Part shown: positions 1 through 64,000 of the stretch, one piece after another
Numbering within the stretch: the first letter of the stretch is position 1
Layout of the letters: the number at the start of each line of letters is the position of its first letter
From: a virus
Lineage: Duplodnaviria > Caudoviricetes
IMG/VR virus record: IMGVR_UViG_3300036958_000333
Coordinates: 208,849-272,848 of that record
Strand: one strand, 5' to 3'
DNA length: 64,000 bases
Position numbers and translations under genes: made by a program
The notes under the pieces: model-generated
What the model saw: the letters and a program-made list of their open reading frames with translations, nothing else
Told to the model about the DNA's origin: nothing
The model's database searches: none

Positions 1-3
1 GAT

Positions 4-375
4 ATGAAAAATAACAATATAGATTATATTTATAAGAAAAGCTATGTTTATACAATCAATAGGGTTTTTTGGGCACACGATAAAGACGTTCCAAAAAATG
101 ATCCGAGATATTGTAAATTAGAAATAATTGATTGTAATAAAATAAATAAAGATAAATATATGAAATCAAACAGACAATTTGACGCAAAAAATTTTATAAA
201 AGACTTTTCTAATCCAGAATTTTTAAAAACAAAAAAGAGTAAAAAGAATTTCTTTATAAAAGAAGAAATACCAGAATCAAACATTCCAAACGAACAAATC
301 GACCAAGAATGGAACAATAATCAAAAGGAAGGATCTTTAAATACAAAAATTGAAAGAAGAAGAACAAAAAATTGA
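4..375 (+). CDS. hypothetical protein
   Basis: 123-aa ORF, first of four tightly packed + strand ORFs; may extend beyond the window edge. Confidence 0.55.
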   Translation: MKNNNIDYIYKKSYVYTINRVFWAHDKDVPKNDPRYCKLEIIDCNKINKDKYMKSNRQFDAKNFIKDFSNPEFLKTKKSKKNFFIKEEIPESNIPNEQIDQEWNNNQKEGSLNTKIERRRTKN

Positions 376-643
376 ATTTCATCCATATGAAAATATTAAT
401 ATTAATTTTAAATCTAAGTATGTATTTTTATATTATGAAAATACTAAAAAAGATAAAATATTTTCCTTTTGCCAATTACTGATAAATAAATATAAAAATT
501 TTGGAATTATATATACAAACAGGGGAATATTAATTAATTTAGAAAAAGTTAATATTAATAAATTAAATATTAATGATTATGATAATATTATTAATAATGG
601 AATTATTGCTATAAAAAACGAATTAATAGAATATATTTATTAA
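350..643 (+). CDS. hypothetical protein
   Basis: 97-aa ORF with TTG start; its stop abuts the next ATG. Confidence 0.5.
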   Translation: MKEEEQKIEFHPYENININFKSKYVFLYYENTKKDKIFSFCQLLINKYKNFGIIYTNRGILINLEKVNINKLNINDYDNIINNGIIAIKNELIEYIY

Positions 644-1147
644 ATGTTAATAATTTCATATAAAAAACAAGATGAAAAATTAAACATATATGATCATAAA
701 AACACTTTATATATAATTAATAAAAAAGATATAGAAATTAACAAATTAATAGGAAAATTTGTAGAAATAATAAACGAAAATATAGAAAAAGAAATTATAA
801 ATATAATAACTAAATATTATAAAAAATTTAATTATATTTTGTTAATTAATAACAATATAATAAATTTTAGTCATATATTTGATTTAATAAATAAATTAAA
901 AGAACCATGGTTAATATGTGGAAATATTATTAAAGAAAAATATTATAATGACAAATTTATACCAGAACACTTTAATATTAATTGTTTATTAATAAATTGT
1001 AATAAAATAAATATAAGCGAAATAAAAGAACAAATAATAAAAGATATAAATTTTCCTATTTTTTCAAAAATAATATATTCGAATAGAAAAAAATGTATTG
1101 ATAAAAACATAATGAAAATAAATAAAAACAATTTAATAATAATTTAG
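644..1147 (+). CDS. hypothetical protein
   Basis: 167-aa Asn/Ile/Lys-rich ORF, coupled to the upstream stop. Confidence 0.55.
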   Translation: MLIISYKKQDEKLNIYDHKNTLYIINKKDIEINKLIGKFVEIINENIEKEIINIITKYYKKFNYILLINNNIINFSHIFDLINKLKEPWLICGNIIKEKYYNDKFIPEHFNINCLLINCNKINISEIKEQIIKDINFPIFSKIIYSNRKKCIDKNIMKINKNNLIII

Positions 1148-1155
1148 GAGATAAT

Positions 1156-1731
1156 ATGAAAATAAAAAATATTAATGAAATTGTACCTACAATTTCTTTA
1201 TTAAATGAAGAAGAAAAACAAAACGCAAAAAAAGAATGGTATACTATTTTACATGAAATGTTTGATTGGCAAAGAATGTTTGGAGATTATTGTTTTAAAA
1301 AAAATAATATAAAAGACAATGACGGAAATATATTAGAATTTAATACAATATTTAAAGAATTTCAAGAAAAAAAATTCGGACCAAATGATCTCCCAAACGA
1401 ATGGATAAAAAAATTTCACGAATGTATGGTAAAAGAATTAGAAGAAATAGAAGAATTATTACCATGGAAACATTGGTCTAAAGAATCTATTGGAGAAAAA
1501 ACATATAAAGATTTAACAAAAGACGAAAGACTAGGAATGTTAAAAATAGAACTTGTTGATATATGGCATTTTTTAATGAGCGCTATGATGTGTGTTGGAA
1601 TGGGACCAAAAGAATTACATGAATTGTATATTTCTAAAAATAAAGTTAATTTTGAAAGACAACAAAAAGAATATAATACAGCTAATAAAAACGAAGATGA
1701 TAATATAAATATAACAAAAAAAATTAACTAA
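1156..1731 (+). CDS. dimeric all-alpha dUTPase/dCTPase (T4 gp56-like)
   Basis: ELEE..E..PWKHW, IELVDIWHF and LY.SKNKVNFERQ..Y motifs; AGGAG Shine-Dalgarno upstream. Confidence 0.85.
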   Translation: MKIKNINEIVPTISLLNEEEKQNAKKEWYTILHEMFDWQRMFGDYCFKKNNIKDNDGNILEFNTIFKEFQEKKFGPNDLPNEWIKKFHECMVKELEEIEELLPWKHWSKESIGEKTYKDLTKDERLGMLKIELVDIWHFLMSAMMCVGMGPKELHELYISKNKVNFERQQKEYNTANKNEDDNINITKKIN

Positions 1732-2525
1732 ATTTTATAAAATTTATTATTTGAATATTCCATAAGTTGAAGTATTTTATTTGTTTTTTTCATATTAATC
1801 TCGTCTCTCCATATTCGTAATCTTGTATATTTTTTCAACAAATCTGAATAGATTTTAATAAAATCTTTATTAATAAAATGATCTATTATATGTACTGAAA
1901 ATTCATTACCAGAATTATAAATCATTTCTATTCCATCTAGAAATTCATGCATATTAAACATCTTTCCAGTAGGATGACAAGAAACTATAAATTTTATTTT
2001 TTTATTTATAATTTTTTTTAAATTATTAATATTATATATTGAAGTAAACAATAATATATTTTTAGAATATTCTAAAAGTATATCAATTATTTTATTAATA
2101 TTTTTATGCAACAAAGGTTCGCCTCCAGCTACTTCTATTATTAAATTAGAATTAGGAAAATTAACTTTAAAATCATTAAATAATTTTAAAGTTAATTCTA
2201 CTGGAATACTTTCTTTCGATAAATTGTTTGGATATTTTACACCACAATATACACAATCATTAAGACAAGTAGTAACTGGATGAAAACTCATTCTTATTAT
2301 AGAATTATTATATTCACTTGTCTTTTCTGATCTAGTAGTATATGATAAATCACAATCTATCTTGCATTCTTTATAATATTTACAACTAAAATCATTGCAT
2401 AATTTAAAATTATTTTTTATTGAATATATCTCTATATTTTTATGAAAAAACTTATGGCATCTAAATACTTTCCAATCATCTGTTTTTTCAATAACAAACC
2501 AATTATTTCCTGCAGAACAATACAT
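1728..2525 (-). CDS. radical SAM protein with N-terminal SPASM/twitch-like Cys domain
   Basis: CLNDCVYC (CxxxCxxC), AGGEPLLH; N-terminal CSAG..WFVI..V..CH...C..C...CD; paralog of 19865..20701. Confidence 0.85.
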   Translation of the reverse strand: MYCSAGNNWFVIEKTDDWKVFRCHKFFHKNIEIYSIKNNFKLCNDFSCKYYKECKIDCDLSYTTRSEKTSEYNNSIIRMSFHPVTTCLNDCVYCGVKYPNNLSKESIPVELTLKLFNDFKVNFPNSNLIIEVAGGEPLLHKNINKIIDILLEYSKNILLFTSIYNINNLKKIINKKIKFIVSCHPTGKMFNMHEFLDGIEMIYNSGNEFSVHIIDHFINKDFIKIYSDLLKKYTRLRIWRDEINMKKTNKILQLMEYSNNKFYKI

Positions 2526-2528
2526 ATA

Positions 2529-3662
2529 TTAAATTTTTTCAAATTTTTTTTCAATTTCAACATTATTTGATGATTTATATAAACTATAAATTGTAAAGTT
2601 TTTACATCTATGTCCAATACAGTGTTTTTCATAATAAATATTAAAATTATATTTTTTTTGAAAAACTTGTTGTTTAATGAATTTTTTAATTTCATCAATA
2701 TGATCATTATTATCTATATGAATATTAAATGTTTCTAAATCTTCTTGTTGAATTATTTGTAAATAATCATGTTTTTTTATTATATCCTTTAATATTATTA
2801 ATTTATCAGTAAAATCTATTAATTCTCCTTTGTGGTTATATAAACATGTAATCATACATGGTTCAAAATTAAATTTTCTATAATAACTTCCACATTCACA
2901 TAAATGAAATTCGTTTTCTAAAGGATAAATATTATCTGGATTTCCATCTTTTTCATTCCACCAAGTATTATAAAAATTAAATAAATCTATTATTTTTCTA
3001 TCTTCTGTACAATAAAACAGATTTTCCATCCAATGCATGTTTCCATATGGACAAGTATAAAAAGCAGTACCTTCTTTCCAACTCCTCATTTGATTAACAT
3101 ATGGTATACCTAATTCTTTTAATATATTAAAATCAAAATATTTATTATCTGTTTCAGTTGTAGATATTACAGACGCTGTATTTTTAATCAAATCTATAAA
3201 ATTATCATATCTTAAAAGTTCATGTAATGTCATAGGAGTACATATATAACAAACATTGTTTAAATAATAAAAATCTTTTAAATTATTATATGGATTAATA
3301 TAAAAAGCTTTTCCCTCGGATTGTATTTCTTTGTCATTAATATATGAATTGATATTATATATTCTTAAATATAACTTGTTTTGTACATTATAAAATCTAT
3401 GCATATAATTCCATATCAAATCACATATAATTCTAAAATTTGGACCCCATTTATACATAACATGAGAACATTTAGTTGATCCATTAGATTTTAATTTTAC
3501 ATAATTACAAAAGTTATTTTTTAATTTTTTATATATTTTTTCTAGATCATATAAGTGTTTATATGAAATTTTATTTTCTTGAATAAAATATCCTAAATTT
3601 TTTATACTATCTATTGGATTATTTATATATTCTTCATATTTTTTTATATATTCGTTATACAT
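2529..3662 (-). CDS. CapK/phenylacetate-CoA ligase (PaaK)-like adenylate-forming protein, divergent
   Basis: KSNGST (degenerate TSGST loop), FYTCPYGNMH, CECG and LQIIQ C-terminal motifs typical of the PaaK/CapK family. Confidence 0.55.
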   Translation of the reverse strand: MYNEYIKKYEEYINNPIDSIKNLGYFIQENKISYKHLYDLEKIYKKLKNNFCNYVKLKSNGSTKCSHVMYKWGPNFRIICDLIWNYMHRFYNVQNKLYLRIYNINSYINDKEIQSEGKAFYINPYNNLKDFYYLNNVCYICTPMTLHELLRYDNFIDLIKNTASVISTTETDNKYFDFNILKELGIPYVNQMRSWKEGTAFYTCPYGNMHWMENLFYCTEDRKIIDLFNFYNTWWNEKDGNPDNIYPLENEFHLCECGSYYRKFNFEPCMITCLYNHKGELIDFTDKLIILKDIIKKHDYLQIIQQEDLETFNIHIDNNDHIDEIKKFIKQQVFQKKYNFNIYYEKHCIGHRCKNFTIYSLYKSSNNVEIEKKFEKI

Positions 3663-3680
3663 ATATTTAAAATTTTTATT

Positions 3681-4481
3681 TTATGTTTTTGTGTTATAAA
3701 ATAAATCATAATATTTTTCTTTATATTTATATAAATCTAAACTAGTAACATGTAAAAAATCAAATTTTTTAAAATATTTGATATTATCAGTATTAAATGT
3801 TTTATTAGTACATACATCTAAAATAATTCCAGTATTTATATTTAATCTAGTATAAGTAAGATTAAATATATTATTATATAATAAATTATATAAATTAGTT
3901 ATCCTATATTTTAATAATAAATAAGCCATTAATATTTCATCATTTCCTTGATATATAGGAAAATTATTAATACATTTATAATATTTTTTTGCTTCATTTA
4001 ATAAATTATAAATAGTTTGATTATTTTTAATTTCTTTTTTTAATATTTTTATAAAAAAATCAAAATATTTTTTTGAAAATAAAATTAAAAAAAATTTAAT
4101 ATAACTATAATAATCTTTTTTAAAATTATTTATATCAAAAACGGAAAACATGAATTTATCTTTTATATTGTAATTTCTATTTTTATTTAAATTATTTTTT
4201 AGTTTTAATATTTTATTTTCAAAATCTAAACGATTTATATTTAATATTGTATCAATATCTAATATAAAATAATAATCATATTTATTTAATAAATTATTGT
4301 TTATTGAAAATATAGTATAAAATCTTTCTATATAAGTATCATTTATGTTTTCAATTTTATTTTCTAATAATATACAATCATATCCATTGTTTTTACAATG
4401 AAATTCTTGCATTTTATATGCATCATAATAACTATTATATAATTTATTTTTACATATTGAAAATATACACAATACAGACAT
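3681..4481 (-). CDS. putative GT-A glycosyltransferase (GT34-like)
   Basis: C..NGYD, YDY..ILDID (DxD), NDE..M and late FLH motifs; paralog of 7942..8751. Confidence 0.5.
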   Translation of the reverse strand: MSVLCIFSICKNKLYNSYYDAYKMQEFHCKNNGYDCILLENKIENINDTYIERFYTIFSINNNLLNKYDYYFILDIDTILNINRLDFENKILKLKNNLNKNRNYNIKDKFMFSVFDINNFKKDYYSYIKFFLILFSKKYFDFFIKILKKEIKNNQTIYNLLNEAKKYYKCINNFPIYQGNDEILMAYLLLKYRITNLYNLLYNNIFNLTYTRLNINTGIILDVCTNKTFNTDNIKYFKKFDFLHVTSLDLYKYKEKYYDLFYNTKT

Positions 4482-4501
4482 AAATATTATATATTATTTA
4501 A

Positions 4502-4897
4502 ATAAGAGTTGTTGTTAATAATTATTAATTATACTGATTTAAAAGCTATTGATATATCATAATAATTTTCATCTTCATAACAAGAATAATTCCAACAACA
4601 AGAAATAAATTTAATATCTTTATTTAATACTTCTTTTAATGAAGATTTCAACTTAATAACATAATCACTATCATTTGCAATATATTCTGGCAATTCGTCT
4701 TCTGTTATTGTAAAATGAATATCTATTTCACTTTTTTGAATATTTTTTGATGTTAAAAATTGAGACCCAGAAATTTTTAAATTCGTTAGATTTTTTGAAA
4801 ACGCAGAATTTAAAAAATTTTTAATACTATCTACGAGTTTTTCATTTTTCATATTTTACCTCCAGCCTGAAAAATTGGCATTAACAACAACTCTTAT
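4502..4897. repeat. 18-bp perfect inverted repeat pair bracketing gene 4529..4852
   Basis: ataagagttgttgttaat (4502-4519) and attaacaacaactcttat (4880-4897) are exact reverse complements; pairing extends outward past a bulge (ttattta 4494-4500 / taaataa 4900-4906). Confidence 0.85.
4529..4852 (-). CDS. hypothetical protein
   Basis: 107-aa ORF with strong GGAGGT Shine-Dalgarno. Confidence 0.75.
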   Translation of the reverse strand: MKNEKLVDSIKNFLNSAFSKNLTNLKISGSQFLTSKNIQKSEIDIHFTITEDELPEYIANDSDYVIKLKSSLKEVLNKDIKFISCCWNYSCYEDENYYDISIAFKSV

Positions 4898-4915
4898 AAT
4901 AAATAAGAAATATTA

Positions 4916-5239
4916 TTAGTCTTTTTTTATAATATTTATAAAATTTTCATCATTTAATAATTCACATGGATTGTCTGGCAATTTTCTATAATATAAATAA
5001 TATACATATTCATATATTTTTATACATGTATCAGGATCTGCTAAATGTAATAATTTATGATGATTTGAACATAACATTACTATATTTATAGAACTATCTT
5101 TTCCTCCAAGACATATTGGATTAACATGATGATATTCTTTTTTTTCTTGAGAATCACAACAAACACACTTTCCTTTTTGTCTTTGTTTAATAAACTCTTT
5201 TAATTGTTTGTTTAATTTATTTCTTTTCTTTATTTCCAT
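4916..5239 (-). CDS. HNH endonuclease
   Basis: CVCC, EYHHVNP..LGG....N...LC.NHH..LH; start set at the ATG of MEIKK (ORF track starts at 5251). Confidence 0.85.
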   Translation of the reverse strand: MEIKKRNKLNKQLKEFIKQRQKGKCVCCDSQEKKEYHHVNPICLGGKDSSINIVMLCSNHHKLLHLADPDTCIKIYEYVYYLYYRKLPDNPCELLNDENFINIIKKD

Positions 5240-5933
5240 AATATTTGTCAAATATACTTATTATTTTATTAGAAATATCATCATGATTATCTAGTATTTT
5301 ATCATTTGGCATAAGTTCTAATACTTTTTTTATTTTATATGGAGGGATTTCTTTATACCATACTCTTCTTTTTAATACATAAATATAAAAATATAAATAA
5401 GAATTTGCACCTCTAATATATTTATCTATTTTTATTGGAAGATCAAAGTCTTTAATCATTTTAACGGTTCTTTTTTCACAATCTCTTTCGCATTCTAATG
5501 TTCTTTTAACATATTCTTTTATTTTATTTTTTGAAAACTCTTTTCCCGTTATCCAATCATCCATCAGGGAACTAACATCTACTTTTTTTCCTTTTACATT
5601 ATCATATAATATATTCCAATACTTTGATTTTTCAACCCATTGTCTATAATGACAAAATTCATGAACAAAAATAGGAAACCATTCGTCTATATCATTACCA
5701 ATTGCACATATAAATTCGGGATAATTATTATAAGAAAAATAACCTATTGATTTCTCATTATCTTTATAATGAATAAACTTTTTATCTAAAAAACGTATTT
5801 TAACATTATTATCAGACATTTCCTTTATAGCATATTTTATGAATTTATCTATTTTATTATTATTTTTATATATTGATTTATATACAAAAAGATTATTATT
5901 AGATTCATTTATATATTCACTAAATTTCTTCAT
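5217..5933 (-). CDS. putative zinc metallopeptidase-like protein with capsid-targeting-like N-terminus
   Basis: VHEFCHYRQ (HEXXH) with downstream E..CE; N-terminus MKKFSEYINE. Confidence 0.6.
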   Translation of the reverse strand: MKKFSEYINESNNNLFVYKSIYKNNNKIDKFIKYAIKEMSDNNVKIRFLDKKFIHYKDNEKSIGYFSYNNYPEFICAIGNDIDEWFPIFVHEFCHYRQWVEKSKYWNILYDNVKGKKVDVSSLMDDWITGKEFSKNKIKEYVKRTLECERDCEKRTVKMIKDFDLPIKIDKYIRGANSYLYFYIYVLKRRVWYKEIPPYKIKKVLELMPNDKILDNHDDISNKIISIFDKYYGNKEKK

Positions 5934-5972
5934 ATATATTTTTTATTATATATTAAAAAATATACAATTAAT

Positions 5973-6953
5973 TTATTTTAATTTATTTACTTGTTTTTCA
6001 ATCCAAGGATATGTCTTTTTTATACCATCTTCTAGATTATATTTAGCTTTCCATCCTAACGAATATATCTTTTCATTGCTAAAATTTCTAGATTCTACAC
6101 CAACAGGTCCATCAATGTAATTTATATTAATCTTCTTTTTAGCCACTTTTGCTACAACATTAACTAAATCATTAACAGATGAATATTCTGGAGATCCTAT
6201 ATTAACAGGGACAGAAATATCAGAATCTACTAATAAAATAATACCGTCAATTAAATCATCAATATAAGTATAACTACGAACAGCTTGTCCTAAGCTGTTT
6301 GGATTACTCCATATATCTATAGTTCCTCCATCTTCTACTTCTGCAACTTTCCTACATATTGCTGCTGGAGCTTTTTCTTTTTTATTATTCCAAGCTCCAT
6401 ATGGACCATAGGTATTCTGAAATCTAGCTATTCTAGGATGAAAACCATACTTTCTAGCATAATTTAATATTAAACGTTCAGCATATAATTTTTCCCATCC
6501 ATATTCATTTTCAGGAATTGCCGGATAAGAATCTTCTTCCTTTAATTCAGGTTCACCTATTTTCATATCTCTATAAACACAAACAAATGAAGAAAAGAAA
6601 TATTTTGGAATACCCAGTTTAGATATAGAATTAATTATATTAACATTAATTAATGTATTATCATAAACAATTTCTTGTTCTTTATTAAAAATCCAACCCA
6701 TTCCCCCCATGTTTGCTGCAAAATTAAAACATATATCACATGGTTTTCCATTTATCAATAATGAATCATAACAATTTTCTGAAAATCTTAAATCTAGTAT
6801 TTTAAACTCATCAACTGGTATATTTCTAAATTCATGATATTTAATATCTACTCCTCTCACAAAGTATCCTAATTCTTTTAATTTATAACAAATATGTCCT
6901 CCAATAAATCCTCCTGCTCCACAAACAACTGCTTTTTTCATTAATTCCTCCAT
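5973..6953 (-). CDS. NAD-dependent nucleotide-sugar epimerase, GDP-mannose 3,5-epimerase-like
   Basis: GAGGFIG, FAANMGGMG, YGWEK (YxxxK), EKAPAAICRKV and RSYTYIDD motifs. Confidence 0.9.
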   Translation of the reverse strand: MEELMKKAVVCGAGGFIGGHICYKLKELGYFVRGVDIKYHEFRNIPVDEFKILDLRFSENCYDSLLINGKPCDICFNFAANMGGMGWIFNKEQEIVYDNTLINVNIINSISKLGIPKYFFSSFVCVYRDMKIGEPELKEEDSYPAIPENEYGWEKLYAERLILNYARKYGFHPRIARFQNTYGPYGAWNNKKEKAPAAICRKVAEVEDGGTIDIWSNPNSLGQAVRSYTYIDDLIDGIILLVDSDISVPVNIGSPEYSSVNDLVNVVAKVAKKKININYIDGPVGVESRNFSNEKIYSLGWKAKYNLEDGIKKTYPWIEKQVNKLK

Positions 6954-6956
6954 AAT

Positions 6957-7856
6957 TTATATATTTAAATAAGTTTCTATCTTATTTATTAAATTTCCTA
7001 CATTTATATTTTTAAAACAATATGGTATATCATAATTTTTTCTATGACAATTGGATAATATCCTACACGGACAAGATTTTATTATATTTTTATATTTTAT
7101 TTGATCATCATCTTTTAATTGTATTATTTTCATAGAATTTTGTTTAGTTATTATTCTTGGAATAGTTGGTCCAAAAATTCCAACAACATTATTATTTTTG
7201 AAAGCACTAGCTATATTTAAATATATATTATCTGTACAAATTATATATTTTGAATTACTCATAATATCAAATATTTCATTTAAATTTAAAAAATATTTTA
7301 ATATTTTTTTAGCCCAATAATCATTAGAATAATCAAAAAATGGTATTGCTAATATTTTAATATCAAAACCTTTAATAATAAAATGATCATATATTTTTTT
7401 TTCTATTTCTTCTGGCAAAGCTGTTTTTTTATAACCGTTACAACAAATTATCATTGATTTATTATTTAAATTATTATATAACATAGATATGTTTAAAGGA
7501 TACTCTATTCCAATTTCTTTTGATAGTTCTATATGATTTGTATAAATAGAATCATAACTTATTATTTTATAAACATGAAGTGGTTTTGAGTTTTTATGAA
7601 GATTATAATATTTAATAGGTTCTAAAATCCAATTTTTTAAATTTTCACTACAAGATATGAATATATCTAAATCTATATTATTATTTTTACAATGATTATA
7701 TAAAGCAAGAGATAAAAGTAATGTTTGTATAAATATAATTAAATCAAAACCTTCATATTTAAAAACTATTTTTTTATTTTCAGATATATATATAGGCAAA
7801 GGATAATTATTAATTGTTTCCTTTTTTCTAATATTTAACTTATTTAATTTTATCAT
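6957..7856 (-). CDS. GT9 (heptosyltransferase-like) glycosyltransferase
   Basis: ICTDN..LNIASA, VVGIFGPT and C-terminal CPC...C...C; start set at the ATG of MIKL (ORF track starts at 7904). Confidence 0.7.
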   Translation of the reverse strand: MIKLNKLNIRKKETINNYPLPIYISENKKIVFKYEGFDLIIFIQTLLLSLALYNHCKNNNIDLDIFISCSENLKNWILEPIKYYNLHKNSKPLHVYKIISYDSIYTNHIELSKEIGIEYPLNISMLYNNLNNKSMIICCNGYKKTALPEEIEKKIYDHFIIKGFDIKILAIPFFDYSNDYWAKKILKYFLNLNEIFDIMSNSKYIICTDNIYLNIASAFKNNNVVGIFGPTIPRIITKQNSMKIIQLKDDDQIKYKNIIKSCPCRILSNCHRKNYDIPYCFKNINVGNLINKIETYLNI

Positions 7857-7941
7857 TATTAAAAAATAAGAAAATTTCAATAAATATTTTATATAATAAA
7901 ACAAATAAATTGAATATTATTCATAATAATTTTAATTATTT

Positions 7942-8751
7942 TTACATTTTTTTAAAAAAGTTTTTTCTTTTATTTTTTCTTTTATTTAATAATTTATTGA
8001 AATCATATGTATAATATTTTTCTTTATTTTTACTAATTTCTAAAAATGCAATATGAATAATATCTGTTACAGGAGGTATTTTATTAAAATCTTCAGTAAA
8101 AGTTTTATCTGAAATATTTAAAAAACATGATTTAAAAATATTATTAGTATCAAAACTAAATATGTTTAACGTTTTATATTTTATTAAATGATATGCCATT
8201 AATTTTTCATCTTCACAAGACCATTTTGCTATTCTATCAATAAATTCATAATATTTGTTTGCTCTATCTAAGGAGATCATAATATCTGATTTGTTTTTCA
8301 ATTCATTTTTTAATTGTTTTATAAAAAATTTAAAATATTTCTGCGAAAAACATATATGACAAAATCTAATATAACTTCCTTCATTATTTTTTAAATCAAT
8401 TATACTAAAATAAGATAATACAAATTTATCTTTTATATTATAGTTTTTATTTTCATTTAAATAATTTTTTAATTTTAATACTTTTTTTTTATATTCAGTA
8501 CAATTAATATTTAATATAATATCAATATCTAAAATAACATAATAATCATATTTATCTAGTAAATTATCATTTATAGAAAGTAAAGTACAAAACCTTTCAA
8601 TCCAAACATTATTTATACCTTTAATATTGTTTTCTAACAATATACAGTCATATCCTTTTTGTTTACATATATTTTCTTGTATTTTATATGCGCTGTAATA
8701 ATCATTATAAAATTCATTCTTGCATATTGAAAATATACATAAAATTGACAT
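7942..8751 (-). CDS. putative GT-A glycosyltransferase (GT34-like), paralog of 3681..4481
   Basis: MSILCIFSICKN, GYDCILLE, YDYYVILDID, EDEKLMAY; start taken from the paralog alignment. Confidence 0.5.
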   Translation of the reverse strand: MSILCIFSICKNEFYNDYYSAYKIQENICKQKGYDCILLENNIKGINNVWIERFCTLLSINDNLLDKYDYYVILDIDIILNINCTEYKKKVLKLKNYLNENKNYNIKDKFVLSYFSIIDLKNNEGSYIRFCHICFSQKYFKFFIKQLKNELKNKSDIMISLDRANKYYEFIDRIAKWSCEDEKLMAYHLIKYKTLNIFSFDTNNIFKSCFLNISDKTFTEDFNKIPPVTDIIHIAFLEISKNKEKYYTYDFNKLLNKRKNKRKNFFKKM

Positions 8752-8765
8752 ATATATATATATGT
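8748..8765. repeat. 18-nt perfect palindrome containing two divergent ATG start codons
   Basis: acatatatatatatatgt; minus-strand ATG at 8751 and plus-strand ATG at 8762. Confidence 0.75.
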
Positions 8766-9799
8766 ATAATTTTTTAAACTTAAATTTTAATGAATATAAA
8801 GACAAAATTGCCTTGGTTTATAGTTCTTTTTATATTTTTCCAGAAAATGTTGTATTAAATGAAGTTAATAATTTAGATAGACAAATAGAAATATGTAGAA
8901 ATATAGAGTACAAAGAGAATTGGAAAGGTAGAGGAATAGTTATATCTTGTGGAAAAGATCATTACTATTTATTATATATTCAATTAAATATATTAAGAGA
9001 TTTAAATATTAATTTACCTATAGAAATATGGAATTATCCAGATGAAATAGATAACAATATAAGAAACAAGTTCTTGTCATATTTTAATTCGTTAGATATA
9101 GAATTTAGAGAATGTTTAGATACAAAATTTATTTGTCATAGATTTAGAGGATGGATGATTAAAAATTATGCAATGTTTCATAGCAAATTTGAAGAAGTTA
9201 TACAACTAGATGTTGATAGTTTTCCTCTTGTTAATCCAGAAAACCTATTCGAATTAGAAGAATATAAAAAATATAAATGCATATTTTGGAATGATAGTAA
9301 ACTATATAGTTCTAATAACAATATAATTATATGGTTAAATTTTAATAAAAAAAGCCAAATATGGAAATTTTCAAATGTTGAATATAATGATAATTTTCCA
9401 ACATTAGAAGTCGGACAAGTCTACATAAATAAAAAATATCATTATTTACCAATGTTATTGTCTTTGTACATAATAGAAAGATCCGACTTCTATTTTCATA
9501 TATTTTACGGTGATAAAGATGTTTTTAATATCATATTTCATAGAATCAATATTCCATTCGAATACTTAAATATATATCTTATTAATAATAATATTGGATT
9601 TTTAATATGCAAAAAATCATTAAATGAAAAATATTTTATTCATATGTCATTTGGGAATGCAAAGCTTAATAATATATTAAATATTAAATACAATAATAAT
9701 TCTTTTTTATCACAAGAATTAAATATTATTTATAATTACTTTAATGAATTTGATAATTTTATAAAACAAAAAAGTAATGTTTTTTTTAATAAATTATAA
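8762..9799 (+). CDS. GT71 (MNN2-like) alpha-mannosyltransferase, copy 1
   Basis: GRGIVI, LPIEIW, KNYAM..SKFEEVIQLDVDS, FW.D, E.GQ, YGDKD; start taken from paralog 61280..62326. Confidence 0.85.
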   Translation: MYNFLNLNFNEYKDKIALVYSSFYIFPENVVLNEVNNLDRQIEICRNIEYKENWKGRGIVISCGKDHYYLLYIQLNILRDLNINLPIEIWNYPDEIDNNIRNKFLSYFNSLDIEFRECLDTKFICHRFRGWMIKNYAMFHSKFEEVIQLDVDSFPLVNPENLFELEEYKKYKCIFWNDSKLYSSNNNIIIWLNFNKKSQIWKFSNVEYNDNFPTLEVGQVYINKKYHYLPMLLSLYIIERSDFYFHIFYGDKDVFNIIFHRINIPFEYLNIYLINNNIGFLICKKSLNEKYFIHMSFGNAKLNNILNIKYNNNSFLSQELNIIYNYFNEFDNFIKQKSNVFFNKL

Positions 9800-9973
9800 A
9801 ATTATTTAATTTCATTTTTTAAAATTATTATGTGGTTATATAAATATAAATATAATTAAATCAATATTCTATATTTAAAATTTTTTACAAAAAATAATAA
9901 TTAATTTTTATATATCTTACTTATTTATATTATAAAAAAATAAATTTATACTTTAATAAATATTTTATATAAA

Positions 9974-10138
9974 ATGAATGAATTAAATAAATTTAATTTA
10001 CTAATAGATAATTTTGATATCGAATTAAAGGAATATAAAATAGAAGAAAAAATATTAATTATTGAAATTTTATTTTTATTATTAAATCAGACAGAATTTA
10101 CGGAATTTTTATTTAAAGAAGAAAACAATATTGCGTAA
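9974..10138 (+). CDS. small hypothetical protein (54 aa, not in ORF track)
   Basis: ATG 9974 to TAA 10138 (MNELNKFNLL...EENNIA); stop overlaps the amidoligase start. Confidence 0.45.
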   Translation: MNELNKFNLLIDNFDIELKEYKIEEKILIIEILFLLLNQTEFTEFLFKEENNIA

Positions 10139-10931
10139 AACTGGAATAGAAATTGAATTTGCAGATGTTAATATTTTTAATAAAAAAATATGCAAAGAGA
10201 TATTTGTTAATTTAAAACTTCCATGTAATGAAAAAAACAACGATTTATATAATCAGTGGATAGTTAAAGATGATCCAACATGTGGTTTTGAGATTAATAC
10301 ACCAATAATATATTCTAATAATGATTTTTATAATTTAAAGATTGTATTAAAAGAAATAAAAAAAACATATAAAGAAGAAGAAATAATAAATAAAGATTGT
10401 GGATTACATGTGCATATCGATATATCAAATTTTGTTAATGTAAAACAGTTTTTATATTTATTACAAATAACTAAAATACTTGAAAATACAATTATATTTA
10501 AAATTACAAACAAAACAAGAATAAGAAATAAATATTGTAAAAAAATATGTTATTATAGCAAAGTTAAACAATGTTTAAATAACGATCTTAAAAAATTTTC
10601 TAAAAATATAAACAAATTACCAAAAAATTCCGGATTAAGTATAAAATCATATAGCACTCTTGGTACAGCAGAATTTAGATATTATCAATCAACATTAAAT
10701 TATTATGAAATAATAAATTGGATAAATTTTTTACAAAAAATAATTGATTTTATATTTGATAAAAATAATATAAAATGGTTAGATAATAACTATTATAAAA
10801 TAATGAATAAAACAAAAAAAATTAGCCATAAAAAAATATTTAAAATTCTTAAATTAAATAGAGAAACTATTAATTTTATACAAAAAAAGGTTAAAGAAAA
10901 TGTACGGAATGTTTTATGTAAAAAAAAATAA
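10131..10931 (+). CDS. putative amidoligase (COOH-NH2 ligase, Amidoligase_2-like)
   Basis: GIEIEF, W.VK.D, FEINTP, CGLHVH and TAEFR motifs. Confidence 0.85.
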   Translation: MRKTGIEIEFADVNIFNKKICKEIFVNLKLPCNEKNNDLYNQWIVKDDPTCGFEINTPIIYSNNDFYNLKIVLKEIKKTYKEEEIINKDCGLHVHIDISNFVNVKQFLYLLQITKILENTIIFKITNKTRIRNKYCKKICYYSKVKQCLNNDLKKFSKNINKLPKNSGLSIKSYSTLGTAEFRYYQSTLNYYEIINWINFLQKIIDFIFDKNNIKWLDNNYYKIMNKTKKISHKKIFKILKLNRETINFIQKKVKENVRNVLCKKK

Positions 10932-11232
10932 TGTTGTAAATATAATATTTTTATTTGAAATTAATAAAAATTATCCATATGAAACAAAAAATAATAATAT
11001 AAGAATATTTGATTGGAAACAGGTTAAAATAAATAATATAATAAAAAATAAAATAATAAAAAGTATTAATGAAAATTTCAAACAACCAATAGAAACTTAT
11101 TATCAAATATTTAAAGATAAAAATGAAATAAAAAAATTTTGTAAAATTAATAATATACAAAATTTAGAATCAATATTTAAAACATCTAATCTAGAAATAG
11201 ATATAGATAACTTACTTTCTCTTAGAATCTGA
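10900..11232 (+). CDS. hypothetical protein
   Basis: 110-aa ORF overlapping the amidoligase end. Confidence 0.5.
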   Translation: MYGMFYVKKNNVVNIIFLFEINKNYPYETKNNNIRIFDWKQVKINNIIKNKIIKSINENFKQPIETYYQIFKDKNEIKKFCKINNIQNLESIFKTSNLEIDIDNLLSLRI

Positions 11233-11556
11233 TTTTTTATTCTTATGTCTTCTTAAAAATATTCTAGGAACTATAATAGAACGATTAGTATCTATAACTT
11301 TCACAACAATATCGTTTTTATCACACTCTTTTATAATTCCACCATTTTTCTTTAAAAGATTATAATTTTCCATTAATAAATCTTTATCTTTGTTTAAATA
11401 TCCGATTTTAGAAATAACATTTTTTTCAGATAACCTTATAACAACTCTTTCTCCTATTTTTAGTTTATTATTTTCATCAAAAACAATAGATGATTCATTA
11501 CTAGATATCAACCATTTTTTAAAATCTTTTAATGAAAATGAAGGTTCATTATTCAT
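11212..11556 (-). CDS. hypothetical protein
   Basis: 114-aa ORF directly after the giant fibre gene; GGTGA-type Shine-Dalgarno. Confidence 0.65.
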   Translation of the reverse strand: MNNEPSFSLKDFKKWLISSNESSIVFDENNKLKIGERVVIRLSEKNVISKIGYLNKDKDLLMENYNLLKKNGGIIKECDKNDIVVKVIDTNRSIIVPRIFLRRHKNKKSDSKRK

Positions 11557-11574
11557 AAAATCACCAATATACGA

Positions 11575-14500
11575 TTATATATTTTTATTTAAAACAATTG
11601 TTGCAATAAGTTTTCTTTTAGTATTATCTGTTCCATGATTGTTTTTTATTATCGTACTATTGGGATTAACCATTTTTACTTGTAAATATTCCCTATCATT
11701 CCCAGAAGTTCCTTTTTGATTAAAATTTTTAGGTTCCCAATATCCTCCTGTATATAAATTCATAGTAATATTATTAATAGATGGAGTAAAAGCAGGTTCA
11801 TTGGTATTCATTCCTATAAATACTTTTATTTTATTTGTAATTCCTTCTATAAATCCAAGATAAGCCTGTGGAATATTTCTTTCTTCATGTCTTAAATAAT
11901 TATTCCATCCAGACCATGGCCAAGATAATATATTTGATAATTCAGAGAACTCCATTCCTTGTTCCATAATATCTTTAGAATCAACTATAAACCACAAATC
12001 CATATCACTATTATACTTTTTCCATGTTAAACCATCGTCGAAAGAAAATAATAATTTTATTTGAGTATCTTGCCATTGCATATATGTACTTGGATCATAA
12101 ATTTCTATTGGCATTTTTAAAGATTCTGATCCAACTAATTTATTATTATATGTTGCTGTATTTATTTCTATTTCAAATCCAGCTATAGAAGCATCATATT
12201 CACTAACCGTACTTAAATCAAATTTAACATCAAAATAAGAATGTGGAACAGTAGTGTCTGTCATATCTGAAATGTAAATAAGTTTTAAATCTTCATCATC
12301 TTCTGTTGCATCATATATTTTCAATATATTATCTTTTTTTAATATTAACTCATCACCTTTAATAAATTCAAAACCTTCATCGTATAATATGAAATATTGA
12401 TAATATTCTATATTAGTATTTTCTTTTCTAAATATTATTTTTCCAAAACAATAAGCTTGTTTATCTTCTAATACGTCGATTATTTTAATTAAATTAGAAT
12501 TTCCAGGACTATCATATAAAGAATTAATATTTTTTAATTCATTTAAAACCCAATTTGGAACATTAATATAAGTATTTGGAATATATGCTGTTTCACCAGT
12601 AATATCAGAAATAGAAATATAATTTTTCATAATATAAACATCTATATTCTCAGAAGAAGAAGATGGAAAAACGTTTGATTCAGGGCTACTATCTAATGTA
12701 ATTATAGTCTCGGTATTAGATAATATTTTATAATTTCCTTCTAATTCTGAATATTTTGACGTTATTGTCAATATTTTTCCTGCAAATTCATTAATAACAA
12801 ATCCAGATCCTTGAAATTGATCTGTAGCTATTATTTTACCAATTATTTTTTTACATATAGAATTATCATAAACTTCTGTATTATATGTTAACATTCTAGT
12901 TCTATCATCTCTTATTCTTGATGCTGTTTCAGTATCCACATATATTTCTTGAGTATGAACCCATGATGGAATCCTAGAAGAATATTCTCCTCCAATTTTA
13001 TCTCCAATATATCTAACTAAATGATTAGATATATTGGTTTTATAATAACTATTATTATAATGATCTTTTGTATGATAATTAATATCTACTAATTCTATAA
13101 GTATATCAGTTGGTATAATCATATCAGTTATAAAAACATTATTATTTATTTCATTTTTAGTTTCATCTTCATCAGAAAATTTATCAAATGATCCGCTTAT
13201 TGTTATTGTATCTAAATTATTACTTTCAATAACATAAACTCCAGTAAAAGAACTAGAACTTGAACGCGGTATATATAAAAGTTTTCCAATAAGTTCATCT
13301 TCTTCATAATTTAGAATCAACGTTGATTTAAATTCAGTTGAGCTTATTATTTTTCCATCACCAATGTTTTCTAAATTATCTTTACATAAATAAAAATAAA
13401 TATTTTCATCATCTTTATCTTTTTCTAATGTATTAATATATAATTTTCCATTATCATAATTAAATATTCCTTTAAATATAAAATTATCATAATATACATT
13501 TTCAGGTTCAGTATGTAATGAAGAAAAATTGCTATATATTAATAACTTAAAAGTATCTATGTTTTCAAATTCAATATATCCTAGTCCAGCAGGGACATTG
13601 TTATCTAAATCATTATATCTTATTCTAGGCTTTACATAAAAAGAACAATAATATATTGGACACATATACTTGCCTAATAATAACAGATTTAAAGTAATTT
13701 TTGCTATTCCCCAAATCGAATAATAAGAATCTAATTCTAAATTATAATTTGTAACCTCTCCTATTTTTACTGGAGGATTTTCTTTTACTATATTTTTATG
13801 TTTTAAACTTATATATTTATCTTTATCAGATCCATCTATTTCTTCCATACGATAAATATCTGATTTTTCATTTTGTATAAATACAGAAGGAGAATTCCAT
13901 TTTAATAAGTTATCAATAACTGTTTTTCCATGAGTTCTCCCTCCAAAATATATTCCTCTATTCTCAGAATCAGTTACTAATGCTCCCCATGTGTTTTTAT
14001 ATGGTTTTATACCAACGTCAGTGCTATAATTTTTCCAATTTACTCCGGTTAATTCTAAAAAATGAGTATTTTCAATTTTAGAAATATAAGGAATATAATT
14101 TGTAGAAAAAGATTGATGTAATGTATTTATAATTTGTATGTGTAATGTTCCTGTACTGGAATCAAACCAAGATTTTCCACTTCTTATAGTTGGATCAGGA
14201 TTATACTGACCGCCAGATAATTCAATAAAAGCAAGATTAAAAGCAAAATACGAACTATTTGGAATAAAATATTCTACATATGAATTTATACCACTATTAT
14301 AAACTCCAACATAAACAACATGATCTCCACTTCCAGGTCCTCCTGGAATTGTTATAGTTAGTTTAGATATTATAGTCCATCTTCTTTCACCTATAGGAGA
14401 TCCATTAGAAGGCCAATATATTCCGTCTATTTCGGTTTCAATTCTACTATCTCCACTAATTGTAATTCCATCATCATGTAAATAAACATGATGTATCCAA

Positions 14501-17500
14501 TCTGGATGTGATTCTGTTATTTTATCACTTCCGCTATACAAATCAAAATCGTCAAAATTAGTCGAATCATATATGCTAAATTCATCAAACCTGTCATTTT
14601 CTATTGATATTGTTTTTTCCTGAGCTAAAGAATTTAATTCGTTATTTGAACATCTTAAACCATTAGGAACAACAAATAAAGAGCTTAATTTTAAATTAGA
14701 AATAATAGTATAATCATTATCTTTTTTAACAAAATCTATATTTCTATTTAATGTTGATAAATTAACTTTTCTTCTTGTATAATTTAATTTCCCACACCAT
14801 ATATCATCTAAAGATTTTGACGTAATATAATTTCTTGGATTAATATCATCATTATTTCCACATGCTATCCATATTTCATTATCAAGATCTCGTTTCTTTA
14901 TATATTCTATATAATTTTTTCCATCTGTATGATTATCAACAATAGGTGGAATTTCTATATTTCTATTTATAATCGCTATTCCATTTCCATTTCTTGATTT
15001 AGGAATATCATCTGTCAAATTTTTAATATAAGCCCATCCAACATTAACATCTTGGGCTCCTATTATTAATAGAGTATTATCATAATAATTAGTATAATCA
15101 GAAGTAGTAAATCCTCCAAAATATATCATAGCTATGTTTTCTACATATGGATTCTGAGAGTGTCCTTTAGGAGCTGGTTTTATTCCACCATAATATTTAA
15201 TTTTAGCTCCTCTCCAAGATGTTATTCCTTCTATAGGAGAGCCATTGCTTGCTTTTAATGGATCTAATTTAGACCATCTTCCTAAAAAACCAAATGGTTT
15301 TTCTGGTAAATTACTATCTTGCTCATAATTTAATTGAAATCTATAAGAATTTGATCTATTAAATACCATAAAATTTGGAAACCTTGATATTCCAGCTAAC
15401 GAATCTCTTGTATAACCTGTTATAACTAAAGATCCAGATATACAAGGAACAGGAGCATATGATGATCCATTTTTAGCTAATGGCATAAATCTAAAAATAA
15501 TTTTATTATTTAAAGAATCATTAATATCAGATATAAATATGGTTCTAGCATCTTTATAAGATTGATTGTCTCCAATGTTCATATCTCCGGATATTGAAAC
15601 AGAATCTGGAGGCCAAGATACACCACCATCTAAATCATCTGGATATCCATTAGACCTAGAAGGATTATAAGATCCGCCACCATAAATTACTATTTGGTCA
15701 TGTTCTGGTCTACCTGGATAAGAAATAACAATTTGATCACCTTCTAAATATTGATCTGAATCAGTTCTAGAACCTCCCGTTAATCCTTTAACTTGAACAC
15801 ATATAGAATTGTCTAAATTATCATGACAAACAGATATATCTTGTATAATTCCATGAGATCCTGAAGTAAGATTGTATATTTCAAAATTAATTATACTATC
15901 TCTATAACCCTCTATTGTTTTTACTTTATTAGTTAAATTTTCTTTATCACTATAATATGGTAAATTAGGATTATCACATTTATCATGTTTTTCTATATAT
16001 GGATCAATTGAATCAAAAAATTCATAAAATGTTTCTTTATATTCCTTTTCAAAATAAGAAGCTTTTTTATGAAAGTAAGGATATTTAATATACTTAGGAG
16101 ATATTCCAAATTTTGATGGTTTTATCCATAAATGATAATATTTTCCAGTAAGATTAATTGGATCTTCATATTCAGAAAAATCTATTCCTCTATCTCCATC
16201 AGGAGTAGGTGTTGGTACTGCTTCGCTGAAATGATATTGGTTTCCAAGAATTCCTTTATATGCAACATTTTCAATTATATCTGAAATATGAAACACTCTT
16301 GGCGGAGGATTTTCAACAGATACAACTTCCCATTGGTTTGTATTTAAATTATATCTCCACATAGAAGTGTCTATAGAACCATTCATTCCATATCCACCCT
16401 GTATGTATACATAATTTTTATAATAAAAACTAGTAAAACCAGCTCTTGGACCAGGACCTGATTTAGATGGTTCTTCTGGAGAACTCCAAATAGAATACTT
16501 ACATGCCATATCTTGTTTAGAATAATATAATCCTCTTAAACTTGAATCAGAAGAATCATAAAACGCAGAAAATTCAACTTGTCCTAACTCATCTAGTTTA
16601 AAATCAAAATCGGTAATATCAATATAATTCAAGTATTCTAAAGGATCAGAAAAATTTCTTATTCTATATTCATATGATAATATAGAATTGTCTTCATGTT
16701 CATTTTCCCAAGAACCACACCTGTTATGAATATGGCATGGACACTCTAATCTTTCAGAATCTTTATTAATATAAAATACATGAATATTATCTGAATTAGA
16801 ACATTTATTTGAATATATTTTATGATCAAAATTTCTTTCATATTTTTTTTCTACTAATATTTTTAAATTATTTCCATATTTTGATGTTTTTTGAACGTAC
16901 CATTCAGATGAAACAGATGGATGTTTAAATGATAATAATATTTCATTAGACTTTTTGTCTTTATTTAATGAAAAATTAGATGCTGCAACAACTGGAGTTC
17001 CTCTTAAATGTATAGATTTGTTTTGTAAATTAAATTTTTTATCGTCAGTATACAACAATCCCGGTTCAATATAATCTTCCCATATTGCGACAGAAAAATC
17101 ATTTTTATTATTACATATAAAATTATCTATATAATTTGAAAATAAGAATTGGTGATTATATTCAATATTTTCATTTAAATCAATCATTTTTGATGATTTT
17201 ATATCTTCAGATGCTTCAAATACATAATCTGTATTTGGATCGGATGATGATTTTTTTATTAATAATGCATTTATAGAAGAATCTTTTGTATTTCTATAAA
17301 TAATCCATATACTAAAATTCTTACTACTCCAAACATATTTATATTCATAAGAGAAAATTTCAGTAGACAATTGAGGAGTTAATAATATTTTACATCCTTC
17401 TGAATATAATCCATTAATTATTTTTGGAGATATGTTTTCTGGCCATAATTGAAGATTTTTAGTTGCATTTAAATTTACCCAAAACGCAACATTATGTGGA

Positions 17501-18963
17501 TATCCATTAGAATCGTTTTGAGAAGCAGTTATTCCAACGACATACGAATAATCAAATTTATTACTAATTTCATAGTTTAATGGGATATCTTTAAAATATA
17601 TAATTTCTCTTATAAACAAATCGATATCAGAATATGAATTTCCTTCAGAATCTAAATTTTTTCTCGGAAAAAATATTGGAGTTCCAAAATTATGACACCA
17701 AGATATAAAATAAGGTCTATTTGTTCCTTGGTCTAAATAAGCAAGACCAAACATATCATTTCCATCTAAATTATTTGAATCATCCATTAAATTAGAAGTA
17801 TCTTTATATTTTGTTATAATATGAACGGCAGAAAATTGATTTGCTTTTACTGGAAATTCTAATTGTCCAAACTTATAATTTACATTATATTCTAACCACT
17901 CGTCTCTTCCTTGCATTAAATAATTACATACTATAGTATTGTCTTCTCGTATACTTAAAACATATGATATCCCAGATTCCTTTGAGCTGAAAACTTTAAT
18001 ATTAGAAGCAGACTTATTTGTTCTTGAAGTATTTCTAAGTATTGTAAAATCTTCTTGATTTTTTTGTCTAACTATAGACGCTTCTTTTGAATTTATTATT
18101 ATATTACTTATATAAAAAACTCCATTATATGAAGTTTGTAATGGTTTATTTATATAAATTATTGGAGGTAAATTATTATCATTTTGTGTTAATATATAAG
18201 AAATTTTATATTGAACATTGTCTTTATCTTCTCCTACTAATCCTATAATGCCAGGATTTAATGTCGTAGAAAAAGAACCTGTTATTTGAGTAGAAGATAT
18301 AGTTATTATTACATTATCTAAACTATAAAAAGATGATTTTATATAATAAGAATTTCCTTCAGAAAAATTTATATTAACATTTGATATTTCTTCTCCAGAT
18401 ATTCTTTCTTTGATTTGTATTATTCTTGAAAAATTATAATCAGAATCGTGCTCTAATACATATTCTGATCCTTTGTTTAAAGTAAAAGAATATGTATATA
18501 AAAACATTCCTTGATTTAATTTAGAATCTATTGAAGACGAGGAAGATGTTGATATTTCTGTCCAAACATTGTCTTTCCATAAATATATTTTCTTTTCAGA
18601 AGAAACCAATCTCGTATCATTTTCTTTATTTATTCCAGATTTTAATGTAGGTAGATCAGAATAGTTCTGTACAGCATCTCTCCAATTTGATTTATATGAA
18701 AAAACTTCTCGTCTAGTAACATATGGATTATCTCCAGATGGTAAATATGAATTAGATAAAGCGTAATATATATTTGAATTTGGAAGTAATAATTTTTGTA
18801 TATCAGTAGAAAATTTTTCTATTGTTATTTCTCCATTTTTTAGATGTATATTTTCTACTGCACTATCTTGTATTACTCTTTGATCAACACATCCTGTGTC
18901 TAGATTTATATTTTTGACTTCTCCTTCTTGTATGAATAATCCTTTTACTTTTTCTTGAATCAT
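11575..18963 (-). CDS. giant virion fibre/receptor-binding protein with Kelch-type propeller
   Basis: 2462 aa; N-terminal fibre-like motifs (PSGDNPYVT, WRDAV..YSDLP); Kelch blades (PGPRAGF..YIQGG..WRYNLNTNQW); Asp-box SFDDGLTW; located in the tail module. Confidence 0.7.
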   Translation of the reverse strand: MIQEKVKGLFIQEGEVKNINLDTGCVDQRVIQDSAVENIHLKNGEITIEKFSTDIQKLLLPNSNIYYALSNSYLPSGDNPYVTRREVFSYKSNWRDAVQNYSDLPTLKSGINKENDTRLVSSEKKIYLWKDNVWTEISTSSSSSIDSKLNQGMFLYTYSFTLNKGSEYVLEHDSDYNFSRIIQIKERISGEEISNVNINFSEGNSYYIKSSFYSLDNVIITISSTQITGSFSTTLNPGIIGLVGEDKDNVQYKISYILTQNDNNLPPIIYINKPLQTSYNGVFYISNIIINSKEASIVRQKNQEDFTILRNTSRTNKSASNIKVFSSKESGISYVLSIREDNTIVCNYLMQGRDEWLEYNVNYKFGQLEFPVKANQFSAVHIITKYKDTSNLMDDSNNLDGNDMFGLAYLDQGTNRPYFISWCHNFGTPIFFPRKNLDSEGNSYSDIDLFIREIIYFKDIPLNYEISNKFDYSYVVGITASQNDSNGYPHNVAFWVNLNATKNLQLWPENISPKIINGLYSEGCKILLTPQLSTEIFSYEYKYVWSSKNFSIWIIYRNTKDSSINALLIKKSSSDPNTDYVFEASEDIKSSKMIDLNENIEYNHQFLFSNYIDNFICNNKNDFSVAIWEDYIEPGLLYTDDKKFNLQNKSIHLRGTPVVAASNFSLNKDKKSNEILLSFKHPSVSSEWYVQKTSKYGNNLKILVEKKYERNFDHKIYSNKCSNSDNIHVFYINKDSERLECPCHIHNRCGSWENEHEDNSILSYEYRIRNFSDPLEYLNYIDITDFDFKLDELGQVEFSAFYDSSDSSLRGLYYSKQDMACKYSIWSSPEEPSKSGPGPRAGFTSFYYKNYVYIQGGYGMNGSIDTSMWRYNLNTNQWEVVSVENPPPRVFHISDIIENVAYKGILGNQYHFSEAVPTPTPDGDRGIDFSEYEDPINLTGKYYHLWIKPSKFGISPKYIKYPYFHKKASYFEKEYKETFYEFFDSIDPYIEKHDKCDNPNLPYYSDKENLTNKVKTIEGYRDSIINFEIYNLTSGSHGIIQDISVCHDNLDNSICVQVKGLTGGSRTDSDQYLEGDQIVISYPGRPEHDQIVIYGGGSYNPSRSNGYPDDLDGGVSWPPDSVSISGDMNIGDNQSYKDARTIFISDINDSLNNKIIFRFMPLAKNGSSYAPVPCISGSLVITGYTRDSLAGISRFPNFMVFNRSNSYRFQLNYEQDSNLPEKPFGFLGRWSKLDPLKASNGSPIEGITSWRGAKIKYYGGIKPAPKGHSQNPYVENIAMIYFGGFTTSDYTNYYDNTLLIIGAQDVNVGWAYIKNLTDDIPKSRNGNGIAIINRNIEIPPIVDNHTDGKNYIEYIKKRDLDNEIWIACGNNDDINPRNYITSKSLDDIWCGKLNYTRRKVNLSTLNRNIDFVKKDNDYTIISNLKLSSLFVVPNGLRCSNNELNSLAQEKTISIENDRFDEFSIYDSTNFDDFDLYSGSDKITESHPDWIHHVYLHDDGITISGDSRIETEIDGIYWPSNGSPIGERRWTIISKLTITIPGGPGSGDHVVYVGVYNSGINSYVEYFIPNSSYFAFNLAFIELSGGQYNPDPTIRSGKSWFDSSTGTLHIQIINTLHQSFSTNYIPYISKIENTHFLELTGVNWKNYSTDVGIKPYKNTWGALVTDSENRGIYFGGRTHGKTVIDNLLKWNSPSVFIQNEKSDIYRMEEIDGSDKDKYISLKHKNIVKENPPVKIGEVTNYNLELDSYYSIWGIAKITLNLLLLGKYMCPIYYCSFYVKPRIRYNDLDNNVPAGLGYIEFENIDTFKLLIYSNFSSLHTEPENVYYDNFIFKGIFNYDNGKLYINTLEKDKDDENIYFYLCKDNLENIGDGKIISSTEFKSTLILNYEEDELIGKLLYIPRSSSSSFTGVYVIESNNLDTITISGSFDKFSDEDETKNEINNNVFITDMIIPTDILIELVDINYHTKDHYNNSYYKTNISNHLVRYIGDKIGGEYSSRIPSWVHTQEIYVDTETASRIRDDRTRMLTYNTEVYDNSICKKIIGKIIATDQFQGSGFVINEFAGKILTITSKYSELEGNYKILSNTETIITLDSSPESNVFPSSSSENIDVYIMKNYISISDITGETAYIPNTYINVPNWVLNELKNINSLYDSPGNSNLIKIIDVLEDKQAYCFGKIIFRKENTNIEYYQYFILYDEGFEFIKGDELILKKDNILKIYDATEDDEDLKLIYISDMTDTTVPHSYFDVKFDLSTVSEYDASIAGFEIEINTATYNNKLVGSESLKMPIEIYDPSTYMQWQDTQIKLLFSFDDGLTWKKYNSDMDLWFIVDSKDIMEQGMEFSELSNILSWPWSGWNNYLRHEERNIPQAYLGFIEGITNKIKVFIGMNTNEPAFTPSINNITMNLYTGGYWEPKNFNQKGTSGNDREYLQVKMVNPNSTIIKNNHGTDNTKRKLIATIVLNKNI

Positions 18964-19821
18964 TTATATTTCCTTATCATAAACAATAATATTATCAATA
19001 AAATTAAAGTTCTTATTATAAGTATATGTATTTATCCCATATTTTTTTAACCAATATGCTCCTGCACTTATAATACTAGATTCTATAATTTGTTGAGGAT
19101 ACATATAAACCCCTTCTTTTATATATACAACTCCCGATCTTTCTTCTCTTATATAATTTTCAGTATTTAATAAAAAAACATTTCTTATACCAAAATAATA
19201 TATTAAATTAAAAATAGATAATATCAAACACCTATGATCTTCTAAAAATATATTATAAGAATTTATATTTATAGTATTTCTTTTTGATTTAGACGGCGGA
19301 GTATTATATGAATATTTCGTTCCTTTATAAAATTTAATAAAATCATGATTCGTTCTATAAGAAAATAAACCTATTGGAATAGATGTATAATCTTTTGGTA
19401 AAAAATTAATAATATATCTATATGGATTATTGCAAATATATAAATCAATAAGATCATTATGATATTTTAAAGAATCATTAATTCCTATAATTAAACATTT
19501 ATTATTTTTAATTTCTTTTAAAAAATTATTATCTATCTTAGAATTTATTATTATAGCTTTAGAATATCTAGAAAAATCATTTATATTAATATTAGAAGAT
19601 AATAAATCAGAATTTTTAAATATATTTGAATTAAGAAAAACCAATTCTTCTTCTGAAAAATATTCATCTATATCAAAGTGTTTTTTATTTGTACAAAAAT
19701 TTCTAATATAAAAAAAACCACTATAATCTAAAGATAAATAGTCATTAACATTATTCTTAACTATATCATTATCTTTAAAATTTAACTTAAAAGATTTGTA
19801 ATATTTTTCTATTTCTATCAT
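18964..19821 (-). CDS. hypothetical protein, weakly MAF/DUF115 (sugar-transferase fold)-like
   Basis: IIGIND..D..I..NP and IYYFGIRNVFLL resemble MAF/DUF115 motifs; stop abuts the fibre ATG. Confidence 0.35.
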   Translation of the reverse strand: MIEIEKYYKSFKLNFKDNDIVKNNVNDYLSLDYSGFFYIRNFCTNKKHFDIDEYFSEEELVFLNSNIFKNSDLLSSNININDFSRYSKAIIINSKIDNNFLKEIKNNKCLIIGINDSLKYHNDLIDLYICNNPYRYIINFLPKDYTSIPIGLFSYRTNHDFIKFYKGTKYSYNTPPSKSKRNTININSYNIFLEDHRCLILSIFNLIYYFGIRNVFLLNTENYIREERSGVVYIKEGVYMYPQQIIESSIISAGAYWLKKYGINTYTYNKNFNFIDNIIVYDKEI

Positions 19822-19864
19822 TTAATTATATATATATTATAGAATTATAAGGTAAATTTATAAA

Positions 19865-20701
19865 ATGTTTTGTACTGGTGGAAATAAATGGTTTGTAATA
19901 AATGGAAATCTTGGAAATGTTTATTCTTGCCATATAAGATTTTATAAAAACGAAAAACAATTTAAATTGTCTGAAGATATTAAACTAAGAGAAGACGAAT
20001 GTAAAGAAACCAAATGTGATAATAAATGTGATTATTGTCATATAATAAAAAGTAATAAACGAGATGAAATTAAATCACAAAATCAAGTACATATATTGTT
20101 TTATACAAATGATATGTGCATGAATGAATGTGAATATTGTAATATTCCTTCTAAAAAAAGTAATAATCTAGATATAAATGATATGTCAATATTTTATAAA
20201 AATTTATTAAAAATATATCCTAATTATAATTATTCTATATTATTTTGTGGTGGAGAACCAACTTTTCATCCATATATTGAAAAATGTATTTTATATACAC
20301 ACGAAATATTGGGCGAAAGATTAAATTATGTAGAATTATATTCTAATGGAATATTAAATCATAAAATAGAAAAAATATTAAAATCATGTAAAAAAAAACA
20401 ATTAGATAAAATTATTTTTAGAATATCAGCTCATCCAACCGGAAAAATGTTTAATTTATATAATTGGACTAAAACTATATTATTAATTAAAAAATATAAT
20501 GCAAAACTATCAGTAAAGATAGTAAATCATGAATGTAACAAAATGTTTATTCCAATAATAAAAAATATAACTGAAAAATTAAATATAGAATTTCAAACTG
20601 TTCAAGATAATCACATGTATTTTCCTAGATATAATATGATTAGTAATATACTTTGTGATAAAAAAAACATTTTAAAAGAAAACTTTTTTATTAACTTGTA
20701 G
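19865..20701 (+). CDS. radical SAM protein with N-terminal SPASM/twitch-like Cys domain
   Basis: CMNECEYC, CGGEPTFH, YSNG; N-terminal CTGG..WFVI..GNVYSCH...C...C...CD; SAHPTGKMFN shared with 1728..2525. Confidence 0.85.
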   Translation: MFCTGGNKWFVINGNLGNVYSCHIRFYKNEKQFKLSEDIKLREDECKETKCDNKCDYCHIIKSNKRDEIKSQNQVHILFYTNDMCMNECEYCNIPSKKSNNLDINDMSIFYKNLLKIYPNYNYSILFCGGEPTFHPYIEKCILYTHEILGERLNYVELYSNGILNHKIEKILKSCKKKQLDKIIFRISAHPTGKMFNLYNWTKTILLIKKYNAKLSVKIVNHECNKMFIPIIKNITEKLNIEFQTVQDNHMYFPRYNMISNILCDKKNILKENFFINL

Positions 20702-21896
20702 TTCCTAAACACGGAACTAATTTAAAACAAGCTCCTGTTGCCATTTCCTCTTCTTTAGGAGGTGTAGGCAATACCCATGTAGGAGGAGTAAAAGAATCTA
20801 TAGTTACAACTATTGGAGGAATCTTTATATCAACAGTATAAGCAAACGAAGGAACCTCTATTGTTGGACATGGCTCAACGGTTGGAACTTCTGTACAAGG
20901 AACTGTTTCTGGACATTTTAATGTACATGGCGGACAAGGAATTACTGGAGGACTTGGAATCTCCCACGGTTCTATAATTGGACAATTAATTAAAGGAATA
21001 TCTGCCAACGGAGGTTCAAATTCACAAGGTTCACATATTGCATTATTTTCAGATATACAAGCGCAACAATCTCCAAGTTTTACTGTTAAAGATACTCCAA
21101 AATTAAAATCATTTATATTAGTCGATTCAAATCTTGATGTTTCCAATTCTGATTTACTATATATAACAATAGGATTTAAGTTATTAGTTATTGGATCGGC
21201 TTCTTTTTTTGGAATAAAAGAATAACTTTCATAATCTCCTATTATTGTTATATGAAATTGAACTTTAACATATGTGTCTGTTTCTTCTAAAACTTCATAC
21301 CAATAAATACCATATGGACAGTTTAAATCATCTTCTTGAACAGCTAGATTTTCCATATCCTTCAATCTATAATCTATTGAAAAATGATCTTGAGAATTAT
21401 CTATTCCAATTAATTCTTCTATTCCAAATAAAGCGTCTTTTAATGCGTTATGATGTTCTGCAACAACATATCCTCTAACCCATTCATTTACAACATGTAC
21501 TCTAGATGGAAGTTCACTTATTTTGGTTAATTTTTTAAATGCTATTACTCTTCTATATTTATTTTTTATATTTTCATCTATATATTTGTTTTCAAAAAAC
21601 AGCTCTATAGATCCATAATAATTTTCATTATTAGCCAATTCAACCTGAAGGTTTGGATAATATTCTATTTCTGTATCATTATAATATATTAATTCTCCTT
21701 CTACATTAATAATTCCATTGTCAAAATTCCAAATAGGTTTAGTAAACCATTCTCTTGGAACTATATAAATTATATCATCCGATAAATGAAAACTTTTTAA
21801 TAATTTAGATTCACTATTATTATAAACTTGATATAGATTTGTATTAGAATCCAAATCTTTTGGAAATAATATTTGAGGTGTTAATTTTAAATTCAT
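20691..21896 (-). CDS. virion structural protein with shared N-terminal domain and Cys/Pro-rich C-terminus
   Basis: FPKDLD..GII.V.GELIYY..AEHHNALKDA...E..IG shared with the next two genes; CEPCE..CPPC..CP..VPC tail. Confidence 0.65.
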   Translation of the reverse strand: MNLKLTPQILFPKDLDSNTNLYQVYNNSESKLLKSFHLSDDIIYIVPREWFTKPIWNFDNGIINVEGELIYYNDTEIEYYPNLQVELANNENYYGSIELFFENKYIDENIKNKYRRVIAFKKLTKISELPSRVHVVNEWVRGYVVAEHHNALKDALFGIEELIGIDNSQDHFSIDYRLKDMENLAVQEDDLNCPYGIYWYEVLEETDTYVKVQFHITIIGDYESYSFIPKKEADPITNNLNPIVIYSKSELETSRFESTNINDFNFGVSLTVKLGDCCACISENNAICEPCEFEPPLADIPLINCPIIEPWEIPSPPVIPCPPCTLKCPETVPCTEVPTVEPCPTIEVPSFAYTVDIKIPPIVVTIDSFTPPTWVLPTPPKEEEMATGACFKLVPCLGTTS

Positions 21897-21909
21897 TTAT
21901 ATTCCTATA

Positions 21910-24135
21910 TTAAAATAATATCATATCCCATTGTTTTGTTCCTACATCAGTTATATATTCAGGTCTTTGTTGTAATTTTTGAAAAGAAAGATTATCTATA
22001 TTAAATCTTCCAAAAGCATCATAACTATAATCATAACTAAAATATAAACTAGAATTATAAGCTTCTTTTGAGTCTTCATGAGAAGCTGAAACTAAAATTG
22101 CATTTTCATTTCTACTATCTGGATTATTATTATAAAAATTAGAAGAGTATGATTCTATTTGTCCTGATGTTAATGTCGTCCATACTTTAACTATAGGATC
22201 ATATTTATATAAATCACCTCTATTAGAATTAATATAAATTCCATTTTTTAAAGCATTCATTCCAAGTTCGGTTTTTGAAAAAGGAAGAGGACCATTTATT
22301 GTAATAAATGAAGGAAACTCAGTTTCAGACGATTCAGACAAACTTATAGGATTAAATTCAAAGAAATCTTCTAAATAATTATTTTTTGAGTTTCTTAATA
22401 TATAACCTTTATCTATATAACTAGTTGATTTCCATTTACAAGGTTTATTATTAGGATTTAATTTAATTTCCTTAGCATTTTTAAAACTATCCAAAGATAT
22501 ATCAGAATTAATATATCCTGAATTTATTTTGGACATTATAGTTTTATTTGTTATATCATAATATCTTATAGACTGATCCATTATTTCCATATCAGATAAA
22601 TCAACAAGTCCTCCAAATATAAATATTTTTCCAGTATCATAATATGGTATATATAACGTATACCAATTATATAATTTTCTTGTATTTAATGCGTTTTCTT
22701 TTAATATTATATTTTCAACAGATTTATATTTAGCAATATTTATTTCATTTACACTCTTAGACCATAAAATATATGAATCATCTGACCCACTTATTCCATG
22801 AAATCCTTTGTCATCTTTAAATGATATTTTAGTATCATCTATTAAAAAATCATATCCAAAATTAAAAGTAGGGTGATTTAATTTCCACGAATTTGATCTT
22901 ATAGAATATTCATTTATATTAAAATTACTAGAAACAGTATTTATATATCCTATCCAAACAGATGGTTTTTCCATTACATCTATAGCGTTTGGTATATAAT
23001 TTCCAACCCACGATCCATTTTCAGCTATAGCTTTTAAACCAATATGATATAATCCACCACTTTCAAATGAAATATTTATATAACTTGTTTTAGGTATTAA
23101 TTCACCAGATATTCCAGGAACATCCCATATATATTCTTTTATTTCAATATTACTATTATTAGAAAGATCTGGTTCTGCTATTACTTGAATTTGTTCTGTT
23201 TCTGATTTGCATCTTCTTAAACTCCACCCGTTTGCATCTTCTTTTCCATCTCCAGCTATTCTTATATCTATTCTTACAGGAGATTGATCTATTACTCTTA
23301 TAATATCTTTTAATAATATTCTGTCCGATCCAAATTCGTTTTTTACATATAAACTTAAACTATAAACTCCTGAATTTTTAAACTTATATTTAATTTCTTT
23401 ATTCCATGTTTTTTTTCTTTCAGTTTTAATTAATTTTTCGTTATTATAAATATTAAAAACATACTCTTTAGTATCTATATCTAAAGAAACAATTAACTTA
23501 AAAGAATCTTGTATACATTGAAATACCCACTGTACAGTATTATCTAGTTCTGGAGAAAACCCCGGTCTTATTCTTGTAGTAGAATCTTTAATTGTTATAT
23601 ATTCATTTGTTAATAATACATTAGGATATACAAAAAACCAAGGCTTTGGTTTTCTTATATTAGAAACATAAAAATTTGTAAACCATTCTATAGTAGACTG
23701 ATCATTGGTTTTTCTGTTTCCTACATATTTTTCTATATTTAATATTGCGTCTTTATTATAATTATGATTTTCAGCTACAACATTTTGTATTGCAATTGAT
23801 CCTATTGGAAAATATATTATTGTTTGACCATCTAAAATTGTTACATTTTTAAGTTGATTATTTTTTTTTCCGTTATAATGAAATAAAGCTGCTCTATATT
23901 TTGCTTCTCCATAATTTTCTTTTAAATATATAGTAACATACCCGGAATCAGGCCAATTATCTGAATTATCTAATTCTATTACTCCTTCTCCATTTTGCCA
24001 ATTATATGTATCTATATCATCTTTATCATATGGTTTAATTTCTTTTATTATAAAAGAATATAAGCTATCAACAACTGTTTTTAGTTCATATTCGGTATTA
24101 TATTTTTCTGGAAACATTGATTTTTCTGGAATCAT
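21910..24135 (-). CDS. virion structural protein with PKD-like and beta-propeller domains
   Basis: shared N-terminal domain (AENHN..KDAI..IE..VG); PKD-like GVYSLSLYVKNEFG; propeller-like FIFGG and YDP...W. Confidence 0.65.
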   Translation of the reverse strand: MIPEKSMFPEKYNTEYELKTVVDSLYSFIIKEIKPYDKDDIDTYNWQNGEGVIELDNSDNWPDSGYVTIYLKENYGEAKYRAALFHYNGKKNNQLKNVTILDGQTIIYFPIGSIAIQNVVAENHNYNKDAILNIEKYVGNRKTNDQSTIEWFTNFYVSNIRKPKPWFFVYPNVLLTNEYITIKDSTTRIRPGFSPELDNTVQWVFQCIQDSFKLIVSLDIDTKEYVFNIYNNEKLIKTERKKTWNKEIKYKFKNSGVYSLSLYVKNEFGSDRILLKDIIRVIDQSPVRIDIRIAGDGKEDANGWSLRRCKSETEQIQVIAEPDLSNNSNIEIKEYIWDVPGISGELIPKTSYINISFESGGLYHIGLKAIAENGSWVGNYIPNAIDVMEKPSVWIGYINTVSSNFNINEYSIRSNSWKLNHPTFNFGYDFLIDDTKISFKDDKGFHGISGSDDSYILWSKSVNEINIAKYKSVENIILKENALNTRKLYNWYTLYIPYYDTGKIFIFGGLVDLSDMEIMDQSIRYYDITNKTIMSKINSGYINSDISLDSFKNAKEIKLNPNNKPCKWKSTSYIDKGYILRNSKNNYLEDFFEFNPISLSESSETEFPSFITINGPLPFSKTELGMNALKNGIYINSNRGDLYKYDPIVKVWTTLTSGQIESYSSNFYNNNPDSRNENAILVSASHEDSKEAYNSSLYFSYDYSYDAFGRFNIDNLSFQKLQQRPEYITDVGTKQWDMILF

Positions 24136-24141
24136 ATTTTA

Positions 24142-25341
24142 TTACCCTATTATTATAGAATCATTTAATTTTATATTATCATTACTTCTATTTATGTTAT
24201 AACCTATTGTAGATTTTATTAATGTATTTGTTTCATTATATTTTTTACCTAATATTAATTCTTCTTTTGAAATTATCTCATTTTGACCTACGACAATAGG
24301 TGTCCTAAATTTATATGTTTTTATTGTTTCATTATAATCAACTACCTGAAGTTCAGGCCAAAAAATACCTTCTTTAATATAAGTATGATTAATAATATGA
24401 TTATATGATCCTTCTGTAATTTCAAAATTTCCGTCACCAAAATTCCATTTTCTTTTAATAACTATACCTCGAGTTTGATCTACAAATTGAACAGTTAAAG
24501 GAACACTACTATCATAATCTGGAATACCATAAGAATTAATACTAAGTTTTTTATAATTTTGCGGATTTCTTGAATAAGCTATAACATCATAAACGACATT
24601 ATTATCAAATACTTCTATATATTTATTTTTAGTTAAAAAGGATTTTTTTCCACCGGTAGATTTAAGTTTTAAAGTAACAGTATAATTTCCTGGTTTTAAA
24701 TAAGTATGACTGGTGTTTTTATTAAATTTTTCGTTTATATCAGATGATCCATATGGATCTCCAAAATCCCATTCAAAATCAATATATGGTTCTCCTATAG
24801 AAAGATTTAAAAAATTCACTAATAAAGGAGCATATCCTCTTCTTGGATATCCTATATACTTAGAACTAGGAGTAAACCATTTTATATCTAAATATTTTAC
24901 TCTACTAGTTAATGTTCCATTAATATCAGGCAAATCTGAAATCAAACCAATTTTTTGTTCACATTTTATTATAGCATCACGAATAGAATTATGATGTAAT
25001 GATGAAACACATCCAAGAACAACACTTCCAGAATTATGATTCATTGCCATACTTCCATTAAATCCTCTAATTAAATTATAAAAACAATTAGAGGAAACAT
25101 CTTTGTTTTTATAATATATTAATTCATCATTTATTCTTATAATTCCATATTCCGGAAAATGATAATTATCGTTAACATAAATATAATTACTATTAATATT
25201 TAATTTTGCCATTAATACAGAAATTGAATTGTTTTTAGCATTATGCAATGTAATTTCATTATCCAAATCTTTAGGAAATATTGACAAATCACCAATTTTG
25301 TAATCTTTAATTGTATTTAATATTTTAGTGTTTTCGTTCAT
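24142..25341 (-). CDS. virion structural protein with two PKD domains
   Basis: APLLVNF, WDFGD, HTY..PG.YTVTL and WNFGDG; shared N-terminal domain. Confidence 0.75.
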   Translation of the reverse strand: MNENTKILNTIKDYKIGDLSIFPKDLDNEITLHNAKNNSISVLMAKLNINSNYIYVNDNYHFPEYGIIRINDELIYYKNKDVSSNCFYNLIRGFNGSMAMNHNSGSVVLGCVSSLHHNSIRDAIIKCEQKIGLISDLPDINGTLTSRVKYLDIKWFTPSSKYIGYPRRGYAPLLVNFLNLSIGEPYIDFEWDFGDPYGSSDINEKFNKNTSHTYLKPGNYTVTLKLKSTGGKKSFLTKNKYIEVFDNNVVYDVIAYSRNPQNYKKLSINSYGIPDYDSSVPLTVQFVDQTRGIVIKRKWNFGDGNFEITEGSYNHIINHTYIKEGIFWPELQVVDYNETIKTYKFRTPIVVGQNEIISKEELILGKKYNETNTLIKSTIGYNINRSNDNIKLNDSIIIG

Positions 25342-25374
25342 ATAATTCCAACCTTATATTTAATTATATTTTCA

Positions 25375-26148
25375 TTAAATTAATCCTGTATTTCTAACTC
25401 GAGTTAATGATTTTTTTAAATCAGGATGTAAATTATCTATTAATGCTCTAAATAATGGATTATATTCAACTAACATTTTTTGAACCTCTAATTGTAAATT
25501 TTTAAAATAATTTTCCGGAAGTTTTTGATAAGATTTATCTTGTTTTTCTTTTATTTTTAATAAATCTGGACTACTAGTTATACAATAAAATACAGCTTCT
25601 GGATCTGGATCTTCTATATAAAATATAGCATTTATATCTTGTTTTACGGCTTCTAATTGTACTAACTTAGAAGGTTTATTGTTATAATATATTAATTTCC
25701 AATATTTTTTAACAGCATAAATATTTGCCAATTCACACATTTCTTTTTTTTCTCTAAAAAAATACTTTAAAATGTTTATATCTTTTTTTATAGCCTCCAT
25801 CTGTTCTTTTTCAGAAGGATCGTTTATAAAAATAATAGAAGATGGATTAATATTTATAGCTGTTAATCTTACTTTCTCAGAAGATTCAGTTACTTCTAAA
25901 ATATATTTTATAGAATTTGGATATTTTTTAACAGCCGCTAATTGTATTTTTTCAGTTGGTTTCGATATATGCTTTATAACTCTTGGATTTGTTAAAATAG
26001 CCTTCATTTGTACTTTTTCAGAAGGATTAGTAATATATTGTATATTATAAGGATCTCTATCAATTAATTTTAATTGTTCTTCTTCTGAAATATTATCGTA
26101 TTTATTTGATTCACTTATTTTATTTATGTAATCATTAAACTTCTTCAT
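25375..26148 (-). CDS. helical repeat protein (DUF4116-like) with capsid-targeting-like N-terminus
   Basis: repeats of PSEKVQL.AV...P..I.YI; N-terminus MKKFNDYINK; paralog of 41330..41881. Confidence 0.65.
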   Translation of the reverse strand: MKKFNDYINKISESNKYDNISEEEQLKLIDRDPYNIQYITNPSEKVQMKAILTNPRVIKHISKPTEKIQLAAVKKYPNSIKYILEVTESSEKVRLTAININPSSIIFINDPSEKEQMEAIKKDINILKYFFREKKEMCELANIYAVKKYWKLIYYNNKPSKLVQLEAVKQDINAIFYIEDPDPEAVFYCITSSPDLLKIKEKQDKSYQKLPENYFKNLQLEVQKMLVEYNPLFRALIDNLHPDLKKSLTRVRNTGLI

Positions 26149-26677
26149 AAGTTATTCTTTTTTCATTTATTCTTTCACCTATCATTCTTATTAGTTCATT
26201 CCTTACCTCAGAGTATTTTGGTAAATCTAATATAGACTGAATTAGGCTTATTGGAGGAAATTGTCCAATTAAAACATATGATTTTAATTCTTTTTGAAAT
26301 TTTTTGTTCCAATATTCCTCTTCTAATTGCTCCTTTTTAGTTAAATCTATCTTACCAACAAGATCTTTATATATATCATAAAATATATATACTTCTCTTT
26401 TAATATCTTCTATGATAATTTCAAATTCAGATATCTTTTTTAATACAATATGATCTTTTTGTTCTTGTTCTAATAATTTATTATATTCTATTATAATATT
26501 TTCATATGATTTTATTCTGCTTCTTATCTCTAAAACACATTGTTTATATTTTCCATAATCTGTTGGTTGAGAATTTATAATAAAGTTTCTTATTTGAAAT
26601 TCAGAATGTCCATAAGTTTCGTTATTTTTTGTATTATCTTTAAAATCTTTTATTAAATCTTCAAATTCAATATTCAT
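26135..26677 (-). CDS. hypothetical protein (coiled-coil)
   Basis: 180-aa ORF with AGGAG Shine-Dalgarno. Confidence 0.7.
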   Translation of the reverse strand: MNIEFEDLIKDFKDNTKNNETYGHSEFQIRNFIINSQPTDYGKYKQCVLEIRSRIKSYENIIIEYNKLLEQEQKDHIVLKKISEFEIIIEDIKREVYIFYDIYKDLVGKIDLTKKEQLEEEYWNKKFQKELKSYVLIGQFPPISLIQSILDLPKYSEVRNELIRMIGERINEKRITYEEV

Positions 26678-26740
26678 TTAAGCGCTCCTATAAAAAAAAA
26701 TATAAATATAAATAATAAAGAAAATAAAGGTATAAAATAT

Positions 26741-27289
26741 ATGACAAATAATTTATCTGGATCAAGATGCTATATAGCAAGACCAATAGAATTTGCTAAA
26801 AATAAAAACATAAATTTTACTAAATTAGAAAAATTTTTAAAATTAAATAATGTCAAAATATTAGATCCTAAAAAAATAAAATTTCATGGAATATCTGAAA
26901 TAAAAGATAGAAAAAAATTATTTAAAAACAACAATTTTGAAGAAATTAGATCTCAAATGAAAATAATAGTAAGAAAAGATCTAAGATGTGTTGATATATC
27001 AGATTTTATAATAGCATTTCTTCCAAAAGGGGTAAGAACAACAGGAACAATACATGAAATAATAGAATCAGATAGACAAAATAAACCAACATTACTAGTA
27101 TGTCCAGAAGGAAAAAAATATATACCAGCATGGTTTTTTGGAATAATAAAACTTGAATATATGTTCAATTCAATAGATGAATTAATAGAATATTTAAATA
27201 AAATAAATTCATTAAAAGAAATTATAAAAATAGATGATAGATGGCAATTTATAATAAAAGACCTTTTAGAAAAAGAAACAAATACATAA
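26741..27289 (+). CDS. nucleoside 2-deoxyribosyltransferase/nucleotide N-glycosidase-like protein
   Basis: YIARP, DLRCVDISD and GTIHE motifs of the NDT/Rcl/MilB fold. Confidence 0.75.
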   Translation: MTNNLSGSRCYIARPIEFAKNKNINFTKLEKFLKLNNVKILDPKKIKFHGISEIKDRKKLFKNNNFEEIRSQMKIIVRKDLRCVDISDFIIAFLPKGVRTTGTIHEIIESDRQNKPTLLVCPEGKKYIPAWFFGIIKLEYMFNSIDELIEYLNKINSLKEIIKIDDRWQFIIKDLLEKETNT

Positions 27290-27291
27290 TA

Positions 27292-27918
27292 TTAAGGAAC
27301 ATAAAATTTAATTGAAAAAAAAGACCATATTGGCGAATTAAAATCAAAAACAATATTACCGTTTTTTCTAGAAATATTTGAATATTCTGGTTTTATTAAA
27401 GTTTCGTCAGAAACTAAAGTTTCTCCAGAAACTTTATTTATTAAATAAAAATTTGATAAAATTATTTGATCTTGTGAATAATTATTTTTCTTAAAAAATA
27501 ACTTATCTGACAATTCAATAATATTAATATCTAAACTATATGTTTTAATTTCGTTTAATTCTAACATGTTATATATTAAATTACTATCATAAGATTCTTT
27601 TGGAGAAGAAGATATTTGTATTGTTGCAGAACTTTTTTTCAAATTTGTAAACTTAAGAATCCATTTTCCTGGAATTATATCTACAGGATCATATAATAAA
27701 TTCTTAGATAATGTATAAATAGGATAAATAATAATATTTTCTGGAGTAAATGATGTTTCTACAAAAATAGAACTTGTCTTTTTTAATAATTTAAATTCTA
27801 TAAATCCTGTTTCTTCTTTTTTAAATGAAGAACATTTCCAATAAAATCCAGAATATATCTTTTCTATTGTAAAATTAATAACAAAACCATATCTATGTAT
27901 TTGAACATTATAATCCAT
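27292..27918 (-). CDS. hypothetical protein
   Basis: 208-aa ORF overlapping the stop of the upstream GT gene. Confidence 0.6.
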   Translation of the reverse strand: MDYNVQIHRYGFVINFTIEKIYSGFYWKCSSFKKEETGFIEFKLLKKTSSIFVETSFTPENIIIYPIYTLSKNLLYDPVDIIPGKWILKFTNLKKSSATIQISSSPKESYDSNLIYNMLELNEIKTYSLDINIIELSDKLFFKKNNYSQDQIILSNFYLINKVSGETLVSDETLIKPEYSNISRKNGNIVFDFNSPIWSFFSIKFYVP

Positions 27919-30900
27919 TTTTTATTCTATAATATTCTTCCACAACCATATCGGCCGTATCATCAGTATATAATTTATGTTTTTTAATAAAATCATGTCC
28001 TTTATTAGCTATTTCTAATCTTTCATCTTCATGGTCCAGATAATATCTTATTTTATCAATTAAATCATCACCTCCTGTTGAAAATACAACAGGACAATTT
28101 TCTTTTCCATCAGATTCAAAAAATGTTCTTGTTGCTATAAAATCATCTGTAATAACAAATCCATTACAAGCTAATATCCAAATAGGCCTATCATTTAAAC
28201 AATTAACTCCAAAAGTTCCATTTTTTAAATTAACCTTAACACCATCTCTTTGTTCATCGGCATTAAAATTAACCATAATTTTTGTGTTTTTACAACATAT
28301 ATTAAAATCTTGCATAGGTAATATACCATAATAATGAGGATCATAAGATTCATCATAATATTCTTGTTTAAAATAAGTATCTGTAATTAAAGCTTTTTTC
28401 TGAATTTCTGATTTCCAAAGTCTGTTTCCATATATAGTAAAGCCAAAATCCTTTCCTACGCACGGTTTTATAAATTGATTTATCATATCTACACCTTTGT
28501 ATTGAACTTGATATCCTCCAATATACGCAACATCACAATGATATAGACTAGAATTATATTGATATGGGTAATGATATTGAGATGATGCATTTAAATGTTT
28601 AAATTTACATGGAATATTTTTTTCTTTTAACCATTCATATCCATATAATGAATTTGTCCACACTTGATCATATTTTAAAAACTCAACTGTTTCCATTGTA
28701 GAACGACACGAATCCATATTAAAATGCCAGAAAATAGTTAAATTATCTTTTCTTTTTCTAAAATGTTCTACTCCTCTCCAGCAAGAATTAGAAAATATAA
28801 TATCATATTCATCTGGATTCATTAAATCATAATTATATGTATCAAACATTTGGCACATATAAACATCTGATCTTGATTCAAATGAATTTTTTAACCAATG
28901 AACAACCTGATGTTCTCCTCCAATTCCATATTTATCTTCATAAGAAGAAACACCACACATAGATAAAACAGCGACTTTTAGTCCATTCTTATCTTTTAAA
29001 TTAAACTTATCGTCTTTTTTTAATATATCAATATCATATGTTATTGGATTAATATAAATCTTACTATAATTAGATTCTAATATATTATCTCTTAAATCGT
29101 TTATATTAAAAGATGGTTTTATAAAATATAATAATTTTGTTTGAATAATTATCATTTCTCCAAACAATATAATATCATAGTTTCTATGAGATAATAAAAT
29201 ATAACATAATCTATCAAATGAGTTAACATCAATTGGATTTATTATAGTATAATTACTCTCAAGTTTTCTTATTATTTTTTCTATATCTTGTTTCTCATTA
29301 AAATCTATAATTTGTAAATTAGTATAGTTAAATACTGATTTTGGTTTAAATTTTTCACAAAAAACAGAAAATCTTATTTGATTATTTTTAATATTTAAAT
29401 CAAAAACGTTATTTTTAATTATATTTTCTTTCTTTTCTTTTAAAATATCATCTTGTTCATTTTTTTCTATATCAATATAATTATTTGGAAAAGACTTTAT
29501 AAATTTATCTCTTTCTTCTTTTCTTTCAAATATTATTGTGTTTGTTATATTTGGATTTGTTCTATATTTATTATTATTTAATATTAAATTATTCCATTCT
29601 AAATCTATATCTTCTTTAAAATTATTTCTTATTGAATAAAAACAAAAAGGAACTCTAGAATAATTTTTTAAATTAAAATATTTTATAAATTCATTATCGC
29701 AAATACCATAAACCTTATTATTGTTTTGATTATCTATTAAAGCATAATGACAAATATTTAATCTTTCATTGTTATTAAAATAATCAAAAGTTTTTTCAAT
29801 AAAATCATTTGAAACTATAATATTAGAATATAAAGAAACAATAATATTATCATTATCAAAATAAGAAGATTTTAGAGATATATTATAAATATCATTAACA
29901 ATATTTATTTTATTTATCTTAATATTATTTTTTTCAAATGTTTTTAAAACATGTATTCTGTTATTTTTTAAACAATATACATAATATTTTATAATACCAT
30001 TATATTTATTATCTTTAATACTTTTAAGACAATAGTCTAAAATATTAATATCATTTATAATAATCACGAATGATATTAATTTTTTATTTCTTATTTCTAA
30101 TATTTTGTTTTTATATTTTAATACCTTATTTAGAATAAAACTACAAACGCTAGAAAAAGAATTCTTTTTATAATAATCTTTCATATATTCCAAAGAATAT
30201 AATTGTTTTTCATATATTAAATCTAAATTTGATAAATAAAACTTTAACTTTTCTGATAAATCATTTCCACCATCAGAATATTCAATACAATCTTTAAATA
30301 ATTCTTTTTGTTCATCGCTATTATCTGTAATAACAAAACATCCATTTTTTACAAGATCAAAAACCCTATTATTTATAAAACCAAGATTTAACTGGTCAGG
30401 TGAATTAAAATTAATAAATATTTTTGCTAAATCAGAAATATTATAACAATAACTTTTGTCTAAAATACCACTATAATAATATTCATATAATTTAGAAAAA
30501 TATTTTGAATCAAAAATTCCTTTTTCAAATAATTTTTTTTGCTCATCAAATAACCATTTTCTTCCACCATATATTTTGAAATTATAACTCATACATGGAA
30601 TAAGAAAATTATCTATTTTTTCTTGTGTTTTATATTCTGGATTATAATTTCCAAGATATATTATATCAATTTCTTTTTTAGACGGATGAATTATATCATT
30701 TAATCTTTCATAATAAGGAAACCCAGGAAACTGCAAGTATTCTGATATTATATTATCTTTAATTAATTGTTTGTGTAATAATAATGAAGAACTAAAATAA
30801 ATATCATACTTATTTGAAATAATACTATTAATATCTTTACCAAGATTTTCATTAAATAACCAAGTAGCCCAAATAGACTGCTTTTTATTAGAAATATTTA

Positions 30901-31081
30901 TTGGATGATTTAATGATAAAATAAAATCATAATTGTTATTTAAAATATCATCTGTGTTTCTTGTAATAATATCAACATTATGTCCTAATGTATTAAATTC
31001 ATTCTTTAATTGTAAACATATTTGATCTTCTCCTCCTATAGAAAAATCAGATAAAGGAAATGATATTATTAAAATATTCAT
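27908..31081 (-). CDS. multidomain glycosyltransferase: CgeB-like GT-B + degenerate GT-A + CgeB-like GT-B
   Basis: duplicated GGE, D..Y.G.Y..YK, F.IYG..W, N.R....GFVITD and GG.DL..K...YL motifs; middle ISFVII..L..CL.SI GT2-like start. Confidence 0.8.
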   Translation of the reverse strand: MNILIISFPLSDFSIGGEDQICLQLKNEFNTLGHNVDIITRNTDDILNNNYDFILSLNHPINISNKKQSIWATWLFNENLGKDINSIISNKYDIYFSSSLLLHKQLIKDNIISEYLQFPGFPYYERLNDIIHPSKKEIDIIYLGNYNPEYKTQEKIDNFLIPCMSYNFKIYGGRKWLFDEQKKLFEKGIFDSKYFSKLYEYYYSGILDKSYCYNISDLAKIFINFNSPDQLNLGFINNRVFDLVKNGCFVITDNSDEQKELFKDCIEYSDGGNDLSEKLKFYLSNLDLIYEKQLYSLEYMKDYYKKNSFSSVCSFILNKVLKYKNKILEIRNKKLISFVIIINDINILDYCLKSIKDNKYNGIIKYYVYCLKNNRIHVLKTFEKNNIKINKINIVNDIYNISLKSSYFDNDNIIVSLYSNIIVSNDFIEKTFDYFNNNERLNICHYALIDNQNNNKVYGICDNEFIKYFNLKNYSRVPFCFYSIRNNFKEDIDLEWNNLILNNNKYRTNPNITNTIIFERKEERDKFIKSFPNNYIDIEKNEQDDILKEKKENIIKNNVFDLNIKNNQIRFSVFCEKFKPKSVFNYTNLQIIDFNEKQDIEKIIRKLESNYTIINPIDVNSFDRLCYILLSHRNYDIILFGEMIIIQTKLLYFIKPSFNINDLRDNILESNYSKIYINPITYDIDILKKDDKFNLKDKNGLKVAVLSMCGVSSYEDKYGIGGEHQVVHWLKNSFESRSDVYMCQMFDTYNYDLMNPDEYDIIFSNSCWRGVEHFRKRKDNLTIFWHFNMDSCRSTMETVEFLKYDQVWTNSLYGYEWLKEKNIPCKFKHLNASSQYHYPYQYNSSLYHCDVAYIGGYQVQYKGVDMINQFIKPCVGKDFGFTIYGNRLWKSEIQKKALITDTYFKQEYYDESYDPHYYGILPMQDFNICCKNTKIMVNFNADEQRDGVKVNLKNGTFGVNCLNDRPIWILACNGFVITDDFIATRTFFESDGKENCPVVFSTGGDDLIDKIRYYLDHEDERLEIANKGHDFIKKHKLYTDDTADMVVEEYYRIKNGL

Positions 31082-31169
31082 AATATATATATAAGATAAT
31101 ATTTTATTAAAAAAAACATATAAATATTAATAAATATATTTAAATATTTTTATTTTAAAAGGAAAAAAA

Positions 31170-31385
31170 ATGAGTATTAAATTTAGAGAATTTTTAGATA
31201 ATACAAAAACAATAGAAGATAATTTTGATAAAAGTAAAATAGCAAATAGAATAATAAATTCTATTAAATCAAGATTGTTTTCACTATCAATAAATGACTT
31301 AGAACATATAGAAAACACTGTAAATTCTTCTTTACAAAATAGAAGAATTAATATAGCAAAAATGTCAAAATTTAATCGTTATTAA
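31170..31385 (+). CDS. small hypothetical protein with capsid-targeting-like N-terminus
   Basis: MSIKFREFLD; AAGGA Shine-Dalgarno. Confidence 0.6.
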   Translation: MSIKFREFLDNTKTIEDNFDKSKIANRIINSIKSRLFSLSINDLEHIENTVNSSLQNRRINIAKMSKFNRY

Positions 31386-33285
31386 ATCCGTATATTGGAA
31401 TAAAATAACCTGATTTGTTATTTATTTTAATCTTAAAATATCCTACTAAATCTATATCATCAGAATGTATTTGATTAATAATACTATTTGTAGTATCATT
31501 TCCTTCTGTTCCGTCTATTCTAATTATCGGACTACCTGAATTTGTTTGGTTTAAATAAAGTACCTCGACTTGTTCGTTATTATTAGAATATATTTGTAAT
31601 TTTCCTTTATTACTAAATTCAGATCTACTTATAGAATCATTAGTTCCAAAAGCAAACCTATCTATATTAGAATCAAATTTTATAACATTAAAATTTTCAA
31701 ATATATTGTTTTCGCGAACATTTATTTTCATTGACGACCCTTCTGTTTCATCCCAAAAACATTCTAAACTAAACAAAGAATATACACTATAATCATTTGA
31801 TATAACAGAAAACCATTCTGTTTTTACTCCTGTCGAATTTATATTATAAAATCTTGTAATAAAATAATCAGAATCCGATTTACCAAAAATATCAAAACAA
31901 TTAGATCCAACATTTTTCATGGTTATTTTAGGCGAAGAAATTAAACTAGAATTTAAATAAATAGTATTAAAATAAGCATCTGCACTAGCGTTAGATCCAA
32001 TTATTGTATTGTCTATTTCTACACCACCAATTCTAACATTATTCCAATCAATAGTTGAATTAACCAATAAATCTATTTCATTTGAATTTCCACAAATTAT
32101 ATCCATAGAACCATTAGAGCTTTTAAATTTTAGTTCTGTTGTTTGAGAAGATGGAGTTATAAATCCTGAAGTTCCAACAATTCTATTCCAAATATTTTGA
32201 TTATCTGATCCAAAAACATGATGCCTAGAAGATTCATAATTTTTCAACATATTATGATCTATAGAAGATATATCTAATATAAAATATAACGTATCTATTC
32301 CTATTTCTGTATCACTATATGGATTTGAATTTCTTATTCTAAAACTATTTTCCATTTTAAATATACCAGTAGAAGAACTTCCTATTAAAGGATAAAATCT
32401 AAGTGGTTTAGCAGCCTTATTTATCTTTAATATGGAATAATCAGAAGCAGATATAATATCTCCCCACCAATATCCATATTCTGACTTTTCACTTTCTTGA
32501 TTAAAATCAGGTCCAAAAAATAAAGGAATATCAAAGTCGCATATAACTTTATCATTCTTATCAGGCAATTCAGATATAGGAATATTTTTATTAAATCTAA
32601 ATTCTCCTATAGAATAAAAAAACTGATTAATAGAACTATCAGGAATTCTATGTGTATTTACATATACTCTTAATGATCCCATTTCATATTGACCATCATA
32701 TACTTTATATCTATATAAATCATCTGGGTCTGGACGATAAGCTTCAATATTATATTTACTTATATGATAATATTCTAAAGGAATATTAGTATCAAATTTT
32801 ACTTTTATTGGACCTTCAATATTATCTCCGGCCATTTGAGTAATATTTAAAGATCTTCCAGATATAAATTGTACTGGTTCTTTTAAAAAAGAATTATTTT
32901 TAATTTGTAATTTAAAACTTTTTTCATCTAAATTATTTAGAAAATGTCTTTCTGCCACGGTCATTTTTACATAAGTATCACTATCTTCGATAATATCAAT
33001 ACTAATAGATTCTGGTAAACATTGTTCTTTTAATAATGGAAATTTATCATCATTTAATTCAAATACAATATCTAAAAATTCTTTTGCTTGACTAGTTGTA
33101 CTATAAGTATCAGACAATTGTTTAGTAATAGAAAATATTTTTTCGCTTATTAGCGCATTATTTCTAAATAATATTGCATCAATTCCTTGTCTTACACTAT
33201 CTTGATTAATATTTGGAATAGATCTTAATAAAAATGGATTTTCTATAGTTCCATCAACTTTTGGTATTATATCTAATACACTCAC
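31372..33285 (-). CDS. virion tail/baseplate-associated structural protein
   Basis: beta-rich ORF of about 637 aa following the tail-collar-like gene; GTG start at 33285 behind AAGGAG. Confidence 0.6.
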   Translation of the reverse strand: MSVLDIIPKVDGTIENPFLLRSIPNINQDSVRQGIDAILFRNNALISEKIFSITKQLSDTYSTTSQAKEFLDIVFELNDDKFPLLKEQCLPESISIDIIEDSDTYVKMTVAERHFLNNLDEKSFKLQIKNNSFLKEPVQFISGRSLNITQMAGDNIEGPIKVKFDTNIPLEYYHISKYNIEAYRPDPDDLYRYKVYDGQYEMGSLRVYVNTHRIPDSSINQFFYSIGEFRFNKNIPISELPDKNDKVICDFDIPLFFGPDFNQESEKSEYGYWWGDIISASDYSILKINKAAKPLRFYPLIGSSSTGIFKMENSFRIRNSNPYSDTEIGIDTLYFILDISSIDHNMLKNYESSRHHVFGSDNQNIWNRIVGTSGFITPSSQTTELKFKSSNGSMDIICGNSNEIDLLVNSTIDWNNVRIGGVEIDNTIIGSNASADAYFNTIYLNSSLISSPKITMKNVGSNCFDIFGKSDSDYFITRFYNINSTGVKTEWFSVISNDYSVYSLFSLECFWDETEGSSMKINVRENNIFENFNVIKFDSNIDRFAFGTNDSISRSEFSNKGKLQIYSNNNEQVEVLYLNQTNSGSPIIRIDGTEGNDTTNSIINQIHSDDIDLVGYFKIKINNKSGYFIPIYGFNND

Positions 33286-33295
33286 TTTTATCTCC

Positions 33296-33763
33296 TTATG
33301 CAAAAACAATAGTCCAATTTAACGTAAATTTTAACTCGCTACTTTTTGTTAATCCAGAAAACGTTACCATTGAAAACAATTCTCCTTCTTCTGTTTTTAA
33401 TCCAGCTTCGTTAATTCTCATACTATTGCAATCAGTTGTGCTTATAACTCCGGTGCATTTAAATCTAGTTTTATATCCTATATTCCATTCTGGTGAAACT
33501 GGAACCTCCAATACAGAATTATATATATCTTCTCTATTTATATCTATTGTTTTAGGTATAGTTCCGTCTTCTCCTCCGGTTCCAAAAACCATTTTACTTA
33601 TATAAAAATTATATGAAGCAAATTGATTAGCCATTGCCATTGCTAAAATTTGTTTTCCTTTATTTACAACAGTATTAGATTTTGAAATATTGGCAATAAT
33701 ATTTCCTGTTATTATATCTTCTACTGTAAGATTTATAAATCCTTTTGGGAAAATTTCAGACAT
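33296..33763 (-). CDS. baseplate/tail-collar fibre-attachment protein
   Basis: NTVVNKG..IL, FGTGG, INEAGL..GELFS..TF motifs; AAGGAG Shine-Dalgarno. Confidence 0.75.
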   Translation of the reverse strand: MSEIFPKGFINLTVEDIITGNIIANISKSNTVVNKGKQILAMAMANQFASYNFYISKMVFGTGGEDGTIPKTIDINREDIYNSVLEVPVSPEWNIGYKTRFKCTGVISTTDCNSMRINEAGLKTEEGELFSMVTFSGLTKSSELKFTLNWTIVFA

Positions 33764-33778
33764 TATAATCTCCTTTTA

Positions 33779-36700
33779 TTATGAAGAAAGATTTATTTTT
33801 ACCTTTCCTCCAGTATATATATTTTCTACTTCTAAATTTATTGTTTCGTTTTGTTGTATTTTATCAACATTAATGGGTCCACGAAAATATCCACTAAGAT
33901 CACATACAACTTCTATAACATCTTCTGGATATACATCATGTCCGGTTATACCGTCGCCGAAATATATTTTTATTTCATGATCAGATATTCTTTTAACTAT
34001 ATATTCTTTAAGTCCAATATTTCCTGGAGACTCATCATATTTTGTCCATTTTTCTACTCTATGCCATTGTTTTCCATTAACGTAAACATTTATATCATTT
34101 CCTATAACTAAATAATTATAATATATATTTAAATATACCTGTTCTCCTTTTATTTTATTAACAACTTTATAATAATTATTATGTGTTGTGTTTACTGGAC
34201 CTATAATAAAGAAATTATTTAAATACTTTGTATCAGATTTCACCAAAATAGTATTTTTATCGTCTTCGGAATTTATTTTTATATCATATGTTCCTGGAAC
34301 TATTTCTAATATATTATTAACAGGAACTTTTAAATTAGATATATTTGGATCTATTGTAATATTAACAATATCTGATTTTGGAACATCTAAATTATAATCA
34401 TATATATTTCTTCTTATTATTCTATAATGAGAGTTTGGATCAGAAAAACTTCCAGTATATGATCCATCTTGCTGTAAATCGTCTGAAAATGTTATAATAG
34501 ATCCAGAAACGCTTTCTACTTGAGCCCAAGAATAATTAATTTCTTTTAAATCAATATCCAATTCATATCGTATAACTAAATCTTCTGCTTTTATATAATA
34601 ATTATCAAAATTTATTTCTGTATCCTCTAGGGTATACTCGCTCCCTCCGGTCGCAGTTCCTTCAAGAATATTTATTAATTCATTTGTATTTGGATATACA
34701 GAATTTTCTTTATATTCTGTTAATTTACACATTCTTATTTTCATCAACTGAGATGATATTACTTCTTCTATTGAAAGTTCATTTATTTTTATTTTATAAT
34801 AATTATCATCATATATTTCTGAAACGTTATAATATAAGTATTCGTCTCCAAATAATATTCCAATTAAAATATCATTTAATTTCTTTGTATCTGTTAAATT
34901 ATGATAAATTATATTATAAAAATTAAAACAATTATCTTTTGCATATATTATATCTGTTGACGATGTTATATAACCAAAATTACTAGATAAACATTTTTCA
35001 AATATTGAAAAATTATGAATTCCATCGGTTCCATTAGCATATCCGTTAAATTTTATTTTATTATTAACAACATTTATAATTTTATAATAATATCTGTCAT
35101 CTATACATGCATAAAAAGAATCTCTAATTATATTCCATTCAGATATAAAATCACTAATTCCATCAATTTCCACCTCTCCATATACGTCATCTCTCTTTAA
35201 ATATCCAGAAATAGAATCTAAAGATTCTATAATATTACCATCTTTATAAATAGAAAAAGAAATTTGTTTATCATAATCATAACCATATTCATAATTACCT
35301 AATACAATAATATTATTATTAATATATTCTATATTATATTCTCCAATTGTTGCTCCAGAATTTATATAAACAGTATAAATATGAGTATCATCTTTTATAT
35401 CAAAATTTACAATATCTCCATTTTCCAATAAATCTATGTTAGAATATATTATAAATTTTCCAGATTTAATTACAGAAACAGAAATATTTCCAGGCCAATT
35501 GGGAGATTCTGATACCGCTTGTGGAAATCTTCTAGTATAAATAGAATAAACCCAAGGACCTGTATGTGAGTATGGAGGATCTGGAAGATCATCTATTCCA
35601 TCATCTGTCCCGTCACATAATCTTATTTGATTTTTATATATTTTTGATATATTATAAGATTTTCCACCATGTTCTCCAGAATCTATAGGAGATTCAATTA
35701 CAACCCTCGATAAATTAACGTTTAATAAAACAGGTAAAAGAGACTCGACGTGTTCTTGTTTTGTTCCAATAGGAAAAGAGTTAAAAGAAACATTAATATC
35801 ATATAAACATACATTTTCCTTTAAATCTTCTAGTTTTGTTTCAAATACAGCATCTGCAAAAAAATAACTCTCTGATTTTTTTCTTTTTTGAAACTCATTT
35901 ATTTCTTGATCAATAGGATAATATCCTATAGTAGTTACATCTTGATATTGATTAATTATATTTAAACTAATATTAGAATCTATCCTTACAGTATCTAATA
36001 TTTGACTAGAATAAGATATATTCTTAACATTAGAATGAAATGGTTTAAATTCTTTAATTAAATCATTTATTTCTTTTGTCATTTTATCAGAAAAATTTTG
36101 AACATTTAAAGAAATAGAAAAATATGAACTCCAACAACATTTACATTTATCCTTAAATGTTTCGTCAATATCGCATGGATTATAAGATGGCCTAATTGAT
36201 CCATCATATTCTTCCATATTATAGACATTTTCAGACCAAGGAAATTTTGTTCTAATATATCCATAAATTAATGGTTCATGAAGCGCATTTCTTTTTGAAC
36301 ATACGTCGCAAATATTATATTCATCCAAACATATTAAATTTTCAACCATTTCATTTTGCGAAACATAACACGTAGAATCTGGAAGAAGTCTTGTGTTATA
36401 ATTAACATATGGAATTAATTTATTATCATAATAACTTTTATCAATAGGTTCTCTATTATCTAATAATGGAAGAGATATTATAAAATCATCTTTACTTATA
36501 CTGTAATTATCAAAATTTATTAAATAATCAGAACTAGAAGAATTCATTTCATATGGATATTTATTATATTGATATCTAAACTTCAATATATCATTTTCTT
36601 TTGGAGTAAATTCCTTTAATTTTCCAGATATCTTATCTTTTCCTATTATTTTACCATCTTTATTTTTAGTTGAATTGACAGTATTTACTTCTTTTCTTAT

Positions 36701-38809
36701 TATACCTTTTAAATTAGAATAATTTAAATAATTAGTTCCATTTAACATTATATTAAATTCTATATTTTCGACAATAAGAGATTTATTAATAAATAAATTT
36801 TCTGATTCTCCATAATATTTAATTCTAAATTTAATTAATCTATATTCATCTGGATCCGTATGATCTTCATATTCAATAGATTCTGCTTCATATAAACCAT
36901 TTATAACATTTCCAAAAATTATATGAATTTGATATAAAGATATTTCATTATAAAAATCATCTTCAATGTTATCAAATATTCCGGTTTTATCTTTATATTC
37001 TATATAATATTCTTGAGATTCTGTATAAAAATTCCATCCTATTTGAGGTTTATATATTTCTGTCTTTGTTTCTTTTAATGATGAATCTAAATAAACCAAA
37101 TCAAATAAATCATAGATTAAATGATTTTTATCATCATATATTGGAAATAAATCAAACCATTTTTCTTTTTCAACAGAATAATATTCAATTTTATATCTAG
37201 AATAATTTAAATTATTTATTCCAATAATATCTTCATAATCTTGTCCAAAAATATCATATCCATCTTGAGTATATTGAATTAATGGAGAATATGTAGTATT
37301 ATGATATTCTACAGTATTAGGTTTATTTTTTAAAAAAAAGTAATCTGTCCATAAATAATCAGAATATACTTGCCAATAAAATATTATACTTGTTGTCTCT
37401 ACTCCTATCAATTGTAATGCTCTTATTAGACCTCGAGCCGTTCCTTTTTGTTTTAAAACTTTTGGTAAATTAACTAATTGTCTTCTCCAAACACTTGCTC
37501 CATTTCCCTTTAGTCTATATGAAAATAAATTAGATAGATAAGGAAGAGTTTTTAAATGGCATCTACTTGGATCTAATAATTGAGGAAATTGATCTGCTTT
37601 TTCTTGAACATCATATATGCTTTCTCCAAATGCTCTCAAAGTTTGATTTAAAACATCGTTTGCTTGATAATCTATGTAAAAAAATGGCAAATGCTTTTCT
37701 AATATTTGATAATAATTTTCTCTTGTAAATTTTCTAGAAAATACTTCTGGTATTTCAAAATCTTCATATATTAAATATGTATTTTGAAATATTTCATAAA
37801 TATCTGATCCTTGTCTTAAATAATACCAATATGCTATATAACTACCGCTTCCTGTATTAAAATTATCTTCTATAAACCAATCCAAATAATATCTATATAT
37901 TATATTATTTTCTTCAGTAGTATAAGTTTCAAAAGAAATAGGAGAACTATAAAATGACTTTATATAACCATTTTTTTGATCAGAATGACTACCTATAGTT
38001 ATTTCATTTAAATTTTTATCCAGTATTTTCCAATAAAAAATATCTGAAAAATTATAATTTGAATTATTAAAACCTACTATAAAAAATGAATTATAAACAT
38101 TTAAATTGTTAGACTTATATAAATTTAAACATGGATATGAATCAAAATTTACATTATCTGTAGATATTTGTAAAGTACAAGAAGATAAATTTGGTATTGT
38201 TGAAAAATCACAACCTGATTCAAAACATTCAAAATAATATAAGTCTTTTTTCCATAACGGAGAAAAATAATTTAAATTTTCATCAAAACTTATTGTAGCT
38301 TCTTTATCTATAAAATCTACTGATATATTATTATAATCATAGTCAACTATAACAAATTCTATTATTCCATCTGGAATTTCAGAAAAAACTCCAGATATTA
38401 TTAATACATTACTCTGTGGTTGATAATCATTATCATATGATAATGTTGGAATGTCTATTATTTTATAAAAACCAGAAATTGTATTTGGAGAAGAAATTTT
38501 AACATAATAATTTCCATTCAATAAATTAATTAAATTTTTTTGATTATTTTCAGATAAGGAAAAGAAATTTAAAAAATTTATATCTAAACTTGATTTAAGA
38601 TATACATTTCTACTTCCATAAAAAGATCTTATTTGTATATTTTCTTTATAAGGTTCTATATGGCTATTATCTAATTTTTCTATACATACCTTTTTTATCT
38701 CTTCAAGATGTATTTTTTGACCATTAGAATCATAAAGATCATTAATTGTTAAATATAATCTTGCTGTTTCTCCAACATGCAAATCGTTATATGAAGTTTT
38801 TATAATCAC
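33779..38809 (-). CDS. baseplate wedge protein (T4 gp7/P2 gpI-like), enlarged
   Basis: LDP.RC....LPYL, WRRQL..K.KGT..GL, KPFHS; 1676 aa; follows the gp6-like gene. Confidence 0.75.
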   Translation of the reverse strand: MIIKTSYNDLHVGETARLYLTINDLYDSNGQKIHLEEIKKVCIEKLDNSHIEPYKENIQIRSFYGSRNVYLKSSLDINFLNFFSLSENNQKNLINLLNGNYYVKISSPNTISGFYKIIDIPTLSYDNDYQPQSNVLIISGVFSEIPDGIIEFVIVDYDYNNISVDFIDKEATISFDENLNYFSPLWKKDLYYFECFESGCDFSTIPNLSSCTLQISTDNVNFDSYPCLNLYKSNNLNVYNSFFIVGFNNSNYNFSDIFYWKILDKNLNEITIGSHSDQKNGYIKSFYSSPISFETYTTEENNIIYRYYLDWFIEDNFNTGSGSYIAYWYYLRQGSDIYEIFQNTYLIYEDFEIPEVFSRKFTRENYYQILEKHLPFFYIDYQANDVLNQTLRAFGESIYDVQEKADQFPQLLDPSRCHLKTLPYLSNLFSYRLKGNGASVWRRQLVNLPKVLKQKGTARGLIRALQLIGVETTSIIFYWQVYSDYLWTDYFFLKNKPNTVEYHNTTYSPLIQYTQDGYDIFGQDYEDIIGINNLNYSRYKIEYYSVEKEKWFDLFPIYDDKNHLIYDLFDLVYLDSSLKETKTEIYKPQIGWNFYTESQEYYIEYKDKTGIFDNIEDDFYNEISLYQIHIIFGNVINGLYEAESIEYEDHTDPDEYRLIKFRIKYYGESENLFINKSLIVENIEFNIMLNGTNYLNYSNLKGIIRKEVNTVNSTKNKDGKIIGKDKISGKLKEFTPKENDILKFRYQYNKYPYEMNSSSSDYLINFDNYSISKDDFIISLPLLDNREPIDKSYYDNKLIPYVNYNTRLLPDSTCYVSQNEMVENLICLDEYNICDVCSKRNALHEPLIYGYIRTKFPWSENVYNMEEYDGSIRPSYNPCDIDETFKDKCKCCWSSYFSISLNVQNFSDKMTKEINDLIKEFKPFHSNVKNISYSSQILDTVRIDSNISLNIINQYQDVTTIGYYPIDQEINEFQKRKKSESYFFADAVFETKLEDLKENVCLYDINVSFNSFPIGTKQEHVESLLPVLLNVNLSRVVIESPIDSGEHGGKSYNISKIYKNQIRLCDGTDDGIDDLPDPPYSHTGPWVYSIYTRRFPQAVSESPNWPGNISVSVIKSGKFIIYSNIDLLENGDIVNFDIKDDTHIYTVYINSGATIGEYNIEYINNNIIVLGNYEYGYDYDKQISFSIYKDGNIIESLDSISGYLKRDDVYGEVEIDGISDFISEWNIIRDSFYACIDDRYYYKIINVVNNKIKFNGYANGTDGIHNFSIFEKCLSSNFGYITSSTDIIYAKDNCFNFYNIIYHNLTDTKKLNDILIGILFGDEYLYYNVSEIYDDNYYKIKINELSIEEVISSQLMKIRMCKLTEYKENSVYPNTNELINILEGTATGGSEYTLEDTEINFDNYYIKAEDLVIRYELDIDLKEINYSWAQVESVSGSIITFSDDLQQDGSYTGSFSDPNSHYRIIRRNIYDYNLDVPKSDIVNITIDPNISNLKVPVNNILEIVPGTYDIKINSEDDKNTILVKSDTKYLNNFFIIGPVNTTHNNYYKVVNKIKGEQVYLNIYYNYLVIGNDINVYVNGKQWHRVEKWTKYDESPGNIGLKEYIVKRISDHEIKIYFGDGITGHDVYPEDVIEVVCDLSGYFRGPINVDKIQQNETINLEVENIYTGGKVKINLSS

Positions 38810-38811
38810 TA

Positions 38812-40395
38812 TTAACTCACCATATTTATAGATATGTTAATATTACCTGGTCTTATAATTTTCCAGAAATCAACTAATAAATTATCAGTACTAGAAATTA
38901 AATTTTGACTATTTGCTACAAACTCTACGTCTACTGATGTTATATTTGGTATTGAGTTTAAATATTGTACTAAATCATACTTTTTTAACGGCTGTCCTAT
39001 TCTCCATCTATTTAAATCAAAAAAATCATTAATTATTTCTACTATTTTGTCATTTATGTCTTTTTTAAATTCAAAATAAAACTTATTAACTTCTACATTT
39101 ATGTTAATATTTTGAAATACTTGTCCTGCATCTTTAATACAAACATAATCGGTTAACATTTTTATAGAATTAATATAATTTAATAACTCCCTTTTTAATA
39201 CGGAGTTTGCAGTAACCAAAGTTTTTTCTGTTTCTTGTTGTAAAACATAAATATCTACTATGTTTCCAGAACACCCGCTATTTCTTAAAACAGCTATTGC
39301 TTTTCCTATTCTGCCATGATATATAGTAGAAAATTTTTCAGACAAAAAAGAATAATCTTCACCACTAACACATCTATTTTGAGCTTTATTCCATAAAGGC
39401 AATTTTGATTTTATCTCATTTATTGATTCAGCATTTTCTCCACCTTCTCCTCTTGTATAATTAGTAATAACAACAGGAACAGAACCTGGAACTAAATTAC
39501 TTGTAATATTTATAATTTGATTAATATATCCAGCAGATATGTTTCCTCTACTTCCACCACCATATCTAAAATTAATAGTAATTTTAGATCCAGCAGGAGG
39601 TATTTTTCCTTTTACATCATCAGCAAATAATATTAAAGCTCTATATTTTTCATCTCTTTCTATTACATAATATGGACCATTATCATTTTCATTAAAAAAA
39701 TCAACATTAATCCATTTTTGATTATTAACATATACTTCTATAGATCCATCTAATATATTTTCAACTGAAACAAAATAACTCTGATTTCTTGATCCATTAG
39801 ATGTAAAATTAACAACTGAAGAAGTTCCTTCTAATGCTACTATAGACATATTATTTACTGAACCAGCTGGAATATAAATATCTTGATTTAATATCGGATT
39901 CCATTCTTCATCTGCAGGATATAATTCAAAATTTAATGCTCTTCCATCTCTAGAGGAAGCTGATATAAAATGTCCTCTTGTTATTTTTATATCAAAAGTA
40001 TAAGGATTAGGAATAGATGCAGATATTTTGGCAATTGACGCTCTTGGTGGTCTAACTGGATATCCTACTAGCTTTGCTAATCTATGAGCGTTTTTTAATC
40101 GAGAAACTGTATCTACAAACATTTCATTTGCATATAAATCCAACTTAAATGAAATCAAATCTGCCATATATGCCCATAACTCTACAAGCATTATTCCTAA
40201 ATCCGATTCTACAAAATCATTAAAATCATCTGGAAAATATTTTTTAATATACTCTATAGTTCTTTTTTTAATTGAATAAAAATCAAAAGCAGTATAAGAT
40301 ATATTTTTTAAATCTGGAATTCCAGTAATTTCTCCTATATCAAAAGGTTTTGGGTTTTTGAATGGATTATCTGGTCTATTTTCAATATTTGTCAT
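38812..40395 (-). CDS. baseplate wedge protein (T4 gp6/baseplate J-like)
   Basis: DFVESDLG.MLVEL.AY, GGENAES, AQNRCVS.EDY motifs. Confidence 0.9.
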   Translation of the reverse strand: MTNIENRPDNPFKNPKPFDIGEITGIPDLKNISYTAFDFYSIKKRTIEYIKKYFPDDFNDFVESDLGIMLVELWAYMADLISFKLDLYANEMFVDTVSRLKNAHRLAKLVGYPVRPPRASIAKISASIPNPYTFDIKITRGHFISASSRDGRALNFELYPADEEWNPILNQDIYIPAGSVNNMSIVALEGTSSVVNFTSNGSRNQSYFVSVENILDGSIEVYVNNQKWINVDFFNENDNGPYYVIERDEKYRALILFADDVKGKIPPAGSKITINFRYGGGSRGNISAGYINQIINITSNLVPGSVPVVITNYTRGEGGENAESINEIKSKLPLWNKAQNRCVSGEDYSFLSEKFSTIYHGRIGKAIAVLRNSGCSGNIVDIYVLQQETEKTLVTANSVLKRELLNYINSIKMLTDYVCIKDAGQVFQNININVEVNKFYFEFKKDINDKIVEIINDFFDLNRWRIGQPLKKYDLVQYLNSIPNITSVDVEFVANSQNLISSTDNLLVDFWKIIRPGNINISINMVS

Positions 40396-40406
40396 AATTA
40401 AATCCT

Positions 40407-40919
40407 TTAAGATTTATTTAATTTAAAAACTAAACTTTCTATTCCGTCTAAATTGTTTTTCAAAGCATAATCTATTCTTATTATAATAGAATTTAAATCA
40501 ATATTATCTGAATTATTTGAAATATGATTTAATAAATTTTTATCTGATTCCCCATATCTTACATCTATTCTTTTAACAACTATTCTAGGTTCCCATCTTC
40601 TTATTGCTTCTGATATTATTGAATTAGCTTGTTCTAATGTAATAGGATCAACAGCTTCAAATATTAACTTTCTTAAACCAGTTCCATAACTTGGCATCAT
40701 TAATCTTTCACCTGGTTCAGTGAGTATTAATTGAATCAAATCTGCTTTAATAACTTCATGATTAATAGCTCGAAAGAAAAAACCTCTAGGATCATTTCTA
40801 TTTAGTGGAAAAGGAAATCCTTTAATAGAATAATTTTGAGATTTTATATATTCTTCTCTACTTTGTTCATAATTATAAAAACTATCATATTTTCTTTTAT
40901 TTTGTTCGTTATCAGACAT
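40407..40919 (-). CDS. baseplate wedge/sheath initiator (T4 gp25-like)
   Basis: LILTEPGERLMMPSYG, AI.RWEPRI motifs. Confidence 0.9.
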   Translation of the reverse strand: MSDNEQNKRKYDSFYNYEQSREEYIKSQNYSIKGFPFPLNRNDPRGFFFRAINHEVIKADLIQLILTEPGERLMMPSYGTGLRKLIFEAVDPITLEQANSIISEAIRRWEPRIVVKRIDVRYGESDKNLLNHISNNSDNIDLNSIIIRIDYALKNNLDGIESLVFKLNKS

Positions 40920-40920
40920 A

Positions 40921-41310
40921 TTAATCCTTTTTATAATTATTCATCATACTATCTATGTGAAAATCAGATAATTTTTTCACAGATAAATCATCTACTGTAT
41001 CTGGACATATCCTAATATTTACAGGAATTATAATTCCTGTAAAAATTTCTTTAGAAAAATAATCTAATTCATCTGATTTTAACCACATTCTCATATATAA
41101 TTTTTCAATATTTTTATCCCAATATAAATAACCATATGTTATTACATCTTCGTTTTTATTAAAATATTTATGAACAGAAAAACAATATTTATCTAATTTA
41201 TACAATTCATTTTCAGAATATGTAACACCTTCAATATTTATTGAACAAGGATAAAAAATTATTTCAAATTCTATAAATACTTTCACATAACAATATAGAA
41301 AAGTTATCAC
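40921..41310 (-). CDS. hypothetical protein
   Basis: 129-aa ORF with GTG start filling the gap between neighbours. Confidence 0.5.
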   Translation of the reverse strand: MITFLYCYVKVFIEFEIIFYPCSINIEGVTYSENELYKLDKYCFSVHKYFNKNEDVITYGYLYWDKNIEKLYMRMWLKSDELDYFSKEIFTGIIIPVNIRICPDTVDDLSVKKLSDFHIDSMMNNYKKD

Positions 41311-41329
41311 AAAGATTTATTAAAACGAA

Positions 41330-41881
41330 TTAATAATTTTTAAATGTATTATAATAATTAGAAAATTTACTTTTTAAACTAGGATTCAGGTTTTCTATTA
41401 ACATTAAAAATACTGGATCAAATTCAATTAACATTTCTTGAACACGTATTGGTAAATTTTGAAAATACCCATGTGGTATTTTCATATTTTTAAATCTTCT
41501 TCTTAATAATTCTGGATGACTAATTATACAATAAAAAGCGACTTCGTCATCTGGATTTTTTATAGAAAGAATATTAATAACATTATCAATAACAACTTCT
41601 AATTGGACCTGTTTTGATGGGTTTTTTAAACAATTTATTGCATAACTATCTTTTCTAACTGATGCAAGTTTTATCATTTCAGGAACATTTTCTTCACCTA
41701 TTTTTTCTACAATATTCCTTAATAACCATGGATTCATTTTAACAATCTTTAATTGTAATTGAACACTAATATTAGAAATATATGATATATTATTTGGATC
41801 TTTTATTATTAATTCTAACTGCTCTTTTTCTGATAAATGATCATATTTTCCGGACTCGTTTTCGTTTATATACATTCTCAT
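41330..41881 (-). CDS. helical repeat protein (DUF4116-like), paralog of 25375..26148
   Basis: shares YD..SE.EQL.LI..DP.NI.YI and FYCI.S.P.LL...YF.NL..VQ.ML with the paralog. Confidence 0.65.
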   Translation of the reverse strand: MRMYINENESGKYDHLSEKEQLELIIKDPNNISYISNISVQLQLKIVKMNPWLLRNIVEKIGEENVPEMIKLASVRKDSYAINCLKNPSKQVQLEVVIDNVINILSIKNPDDEVAFYCIISHPELLRRRFKNMKIPHGYFQNLPIRVQEMLIEFDPVFLMLIENLNPSLKSKFSNYYNTFKNY

Positions 41882-41955
41882 TTAATAATCCTTTTAAAAT
41901 ATTAATATATTATATATGTATAACATAATAATTGTTTTTTTTAATAAAATTTTTA

Positions 41956-44007
41956 TTAATTTGCTATAAGATACTTTGCTGGATGAGCCGGAAGAGGACC
42001 ATCTCCTCCAAGTAATAATACAGGAGCAACACCTTCTGGAGGTTTTCCTTCACCATCTGGTGGTATTTCTCCAAGTATTATATGTGGATTTCTAAGACAC
42101 AAATGCATAGTACTATTTAAAGCATATGTTAAATGAACACCATTTCTACAAAATATAATATGATCACCAAGTTTTGCATATTGAATTATATTTTTTCTAT
42201 TAGCAACATCAATCATATTTTGCTCTTCAACTACATGAATCTGATTTCCCTCTTTACTAACAAGAATTTCATCCTTTACAGTAACTCTTGTATAATTTAA
42301 CTCAACAGTTGTTAATCTTTCACCGGCACAATTTAAGTGAACTAACTTTTTATTAACAACCTGATTCATTAAAAGAAAATTAACCGGATCATTCCATCCT
42401 GGGGCGTTAGATATCTTAATATACTGCTCTGTTGGCTTTTCCTGATTAGATCCATCTTCAAACAACATATATTGACCAAAACCAGACTTTATTTTAATAC
42501 AAACCTGTTCCCCCATACCCTTTCCGTTAGGTTGAAAATTAGGTCTATCATAAACATCATTGTCTCTATATCCTCTTTGACCCGTACCAGAATATCTACT
42601 GGTAGATCTAACCATTGGAGATTTAACTTTACATTGATAATCAGAAAATATAATTTCATGACCTGATGTAGATTTAATATGTATTTTTCTCTCTTTATCT
42701 GCTTTTCCATTCATATCAGTATGGTCTATCATTCCAACATAATGACCACAAGCTGTACTCAAAAATATACCATCTTTTTCAGATCTTATTTTTTCATCTT
42801 TGTCATGATGATCAGATAATGTTATTCTATGCTCTGTATGACTTTCTAATCTAACCATAGTTCTATATAATTTCTTTCCTTCTTTTGGCATAGGAGGAAA
42901 TTTGTTTCTCCATTCGTTTTGTTTTTCTTCTAAATCTCCTTTAATTTTATCATCTATTATTAATCTTCCACCTCCAAGTGATTGTATTTGAATACCAGTA
43001 TGATTTAATTCTACGGAGTGATTATTACCAATTTTATCGAACGCTTGTCCTCCAGTGGATAATCTGTCATTATGGGAATCCCAATATTTATTATCATAAA
43101 TTTCTTCTGCTGTTTTGTCACAATCATCTTTCATAATAATCATATTTCCCCTTGATGATTGAACAACTAATCTTTTTCCCCATAATTTTTTTTCTCTTTC
43201 ATAAGATCCATCATCAAATAAAATAAAATGTTTTTCAGGTGTTTTTATTCCATACATATGTGGAATATCCTTTGATCTCCACCCTTGAGTAGAATATCCT
43301 TCTCCAAGAACCCCTCTTCTTTCTTCGTTCAATCCTTCTATTAATTGAATATTTTGAGTATCGCTTGCGGCAATTATATATTCTCCTCCAGAATCTTGAG
43401 TTTGATCAGATTCTTTTGGGCTTAAATCGTTTCCATAATACGATTCATTATTCCATGGAGGCATTAAACTATCTTTTAATCCAGTTTTAATATCACTATT
43501 TCTATTACCAGAACTCCATCTATAACCTTCTCTTTGAGGATTAAACGCATAAACATTATTTGAAGGATCAGCTTTTTTTGGTATCCAAGTTGTTCCAATA
43601 TAAAACACAGATTCTCTATCTCCACCTTGAAACATTAATAAAACAGTAGAACCTTCTGTTGGAATAAATGTACATCCTACATCATCTATTGCTCCAAATG
43701 GAGAACATGGAGAAGCCCAACTTAAATTACTTTCACTAACTCCTTCTTGTCTTAAATTATGAATAATAGGACAATATACCATTATTCTCCCAATTTTCCA
43801 TGGATCTCTTGTATCAACACAAACTCCCATATAAATCCCATATAACGGAACAATTGGCCTACCACTTTTACTTAATACGCTATCTACTTTTAGAGCTCTA
43901 TTAAAAGGAGTTAAAGCTTTTGGTATTCTACCTCGTTCTAACTCAATACTATGAATCTTATCTTTTAATTTATTAATATCATATAACATCTCATCTAATA
44001 AAGCCAT
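41956..44007 (-). CDS. baseplate central spike (gp5/VgrG-like, OB-fold + beta repeats)
   Basis: G.CVDT.DP..IGRI.V, WA.P, P.EGS.V..FQGGD....YIG; repeated S.SGH.I.F.D units. Confidence 0.85.
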   Translation of the reverse strand: MALLDEMLYDINKLKDKIHSIELERGRIPKALTPFNRALKVDSVLSKSGRPIVPLYGIYMGVCVDTRDPWKIGRIMVYCPIIHNLRQEGVSESNLSWASPCSPFGAIDDVGCTFIPTEGSTVLLMFQGGDRESVFYIGTTWIPKKADPSNNVYAFNPQREGYRWSSGNRNSDIKTGLKDSLMPPWNNESYYGNDLSPKESDQTQDSGGEYIIAASDTQNIQLIEGLNEERRGVLGEGYSTQGWRSKDIPHMYGIKTPEKHFILFDDGSYEREKKLWGKRLVVQSSRGNMIIMKDDCDKTAEEIYDNKYWDSHNDRLSTGGQAFDKIGNNHSVELNHTGIQIQSLGGGRLIIDDKIKGDLEEKQNEWRNKFPPMPKEGKKLYRTMVRLESHTEHRITLSDHHDKDEKIRSEKDGIFLSTACGHYVGMIDHTDMNGKADKERKIHIKSTSGHEIIFSDYQCKVKSPMVRSTSRYSGTGQRGYRDNDVYDRPNFQPNGKGMGEQVCIKIKSGFGQYMLFEDGSNQEKPTEQYIKISNAPGWNDPVNFLLMNQVVNKKLVHLNCAGERLTTVELNYTRVTVKDEILVSKEGNQIHVVEEQNMIDVANRKNIIQYAKLGDHIIFCRNGVHLTYALNSTMHLCLRNPHIILGEIPPDGEGKPPEGVAPVLLLGGDGPLPAHPAKYLIAN

Positions 44008-44081
44008 AATATTTAAATATACTCCTTTTATATTTTTCTATTTCTAGTTTATTTCTTATGAAAATACAATACAAAATTAAA

Positions 44082-45746
44082 TTATTGTTCATCTCCTCCT
44101 GTATTAGATCCTCCTGTATTAGATCCTCCTTCATTAGATCCTCCTGTATTATTTTCACCTTCTTCTCCTCCTTCTGTAGAAGAACCTTCTTCTTCTTTTT
44201 TAAGATTTATATCAGAAGGATCTGCAGATAACGACAATGTTGTTTTATACGCCCCAGAATCGTCTATTACATGAGCAATACCAGATATAAGATATGAACC
44301 AGAAAATCTTCTATCTAAAAAATCATAATACATAGAGTCCATTGTTCCAATTTGTACTTCTTCTCCACTAATAGAACCAAATATTGAAGTCTCTGATCCT
44401 GGTGGAAATAATGATGTTGCTTCAGATGGTATTCTAGCTTCTCTTCGCCATTTTAACTCATCACTTATGTAAGATGTGTTCCAAATATAAACAATGACAT
44501 ATTCTCCAATATATAATATATCATCTAAATTTGGAATACCAAGTAAATCAACTTCTAATTTAATTGGTATATACAAAGCGCCATTATTCCCAGCTGTTCC
44601 AATTATAGTACCCATCTTGTTTATAATATTTTGTCTAAATGTCCTTGGACTATCTAAAGGTTTTGCTACAACAGTAGCCTGACCACCTTGTCCACTTTCA
44701 CCTAATTTTCCATCTGATTTGATTTGATGTCCTACAGATCTTGTCATTGTATCTTGAGAAGTTATTTGAGGAAACAAAGACCATAAATAGTCTCCAGAAA
44801 AAGTTGGTCTTATGCTAAGAGCAGTATGTTTTCCAGGACCTAATCCAGATCCAGATTCAATTTCACCAGCACTACTTCCTTCTGGTGGATTAACATGTAT
44901 TTCAAAAAGAGCCTTATTTTTTGGAATAGTTGAATAAGACGGTTTAAATTGTATATATTGAGTATCTTTGTCCACTACTGGAATCATACACGGACCAACT
45001 TTTTCATGATCTTTTAAATTATTATTTTCTTTATAATGAAGTTCTGATGTCCATTTCTGAACCGTTAACAAAAAAGGATAACCCGATCCAGGCCAATTAT
45101 TTGGAGTATCAACATCAAACTTTTGTTCAAAATCATCAGAAAAATGAGGTTCAGGATCCCATGTATCAGATAATAACCCCTGTTTTTTTCTTAATTCACA
45201 TAATTGTTTGAATGCTTCTCTAAAACTTAAAGGTGTTGGAAATTCAAAAGTCGTCCAATTTCCAGCAAATGCAAATTGATCTTGTCCAACAAATTTATAA
45301 CTAATTCCTCCCTGAATAAATTCAACATCCATTTTATATATACTCAAACAATGTATTGACGAAGAATGTTTTGTTCTTGTACCTCCTACAGATGACGGAT
45401 CAGATATTCTATTTCCATCTATTCCTCTACCTTCATATCCAAATTGAAAATAAACATTCTGCCTAGAACAATCTTCGATATTAGCAAATACATTTTTAGC
45501 AACTATTCCTGGCCATATTAAATTCCATCCAGAACGATCTTCATATATAGTAAATTCTACAGAAGAACCTTGATTATTTCCAAAATATGACCACCTAAAT
45601 TGCTTTAACCATCTAAATTTTTCATCTAATCCTCTTGGAAAATTTATTCTTAACTCCTCTGATTCTCCAATTTGAACCCAAGCCCAAGGACGATAAACTG
45701 CAGCGTTTATATCTGTTAATTCTATTTTTTCTAAATTATCTGTCAT
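44082..45746 (-). CDS. baseplate hub (T4 gp27-like)
   Basis: C-terminal LLGIP.L, FSGSYLI..I.H.I...Y.TTL; lies between the gp53-like and spike genes. Confidence 0.7.
   Translation of the reverse strand: MTDNLEKIELTDINAAVYRPWAWVQIGESEELRINFPRGLDEKFRWLKQFRWSYFGNNQGSSVEFTIYEDRSGWNLIWPGIVAKNVFANIEDCSRQNVYFQFGYEGRGIDGNRISDPSSVGGTRTKHSSSIHCLSIYKMDVEFIQGGISYKFVGQDQFAFAGNWTTFEFPTPLSFREAFKQLCELRKKQGLLSDTWDPEPHFSDDFEQKFDVDTPNNWPGSGYPFLLTVQKWTSELHYKENNNLKDHEKVGPCMIPVVDKDTQYIQFKPSYSTIPKNKALFEIHVNPPEGSSAGEIESGSGLGPGKHTALSIRPTFSGDYLWSLFPQITSQDTMTRSVGHQIKSDGKLGESGQGGQATVVAKPLDSPRTFRQNIINKMGTIIGTAGNNGALYIPIKLEVDLLGIPNLDDILYIGEYVIVYIWNTSYISDELKWRREARIPSEATSLFPPGSETSIFGSISGEEVQIGTMDSMYYDFLDRRFSGSYLISGIAHVIDDSGAYKTTLSLSADPSDINLKKEEEGSSTEGGEEGENNTGGSNEGGSNTGGSNTGGDEQ
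44094..44150. repeat. 15-bp tandem repeat (about 3.8 copies) encoding NTGGS
   Basis: tcctcctgtattaga units at the 3' end of the hub gene. Confidence 0.85.
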
Positions 45747-45750
45747 AATA

Positions 45751-46107
45751 TTATCCTATATAAGTCAATGGAGGAATTTGTATTGTTATACCAGCAACAA
45801 ACTCTTCTATATCAAAAATATTATTAAATTCCATAATAAACCACCAATAACCAGGATCTCCATATGCATCATCACTAACTAGCCAAGGTTTATATTCAGT
45901 TGATTTTTTTATTAAATAAAATTTTACACCAGAAGGAACTTTATCAACAACCGGATTAAAATTCCTTTTATATAAATCATATGTAAGTATATTAAAATTA
46001 CTATAATATATTAATTTAGATTTTTGATATCTAGAAGAAAAGTCCAATAACTCTTTCTTTAATTCAGATTCTTTATTATTTATTTCTATTATTTTGTTTG
46101 TAATCAT
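45751..46107 (-). CDS. baseplate wedge protein (T4 gp53/LysM-like)
   Basis: P.LVS..AYGDP.YWW.IM..NNI.D...AG..I.IP. Confidence 0.85.
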   Translation of the reverse strand: MITNKIIEINNKESELKKELLDFSSRYQKSKLIYYSNFNILTYDLYKRNFNPVVDKVPSGVKFYLIKKSTEYKPWLVSDDAYGDPGYWWFIMEFNNIFDIEEFVAGITIQIPPLTYIG

Positions 46108-46155
46108 TATATCACCTTTTTATAATATAGGAAATTTAATACATATTAAAATAAA

Positions 46156-46770
46156 TTAATATTTTCCCTCCAATACATCGTCAGCTCCTGGTAAAGATTG
46201 CCAAGAATATATTATATCCCAATTTGTTTGTATAGAAACATGTAAAGGCATATAAGTTTTTATTTTTTCACTATAAAACCATTGAACTTTTGTTTCATAA
46301 TTTATCGAATAATCTTTTAATAAAACTGGAACTCCATCTGGACTAGAACTTAATAATTGTCCACATTTAATTTTGGCCATTCTAGGAGGAAGATAAGTTT
46401 GTCTATATTCTGGATGTGTTAAAGAAGATATTTTTCTTATAATTCCAAGATTTCTAGATATATCTTCTTCACAAGTGACATATAAGTGTATTGTCATTGA
46501 TATAGACCTATCAGATGAGCTGGTATATGTTTTTACCGGAGATGTTCTTCCTAATATTTGTTGATCAGCATAAGTAGCTGATTTTTTCTCACTTATTTCC
46601 GGAAGAGCATAAAGTTCTATAGTTTCATATCCTTGGGCATCTAAATTCTGAATAGAAATATCGGCTTGATCTATTCTATCTTCTTCTGATCTTGCAACTT
46701 GAAGTTTTATCCAACAATCATGTATTGGTTTAATTTTTCCATTTTTGTCTGTAGCTAAATAATCAACCAT
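46156..46770 (-). CDS. tail tube initiator/baseplate-tube junction protein (gp48/gp54-like)
   Basis: ISE.KSA.Y....LGR..P...Y....RSIS, P.Y..PP....GQL; lies directly after the tape measure. Confidence 0.7.
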   Translation of the reverse strand: MVDYLATDKNGKIKPIHDCWIKLQVARSEEDRIDQADISIQNLDAQGYETIELYALPEISEKKSATYADQQILGRTSPVKTYTSSSDRSISMTIHLYVTCEEDISRNLGIIRKISSLTHPEYRQTYLPPRMAKIKCGQLLSSSPDGVPVLLKDYSINYETKVQWFYSEKIKTYMPLHVSIQTNWDIIYSWQSLPGADDVLEGKY

Positions 46771-46790
46771 TTAAAACCTCTTTAAAATAA

Positions 46791-49700
46791 TTAATAAACA
46801 GTCCCCAAAGAAGGATTTGCAACAGCAGTAGTTTGCCAAGTATTATAACTTGACATTGGAACACCATCATTTGCTGATAAAGTATTTTCATTTTTAGGAA
46901 TTGTTCCTCCAGTACTTCCAGACATAATAACACCATCTCTTTTTGGAGTAACCGATAAACAATTTTTAATTTCTTTTAATAAATTAACCATTTCTGTTGT
47001 ATTAGAATTAATTCCAGTTAATTGATTTATTCCACTTAAATCTCCCTTTTGTTCGGCGGTAATATCTCCAGATTTACTACTAGATCCAATTAATTCTGTT
47101 TTTATTTCTCCTTTTACTTTATCTAGTGAACCTAATTCTTTAGATAATTTCATAAGAGAATCAATTGATTTTTTATCTATTTTATCAGATACAGATGACA
47201 TTTTAGACATTATATTTGATAAATTTTCAAGATCTTCTATGGATTGAAGAGCTTTTTCTATTATATCTTTTGAATTAACTAAAGGCTCAATCAAACCAAT
47301 TGTTAAAAAATCTAATATAATTGAAAAATTATTTTTCATTATTGTCGCGTTCTTTTTCATACTATTTGAATCTAATTGTTTAACATTTTTAAGAAATTTT
47401 GTTGATTTACTTAATTTTTGCATTACAGAAGATATTCCTTCTACACAAGAAACTATTTTTTCAGATATTTTACTAATATCTTCAGAACTAATTTTTTGCA
47501 AATCTCCTTTATTAGCATCAACTATTATATTAACTGATCCTACTATTATTGGAATCAAATCAGAAATCTCATCTATTCCTGGTTTCATTAAATTTCCTAA
47601 AATATATCTCATAATAAATATTTCAGGAATACTTTTTTCTACACCAAAATTAGTCAATATTTCTTTAGCTTTTGTTACTCCATCAATTATTTTTGACATT
47701 GATTCTACTATTTTGCCTATATCTTCTCCTGTTTTTACAGCATCTTCTACATTAATATCTTGAATACCTGCGCCGGTTATATCAAACATAACTTTGGCAT
47801 TTTCCATAACTACAGGAATTAATTTCTGTAAATATTTAGATCCTTTTTTAATACTTTTGATCAAATCATCTTTAAACCAACCACCTGGTTTTATTTTTTT
47901 AAAATAATCTGAAATTTTAGATATCCCTTCTAATAATTTTGCGAAAGACATAACGATGCTTGAAACTCCTTGAGCGGTTTTTGCAGCTTCTTCTATATTA
48001 ATATTCACAACACCAACTCCAGTTATATCAAACATAACCTGTGCATTTTCCATAACTACAGGAATTAATTTCTGTAAATATTTAGATCCTTTTTTAATAC
48101 TTTTGATCAAATCATCTTTAAACCAACCACCTGGTTTTATTTTTTTAAAATAATCTGAAGATTTGGAAATCCCTTCTAATATCCTCGCTAAAGACGAAAC
48201 AATACTCGAGACTCCCTGAGCTGTTTTTGCTGCTTCTTCTATGTTAATATTTTCAACACCTACCCCAGTTACATCAAACATATCCTTAGAACTTTCCATA
48301 ACAACAGGAATTAATTTCTTTAAGTATTTAGCTCCTTTTTTTACATTTTTAATTAAATCATCTTTTAAAAACCCACCTGGTTTTATTTTTTTAAAATAAT
48401 CTGAAGATTTGGAAATCCCTTCTAATATCCTTGCTAAAGACGAAACAATACTTGAAACTCCCTGAGCCGTTTTTGCAGCTTCTTCTATATTAATACTTTC
48501 AACTCCAGCTTTAGTTATATCGAACATATCCTCAGCACTTTCCATAACTACAGGAATTAATTTACTCAAATACCAAGAACCTATTTTTACATTTATAATA
48601 AAATCATCTTTGAAACTTCCAGGTTTCATTTTTTTAAAATAATCTACTGATTTAGATATTTCTTCTAATACTTTAGCTAAAGACGAAACAATACTTGAAA
48701 TTCCCCGAGCCGTTTTTGCAGCTTCTTCTATATTAATATTTTCAACACCGGTACCGGTTATATCAAACACAACTTTAGCATTTTCCATAACTACAGGAAT
48801 TAATTTTTTTAAATATCCAGCACCTTTTTTTACATTTTTAATCAAGTCATCTTTAAACCAACTTGTTCTTACTTTTTTAAAATAATCTGAAGTTTTAGAT
48901 ATTCCCTCTAATAAATTCAATAAAGACAAGACGATACTTGAAATTCCTTTAGATGTTTTAGAAGCATCTTCTACATTAATATTTTCAACACCAGTACCAG
49001 TTATATCAAATATAACTTTGGCATTTTTCATAACTACAGGAATTAATTTCTTTAAGTAATCAGCTCCTTTTTTTACATTTTTAATTAAATCACTTTTAAA
49101 CCAACCTGATTTCATTTTCTTAAAATGATCAGATGCTTTAGATACACCTTCTAATAATTTTGTTAAAGATAAAACAATACTTGATATTCCCTGCGCTGTT
49201 TTTGAAGCTTCTTCTACATTAATATTCTGAACACCTATTCTAGTTATATCAAATATAACTAAAGAATTTTCCATAACTACAGGAATTAATTTTTTTAAAT
49301 ATTTGGCTCCACTTTTTACATTTTTAATTAAATCACTTTCAGACCAATCTATTTTTATTTTTTTAAAATGATCTGATGCTTTAGATACCCCATCTAGAAG
49401 CTTTGTTAAAGATAAAATAATACTTGATATTCCCTGCGCCACTTTTGAAGCATCTTCTACATTAATATTTTCAACACCAGTGCCAGTTATATCAAATATA
49501 ACCAAAGTATTTTTCATAATTACAGGAATTAATTTCTTTAAGTAATTGGCTCCTTCTTTTATATTTTTAATTAAATCACTTTTAAACCAACCTGGTTTAA
49601 TTTTCTTAAAATAATCTGATGCTTTAGATACACTTTCTAATAATTTCGCCAAAGATAAAACGATGCTTGTAATTCCTTTAGATGTATTTACGGCTTCTTC

Positions 49701-52700
49701 TACATTAATATTTATAACACCAGACTTAGTCATATTAAATATAACCAAAGCGTTTTTCATAATTACAGGAATTAATTTCTTTAAATATCCAGCTCCTTCT
49801 TTTACATTTTTAACTAAATTGCTTTTAAACCAACCTGGTTTAATTTTCTTAAAATGATCTGCAGCCTTAGACACACCTTCTAATAACTTTGTTAAAGACA
49901 AAACAATACTTGATATTCCTTGAGCTGTTTTTGAAGCGTCTTCGACATTAATTCTTTCAACACCAATACCAGTTATATTAAATATAACCAAGGCGTTTTT
50001 CATAATTACAGGAATTAATTTCTTTAAGTAATCAGCTCCCTTTTTTACATTTTTAACTAAATCGCTTTTAAACCAACCTGGTTTAATTTTTTTAAAATGA
50101 TCTGCGGCCTTAGACACACCTTCTAATATTCTTGATAAAGACGAAACAATATTTGAAAGTCCTTTAACTGTTTCTGAAGCATCTTCAGGGTTTATATTTC
50201 CAACACGTTTTCCAGTAATATTAATAATATCTTTAGATAAATCTAAAATCAATGGAATAAAACTTTTTATATACTTTGCCCCTGCTTTAGCTTTATCTTT
50301 TAGATCTCCAAAAATTTTAGAAAAAACTCCTGGAGAAAATCTTGATAACATTTTAGAAGCTTTTTCTGTTCCTGAAATTATTTTTTCAATAGATCTTATG
50401 GTATTCTCGATAGATTTTAATACTTTATTAGCTTCATTTTCAGATTTTTCATTAACAATTTTTTTTGCTGAATCAACAATAGATAACGCTGTTTTTAATA
50501 TAACACCAATAACTGTCTTTATTACAAATCCTCCTAGTTTTATAAGAGGAACAAATAATAATAAAGCAATACTCATAGGAGCAATACTAGCTAATACAGC
50601 AGAAGCTAAATAAGTATATCGTATTATAGTAAATAAAGACTTAATTATTCCAGCAACACCTTTAGCGACCTTTGATGCTTTTTCTGGGTCCATTTTAAAT
50701 ACACCCATTATAGCTTCACAAATTTTCACTATTCCAGTTGCAACTAATAAAATAGCAGGAGTAAGTATTCCTAATGCTATAGCCCCTAAAGTCAAAAGAC
50801 CAGCTACAAGTATTATTTGAGGACCAGAAACAAGAGCCAAAAGTCCAACTCCTGCTGCTCCCATTACTCCGGCTGTAAGTAAAGTATATAATAATATTAT
50901 TCCAGCAGATTTAATTATTCCAGCAATACCTTTAGCTGTCTTTGATGCTTTTTCTGGATCTATTAAAAAACCAGTTATAAATTGACAAATTTTTATTACT
51001 GCGGTTGCAACTAATAAAACAGCAGGAGTAAGTAATCCTAATGCTATTCCCCCTGCAATTAAAGCTGCAATAGCAATCCCTATTTGTGGTCCAGCAGAAA
51101 GAATTAAAATCCCTGCTCCAGCCGCTCCCATTACTCCTGCTGCAATTAAAGTATATAATAATATTATTCCAGCAGATTTAATTATTCCAGCAATACCTTT
51201 AGCTGTCTTTGATGCTTTTTCTGGATCTATTAAAAAACCAGTTATAAATTGACAAATTTTTATTACTGCGGTTGCAACTAATAAAACAGCAGGTGTAAGT
51301 AATCCTAATGCTATTCCTCCTGCAATTAAAGCCGCAATAGCAATCCCTACTTGTGGTCCACTAAGAGCCAAAAGTCCAACTCCTGCTGCTCCCATTACTC
51401 CAGCCGCAAGTAAAGTATATAATAATATTATTCCAGTAGATTTAATTATTCCAGCAATACCCTTTGCTATTTTTTCTGCTTTTTCTGGAGTCATTCCAAA
51501 AATACTAAGAATTTTATCACTAATCCATACTAATGTAGTTCCAAGTAATAAAACAGCTGGAGATAATATTGCAATTGCCGCTGCTCCAGCTAAAATATCT
51601 TTTGCTACGCTTTTAATTCCAGCACTTCCGCCAAATTTTTTCATTATTCTTCCAATACCATACAATGCGGATGCAGCTATAATAGTTTCTACTATTATAA
51701 TTCCAGTAGAAGTAATTATACTAGTAACTGTAGACGCTATCTTTTTAGCTCTTTCAGAATCCAACCCCAAAAGACTAGATATTCCTGCTCCTAATTTTAA
51801 TATAATCGTACCAACAGTAATAATACCCAAAGCTAATATTGTTATTGCAGCAGCTCCATATAATAAATCGCTTCCTATAGATCTAGCCTTATTCCAATCT
51901 ATTTTAAAACCTCTTGGAGGCATACCAGGCATTTTCTCAAGACTACTAGGAGATTGTAATGTTTGTTGACCTGCACTTTTAGATTCAGAACGTTTTCTAA
52001 AAAAGCTAGAAATTTTATCAATTATTCCAGATTCTGATCCTTTATTTTTATCTTCTTTAGATTTCTTGGAAAAAATACTATCAATCAGTTTATTAATTGG
52101 TCCTTTATCATAATGTTTACCAATTGTTAACAAACCAGAACTTCTTAAAAAACTAAGTAAACCAAATATAGAAAAAATATATGTCGAAAAGCGCGCAATA
52201 AATTTCAAAGAAAAAGTAATAGAATTAAGCGCACCAATTGTAAATTTCATAAAATCTTGTTCTGCAACATTTTTACCAGCATTTATTTGATCTAATGCAT
52301 TTTTCATTGAAAGTTTCATTTGATCTTTTGCTGTTTTTTCATTAGACTGTTTGGTTGCTTCAGAAATTTTAGATATTTCTTTTAAAACATCTTGAATTTT
52401 AACATTACCAGCCAAAGCCCCTTCCATACTTTTAGAAATAGAATCAAATGTTTTTTTATCTAAACCTTCTATTTTAACACCAGATTCTATAGCAAGACTT
52501 AACTCTTGTTTAATGCTTCCTTTTTTCTTTTCCCAAATTTTTGATAATTCTTTTTGAGCTTCAGCATCAGACATTCTATTACTACCAGATAGACTCTGTA
52601 GTTTTTGTATTCTCTCCACTTGAGATTCTAAATCAGCCATAGATGCTGAAGCTTCTGATGCCAAGGTATCTTGAAGTTGTTTTATTTTTCCCTGTATTTC

Positions 52701-54464
52701 ACCTTTTTTAATTTTATCTGATGTATTTTGTAATTCTCTTTGTAGATCTTTAATTTGATTTGCCGCCCCTTCACCAGTAGATTTCATCTTTTCATTAAAA
52801 GCAATCATAGAATTTTCTAGTTCTTTCCAGCCTTTTATTTTCCCTCCACTAAATAAATTTACCATACGGTCTCTATTAGGATCATTTTTGAATCTATTAT
52901 ACAAATAACTCATAGTATCTTCAAAAGCCTTAGATAAAACCTTTGGATCTGACATTGATCCAAGAGCTTCAGATCCCTGTTTTTTAAGTTTACTTAAAAC
53001 CATAACCCCTAAAATTCCAGAATTTTGTAAACTATTATTAAAATTATCAAAACCACCTGTAAATGTATTTAACAAATCTCCTGCAACCTCAGACGCTCCT
53101 TTCATCTTATCTAATCCAGCCATTAGATTTGTAAATTCTAAAACAGCCCTTGCGCTTTCTCCAGCAACTCTTCTCATATTTTCATATATATTTTTTACAC
53201 CTTCTTGTATTGAAAAAACCTTTTTAGCAGACATATCCAAATTTTTAGACACATCAGATGTTCCTCTTATTATAGATGTAACCTGACTACCTGTCATTTT
53301 TAAATCATATGCCATATTTCCAGTTTTGTCTACTAATTCTTCAAATGTCATATTAAGCTCTGTAGCACTTATAGCAGATGTTTTCAATAAACCAGATTGA
53401 GTCTTAAGATTTCCTATTCCTTTTTCATATAATGCGGTTTGAGCTTTTGCGGCCGAAACCATATCTACCATTCCTTTAGACTCTTTAACTATATGATTAG
53501 CTCTTTCAATCAACTGATTCGTTATTTGTTTTTGAGAATTAACTAATCCACCCATTGCAGTTCCAGTTCTTTGAGTAATCTGCTGAAACTCCATAGAACG
53601 ACTAATAATAGCTCCGAACGACATAATACCAAGCCTTGATGCAACAGTAGATATGGCATGTGCAGCTAGCTCAAAACCATCTTTCATTTTAGATAATCTC
53701 TTATCTAATTCTCTAGATTCTTTATTAAGAGACCTAGTTGATTTATCAAGTACATCATAAGCATCTTTAATATTTTTAGGATTAATAATACCTTTTTCTA
53801 TTTTTTCTTCCATAAATTTAATGTATGAATTCACATTTGATTTAAGTCTTTTTAATCTTTCTATATCTCCTTTACCTGATTCTATCATTACATCTTCTAA
53901 ATTTTTAATTTGAATAATTAAATGTCTAAAATCTTTAATAATACCTGTAAACTGTTCTCTATACTCTCTTAAAATTTCAGGATTAATTTTTTCATCTTGT
54001 TTTTTAGATTCATTTAAAATATCTTGTTCAGTTGTAGTGCTTTTTGGAGGAACAGTACTTGAAACAGGGGTAGAACTTGGAATAGGTGTAGTGCTTGGAG
54101 CAATGTTGGGTTGACTTTCTTGGGTTTTTACCTTTGATGTTGTAGATATATTATTAATAGCAGATACTAACTTATCAGTTAATTTAACCAATAATCCTTT
54201 TAAATCAACAATAGGTTCATTTATATCTTTTGTTATTTTTTCAAATAAATTTTTTTCATGCTCTTCTGCAAATTTCGATGAATCTGTTATTATTTTTTTT
54301 ATATCAGATATATCTTTTTCTAAATTCGTTAAAATAGGAGTTGATTTTGATTTATCTTCTTTTAAAGGGCTTATAAATTCAGAAAATAAATCTCTTAAAG
54401 TCTGATTATCCAAACCAGACACTTCTAATGGTTTTTTAGAAACATCTTTTGGTTCATTTGCCAT
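46791..54464 (-). CDS. tail tape measure protein
   Basis: 2557 aa, helical and Ala/Gly/Ile/Lys-rich with long internal repeats; precedes tube-initiator and baseplate genes. Confidence 0.85.
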   Translation of the reverse strand: MANEPKDVSKKPLEVSGLDNQTLRDLFSEFISPLKEDKSKSTPILTNLEKDISDIKKIITDSSKFAEEHEKNLFEKITKDINEPIVDLKGLLVKLTDKLVSAINNISTTSKVKTQESQPNIAPSTTPIPSSTPVSSTVPPKSTTTEQDILNESKKQDEKINPEILREYREQFTGIIKDFRHLIIQIKNLEDVMIESGKGDIERLKRLKSNVNSYIKFMEEKIEKGIINPKNIKDAYDVLDKSTRSLNKESRELDKRLSKMKDGFELAAHAISTVASRLGIMSFGAIISRSMEFQQITQRTGTAMGGLVNSQKQITNQLIERANHIVKESKGMVDMVSAAKAQTALYEKGIGNLKTQSGLLKTSAISATELNMTFEELVDKTGNMAYDLKMTGSQVTSIIRGTSDVSKNLDMSAKKVFSIQEGVKNIYENMRRVAGESARAVLEFTNLMAGLDKMKGASEVAGDLLNTFTGGFDNFNNSLQNSGILGVMVLSKLKKQGSEALGSMSDPKVLSKAFEDTMSYLYNRFKNDPNRDRMVNLFSGGKIKGWKELENSMIAFNEKMKSTGEGAANQIKDLQRELQNTSDKIKKGEIQGKIKQLQDTLASEASASMADLESQVERIQKLQSLSGSNRMSDAEAQKELSKIWEKKKGSIKQELSLAIESGVKIEGLDKKTFDSISKSMEGALAGNVKIQDVLKEISKISEATKQSNEKTAKDQMKLSMKNALDQINAGKNVAEQDFMKFTIGALNSITFSLKFIARFSTYIFSIFGLLSFLRSSGLLTIGKHYDKGPINKLIDSIFSKKSKEDKNKGSESGIIDKISSFFRKRSESKSAGQQTLQSPSSLEKMPGMPPRGFKIDWNKARSIGSDLLYGAAAITILALGIITVGTIILKLGAGISSLLGLDSERAKKIASTVTSIITSTGIIIVETIIAASALYGIGRIMKKFGGSAGIKSVAKDILAGAAAIAILSPAVLLLGTTLVWISDKILSIFGMTPEKAEKIAKGIAGIIKSTGIILLYTLLAAGVMGAAGVGLLALSGPQVGIAIAALIAGGIALGLLTPAVLLVATAVIKICQFITGFLIDPEKASKTAKGIAGIIKSAGIILLYTLIAAGVMGAAGAGILILSAGPQIGIAIAALIAGGIALGLLTPAVLLVATAVIKICQFITGFLIDPEKASKTAKGIAGIIKSAGIILLYTLLTAGVMGAAGVGLLALVSGPQIILVAGLLTLGAIALGILTPAILLVATGIVKICEAIMGVFKMDPEKASKVAKGVAGIIKSLFTIIRYTYLASAVLASIAPMSIALLLFVPLIKLGGFVIKTVIGVILKTALSIVDSAKKIVNEKSENEANKVLKSIENTIRSIEKIISGTEKASKMLSRFSPGVFSKIFGDLKDKAKAGAKYIKSFIPLILDLSKDIINITGKRVGNINPEDASETVKGLSNIVSSLSRILEGVSKAADHFKKIKPGWFKSDLVKNVKKGADYLKKLIPVIMKNALVIFNITGIGVERINVEDASKTAQGISSIVLSLTKLLEGVSKAADHFKKIKPGWFKSNLVKNVKEGAGYLKKLIPVIMKNALVIFNMTKSGVININVEEAVNTSKGITSIVLSLAKLLESVSKASDYFKKIKPGWFKSDLIKNIKEGANYLKKLIPVIMKNTLVIFDITGTGVENINVEDASKVAQGISSIILSLTKLLDGVSKASDHFKKIKIDWSESDLIKNVKSGAKYLKKLIPVVMENSLVIFDITRIGVQNINVEEASKTAQGISSIVLSLTKLLEGVSKASDHFKKMKSGWFKSDLIKNVKKGADYLKKLIPVVMKNAKVIFDITGTGVENINVEDASKTSKGISSIVLSLLNLLEGISKTSDYFKKVRTSWFKDDLIKNVKKGAGYLKKLIPVVMENAKVVFDITGTGVENINIEEAAKTARGISSIVSSLAKVLEEISKSVDYFKKMKPGSFKDDFIINVKIGSWYLSKLIPVVMESAEDMFDITKAGVESINIEEAAKTAQGVSSIVSSLARILEGISKSSDYFKKIKPGGFLKDDLIKNVKKGAKYLKKLIPVVMESSKDMFDVTGVGVENINIEEAAKTAQGVSSIVSSLARILEGISKSSDYFKKIKPGGWFKDDLIKSIKKGSKYLQKLIPVVMENAQVMFDITGVGVVNINIEEAAKTAQGVSSIVMSFAKLLEGISKISDYFKKIKPGGWFKDDLIKSIKKGSKYLQKLIPVVMENAKVMFDITGAGIQDINVEDAVKTGEDIGKIVESMSKIIDGVTKAKEILTNFGVEKSIPEIFIMRYILGNLMKPGIDEISDLIPIIVGSVNIIVDANKGDLQKISSEDISKISEKIVSCVEGISSVMQKLSKSTKFLKNVKQLDSNSMKKNATIMKNNFSIILDFLTIGLIEPLVNSKDIIEKALQSIEDLENLSNIMSKMSSVSDKIDKKSIDSLMKLSKELGSLDKVKGEIKTELIGSSSKSGDITAEQKGDLSGINQLTGINSNTTEMVNLLKEIKNCLSVTPKRDGVIMSGSTGGTIPKNENTLSANDGVPMSSYNTWQTTAVANPSLGTVY
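47670..50096 (-). repeat. tandem array of ten 243-246-bp (81-82 aa) repeats in the tape measure
   Basis: FKKIKPGWFK.DL.KNVK.GA.YLKKLIPV units; aaccaacctg recurs at 50071, 49828 and 49585. Confidence 0.9.
50600..51490 (-). repeat. hydrophobic 88-90 aa repeats (about 264-270 bp) in the tape measure
   Basis: PEKASK.AKGIAGIIKS.GIILLYTL units; gatgctttttctgg recurs at 51211, 50944 and 50674. Confidence 0.85.
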
Positions 54465-54605
54465 AAATAGTATATATTTGGATTTAAAAATTAAAGATTA
54501 GAAAATATTTTCTTACTCCCAAATAACGCTAAACCATCTTATAGATTGATTTTATTTGTTTAGCATAAATTATATATTAATTAACATTTAAAAAATAACA
54601 AAAAA

Positions 54606-55082
54606 TTATTTATTCTCACCTAGAATATCATTTAATATTTGCGGTTGTCTATTTAATACTTGTTGATTAACAGCATTTCTTATTCTTAACATTTCTTGTT
54701 GAGAATAATTTCTTATAATAGAAAGGGATTGAATCACTGCTCTCCAGTTTATTTTTTTTGCATTTATAATTCCATAAATCTTATAAGTTCTAAATGCTTT
54801 TTTAATATAAAATTGATTTTTAATAACAGTATAATTAAAAGATCTATTTCCACCCCATCTATTTAATAATGCTCTAAATACAGGAAACGTTAAATAATGA
54901 AGATTTAATCCTCCTATTCTTCCATCGTTTGTTAATCCAGTGCTTATTATAACTGGATATGGATCGTGTTTAAAAAAAGAATAATTAAAAGATATAACTT
55001 CCCCAGCAACAACGTTATTGGAATTAATAGTAAATATATTTTGTACTAAATCTGGAACCTTTTTTAAAAATAAATCAGCCAT
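54606..55082 (-). CDS. DNA end protector (T4 gp2-like)
   Basis: D.YP and GLNLHYL motif with downstream RTY. Confidence 0.6.
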   Translation of the reverse strand: MADLFLKKVPDLVQNIFTINSNNVVAGEVISFNYSFFKHDPYPVIISTGLTNDGRIGGLNLHYLTFPVFRALLNRWGGNRSFNYTVIKNQFYIKKAFRTYKIYGIINAKKINWRAVIQSLSIIRNYSQQEMLRIRNAVNQQVLNRQPQILNDILGENK

Positions 55083-55114
55083 AATTCTTATTTATATAAT
55101 AATAGGAGATATTT

Positions 55115-55618
55115 ATGGATAATTATTTAATAAAAAACGATGAAGAAAAACAAATTGAAGTAAAAAATGAAATAGAAAATAATGTTGGAGATATATTTTC
55201 AAATGATGATATGAAAAATATGCTACGTAATATAATAAAAGAATGTGATGATAACAGAAAAGAGGCATTAGATTCATATTATATATTTAAGGATATGATA
55301 TTAAATAGTGGAGATTTTGATTCATCTAGTTCTACAAAAGAACAATTAGCAATATTATTACAAACAGCTCAATCTTCAAGTGATTCTAAAATAAAACTAT
55401 TCGAGTCAGTATTAAGAGCAAAAATAAAGCAACAAGTAGAAAGAGACAAATCAAAATCTAAACAAAGCGGAATATTTGGAGGATTAGATAGAAGATCGTT
55501 ATTAAAAGCATTAGATGAAACTAAAGACTTTTTAGAATTAGATATAGAAGAAAAACAAGAAGAAATAAAAAATATTAATGAAAATCAAGAATTTTCAATT
55601 AAATCTGGGGATTTTTAA
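55115..55618 (+). CDS. hypothetical helical protein
   Basis: 167-aa ORF with AGGAG Shine-Dalgarno. Confidence 0.75.
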   Translation: MDNYLIKNDEEKQIEVKNEIENNVGDIFSNDDMKNMLRNIIKECDDNRKEALDSYYIFKDMILNSGDFDSSSSTKEQLAILLQTAQSSSDSKIKLFESVLRAKIKQQVERDKSKSKQSGIFGGLDRRSLLKALDETKDFLELDIEEKQEEIKNINENQEFSIKSGDF

Positions 55619-55670
55619 TTATTAAATAATATATAGTTTTATAATATTTTATGAGTCTGGAGAAGTAATA

Positions 55671-57308
55671 ATGAAAAGATATGTCATAAGCTCTTGGATT
55701 GATCAAACAAAAAATCCGTTTATAGAACATTATCCTATGATGGAAGCTCCAATAGATCAACCTATTCCAGAACCAGATACTTTTCAAGGAACAGATCAAC
55801 AAGATATTCCTCAAGAAATAGAACCTTCACAAGAACCTGATATACAAAATAATCAAAAAATAACAAATCAACCTCAAATATCACAAAATCCAACACAAAA
55901 TGATTATTATGATAATAATGAAACAGAAGACGAAGAACCAATAATTGATTTTGAAGTAGAAAAAATGGATTATATAAGATTATCCATAAATCAAAAAAAC
56001 GATGAAATGATGGATAAACTCATTCAAATGAGAGATATAGAAGATTTAACTCCAGGACAATATAAATTTATAGAAGATAATATGCAAATATTATCCCTAT
56101 CTAGAGATATAGATTTTGGAGATTGTAAAAAAAAGATTTATAAATCAATAAAATCTCAATTTGAATCATTAATACAAGGACAAGAAGAAACAGAAGATCA
56201 ATATCCTGAAGAACAATATCCAAAAGAACCTTATCAAAATATTAAACAAGAAATTCCACAAGATATTCCAGAAGAACCAAAGACTAGTAACCAACCAATG
56301 GATATGGAAAATATCCCAGGACAAGAAGGACAACCAGAAGTCTCTTCATATAATGCTGCATGGAATTTAAAAGGAATATTGTTAAAAGAAGCTCCTGAAA
56401 TAGAAATTCCAGATTTACCTGGACCTGATAATGTTCCATCTGTTCCTGGAGGAGATTCTATTTCTGGAACAGAAGTATTACAAATTATATCAGATGAAAT
56501 AGAAAAATATAATGAAATTAATAATGTATTTTTAAAATTACCAAGTTTTTATTCTATGAAATCTGATTTATTTAGAAAAATAATATGTTCATTAACAAAC
56601 GGAATACAGGTAGGATCTGGTGGAACATTAGAAGATATATTTATTCCTATATCTGAGGGAGGAGACGGAATAAAAGTTTGTACTAGAATATATACAGATT
56701 TTGGAAATATACAAATAGGAAAATGGTCTATAAAGTATAATGATCCAGAAAAATATTTATCAGAATCAGAATTAGAAAAATTAAACTATTCAGGTTCGCC
56801 AGAAGAAAAAGAAGTATTAAGGAAAAGGGTTATTATAGAATCTATAGCAGAAAATTTTAAAGATAAAGTATATATTGTTTTTATAACAAACCCAAATACT
56901 GGAGAAATACATCAAATAGGATTTAATTTTTCTAATTTAGTAAGAGATGGATGGAAAAACGGATATATTTCTGTTAGCTTCAAAGCAAATGTTGGAAAAG
57001 GAGAAGCTGGCGTAAAGATAGATGGAGAATTAATAGATCTACAAAATATAGAAATAGAATTTATTAAAGAAAATCCAGACAAAATAGATAAAGAGGGAAG
57101 ACCAATAAAAGATTATATTGAATTAATGAATCTTACAAATGGATATTTATATCTTTCTATAATAAGAGAAGAGTTTGATAATTTAATTAATGTTTCTCAA
57201 AATGGAATATTTTATAAAAACAAACAATTTGACCAAGGAAGAGAAGAATTGTTAAAAATACAAAGATGTATCCCTGATATTAAAGAAATTTTATTAAAAA
57301 AATGCTAA
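55671..57308 (+). CDS. hypothetical acidic protein with Pro/Gln/Glu low-complexity tracts
   Basis: 545-aa ORF with GGAG Shine-Dalgarno. Confidence 0.75.
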   Translation: MKRYVISSWIDQTKNPFIEHYPMMEAPIDQPIPEPDTFQGTDQQDIPQEIEPSQEPDIQNNQKITNQPQISQNPTQNDYYDNNETEDEEPIIDFEVEKMDYIRLSINQKNDEMMDKLIQMRDIEDLTPGQYKFIEDNMQILSLSRDIDFGDCKKKIYKSIKSQFESLIQGQEETEDQYPEEQYPKEPYQNIKQEIPQDIPEEPKTSNQPMDMENIPGQEGQPEVSSYNAAWNLKGILLKEAPEIEIPDLPGPDNVPSVPGGDSISGTEVLQIISDEIEKYNEINNVFLKLPSFYSMKSDLFRKIICSLTNGIQVGSGGTLEDIFIPISEGGDGIKVCTRIYTDFGNIQIGKWSIKYNDPEKYLSESELEKLNYSGSPEEKEVLRKRVIIESIAENFKDKVYIVFITNPNTGEIHQIGFNFSNLVRDGWKNGYISVSFKANVGKGEAGVKIDGELIDLQNIEIEFIKENPDKIDKEGRPIKDYIELMNLTNGYLYLSIIREEFDNLINVSQNGIFYKNKQFDQGREELLKIQRCIPDIKEILLKKC

Positions 57309-57318
57309 GAAGGATAAT

Positions 57319-57849
57319 ATGAAGCTTATAACTTTTAAAGAATTTATAGAAGAAGATAAAGACATAAAAAGTAATAATGATAAACTAGAAAAAGTATATA
57401 GATTACTTTCTTCTATTAATAATTTTAGAGTTTCAAAATCTATAGATGAATATCTTCCTAATTCATATTTATTTGTACAAATACCAATAAATTCTAAATT
57501 TAAAGAAGATTTTAAAAAAATAAATCTTGGAATAAGAATATATGTAATTAATAAAAAACTAAGTTTCAGGCTTCAAAATGGATTTAAAGGAAATCAAATA
57601 GGTCCAGCAAAACAAATAGAATTTCAAGAAGAAATAGAAAATATGATAGATAAAGGAAAAACAGAAGACCAGGCTTATAATGAAATATTAAGAAATTTAC
57701 CAAATAAATTAAAAAGATTCATGCAAGATGTTTATTCTAATATATTAAAAAAATATAATAATAAAAACATTGATCAAAAAGATATGGAAATAGAAAGAAA
57801 TATTATAACAAGTATGTGGAATAACTTAGATTTAGATCTTAAATTATAA
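57319..57849 (+). CDS. hypothetical protein with capsid-targeting-like N-terminus
   Basis: MKLITFKEFIEE; AAGGA Shine-Dalgarno. Confidence 0.7.
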   Translation: MKLITFKEFIEEDKDIKSNNDKLEKVYRLLSSINNFRVSKSIDEYLPNSYLFVQIPINSKFKEDFKKINLGIRIYVINKKLSFRLQNGFKGNQIGPAKQIEFQEEIENMIDKGKTEDQAYNEILRNLPNKLKRFMQDVYSNILKKYNNKNIDQKDMEIERNIITSMWNNLDLDLKL

Positions 57850-57863
57850 TTAAAATAATTAAA

Positions 57864-57937
57864 AAGCGCCTGTAGGAGTCGAACCTACTATCTTGAGTTT
57901 ATGAGACTCACGTATGATTCCGTTCTACCCAGGCGCA
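57864..57937 (-). tRNA. tRNA with CAT anticodon (Met/Ile2 class), atypical
   Basis: GCGCCT/AGGCGC acceptor, TGAGT-CTCATAA-ACTCA anticodon arm, GTAGG-TTCGACT-CCTAC T arm; no encoded CCA. Confidence 0.8.
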
Positions 57938-57941
57938 ATAA

Positions 57942-58379
57942 TTACCTTTTTAACTTTCGATTCTTATTAAATTCATAAACCTCTTCAATTGGAATAATTT
58001 TTGCAACATTTTTTCTTCTTTGTTTTTTAATGTTTTCTATTACATCTCTTATATAATTATCCATACTTAAACATTCTATTACGTCGCTTAATTTTTCATG
58101 ATCTTTAATAACTAATATTGGATATATAAGACATTTAAATTTCGATGATAATTGATTTTCTGAAATTACAATCTCGGCGTCTTCTACCGAATCAAAAACT
58201 TGCTCTTTGAAAACGGATATATTTGTAGGTATTTTGATAATATTGTCTAATAATATAATAACATACTTTTTCAATATAGGATAATTATTTACCATATAAT
58301 CCATATTAATATATTCATTATCAATATCATTATTATTAAAATCAAAATAAATCGATTTTTTTTTCAACAATTTCTCCAT
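57942..58379 (-). CDS. hypothetical protein
   Basis: start set at the ATG of MEKLL just after the upstream stop (ORF track starts at 58415). Confidence 0.6.
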   Translation of the reverse strand: MEKLLKKKSIYFDFNNNDIDNEYINMDYMVNNYPILKKYVIILLDNIIKIPTNISVFKEQVFDSVEDAEIVISENQLSSKFKCLIYPILVIKDHEKLSDVIECLSMDNYIRDVIENIKKQRRKNVAKIIPIEEVYEFNKNRKLKR

Positions 58380-58380
58380 T

Positions 58381-58656
58381 TTACAAATACTTACAATGAA
58401 TATTAATAAAAACATGGAACAAAAACATAATAATAGAAAATATAAAAATAAAAGTTCCTTGAGATTTCTTTTCTTCTTTGCTCATACCATATATTCCAAA
58501 TATTATACCAAGAAGTGGAATAAACATAGATCCAATAATTATACCAATAACAGACGCTATACCCCATTTTCTAGGAATTATAGATTTTCTACCACAAGCT
58601 GTACAAATCAAAGCATTATCGTCTGAAAACTTTCCACCACAATGAATGCAATACAT
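58381..58656 (-). CDS. zinc-ribbon membrane protein (two TM helices)
   Basis: CIHCG..CTACG followed by two hydrophobic helices; AAGGAGG Shine-Dalgarno. Confidence 0.75.
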   Translation of the reverse strand: MYCIHCGGKFSDDNALICTACGRKSIIPRKWGIASVIGIIIGSMFIPLLGIIFGIYGMSKEEKKSQGTFIFIFSIIMFLFHVFINIHCKYL

Positions 58657-58668
58657 TTTTGTCCTCCT

Positions 58669-58887
58669 TTATTCTTCTATTATAAATTTAGGATCATCTT
58701 GTCCTAACATTTTTCTTATCATATTTCTTCTGGATGCATTGGTCCCTGCACATTCTCTAACATCGGGTAAATCTTTTCTTTTAACTCTTCCGCAATTTTT
58801 ACATATAACATATGTTTTATTTTTATCTTTATCTTTATAATAAAATATCCATTCGCATTTTTTCTTATCTTCAATATCAACCATCAT
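58669..58887 (-). CDS. small Cys-containing hypothetical protein
   Basis: C.W...CKNCG; start set at MMVDIED. Confidence 0.5.
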   Translation of the reverse strand: MMVDIEDKKKCEWIFYYKDKDKNKTYVICKNCGRVKRKDLPDVRECAGTNASRRNMIRKMLGQDDPKFIIEE

Positions 58888-59059
58888 ACTCTCTTTTAAA
58901 CCAACCACACTGAATATTATTCATTATAATAATATGAAACAACTCAAACCCTTGTTTTCCTAAATCATTTATTTCATTTTCTCTAATAGTTGCTGTAATT
59001 TCATTATTTTTTTCCTCTAATGTTTCTAAAGAAATAAATTTATATTCAAATCTTTTCAA
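58877..59059 (-). CDS. DUF4177-like small protein
   Basis: FEYK, INDLGKQGFEL, FKRE. Confidence 0.7.
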   Translation of the reverse strand: MKRFEYKFISLETLEEKNNEITATIRENEINDLGKQGFELFHIIIMNNIQCGWFKREYDG

Positions 59060-59577
59060 ATGATTTCCTTTACTATTCTTAATAAATCAGTATAATTTTT
59101 AGCCACTTTATATTTACCACTATAGTTTTTATTCCAAGGTTGTGAAAATAATATCTTATTATCTGAAATATTTCTTTCTATATTTCTAATATCATCATCT
59201 ACAAATATATCCATATAACATCTTTCTTTATCTTGTGTTAAAATAGTAGTTTTAAATAAATCAGGAAAATGCTTTTTTACCCATTTTATTTTATCAGAAT
59301 ATGTTATTGGAGAAAAAGAAGATGGTTTAGATATAAACCACACTTTCAATCCTAAATTTAATAAATTATTTATAAGAAAAGTTGATCCATTATATGATTT
59401 AAGATTATAAAAATATCCCTCCTTTCCATATATTTTTCTTATTTCATCTATCTTATCAGGAAATTGTTTTTCTAAATTATAATCTTTAATAGAATCGTAA
59501 TCTACTCCTAATTTTTTACAAATAGGAGACATAAAATCCACTATAACACCATCCATGTCTAAACCTATATGTTTCAT
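59056..59577 (-). CDS. 5'(3')-deoxyribonucleotidase (NT5C, HAD family)
   Basis: LDMDGV, K..WV..HFP, FVDD and QPWN motifs. Confidence 0.9.
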   Translation of the reverse strand: MKHIGLDMDGVIVDFMSPICKKLGVDYDSIKDYNLEKQFPDKIDEIRKIYGKEGYFYNLKSYNGSTFLINNLLNLGLKVWFISKPSSFSPITYSDKIKWVKKHFPDLFKTTILTQDKERCYMDIFVDDDIRNIERNISDNKILFSQPWNKNYSGKYKVAKNYTDLLRIVKEII

Positions 59578-59585
59578 TTATAATA

Positions 59586-59658
59586 TGGAGCGATCGGGAG
59601 GATTCCAACCCCCATCTTCGCTATGGATAAGCGATGTGTTAATTTACACCACGAACGC
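59586..59658 (-). tRNA. tRNA-Gly(TCC), non-canonical
   Basis: GCGTTCG/CGATCGC acceptor + T + CCA; TCGCT-TATCCAT-AGCGA anticodon arm; GGGGG-TTGGAAT-CCTCC T arm; D loop AAATTA. Confidence 0.8.
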
Positions 59659-59662
59659 AATA

Positions 59663-59869
59663 TTACTCCCATTCTATTATAGAATCTAAAACTCCAATTT
59701 CCTTTAAATATTTCTCTATATCAAATGTAGACATCCATTTCCAACCCAATAAATATTCATCAGTTATAGTTATAACCCAACGATTTCTATCTTTACTACC
59801 ATGATTTAAAATCTTCTTTATTTGATTTTCATTTAAATCACTTAATTTAATTTTAAAATTATTTTTCAT
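59663..59869 (-). CDS. hypothetical protein
   Basis: 68-aa ORF in a tightly packed run. Confidence 0.55.
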   Translation of the reverse strand: MKNNFKIKLSDLNENQIKKILNHGSKDRNRWVITITDEYLLGWKWMSTFDIEKYLKEIGVLDSIIEWE

Positions 59870-60137
59870 AACGCTTAATTAATAATTTATTTAATTCTTC
59901 AATATCTCCTTTAAATTCATATTTATTAGGACATAATTTTGAAAAACCATTTGATTCTAAATTCTCTCTAATACTAAAATCTGGAACCCTTTTATATTCA
60001 CAAGGATAAGCTTCACTTATAGTATATATAATATTTTTAAAAGTTATATCATCTATATCAGCAATTTCACCATCAATCATTAAAATTGTTTTTGCTTTAT
60101 TTTTTTCTATAATTTTATTTATTATTTCTATAATCAT
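59859..60137 (-). CDS. hypothetical protein
   Basis: 92-aa ORF in a tightly packed run. Confidence 0.55.
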   Translation of the reverse strand: MIIEIINKIIEKNKAKTILMIDGEIADIDDITFKNIIYTISEAYPCEYKRVPDFSIRENLESNGFSKLCPNKYEFKGDIEELNKLLIKRYEK

Positions 60138-60150
60138 AGTTTTTAAATTA

Positions 60151-61131
60151 TTAACTATTAATTATTTTTCCTATATAATAAATAAAACATTCATTACAAT
60201 TTCTTGTAACAAACATATAATTTTTAATTGATGAAAATATCATATTAATAATATCATAATTAATTGATTTTATAGAATTTAAATCACTAAAATATTGTTT
60301 TCTTGTAATATCAAATAAACTATCACATGTTTTATCTTTATTATATAAATTCCTCAAAATCTGACCACTATTTATTTTTATTAATAATGGATTTTTAAAA
60401 ATATTTATATTAATATCATATTCCTTATATATTTTATATAAATTCTTTGTTATAAAAACACATTTTTTTAATATCTCATTACAATAATATAATGTTGCAA
60501 TTGTTGGATCTAAACTATAAATAGATTTTGTATTAATTAAATATTCATTTGAAACATCGCCAATATTAATATTCATAAACTCAATATTTTCATATATATT
60601 TCTTAATTCTGGAAAAAAATTAATAATACCACTTTCATCTACTATATGACTTAAATTACTTTTTATTACAATATTATTAGATATCAAATTCAATTTTTGT
60701 AATAAAACTATAATTTCAATATATTTTACTATTGCTAATAATGCAACTTCATTATTATAACTTCCTATAATAAAAATATCTGACTTATATTTATCTTTAC
60801 TTTCATTTTCGTTATAAATAAATCCATCTAATATTTTGCTACATTTAAATTCAACATTTTGTTGTAATTTATCATAAAAATCTTTTCCAAAACCAATATA
60901 ATATTGAAAATCTTTATAATTAGAAATATCATCTAATGACTCTAATAACCAACAAGCTAAATACACTTTTTTATTTGCATTAATTTTATTATTATTATAT
61001 AATTCTAAACTATCACAAAATAATACATCATATGAATCATTTTTATCATTTCTAATATCTAATAAACCACAATTAATTAAAAATAATTCCATTAACTTAT
61101 TATTTAATAATAAATATGTTTTATTTTCCAT
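60151..61131 (-). CDS. hypothetical protein, possibly degenerate GT-B/CgeB-like
   Basis: 326-aa ORF next to GT genes; KYKSDIFIIGSY resembles the Y..D..Y.G.Y motif of 27908..31081 (weak). Confidence 0.4.
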   Translation of the reverse strand: MENKTYLLLNNKLMELFLINCGLLDIRNDKNDSYDVLFCDSLELYNNNKINANKKVYLACWLLESLDDISNYKDFQYYIGFGKDFYDKLQQNVEFKCSKILDGFIYNENESKDKYKSDIFIIGSYNNEVALLAIVKYIEIIVLLQKLNLISNNIVIKSNLSHIVDESGIINFFPELRNIYENIEFMNINIGDVSNEYLINTKSIYSLDPTIATLYYCNEILKKCVFITKNLYKIYKEYDININIFKNPLLIKINSGQILRNLYNKDKTCDSLFDITRKQYFSDLNSIKSINYDIINMIFSSIKNYMFVTRNCNECFIYYIGKIINS

Positions 61132-61279
61132 AATAATAATATATATAAATTTTTATAATAATTTAAATTTTTTTATAGGTCTATTTGGAATCATTGTTTT
61201 ATAATTTTAATATTAAATTTATAATCAATTAAACATATACACAATTAACACATTATTTTAATACAAGATTTAATTATAA

Positions 61280-62326
61280 TTATAATTTTAAAAAATAAGT
61301 TTTTATATTTTTTATATTAAAAAACTTGTCAAATTCATTAAAATAATTATAAAAAATATCCAATCTTTTTAATAAAAATGAATCATTTATATTGCAATTT
61401 CTATGTCTTGTTTTAAAATATTTTGTATATTTATTTATACCAGCGAAATGTAAAAAATATTTATTACAAATATCTTTTACAAAAGCCAAACCTCCAATTA
61501 ATTTTATATAACATATATTTAAGTATTCGAATGGAATATTGATTCTATGAAATATAATATTAAAAATATCTTTATCACCAAAAAATATATGAAAATAAAA
61601 ATCAGATCTCTTTATTATATATAAAGACAATAACATTGGTAAGTAATGATATTTTTTATTTATGTAAACTTGTCCGACTTCTAATGTTGGAAAATTATCA
61701 TTATATTCAACATTTGAAAATTTCCATATTTGACTTTTATGACTAAAACTTAATCCTCCTATTATATTATTATTAAAATCATATAATTTTCCATCATTCC
61801 AAAATATGCATTTATATTTTTTATATTCTTCTAATTCGAACAGGTTTTCTGGATTAACAAGAGGAAAACTATCAACATCTAGTTGTATAACTTCTTCAAA
61901 TTTGCTATAAAACATTGCATAATTTTTAATCATCCATCCTCTAAATCTATGACAAATAAATTTTATATCTAAACATTCTCTAAACTCTATATTTAATGAA
62001 TTAAAATATGACAAGAACTTGTTTTTTATATCATTATCTATTTCATCTGGATAACTCCATATTTCTATAGGTAAATTAATATTCAGGTCTTTTAGTATAT
62101 TTAATTGAATATATAATAAATAATAATGATTTCTTCCACAAGATATAACTATTCCTCTACCTTTCCAATTCTCTTTGTACTCTATATTTCTACATATTTC
62201 TATTTCTCTATCTAAATTATTAATTTCATTTAATACAACATTTTCTGGAAAAATATAAAAAGAACTATAAATTTTATTAATACTATTTTTATATTCATTA
62301 AAATTTAAGTTTAAAAAATTATACAT
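61280..62326 (-). CDS. GT71 (MNN2-like) alpha-mannosyltransferase, copy 2
   Basis: same motifs as 8762..9799 and nearly identical until NIPFEYLNI. Confidence 0.85.
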   Translation of the reverse strand: MYNFLNLNFNEYKNSINKIYSSFYIFPENVVLNEINNLDREIEICRNIEYKENWKGRGIVISCGRNHYYLLYIQLNILKDLNINLPIEIWSYPDEIDNDIKNKFLSYFNSLNIEFRECLDIKFICHRFRGWMIKNYAMFYSKFEEVIQLDVDSFPLVNPENLFELEEYKKYKCIFWNDGKLYDFNNNIIGGLSFSHKSQIWKFSNVEYNDNFPTLEVGQVYINKKYHYLPMLLSLYIIKRSDFYFHIFFGDKDIFNIIFHRINIPFEYLNICYIKLIGGLAFVKDICNKYFLHFAGINKYTKYFKTRHRNCNINDSFLLKRLDIFYNYFNEFDKFFNIKNIKTYFLKL

Positions 62327-62931
62327 TATAAATTTATAAAATTATTTAATAAAAACAATTTTTTATTATTAATAAATTTATTAATAATATTTCTTTCAAT
62401 ATCCCAAAGATGTATTTTAGAATGATTATGTTGTTCATTATAATAATGACCACTTTTACCAAAATCAAATCCACAAATATATATATTATCAAATTCATTA
62501 TTTAAAAACATAAAATATAAAATTGTCATAATACCAGTACTTAAAGAATATACTTTTCCATTTATATTAAAATTAATATTTGGATTTAATTCTTTGATTA
62601 AATTATTTATTTTATTTTCATGTATTAAAAACAATTTATAATAATATTTTTCTTTAATTTTATTAAAACTGATATCATTATTAATTTTAGTTTCATTAAC
62701 TATAAAAATAATAATTTTATCTACAATATCAAAGAATTTAAATATATTAAAATTTTTAAAAATATGATCGTATCTAATACTTATTATGTTTGTTTTATGT
62801 CCAACTTTATTATAATAACCATCTAATACAAAATTATTTATTCTACAAATACAGTTGAATTTATCTATTATGATCCCATAATTATTCTTTATATTTCCAT
62901 TTCCTACTATAACAATATTTTTCATAAACAT
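62326..62931 (-). CDS. GT29 sialyltransferase-like protein
   Basis: sialylmotif L (IVGNG...G..ID...RINN...VG.KT), S (STG...IYICGF), III (HYY) and VS (H....E); stop overlaps the GT71 ATG. Confidence 0.85.
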   Translation of the reverse strand: MFMKNIVIVGNGNIKNNYGIIIDKFNCICRINNFVLDGYYNKVGHKTNIISIRYDHIFKNFNIFKFFDIVDKIIIFIVNETKINNDISFNKIKEKYYYKLFLIHENKINNLIKELNPNINFNINGKVYSLSTGIMTILYFMFLNNEFDNIYICGFDFGKSGHYYNEQHNHSKIHLWDIERNIINKFINNKKLFLLNNFINL

Positions 62932-62994
62932 TATTATTTTAAAATATTATTTTAAATAAATAAAAAAAATACATTAAATACTATTATATAACAT

Positions 62995-64000
62995 ATGAAT
63001 AAAATTAATTTAAATAATTTTATTATTAAAATAGATAATTATAATTATTTTAATACTTTTACGAAAAAAATTTTAAACATAAACGATAAAATTGAAAATT
63101 TTAATAAATTTTATTTTTTAAAAAACCAATCTATAAATCTTGTTTATAAACATTTATTTAAACCTATCAGTAAAATAAAAATTAGTATAATACCAACATT
63201 TAAATGTAATTTATCATGTGATCACTGTTATGTTAAAAATAATATAATTGATATAAATATCAATGAAAATATAAAAATTAATTCAAATAATATAAAATTA
63301 TTTGTAAAAAAAATATTAAATAAATATAATATTAATAATATAGATTTATCATTTACTGGCGGCGAGTGTTTATTAAATTATGATTTGTGTAATAATATAT
63401 TAATTAAATTAAAAAAGTTTCTTAAAAGTAATAAAATAAAATATTCTTCGGCAATAGCAACAAATTTATATATAGATTTAGATAATTATATTATTAATTT
63501 TTTAAAACAACTAGATAAGATAATGATAAGTGTAGATGGACCAGAATATATACATAATAATCAAAAAAAATCATATTTTAATAATGAAAACTCTTTTAGA
63601 AAAACAATACAAAATATAATTATATTACAAAAACACATCAATATAAATAAAATATATGTTCAAGGAGCTATTACTAAAAACGATCTTTTTAATAAAAATG
63701 TAATTTATGATTTTGTTTATATAATGAAAAAATTAAATATAAATGAAAACAATTTTTCTATAGGACACAGGTGTCCAACAAATATAAATGATGATAATTA
63801 TGAAATAGATTTAGAATATTTTAAAAATCATTTTTTTAAATTAAAAATCGGCCCATATTCATATTTTAATAGATGTTGCGGTTTTAGGTATATGTCAAAT
63901 TTTATTATTTCTCCAAACGGAAATATATCTACAAATTATCATGATATAAATAATTCTATTATAGGAAACTTAAATTCTACAATAAATGAATTAGAAATTA
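62995..64000 (+). CDS. radical SAM protein, anSME/SPASM-type (runs off the window; not in ORF track)
   Basis: hand translation from ATG 62995: PTFKCNLSCDHCY, FTGGECLL, ATN, ISVDGPEYIHN, RCCG..FIISPNG; open to the window end. Confidence 0.85.
   Translation, partial: MNKINLNNFIIKIDNYNYFNTFTKKILNINDKIENFNKFYFLKNQSINLVYKHLFKPISKIKISIIPTFKCNLSCDHCYVKNNIIDININENIKINSNNIKLFVKKILNKYNINNIDLSFTGGECLLNYDLCNNILIKLKKFLKSNKIKYSSAIATNLYIDLDNYIINFLKQLDKIMISVDGPEYIHNNQKKSYFNNENSFRKTIQNIIILQKHININKIYVQGAITKNDLFNKNVIYDFVYIMKKLNINENNFSIGHRCPTNINDDNYEIDLEYFKNHFFKLKIGPYSYFNRCCGFRYMSNFIISPNGNISTNYHDINNSIIGNLNSTINELEI

Follow-up and report, generated by a model that had tools for sequence, protein, structure and literature searches.

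Twitch-type radical SAM enzymes such as BtrN, SpeY, BlsE, and MoaA combine a partial-barrel core with one auxiliary [4Fe-4S] domain carried on a Cys-flanked β-hairpin, and act on sugars, cyclitols, or nucleotides. In the core, CxxxCxxC and GGE motifs form the standard site at which a [4Fe-4S] cluster binds and SAM is cleaved, while the twitch domain of normal-order enzymes packs back onto the side that the partial barrel leaves open. Both SPASM and twitch domains are described as C-terminal extensions (PMC9012708). The curated STM4011 family (NF038073) has this order, with the core at positions 10–190 followed by a twitch-like domain at 200–270; our literature search on STM4011 returned one paper, which was unrelated. 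The opposite, twitch-first order is already catalogued in NF033640 (N_Twi_rSAM), which has four conserved cysteines before CxxxCxxC. NF033640 is itself uncharacterised and occurs on a contig (L016) with phage-like genes; a search for it in the viral record that includes L005 gave no match. In the literature, we found no account of an N-terminal twitch domain, an N-terminal SPASM domain, or a circular permutation of SPASM.

We examined two genes within a 64,000-nucleotide stretch of DNA (the window) from an uncultured AT-rich jumbo phage. A preliminary description had reported two ORFs with reversed domain order and had argued that the presence of a paralogue made an artefact unlikely. Both ORFs were exactly as described, and both reading frames are intact. 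Their features are as follows.

1728..2525, minus strand: P0001, a twitch-first radical SAM enzyme (ORF and translation, 265 aa; coordinates include the stop codon)
2316..2525, minus strand: P0001 N-terminal twitch-like domain, residues 1–70 (invariant Cys/Gly, AF2 hairpin, profile matches)
2244..2267, minus strand: P0001 CxxxCxxC (C87, C91, C94), the predicted SAM-binding cluster site (sequence, invariant columns)
1731..2306, minus strand: P0001 radical SAM core, residues 74–265 (hhalign to STM4011-like relatives; fold matches)
19865..20701, plus strand: P0002, a paralogue with twitch-first order (ORF and translation, 278 aa)
19865..20077, plus strand: P0002 N-terminal twitch-like domain, residues 1–71 (NF038073 profile match; match to the P0042 C terminus)
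20117..20140, plus strand: P0002 CxxxCxxC (C85, C89, C92) (sequence, invariant columns)

The N terminus of P0001 reads MYCSAGNNWFVI...VFRCH, and cysteines 3, 23, 43, 48, 54, and 58 lie ahead of CxxxCxxC. Past that motif, the only cysteine is the nonconserved Cys 183, and there is no C-terminal Cys cluster. P0002 is organised likewise: its CxxxCxxC occupies 85–92, and it, too, has no C-terminal Cys cluster. Thus, the Cys-rich N terminus and bare C terminus previously pointed out are seen in both proteins. Pairwise comparison gave 32% identity between P0001 and P0002 across 246 residues (E 5e-28). Since P0002 is nearer to P0004, a protein from another contig (41% identity, sisters in the tree at 98/93), than to P0001, the two appear to be old paralogues.

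A search for the same architecture, proposed in the preliminary description, found the twitch-first order in ten further sequence clusters, so that at least 12 clusters, counting P0001 and P0002, share it. In ten aligned members, C3, G6, C23, C48, C54, C87, C91, C94, G134-G135-E136, and H184-P185 are invariant. The identical P0001 sequence occurs on nine contigs from several samples and sources. Together with the invariant columns in the further clusters, this excludes a frameshift, an assembly artefact, and a chance pattern as the origin of the order. The twitch-first family was found on phage-like metagenomic contigs only, many with phage genes, which distinguishes it from NF038073. Searching 50,697 deposited phage genomes with tblastn revealed no match to P0001, P0002, P0040, P0042, or P0097, and a word-based homologue search returned only P0001 itself when P0001 was the query and one relative when P0097 was the query.

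The traits of radical SAM membership are present: CxxxCxxC, GGE (residues 134–136 of P0001), and, in the model, a partial TIM-barrel fold. The P0001 core also carries the family signature S-C-H-P-T-G-K at 182–188. PF04055 was matched by all ten members (best E 7e-9); P0002 scored 29.7 bits, over the 29.5-bit cut-off, and P0001 scored 25.6 bits (E 1.6e-5), under it. The AF2 model of P0001 (pLDDT 80.8, pTM 0.80) has alternating strands and helices across residues 76–240 and matched many radical SAM structures, with Foldseek probability 1.0 and VIA Z of 10–12. As both programs align sequentially, these PDB matches span the core only, about residues 70–251. They include anSME as well as SpeY (7WZX), BlsE (7VOB), and MoaA (1TV7), although identity to the latter three is only 13–17%; BtrN was absent from the match lists.

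The usual C-terminal placement of a SPASM/twitch domain does not apply to P0001, in which the candidate domain comprises residues 1–70, before CxxxCxxC. These residues follow the SPASM/twitch pattern of Cys, Gly, hairpin, Cys, and further Cys, as C3, G6, and C23 are followed by C48 and C54, and the AF2 model places a β-hairpin (9–14/18–21) between C3 and C23, with a helix after it, both inside residues 9–28. The putative auxiliary-cluster ligands are C3, C23, C48, and C54; C58 is kept in most members. A profile of the N-domain (A4) aligned with positions 208–269 of 282 in the alignment of normal-order relatives (hhalign probability 96.5, E 8e-10). In normal-order proteins, the N-domain HMM matched only regions that follow the core, including residues 245–309 of P0043 (26.7 bits) and parts of P0068, P0042, and P0045. 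Residues 2–67 of P0002 aligned with positions 203–267 of the 278-position NF038073 profile (E 2.3e-4). Among solved structures, the closest match to the N-domain profile was marginal (E 0.0053) and fell on the SPASM domain of the sactisynthase CteB (5WGG/5WHY; residues 347–408), over the C-x-x-G...hairpin...C-H segment.

Matches to curated SPASM models fell under the models' cut-offs. With PF13186, three of ten members gave a match, of which the best (E 8e-4) was still subthreshold. The PapB and SCIFF maturase models were matched, in their SPASM portions, by the N terminus of member P0024. In normal-order P0045, the C-terminal domain (residues 172–255) scored 25.7 bits against TIGR04085, just under the 27-bit cut-off. 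As judged from sequence, homology links the N-terminal domain with SPASM/twitch domains, and its four invariant cysteines fit a one-cluster twitch domain rather than a two-cluster SPASM domain. Of the earlier label, "SPASM/twitch-like cluster domain," the homology therefore stands, with matches to both normal-order C-terminal domains and the CteB SPASM domain, while the two-cluster SPASM alternative is not supported.

We infer that the four invariant N-terminal cysteines hold a second [4Fe-4S] cluster. Four cysteines could also bind zinc, and the domain might be zinc-binding or purely structural, a degenerate remnant of a twitch domain that has lost the second Fe–S cluster. The subthreshold SPASM scores would fit such a remnant, as would the unusable model obtained for the N-domain alone (16-row alignment, pLDDT 49.7). 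However, an isolated, cluster-dependent domain would be expected to model poorly when cluster-free. Since all four twitch-ligand positions are conserved in distant members and the domain has cluster-binding homologues, we regard loss of the cluster as scarcely likely.

How the twitch domain came to lie in front is best seen by comparison with normal-order proteins. In a BLAST comparison of permuted P0024 with normal-order P0042, residues 108–273 matched 36–200 (32% identity, E 3e-23) and residues 12–58 matched 235–296 (E 6e-4). Because the two matches are not colinear, they argue for circular permutation. Residues 3–27 of P0002 likewise matched 235–258 of P0042, after its core (48% identity, E 6e-5). 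These comparisons bear out the earlier claim that the order is truly reversed.

Both halves of the proteins point to the same relatives. The family core matched normal-order STM4011-like proteins with an hhalign probability of 99.5 (E 2.4e-22), and the best-matching curated model for both halves was NF038073, in which member cores aligned with positions 10–186 (best E 5.7e-15) and N-domains with positions 201–270, the reverse of their order in the twitch-first family. Scores were far below the 200-bit NF038073 cut-off (P0002, 17.3 bits for the whole protein and 20.6 bits when only the N-domain was scored; best member, 55.3 bits). Thus, the closest relatives of P0001 and P0002 are small, normal-order, STM4011-like enzymes. 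Our tree joins normal-order P0042 and P0045 with three permuted proteins, P0024, P0040, and L005p, at a support of 99/95, and P0024 and P0040 are nearer to P0042 than to the clade of P0001 and P0002. A single clade of all 12 permuted proteins is compatible with the data (AU p 0.088), so one permutation event or more may lie behind them.

These data also bear on whether P0001 and P0002 are short, highly diverged NF033640 members, in which case the twitch-first order would have arisen once with no separate permutation. The domain order is identical: the NF033640 member P0093 has cysteines at 14, 32, 65, and 68, followed by the motif at 120. Weak matches to NF033640, colinear over the core, were obtained for P0001 (E 0.029), P0024 (E 1.2e-4), and P0040 (E 2.3e-4). 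The best BFVD structural matches were phage radical SAM proteins of 370–420 aa, which are candidate N_Twi proteins only, and the alignments (290–360 columns, TMq up to 0.64) extend beyond the core alone. However, P0001 scored 13.5 bits and the best twitch-first family member 21.3 bits against a whole-protein cut-off of 170, whereas P0093, used as a control, scored 229.8 bits. P0002 had no NF033640 match at E ≤ 10. The proteins also differ in length (265–278 aa, compared with about 400 aa in NF033640) and in the spacing of the last two N-domain cysteines (Cx5C, compared with CxxC).

The two halves were also compared separately. The N-domain profile did not match the N-domain of true N_Twi proteins (NF033640 positions 1–87; N_Twi profile of only three sequences; hhalign probability 0.4), and the N-domain HMM scored −0.7 bits on P0093 and −0.5 bits on P0096. 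The family core did match true N_Twi proteins (E 7.7e-10), although much more weakly than it matched normal-order proteins. Forcing permuted and true N_Twi proteins together gave an AU p of 0.013, with N_Twi rows lying elsewhere in the tree. This test drew on only three true N_Twi sequences and on a core alignment of 198 columns, the deep branches are weak, and the group was defined once the tree was in view. We conclude that, by sequence comparison, P0001 and P0002 fall outside NF033640; a single shared origin of the order is unlikely, and the order in P0001 and P0002 looks like a separate permutation within the STM4011-like lineage. The earlier suggestion that the architecture is undescribed does not hold, since NF033640 already catalogues this layout.

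To consider what the enzymes might act on, we turned to the genes around them. Those near P0001 that carry informative features are as follows.

2529..3662, minus strand: 377-aa protein, likely operon partner of P0001 (co-oriented, ends 4 nt upstream of P0001)
5973..6953, minus strand: NAD-dependent sugar epimerase/dehydratase (PF01370 E 5e-35, PF16363 E 6e-17; in the minus-strand block of P0001)
8720..9799, plus strand: mannosyltransferase-like glycosyltransferase (PF11051 E 1e-32)

The 377-aa protein belongs to no Pfam or PHROG family, and neither Pfam (E ≤ 1) nor PHROGs gave a usable hint for 2529–3662, 3681–4481, or 18964–19821. Among the neighbours compared by BLAST, only this protein resembles one encoded close to another member: its relative lies 2.7 kb from P0006 on L010 (30% over 136 aa, E 4e-12). 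PF01370/PF16363 genes also lie close upstream of normal-order P0042 (separated from it by a nucleotidyltransferase gene) and of normal-order P0045. P0042 comes after GT2, two GT4, epimerase/dehydratase, and NTP_transferase genes, and P0045 is placed between epimerase and GT1 genes. Neighbours of relatives include a sulfotransferase (L007), a nucleotide-sugar transferase and MIOX (L008), GT2 (L012), and an aldo-keto reductase, whose gene adjoins that of P0007; L005 has methyltransferase genes and, as judged by eye, glycosyltransferase-like genes. Because sugar-pathway genes lie near P0001, its relatives, and the normal-order P0042 and P0045, radical tailoring of a nucleotide-sugar or glycan is the most likely role of these enzymes, as read from gene context only.

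Other neighbours are nucleotide- or DNA-related. Split Pol III alpha genes lie close to P0001, which is also convergent with a dUTPase_2-like gene, and other members occur near NDK, Fapy DNA glycosylase, 5′–3′ exonuclease, and capping/ligase-like genes. The substrate could be nucleotides or DNA, undergoing, for example, base or nucleotide modification, or the enzymes could be activases of a glycyl-radical enzyme, instead of acting on sugars. Subthreshold matches of the core to NrdG2 (best E 1.8e-11), viperin-like, and QueE models are in line with these roles. However, the matches are far under the cut-offs and span only the generic SAM-binding half, and NrdG, QueE, and viperin have no twitch domain. 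The proteins most closely related in both halves occur in clusters of glycosyltransferase, epimerase, and nucleotidyltransferase genes, and no glycyl-radical enzyme was present among the families of the neighbours examined, a minor part of the window. We therefore consider these alternatives improbable.

P0002 has a different setting. Its gene sits amid tail-fibre-like genes, and its 3′ end overlaps by 11 nt a convergent gene (20691–21896) for a 401-aa structural protein whose last ~125 residues are Cys- and Pro-rich. SPASM sactipeptide and ranthipeptide maturases make thioether or carbon–carbon cross-links in peptides, and P0002, perhaps with the rest of the family, might be a protein or peptide maturase that cross-links this tail. 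The overlap of the two genes and the matches of the N-domain to CteB and, for P0024, to the PapB and SCIFF maturase models are compatible with this activity. The absence of a homologue of the 401-aa protein beside any relative of P0002, determined by BLAST of neighbours, weakens the case. P0001 and P0002 also lack a leader-recognition (RRE) domain, are only 265–278 aa long, and have just four conserved auxiliary cysteines, which points to one cluster, and P0001 and the normal-order relatives are placed in sugar gene clusters. We judge a maturase very unlikely.

Returning to sugar tailoring, a mechanism can be proposed. The one-cluster twitch domain would have been shifted by circular permutation from the C terminus, its place in the closest relatives, to the N terminus. 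Since the normal-order twitch domain folds onto the open side of the barrel, the N-domain could take the same place ahead of strand 1. A [4Fe-4S] cluster at C87/C91/C94, together with GGE, would hold and cleave SAM, while C3 and C23 around the hairpin, plus C48 and C54, would hold the second [4Fe-4S] cluster. The resulting 5′-deoxyadenosyl radical would take a hydrogen off a sugar (a nucleotide-sugar or one unit of a glycan), and the auxiliary cluster would accept the electron or anchor the substrate, for which the twitch dehydrogenases BtrN and SpeY offer precedents. Phage-encoded glycan tailoring may then use the product. The expectation of an undescribed reaction still stands, as no reaction is known for P0001 or P0002.

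A model that we consider probable is that P0001 and P0002 are functional, anciently diverged phage paralogues, in which the twitch domain was moved by circular permutation, separately from NF033640, and which carry out sugar chemistry. A more far-reaching version, which we regard as doubtful, is that the back-to-front move of the twitch domain was repeated, once in NF033640 and once or twice in the STM4011-like lineage, and that one paralogue was recruited to the tail-fibre module for virion modification, of either a glycan on the virion or the Cys/Pro-rich tail of the 401-aa protein, by new radical SAM chemistry.

With substrates at the stage of prediction and the twitch-first layout catalogued before, the practical value of these enzymes is limited at present. 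However, normal-order and permuted proteins that are still 32% identical constitute a clean natural experiment. Such a pair can reveal whether the job of the auxiliary cluster depends on chain connectivity and is informative on how radical SAM architectures evolve. At about 270 aa, the proteins are tractable for expression, spectroscopy, and crystallography. If sugar tailoring is correct, the glycan-modification islands of large uncultured phages, themselves poorly understood, would gain radical chemistry.

Compared with known systems, what is new here is a twitch-first variant of probably independent origin, which contrasts with the C-terminal placement given in reviews. BtrN, SpeY, BlsE, and MoaA have their twitch domain at the C terminus, while P0001 and P0002 have theirs at the N terminus. 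CteB, whose SPASM domain is matched by the N-domain, is unlike P0001 and P0002 in that it matures peptides, is 453 aa long, and carries an RRE as well as, at its C terminus, a SPASM domain with two clusters. NF038073 and the normal-order relatives P0042 and P0045 are similar in size to the twitch-first family, about 280 aa, and share with it both the S-x-H-P signature and the twitch pattern C..GG..hairpin..C ... C...CD.

The two radical SAM genes of the window, P0001 and P0002, are intact ORFs, and translation confirmed the coordinates and cysteine-first layout previously noted for them:

1728-2525, minus strand, P0001, 265 aa
19865-20701, plus strand, P0002, 278 aa

Each protein opens with a cysteine-rich segment of ~70 residues, its start being its first cysteine, followed by CxxxCxxC (residues 87-94 in P0001, 85-92 in P0002) and then a GGE motif. 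Both lack a C-terminal cysteine cluster, P0001 having one cysteine after the motif. The two are 32% identical (E 5e-28).

Among the genes of the window (GC ~16-30%) are those for the baseplate wedge and other tail parts, very large fibre-like ORFs and two tRNA genes, Met(CAT) at 57864-57937 and Gly(TCC) at 59586-59658, both on the minus strand. The same DNA is present in metagenome assemblies, adjoining split Pol III alpha genes, and P0001 is encoded on recorded contigs of up to ~273 kb. An uncultured jumbo myophage fits as its source. Three giant minus-strand ORFs of the tail/baseplate region (11575-18963, 2462 aa; 33779-38809, 1676 aa; 46791-54464, 2557 aa) adjoin PKD-domain proteins (21910-25341) and a protein of 1057 aa (27908-31081) that includes a glycosyltransferase domain. 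A 111-aa protein (4916-5251, minus strand), whose gene shares 35 nt with the start of the next, has a C-x-C-C ... H-H ... C pattern and weak DUF968/DUF5099 matches, and is possibly an HNH-type nuclease.

Searched exhaustively with phmmer against 1.84 billion representatives, P0002 retrieved 39 proteins at E <= 0.001. Eight of the 39 (266-307 aa) align from residue 1-2, and a ninth relative, P0013, has a 37-residue extension. Across a full-length alignment of ten members with the cysteine domain ahead of the core (permuted), C3, G6, C23, C48, C54, the CxxxCxxC cysteines, GGE and an H-P pair within an S-x-H-P-T-G-K signature are invariant. Since this layout recurs in all ten, and an identical P0001 is encoded on 9 contigs from several samples, an assembly artefact or frameshift, already doubted in the preliminary description, and a chance pattern are excluded.

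In a tree of cores, the sister of P0002 is P0004 of another contig (support 98/93), not P0001; the paralogues are therefore old. Two permuted copies also occur on other phage-like contigs: on L012, where P0008 and P0009 (6331-7170 and 7167-8027) abut, the stop of one overlapping the start of the other, and on the contig carrying P0007, where another gene, encoding 276 aa and faintly matching Fer4_12 (PF13353), lies 1.1 kb away, an aldo-keto reductase gene between them. A pair of permuted paralogues in each phage may be ancestral.

Pfam and NCBIfam gave no match above threshold for the N-terminal domain. The sub-threshold matches all agree on a SPASM/twitch type. Residues 2-67 of P0002 match positions 203-267 of 278 in the STM4011 family model (NF038073; E 2.3e-4), residues 5-61 of permuted P0040 match positions 201-252 of that model, residues 6-57 of permuted P0024 match the SPASM parts of PapB, SCIFF maturase and ScfB-related models, and PF13186 matches three of the ten aligned members. 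An alignment of 11 N-domains, compared by hhalign with four normal-order relatives in which the domain follows the core (P0042, P0043, P0045 and P0057), lands on their C-terminal positions 208-269 of 282 (prob 96.5, E 8e-10). In comparison proteins outside the family, its HMM matches only past the core. Among all PDB sequences, the sactisynthase CteB matches best, in its SPASM domain (residues 347-408, E 0.0053). In their first half, SPASM/twitch domains have a cysteine-flanked beta-hairpin and then a helix; the full-length AF2 model of P0001 (pLDDT 80.8, pTM 0.80) has a hairpin (9-14, 18-21) between C3 and C23, then a helix. Folded in isolation, the N-domain gave no usable fold (pLDDT 49.7). 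The SPASM/twitch homology proposed in the preliminary description stands, with the choice narrowed: the four invariant cysteines fit one auxiliary [4Fe-4S] cluster, indicating twitch rather than SPASM, and the N-domain is predicted from these residues to bind a single such cluster.

PDB structure matches were limited to the core (anSME, ThiH, MoaA, viperin, SkfB, SpeY, BlsE and NifB; Foldseek prob 1.0, VIA Z 10-12). In BFVD, the best matches (TMq up to 0.64, alignments of 290-360 columns) were radical SAM proteins of 370-420 aa from uncultured phages, which suggests that twitch-first relatives of colinear order may be common among phages.

The nearest normal-order proteins also have the S-x-H-P signature in their core, and a C-x-G-G ... 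hairpin ... C ... C-x3-C-D pattern ends them and opens the permuted ones. Pairwise BLAST against normal-order P0042 bore out the reversed domain order:

P0024 108-273 with P0042 36-200, 32% identity, E 3e-23
P0024 12-58 with P0042 235-296, E 6e-4
P0002 3-27 with P0042 235-258, 48% identity, E 6e-5

At the sequence level, such a non-colinear pair is a classic sign of circular permutation. Tandem copies such as P0008/P0009 may supply what a duplication-then-truncation route to it would need.

We found no study of either NF038073 or NF033640, a catalogued twitch-first family, in the literature. Gene context, the sole guide to function, favours a nucleotide-sugar or glycan as the substrate of the radical chemistry, a reading that we consider marginally probable. 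Most telling are two normal-order relatives: P0042 is preceded by genes for a GT2, two GT4 enzymes, a radical SAM/SPASM protein, an epimerase/dehydratase and a sugar nucleotidyltransferase, and P0045 is flanked by epimerase and GT1 genes, with a B12-radical SAM gene upstream. Permuted relatives adjoin a sulfotransferase (contig L007), a nucleotide-sugar transferase, MIOX and weak sulfotransferase (L008), the aldo-keto reductase (P0007) and a GT2 (L012); on T4-like contig L005, the neighbours are methyltransferases and, as judged by eye, glycosyltransferase-like genes. On L005, a 122-aa cysteine-rich ORF without a family match (5619-5987, plus strand) lies directly upstream of the radical SAM gene. 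The minus-strand block of P0001 includes an NAD-dependent sugar epimerase/dehydratase (PF01370, E 5e-35), and a mannosyltransferase-like gene and an amidoligase lie just past it. Window neighbours are:

1156-1731, plus strand, dUTPase_2/MazG-like gene converging on P0001, stop codons overlapping by 4 nt
10131-10931, plus strand, Amidoligase_2 (PF12224), next to the mannosyltransferase-like gene, bordering the sugar-tailoring block
20691-21896, minus strand, 401-aa protein of the structural block, tail about 20694-21068

Modification of nucleotides or DNA instead of sugars is a rival reading, as the neighbours include several dUTPase-like, NDK, DNA glycosylase or exonuclease genes. Alternatively, P0002 could mature the ~125-residue tail, very rich in cysteine and proline (C-P-P-C, E-P-C-P), of the 401-aa structural protein whose gene converges on its own; however, this link is not kept in relatives. 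The two genes overlap by 11 nt at their 3′ ends, and the 401-aa protein matches no Pfam or PHROG family and has no homologue beside other permuted members. In the favoured sugar or glycan chemistry, the predicted auxiliary cluster would have the part that it plays in twitch dehydrogenases.

Twitch-first architecture is already known as a kind, which leaves the reading in the preliminary description partly supported: NCBIfam NF033640 (N_Twi_rSAM, 'twitch domain-containing radical SAM protein') names this order. We verified it on P0093, a bona fide member (229.8 bits, cut-off 170) with four conserved cysteines (14, 32, 65, 68) ahead of CxxxCxxC at residue 120; a related N-domain fragment has a Pfam SPASM match. 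On phage-like contig L014 (2775-4991), a 249-aa radical SAM gene precedes a 114-aa SPASM-only ORF, P0096, and a 379-aa radical SAM protein, P0097. The last two genes overlap by 4 nt (ATGA), match NF033640 positions 2-70 and from 84 on, respectively, and resemble an N_Twi-type enzyme in two pieces, through natural splitting or a frameshift; just downstream is an IS605 OrfB/TnpB gene.

We rejected NF033640 membership for P0001 (13.5 bits, cut-off 170) and P0002 (no match). Their N-domain had no detectable similarity to that of three true N_Twi proteins (hhalign prob 0.4, HMM <0 bits), and the core is nearer to normal-order STM4011-like proteins (hhalign E 2.4e-22) than to N_Twi proteins (E 7.7e-10). 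When 39 cores were placed in a maximum-likelihood tree (198 alignment columns, three N_Twi sequences; deep support weak), nine permuted proteins including P0001 and P0002 formed one clade (100/96), three others joined normal-order P0042 and P0045 (99/95), and true N_Twi proteins fell elsewhere. In AU tests of groups named after the tree was seen, keeping all permuted proteins together was not rejected (p 0.088), and keeping them with true N_Twi proteins was disfavoured (p 0.013). The window proteins belong to a small, uncatalogued, apparently phage-borne family of twitch-first radical SAM enzymes, most likely a product of circular permutation within the STM4011-like lineage. With NF033640 they share the domain order, the cysteine domain preceding CxxxCxxC in both, an order that probably had a separate origin in each.

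Follow-up and report, generated by a model that had tools for sequence, protein, structure and literature searches.

The window, which is the whole stretch of 64,000 nucleotides of phage DNA analysed here, carries a tRNA-Gly(UCC) gene in which A33, a D loop free of G and an unpaired G56 are combined with an intact glycine cloverleaf, and which resembles an established phage tRNA design in decay more closely than a tRNA purpose-built as a non-ribosomal glycine donor. In the preferred reading, to which a probability of about 0.5 was assigned, the gene is an eroding tRNA-Gly with a swapped elbow pair that was made for the decoding of GGA and is by now weakly active or recently dead; these two states were judged to be about equally likely. 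Such a gene would be a translational tRNA under relaxed selection and not a redesigned non-ribosomal donor. The first-pass annotation had favoured the opposite view, i.e. a non-ribosomal glycine donor or a decoy resistant to anticodon nucleases rather than random decay.

The gene was called by ARAGORN as tRNA-Gly(tcc) (Table 1). The covariance-model score, which had been proposed as a check by the first-pass annotation, was determined with permissive filters on a 451-nt stretch and resulted in 43.5 bits with the Rfam model RF00005 (E = 4.3e-8), above the gathering score of 29. The default fast filters of Rfam skipped the gene and passed only the neighbouring tRNA-Met, indicating a weak primary-sequence similarity to ordinary tRNAs. 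With the Rfam tRNA model, the score ranked below those of 61 of the 65 phage tRNAs of five loci. For comparison, 71.1 bits were obtained for the canonical tRNA-Gly of contig L016, and 59.5 and 49.9 bits for tRNA-Gly of the G56 class described below. The minimum-energy fold determined with RNAfold was the cloverleaf with U4:U69 open. The GC content of the gene was 51% vs 19-22% in its flanks.

At least 14 public contigs, assembled independently from different samples, carry the tRNA-Gly and its flanks without a single difference, which rules out assembly errors as the source of the unusual bases. The public contigs of this phage (L006-L015, L354, L355 and L357) were 99.65-100% identical to the window over kilobases, and because of this near-identity the strain variation is uninformative on the constraint of the gene. 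Several other assignments were dismissed. The weak Rfam matches over the gene (DUF2693 RNA and sX8) were far under their own cut-offs, the mirror tRNA on the plus strand had no ARAGORN call and would have a pyrimidine at position 37, and no other register of the anticodon stem exists that would bring back U33.

Table 1. Coordinates of the tRNA-Gly(UCC) gene, its parts and its neighbours in the window.
Feature	Position	Strand	Basis and remarks
68-aa ORF upstream	59663..59869	(-)	ORF list and gene calls on public contigs; stop codon separated by 4 nt from the 5' end of the tRNA
tRNA-Gly(UCC) gene, 73 nt, CCA encoded	59586..59658	(-)	ARAGORN, Rfam RF00005, RNAfold cloverleaf, identical public copies
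U4 (59655) / U69 (59593), sole acceptor-stem mismatch	59593..59655	(-)	Non-standard in the Rfam alignment, unpaired in RNAfold
D loop AAAUUA, 6 nt, without G or C	59640..59645	(-)	Sequence reading
A33 (59628), then anticodon UCC (59627-59625)	59625..59628	(-)	Sequence reading
T arm; stem G49:C65, G50:C64, G51:U63, G52:C62, G53:C61	59597..59613	(-)	T stem GGGGG/CCUCC
T loop UUGGAAU, G56 at 59606	59602..59608	(-)	U54, U55, G57, A58 retained; G56 without D-loop partner
5'(3')-deoxyribonucleotidase (NT5C) gene downstream	59056..59577	(-)	phrog_2643, phrog_420, PF06941
tRNA-Met(CAT), internal control	57864..57937	(-)	ARAGORN; Rfam 45.5 bits; canonical GG D loop, UUCGA T loop

Read by hand, the stems of the tRNA-Gly comprise 21 pairs, of which 19 are Watson-Crick pairs and the other two are G51:U63 and the U4:U69 mismatch. 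The acceptor stem consists of G1:C72, C2:G71, G3:C70, U4:U69, U5:A68, C6:G67 and G7:C66, the D stem of GUGU/ACAC, and the anticodon stem of five Watson-Crick pairs. The D loop contains neither G18/G19 nor G18/C19, and A14, A15 and A21 are retained. The anticodon loop reads U32, A33, U34 C35 C36, A37, U38, the variable loop has 4 nt, and the 3' end is formed by U73 and the encoded CCA (59586-59588). The standard core tertiary positions are present: U8, A14, A15 with U48, A21, and G10:C25 with G45. The elements by which bacterial GlyRS recognizes its tRNA are G1:C72, C2:G71, G3:C70, U73, C35 and C36, and the full set was found in the tRNA-Gly. In place of the near-universal elongator features U33, G18-G19 and U54-U55-C56, the gene has A33, AAAUUA and G56. 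The structural description in the first-pass annotation was thereby borne out by the sequence: the four stems, U73 and the encoded CCA, the AAATTA loop lacking G18G19 at 59640-59645, A at position 33 (59628), the T:T mismatch of the acceptor as U4:U69, and the retention of GlyRS identity next to the loss of features of ribosomal tRNAs. The same annotation had also listed a change of C56 to G. The TTGGAAT loop with G56 is real; its description as an isolated loss did not hold, as position 56 covaries with position 19, with which it pairs.

The covariation was determined by scanning IMG/VR for a T arm with G56 followed by CCA. The scan resulted in at least 118 loci, in which ARAGORN called 268 tRNAs, 252 of them unique; since the sample was drawn with the G56 pattern, the class frequencies are biased, and the covariation is still clear. 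Among the matches listed, C56 was accompanied by a D-loop GG at positions 18-19 in 187 of 204 tRNAs and U56 by GA in 10 of 12, and all three tRNAs with A56 had GU. For G56, GC at 18-19 was found in 28 of 33 tRNAs, or in 31 of 33 when three that also contain GG were counted. Examples within the loci L058-L175 are L061, L064, L129 and L146. The 18-19 dinucleotide tracks position 56, which shows that the 19:56 pair is kept by compensatory change. C19:G56 is a recurrent phage variant of the G19:C56 elbow pair, and G56 in phage tRNAs is therefore an inherited design and not damage. The T loop UUGGAAU itself was present in 29 of the phage tRNAs retrieved from IMG/VR, among the matches listed.

The window tRNA has the G56 of this swapped-elbow class and lacks its C19. 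The closest counterparts among the matches listed were the tRNA-Gly(UCC) of L112 (3300011005_000001) and L084 (3300005077_000004), with which it shares the UUGGAAU loop, the GUGU strand of the D stem, the 4-nt variable loop, U73 and CCA, the overall identity being only about 60-65%. In a MAFFT alignment with these two, a 3-nt gap in the window tRNA lay exactly over their G18-C19-A20. Both counterparts keep G18-C19 in a D loop of 9 nt, whereas in the window tRNA this partner of G56 is missing. They also have U33 and C32/A38 in contrast to A33 and U32/U38, and their T stems were predicted to bind EF-Tu with -10.5 to -10.7 kcal/mol in comparison with -9.7 kcal/mol for the window tRNA. The simplest reading of the alignment is that the window tRNA derives from the swapped-elbow class and that the partner of G56 was probably lost via a 3-nt deletion.

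A33 and the G-free D loop have no precedent in the same sample. Among the matches listed, position 33 of the 252 phage tRNAs was U in 241 and C in 11 cases, A was never found, and a D loop without G occurred in 0 of 252. The tRNAs with C33 carried anticodons for Pro, Thr, Gln, Val, Cys, Leu, Ile and Glu, and were located at the IMG/VR loci L061, L064, L069, L100, L131 and L142. On L112, a viral contig with a dense tRNA cluster, a tmRNA was also detected (2316-2783, minus strand; RF00023, 76 bits).

Homologues of the tRNA-Gly were searched for in several collections. Neither INPHARED, IMG/VR and the GTDB genomes nor synteny in metagenomes yielded a homologous tRNA. The blastn search against 50,697 phage records gave none, and a pattern with fixed stems and free loops matched nothing in IMG/VR or the GTDB genomes. 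A looser anticodon-arm pattern gave 59 matches in the GTDB genomes, including one unrelated canonical tRNA-Gly. In IMG/VR, the matches listed for two patterns specific for A33 were chance matches, and no tRNA was present among the 116 matches listed for A33-UCC-A37 combined with the UUGGAAU T loop. Near-identical copies aside, the relatives of NT5C were about 50% identical, and on their contigs (L016-L024) no tRNA adjoined NT5C. A canonical, unrelated tRNA-Gly was located 3.8 kb from NT5C on L016, and none was present on L017-L024. On the phage contigs with the nearest NT5C relatives (L016:2604-11510 and L017:410-8675, 46-47% identity), NT5C is surrounded by many canonical tRNAs; L016 carries PTH2 and L017 a gene of the CCA-adding/poly(A) polymerase family, and ThiF genes are present too. 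The contigs with relatives of the 326-aa ORF located two genes upstream of the tRNA-Gly (65% and 56% identity) were too short or not syntenic. The nearest relative of the baseplate-wedge protein in IMG/VR was 25% identical.

The window is part of a jumbo myovirus with a GC content of roughly 22%. Proteins of the baseplate and tail are encoded in it (phrog_219 at 4.5e-36, gp25, Phage_base_V), along with fibre-like proteins of very large size and numerous glycosyltransferases, and the same phage was found in many wastewater and activated-sludge assemblies. The tRNA-Gly sits within a minus-strand operon in which the ATG of NT5C follows 8 nt past the encoded CCA. A scan for promoters and terminators was uninformative in this AT-rich DNA, with 59 sites vs 61 expected. 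The tRNA-Met is located 1.7 kb downstream of the tRNA-Gly and starts 4 nt past the stop codon of the ORF 57942-58415, which is the same spacing as that of the tRNA-Gly. Its canonical D and T loops indicate that the phage does not rebuild all its tRNAs. In the tRNA-Met, the acceptor stem is topped by a U1:U72 mismatch, the anticodon stem is rich in A/U, and CCA is not encoded; this tRNA is therefore not initiator-like, and either an elongator Met tRNA or an Ile tRNA of the lysidine type is conceivable.

In the 48 ORFs of the window used for codon counting (19,972 codons), GGA accounted for 651 of the 988 glycine codons (66%), ATA for 59% of the isoleucine codons and AGA for 85% of the arginine codons. 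AT-rich phages usually carry tRNAs for their favoured A-ending codons. The UCC anticodon matches the main glycine codon of the phage, which fits a translational origin of the gene.

Some features of the surrounding contigs were observed in parallel. Most of the public contigs end about 1 kb into a radical-SAM gene (window 62995-63999), where the window also ends; on L359 (978-3382) two tandem radical-SAM paralogues of 404 and 397 aa were found, which are probably the cause of the assembly break. In the strain variant L010 (1-428), a 100-aa ORF with a Sigma70_r1_1 match replaces the 92-aa ORF upstream of the tRNA-Gly, and the similarity of L010 to the window, compared from 59962 onward, begins about 300 nt upstream of the tRNA-Gly. 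A phage contig of 12.9 kb (L355/L358; GCA_029572595.1, JAKPVL010000200.1) was binned in a public MAG, which is either a hint to the host or a binning artefact.

The affinity for EF-Tu was predicted from the additive free-energy terms of the T-stem pairs 49:65, 50:64 and 51:63 (Table 2 of PMC3239215). The predicted value for the tRNA-Gly was -10.1 - 0.4 + 0.0 + 0.8 = -9.7 kcal/mol, or -10.3 kcal/mol when the tRNA-Thr-context value was used for G51:U63. The corresponding mean of bacterial Gly-UCC is -10.8 kcal/mol (sd 0.68), and the value predicted for the staphylococcal cell-wall tRNA is -9.5 kcal/mol (PMC3239215). The 12 phage tRNA-Gly from the sampled loci had a mean of -10.7 kcal/mol (sd 0.45), none of them being weaker than -10.0 kcal/mol. 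The tRNA-Gly of the window was predicted to bind 1.1 kcal/mol more weakly than the Gly-UCC mean, the outlier limit being 1.3 (PMC3239215). The Kd for EF-Tu-GTP would be expected to be about 6- to 8-fold weaker than that of a typical tRNA-Gly. The weak predicted value is the one quantitative point favouring a non-ribosomal role of the tRNA-Gly, and it would equally result if AT pressure had turned just one base, C63, into U.

In the preferred reading, the tRNA-Gly would originally have provided extra decoding capacity for GGA, the dominant glycine codon of the phage. Its ancestor would have belonged to the phage tRNA class in which the elbow was swapped from G19:C56 to C19:G56. The loss of 3 nt from the D loop would have taken G18 and C19 and left G56 unpaired, and further changes would be those of U33 to A, the U4:U69 mismatch and the weakened T-stem pair G51:U63. 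The tRNA-Gly would be co-transcribed between two ORFs and would probably be excised by RNase P together with 3' trimming to the encoded CCA. Since none of the glycine identity elements known from bacteria is damaged, the host GlyRS probably still charges it. The charged tRNA would be expected to be a poor ribosomal substrate, as it lacks both the elbow contact and the U-turn uridine and its T stem is predicted to bind EF-Tu weakly.

The elbow pair and U33 are affected at the same time as the acceptor and EF-Tu stems. Lesions in four modules at once fit relaxed selection under AT pressure, and they are explained more readily by erosion than by a single adaptive redesign. In the elbow, a pair is broken that is maintained through covariation in other phage tRNAs, and neither A33 nor a G-free D loop occurred in the 252 phage tRNAs sampled. 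On the other hand, 20 of the 21 stem pairs, the GC content of 51%, the intact identity set and the core bases argue against a long neutral decay, and stems and GC content retained between such AT-rich flanks indicate that the decay is recent or that the gene is still selected. The earlier claim against random decay was thus partly upheld: the stems and the GC content speak against long neutral decay, while the joint relaxation of several unrelated constraints fits erosion. As only the outer corner is lost and the core is kept, it is equally conceivable that the present form is tolerated or has even been selected. Ribosomes accept tRNA-Pyl and many mitochondrial tRNAs although these have no G18, G19 and C56. 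By analogy with these, the loss of G18, G19 and C56 alone is compatible with ribosomal use, and the activity of the tRNA-Gly could be near normal.

The deviating bases could also have been favoured by selection. In one alternative, the gene is a working GGA decoder that was reshaped to escape host tRNA-targeting defences at the cost of translational efficiency. A33 together with the altered 32/38 would remove the cleavage site or the recognition sequence of an anticodon nuclease, and the missing elbow would deprive nucleases or modifying enzymes that act on the T loop of a handle. Of the four loop positions outside the anticodon, three (32, 33 and 38) differ from those of the G56-class tRNA-Gly, and changes in the anticodon loop at sites cut by nucleases have been described for other phage tRNAs (PMC10264068; see also PMC11555353); however, the mutations of this sort described so far keep U33, and no anticodon nuclease specific for tRNA-Gly(UCC) was found in the literature searched. 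The maintained stems, identity set and GC content and the match of the anticodon to the main glycine codon are in accordance with a working decoder, yet A33 occurred in none of the 252 phage tRNAs sampled, no tRNA was present among the 116 A33-UCC matches listed for IMG/VR, and the U4:U69 and G51:U63 changes would have no part in evasion. This explanation was considered unlikely. A dead tRNA could instead be kept as an RNA-processing signal that separates the upstream message from that of NT5C by the cutting of the tRNA-like fold with RNase P and 3' nucleases, comparable with the tRNA punctuation of mitochondria, and no aminoacylation would be needed. The tight packing of the gene, which is separated by 4 nt from the stop of the ORF 59663-59869 and by 8 nt from the start codon of NT5C, the same 4-nt spacing of the tRNA-Met after its upstream ORF, and the best preservation of the acceptor and T arms with the encoded CCA would suit such a signal. 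The intact anticodon arm and glycine identity elements would be unneeded for it, though, and the loss of the elbow would weaken rather than preserve the recognition by RNase P, which makes the proposal quite unlikely.

The donor proposed by the first-pass annotation would be charged by GlyRS, would be withheld from both EF-Tu and the ribosome, and would serve as substrate for a phage or host transferase that depends on aminoacyl-tRNA, e.g. in peptidoglycan, lipid or glycan-peptide modification. The D loop without GG, as in the staphylococcal tRNAs, the retained glycine identity set and a predicted EF-Tu value close to the staphylococcal one agree with this role, and the window contains a large surface-glycan module and an amidoligase-family protein. 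Against it, the T-loop change is at position 56 and not at 55, where U is kept, and is accounted for by the C19:G56 class of phages. The T-stem pairs are unlike the staphylococcal A:U set, and the predicted weakening of 1.1 kcal/mol is below the outlier limit of PMC3239215. The search for Fem/GNAT transferases suggested in the same annotation yielded no candidate, as no FemAB, GNAT, L/F-transferase, MprF-type or cyclodipeptide-synthase family was present among the 25 listed of the 27 Pfam families in the 53 ORFs of the window. The nearest unannotated gene, the 326-aa ORF, looks glycosyltransferase-like in the ESM Atlas. A33 is not needed in a donor, and the share of GGA among the glycine codons speaks for decoding, so that the donor hypothesis was judged to be highly improbable. 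A more general idea is that the tRNA-Gly was deliberately stripped of the handles read by host enzymes, namely of U33 and the elbow pair and perhaps also of its tight binding to EF-Tu; it would then either survive a tRNA-cleaving defence and go on supplying GGA decoding, or deliver glycine to a non-ribosomal acceptor. This idea is regarded as rather unlikely.

If the gene is only eroding, as preferred here, it gives a snapshot of the death of a phage tRNA under extreme AT pressure, in which the stems outlast the loops and the tertiary contacts. If it was stripped by selection, it would be the first natural case in which selection keeps an elongator-like tRNA of bacterial type that has A33 and no D-loop/T-loop pairing. 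If it is maintained, bacterial translation or a phage-specific pathway would be able to use a tRNA without U33 and the elbow pair, and the gene would be a natural starting point for studying the resistance to tRNA-targeting defence nucleases. For annotation, the value of the result is that default Rfam filters overlooked a tRNA-Gly gene, and G56 in phage tRNAs is to be understood as one partner of the covarying pair 19:56 rather than as damage.

The non-proteinogenic tRNA-Gly(UCC) of staphylococci (NP1-3, and Ia/Ib of S. epidermidis), which are the glycine donors for FmhB/FemA/FemB, have in common with the window tRNA the UCC anticodon, the glycine identity, a D loop lacking GG, a T loop that departs from the canonical form, and a T stem whose predicted EF-Tu binding lies on the weak side. 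Their T loop begins with UGC/UGU and thus has G55 and no pseudouridine, position 19 is occupied by dihydrouridine, and the first three T-stem pairs are A49:U65, U50:A64 and A51:U63; the FmhB identity determinants are scattered over the D and T arms, and the lineage is restricted to staphylococci (PMC7826273). In contrast to their G55 and U33, the window tRNA keeps U55 and has the change at G56 as well as A33, and its T-stem pairs are G:C, G:C and G:U instead of A:U, U:A and A:U. The staphylococcal tRNAs are accompanied by Fem transferases, whereas no Fem-like gene was found in the window. The likeness to the tRNA-Gly used by FemXAB, on which the first-pass annotation had relied, is therefore superficial, position 56 being changed rather than 55 and the T-stem pairs being different.

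The nuclease-resistant phage tRNAs of PMC10264068 resemble the window tRNA in being encoded by phages and in having an anticodon loop off the consensus. In those cases the changes are located at known cleavage sites of known nucleases, and U33 is kept. Short D loops without G18/G19 and T loops without C56 are shared with tRNA-Pyl and the tRNAs of metazoan mitochondria. These are conserved over many genomes and have U33 and a compensating core of their own, whereas the window tRNA is a singleton with the standard bacterial core.
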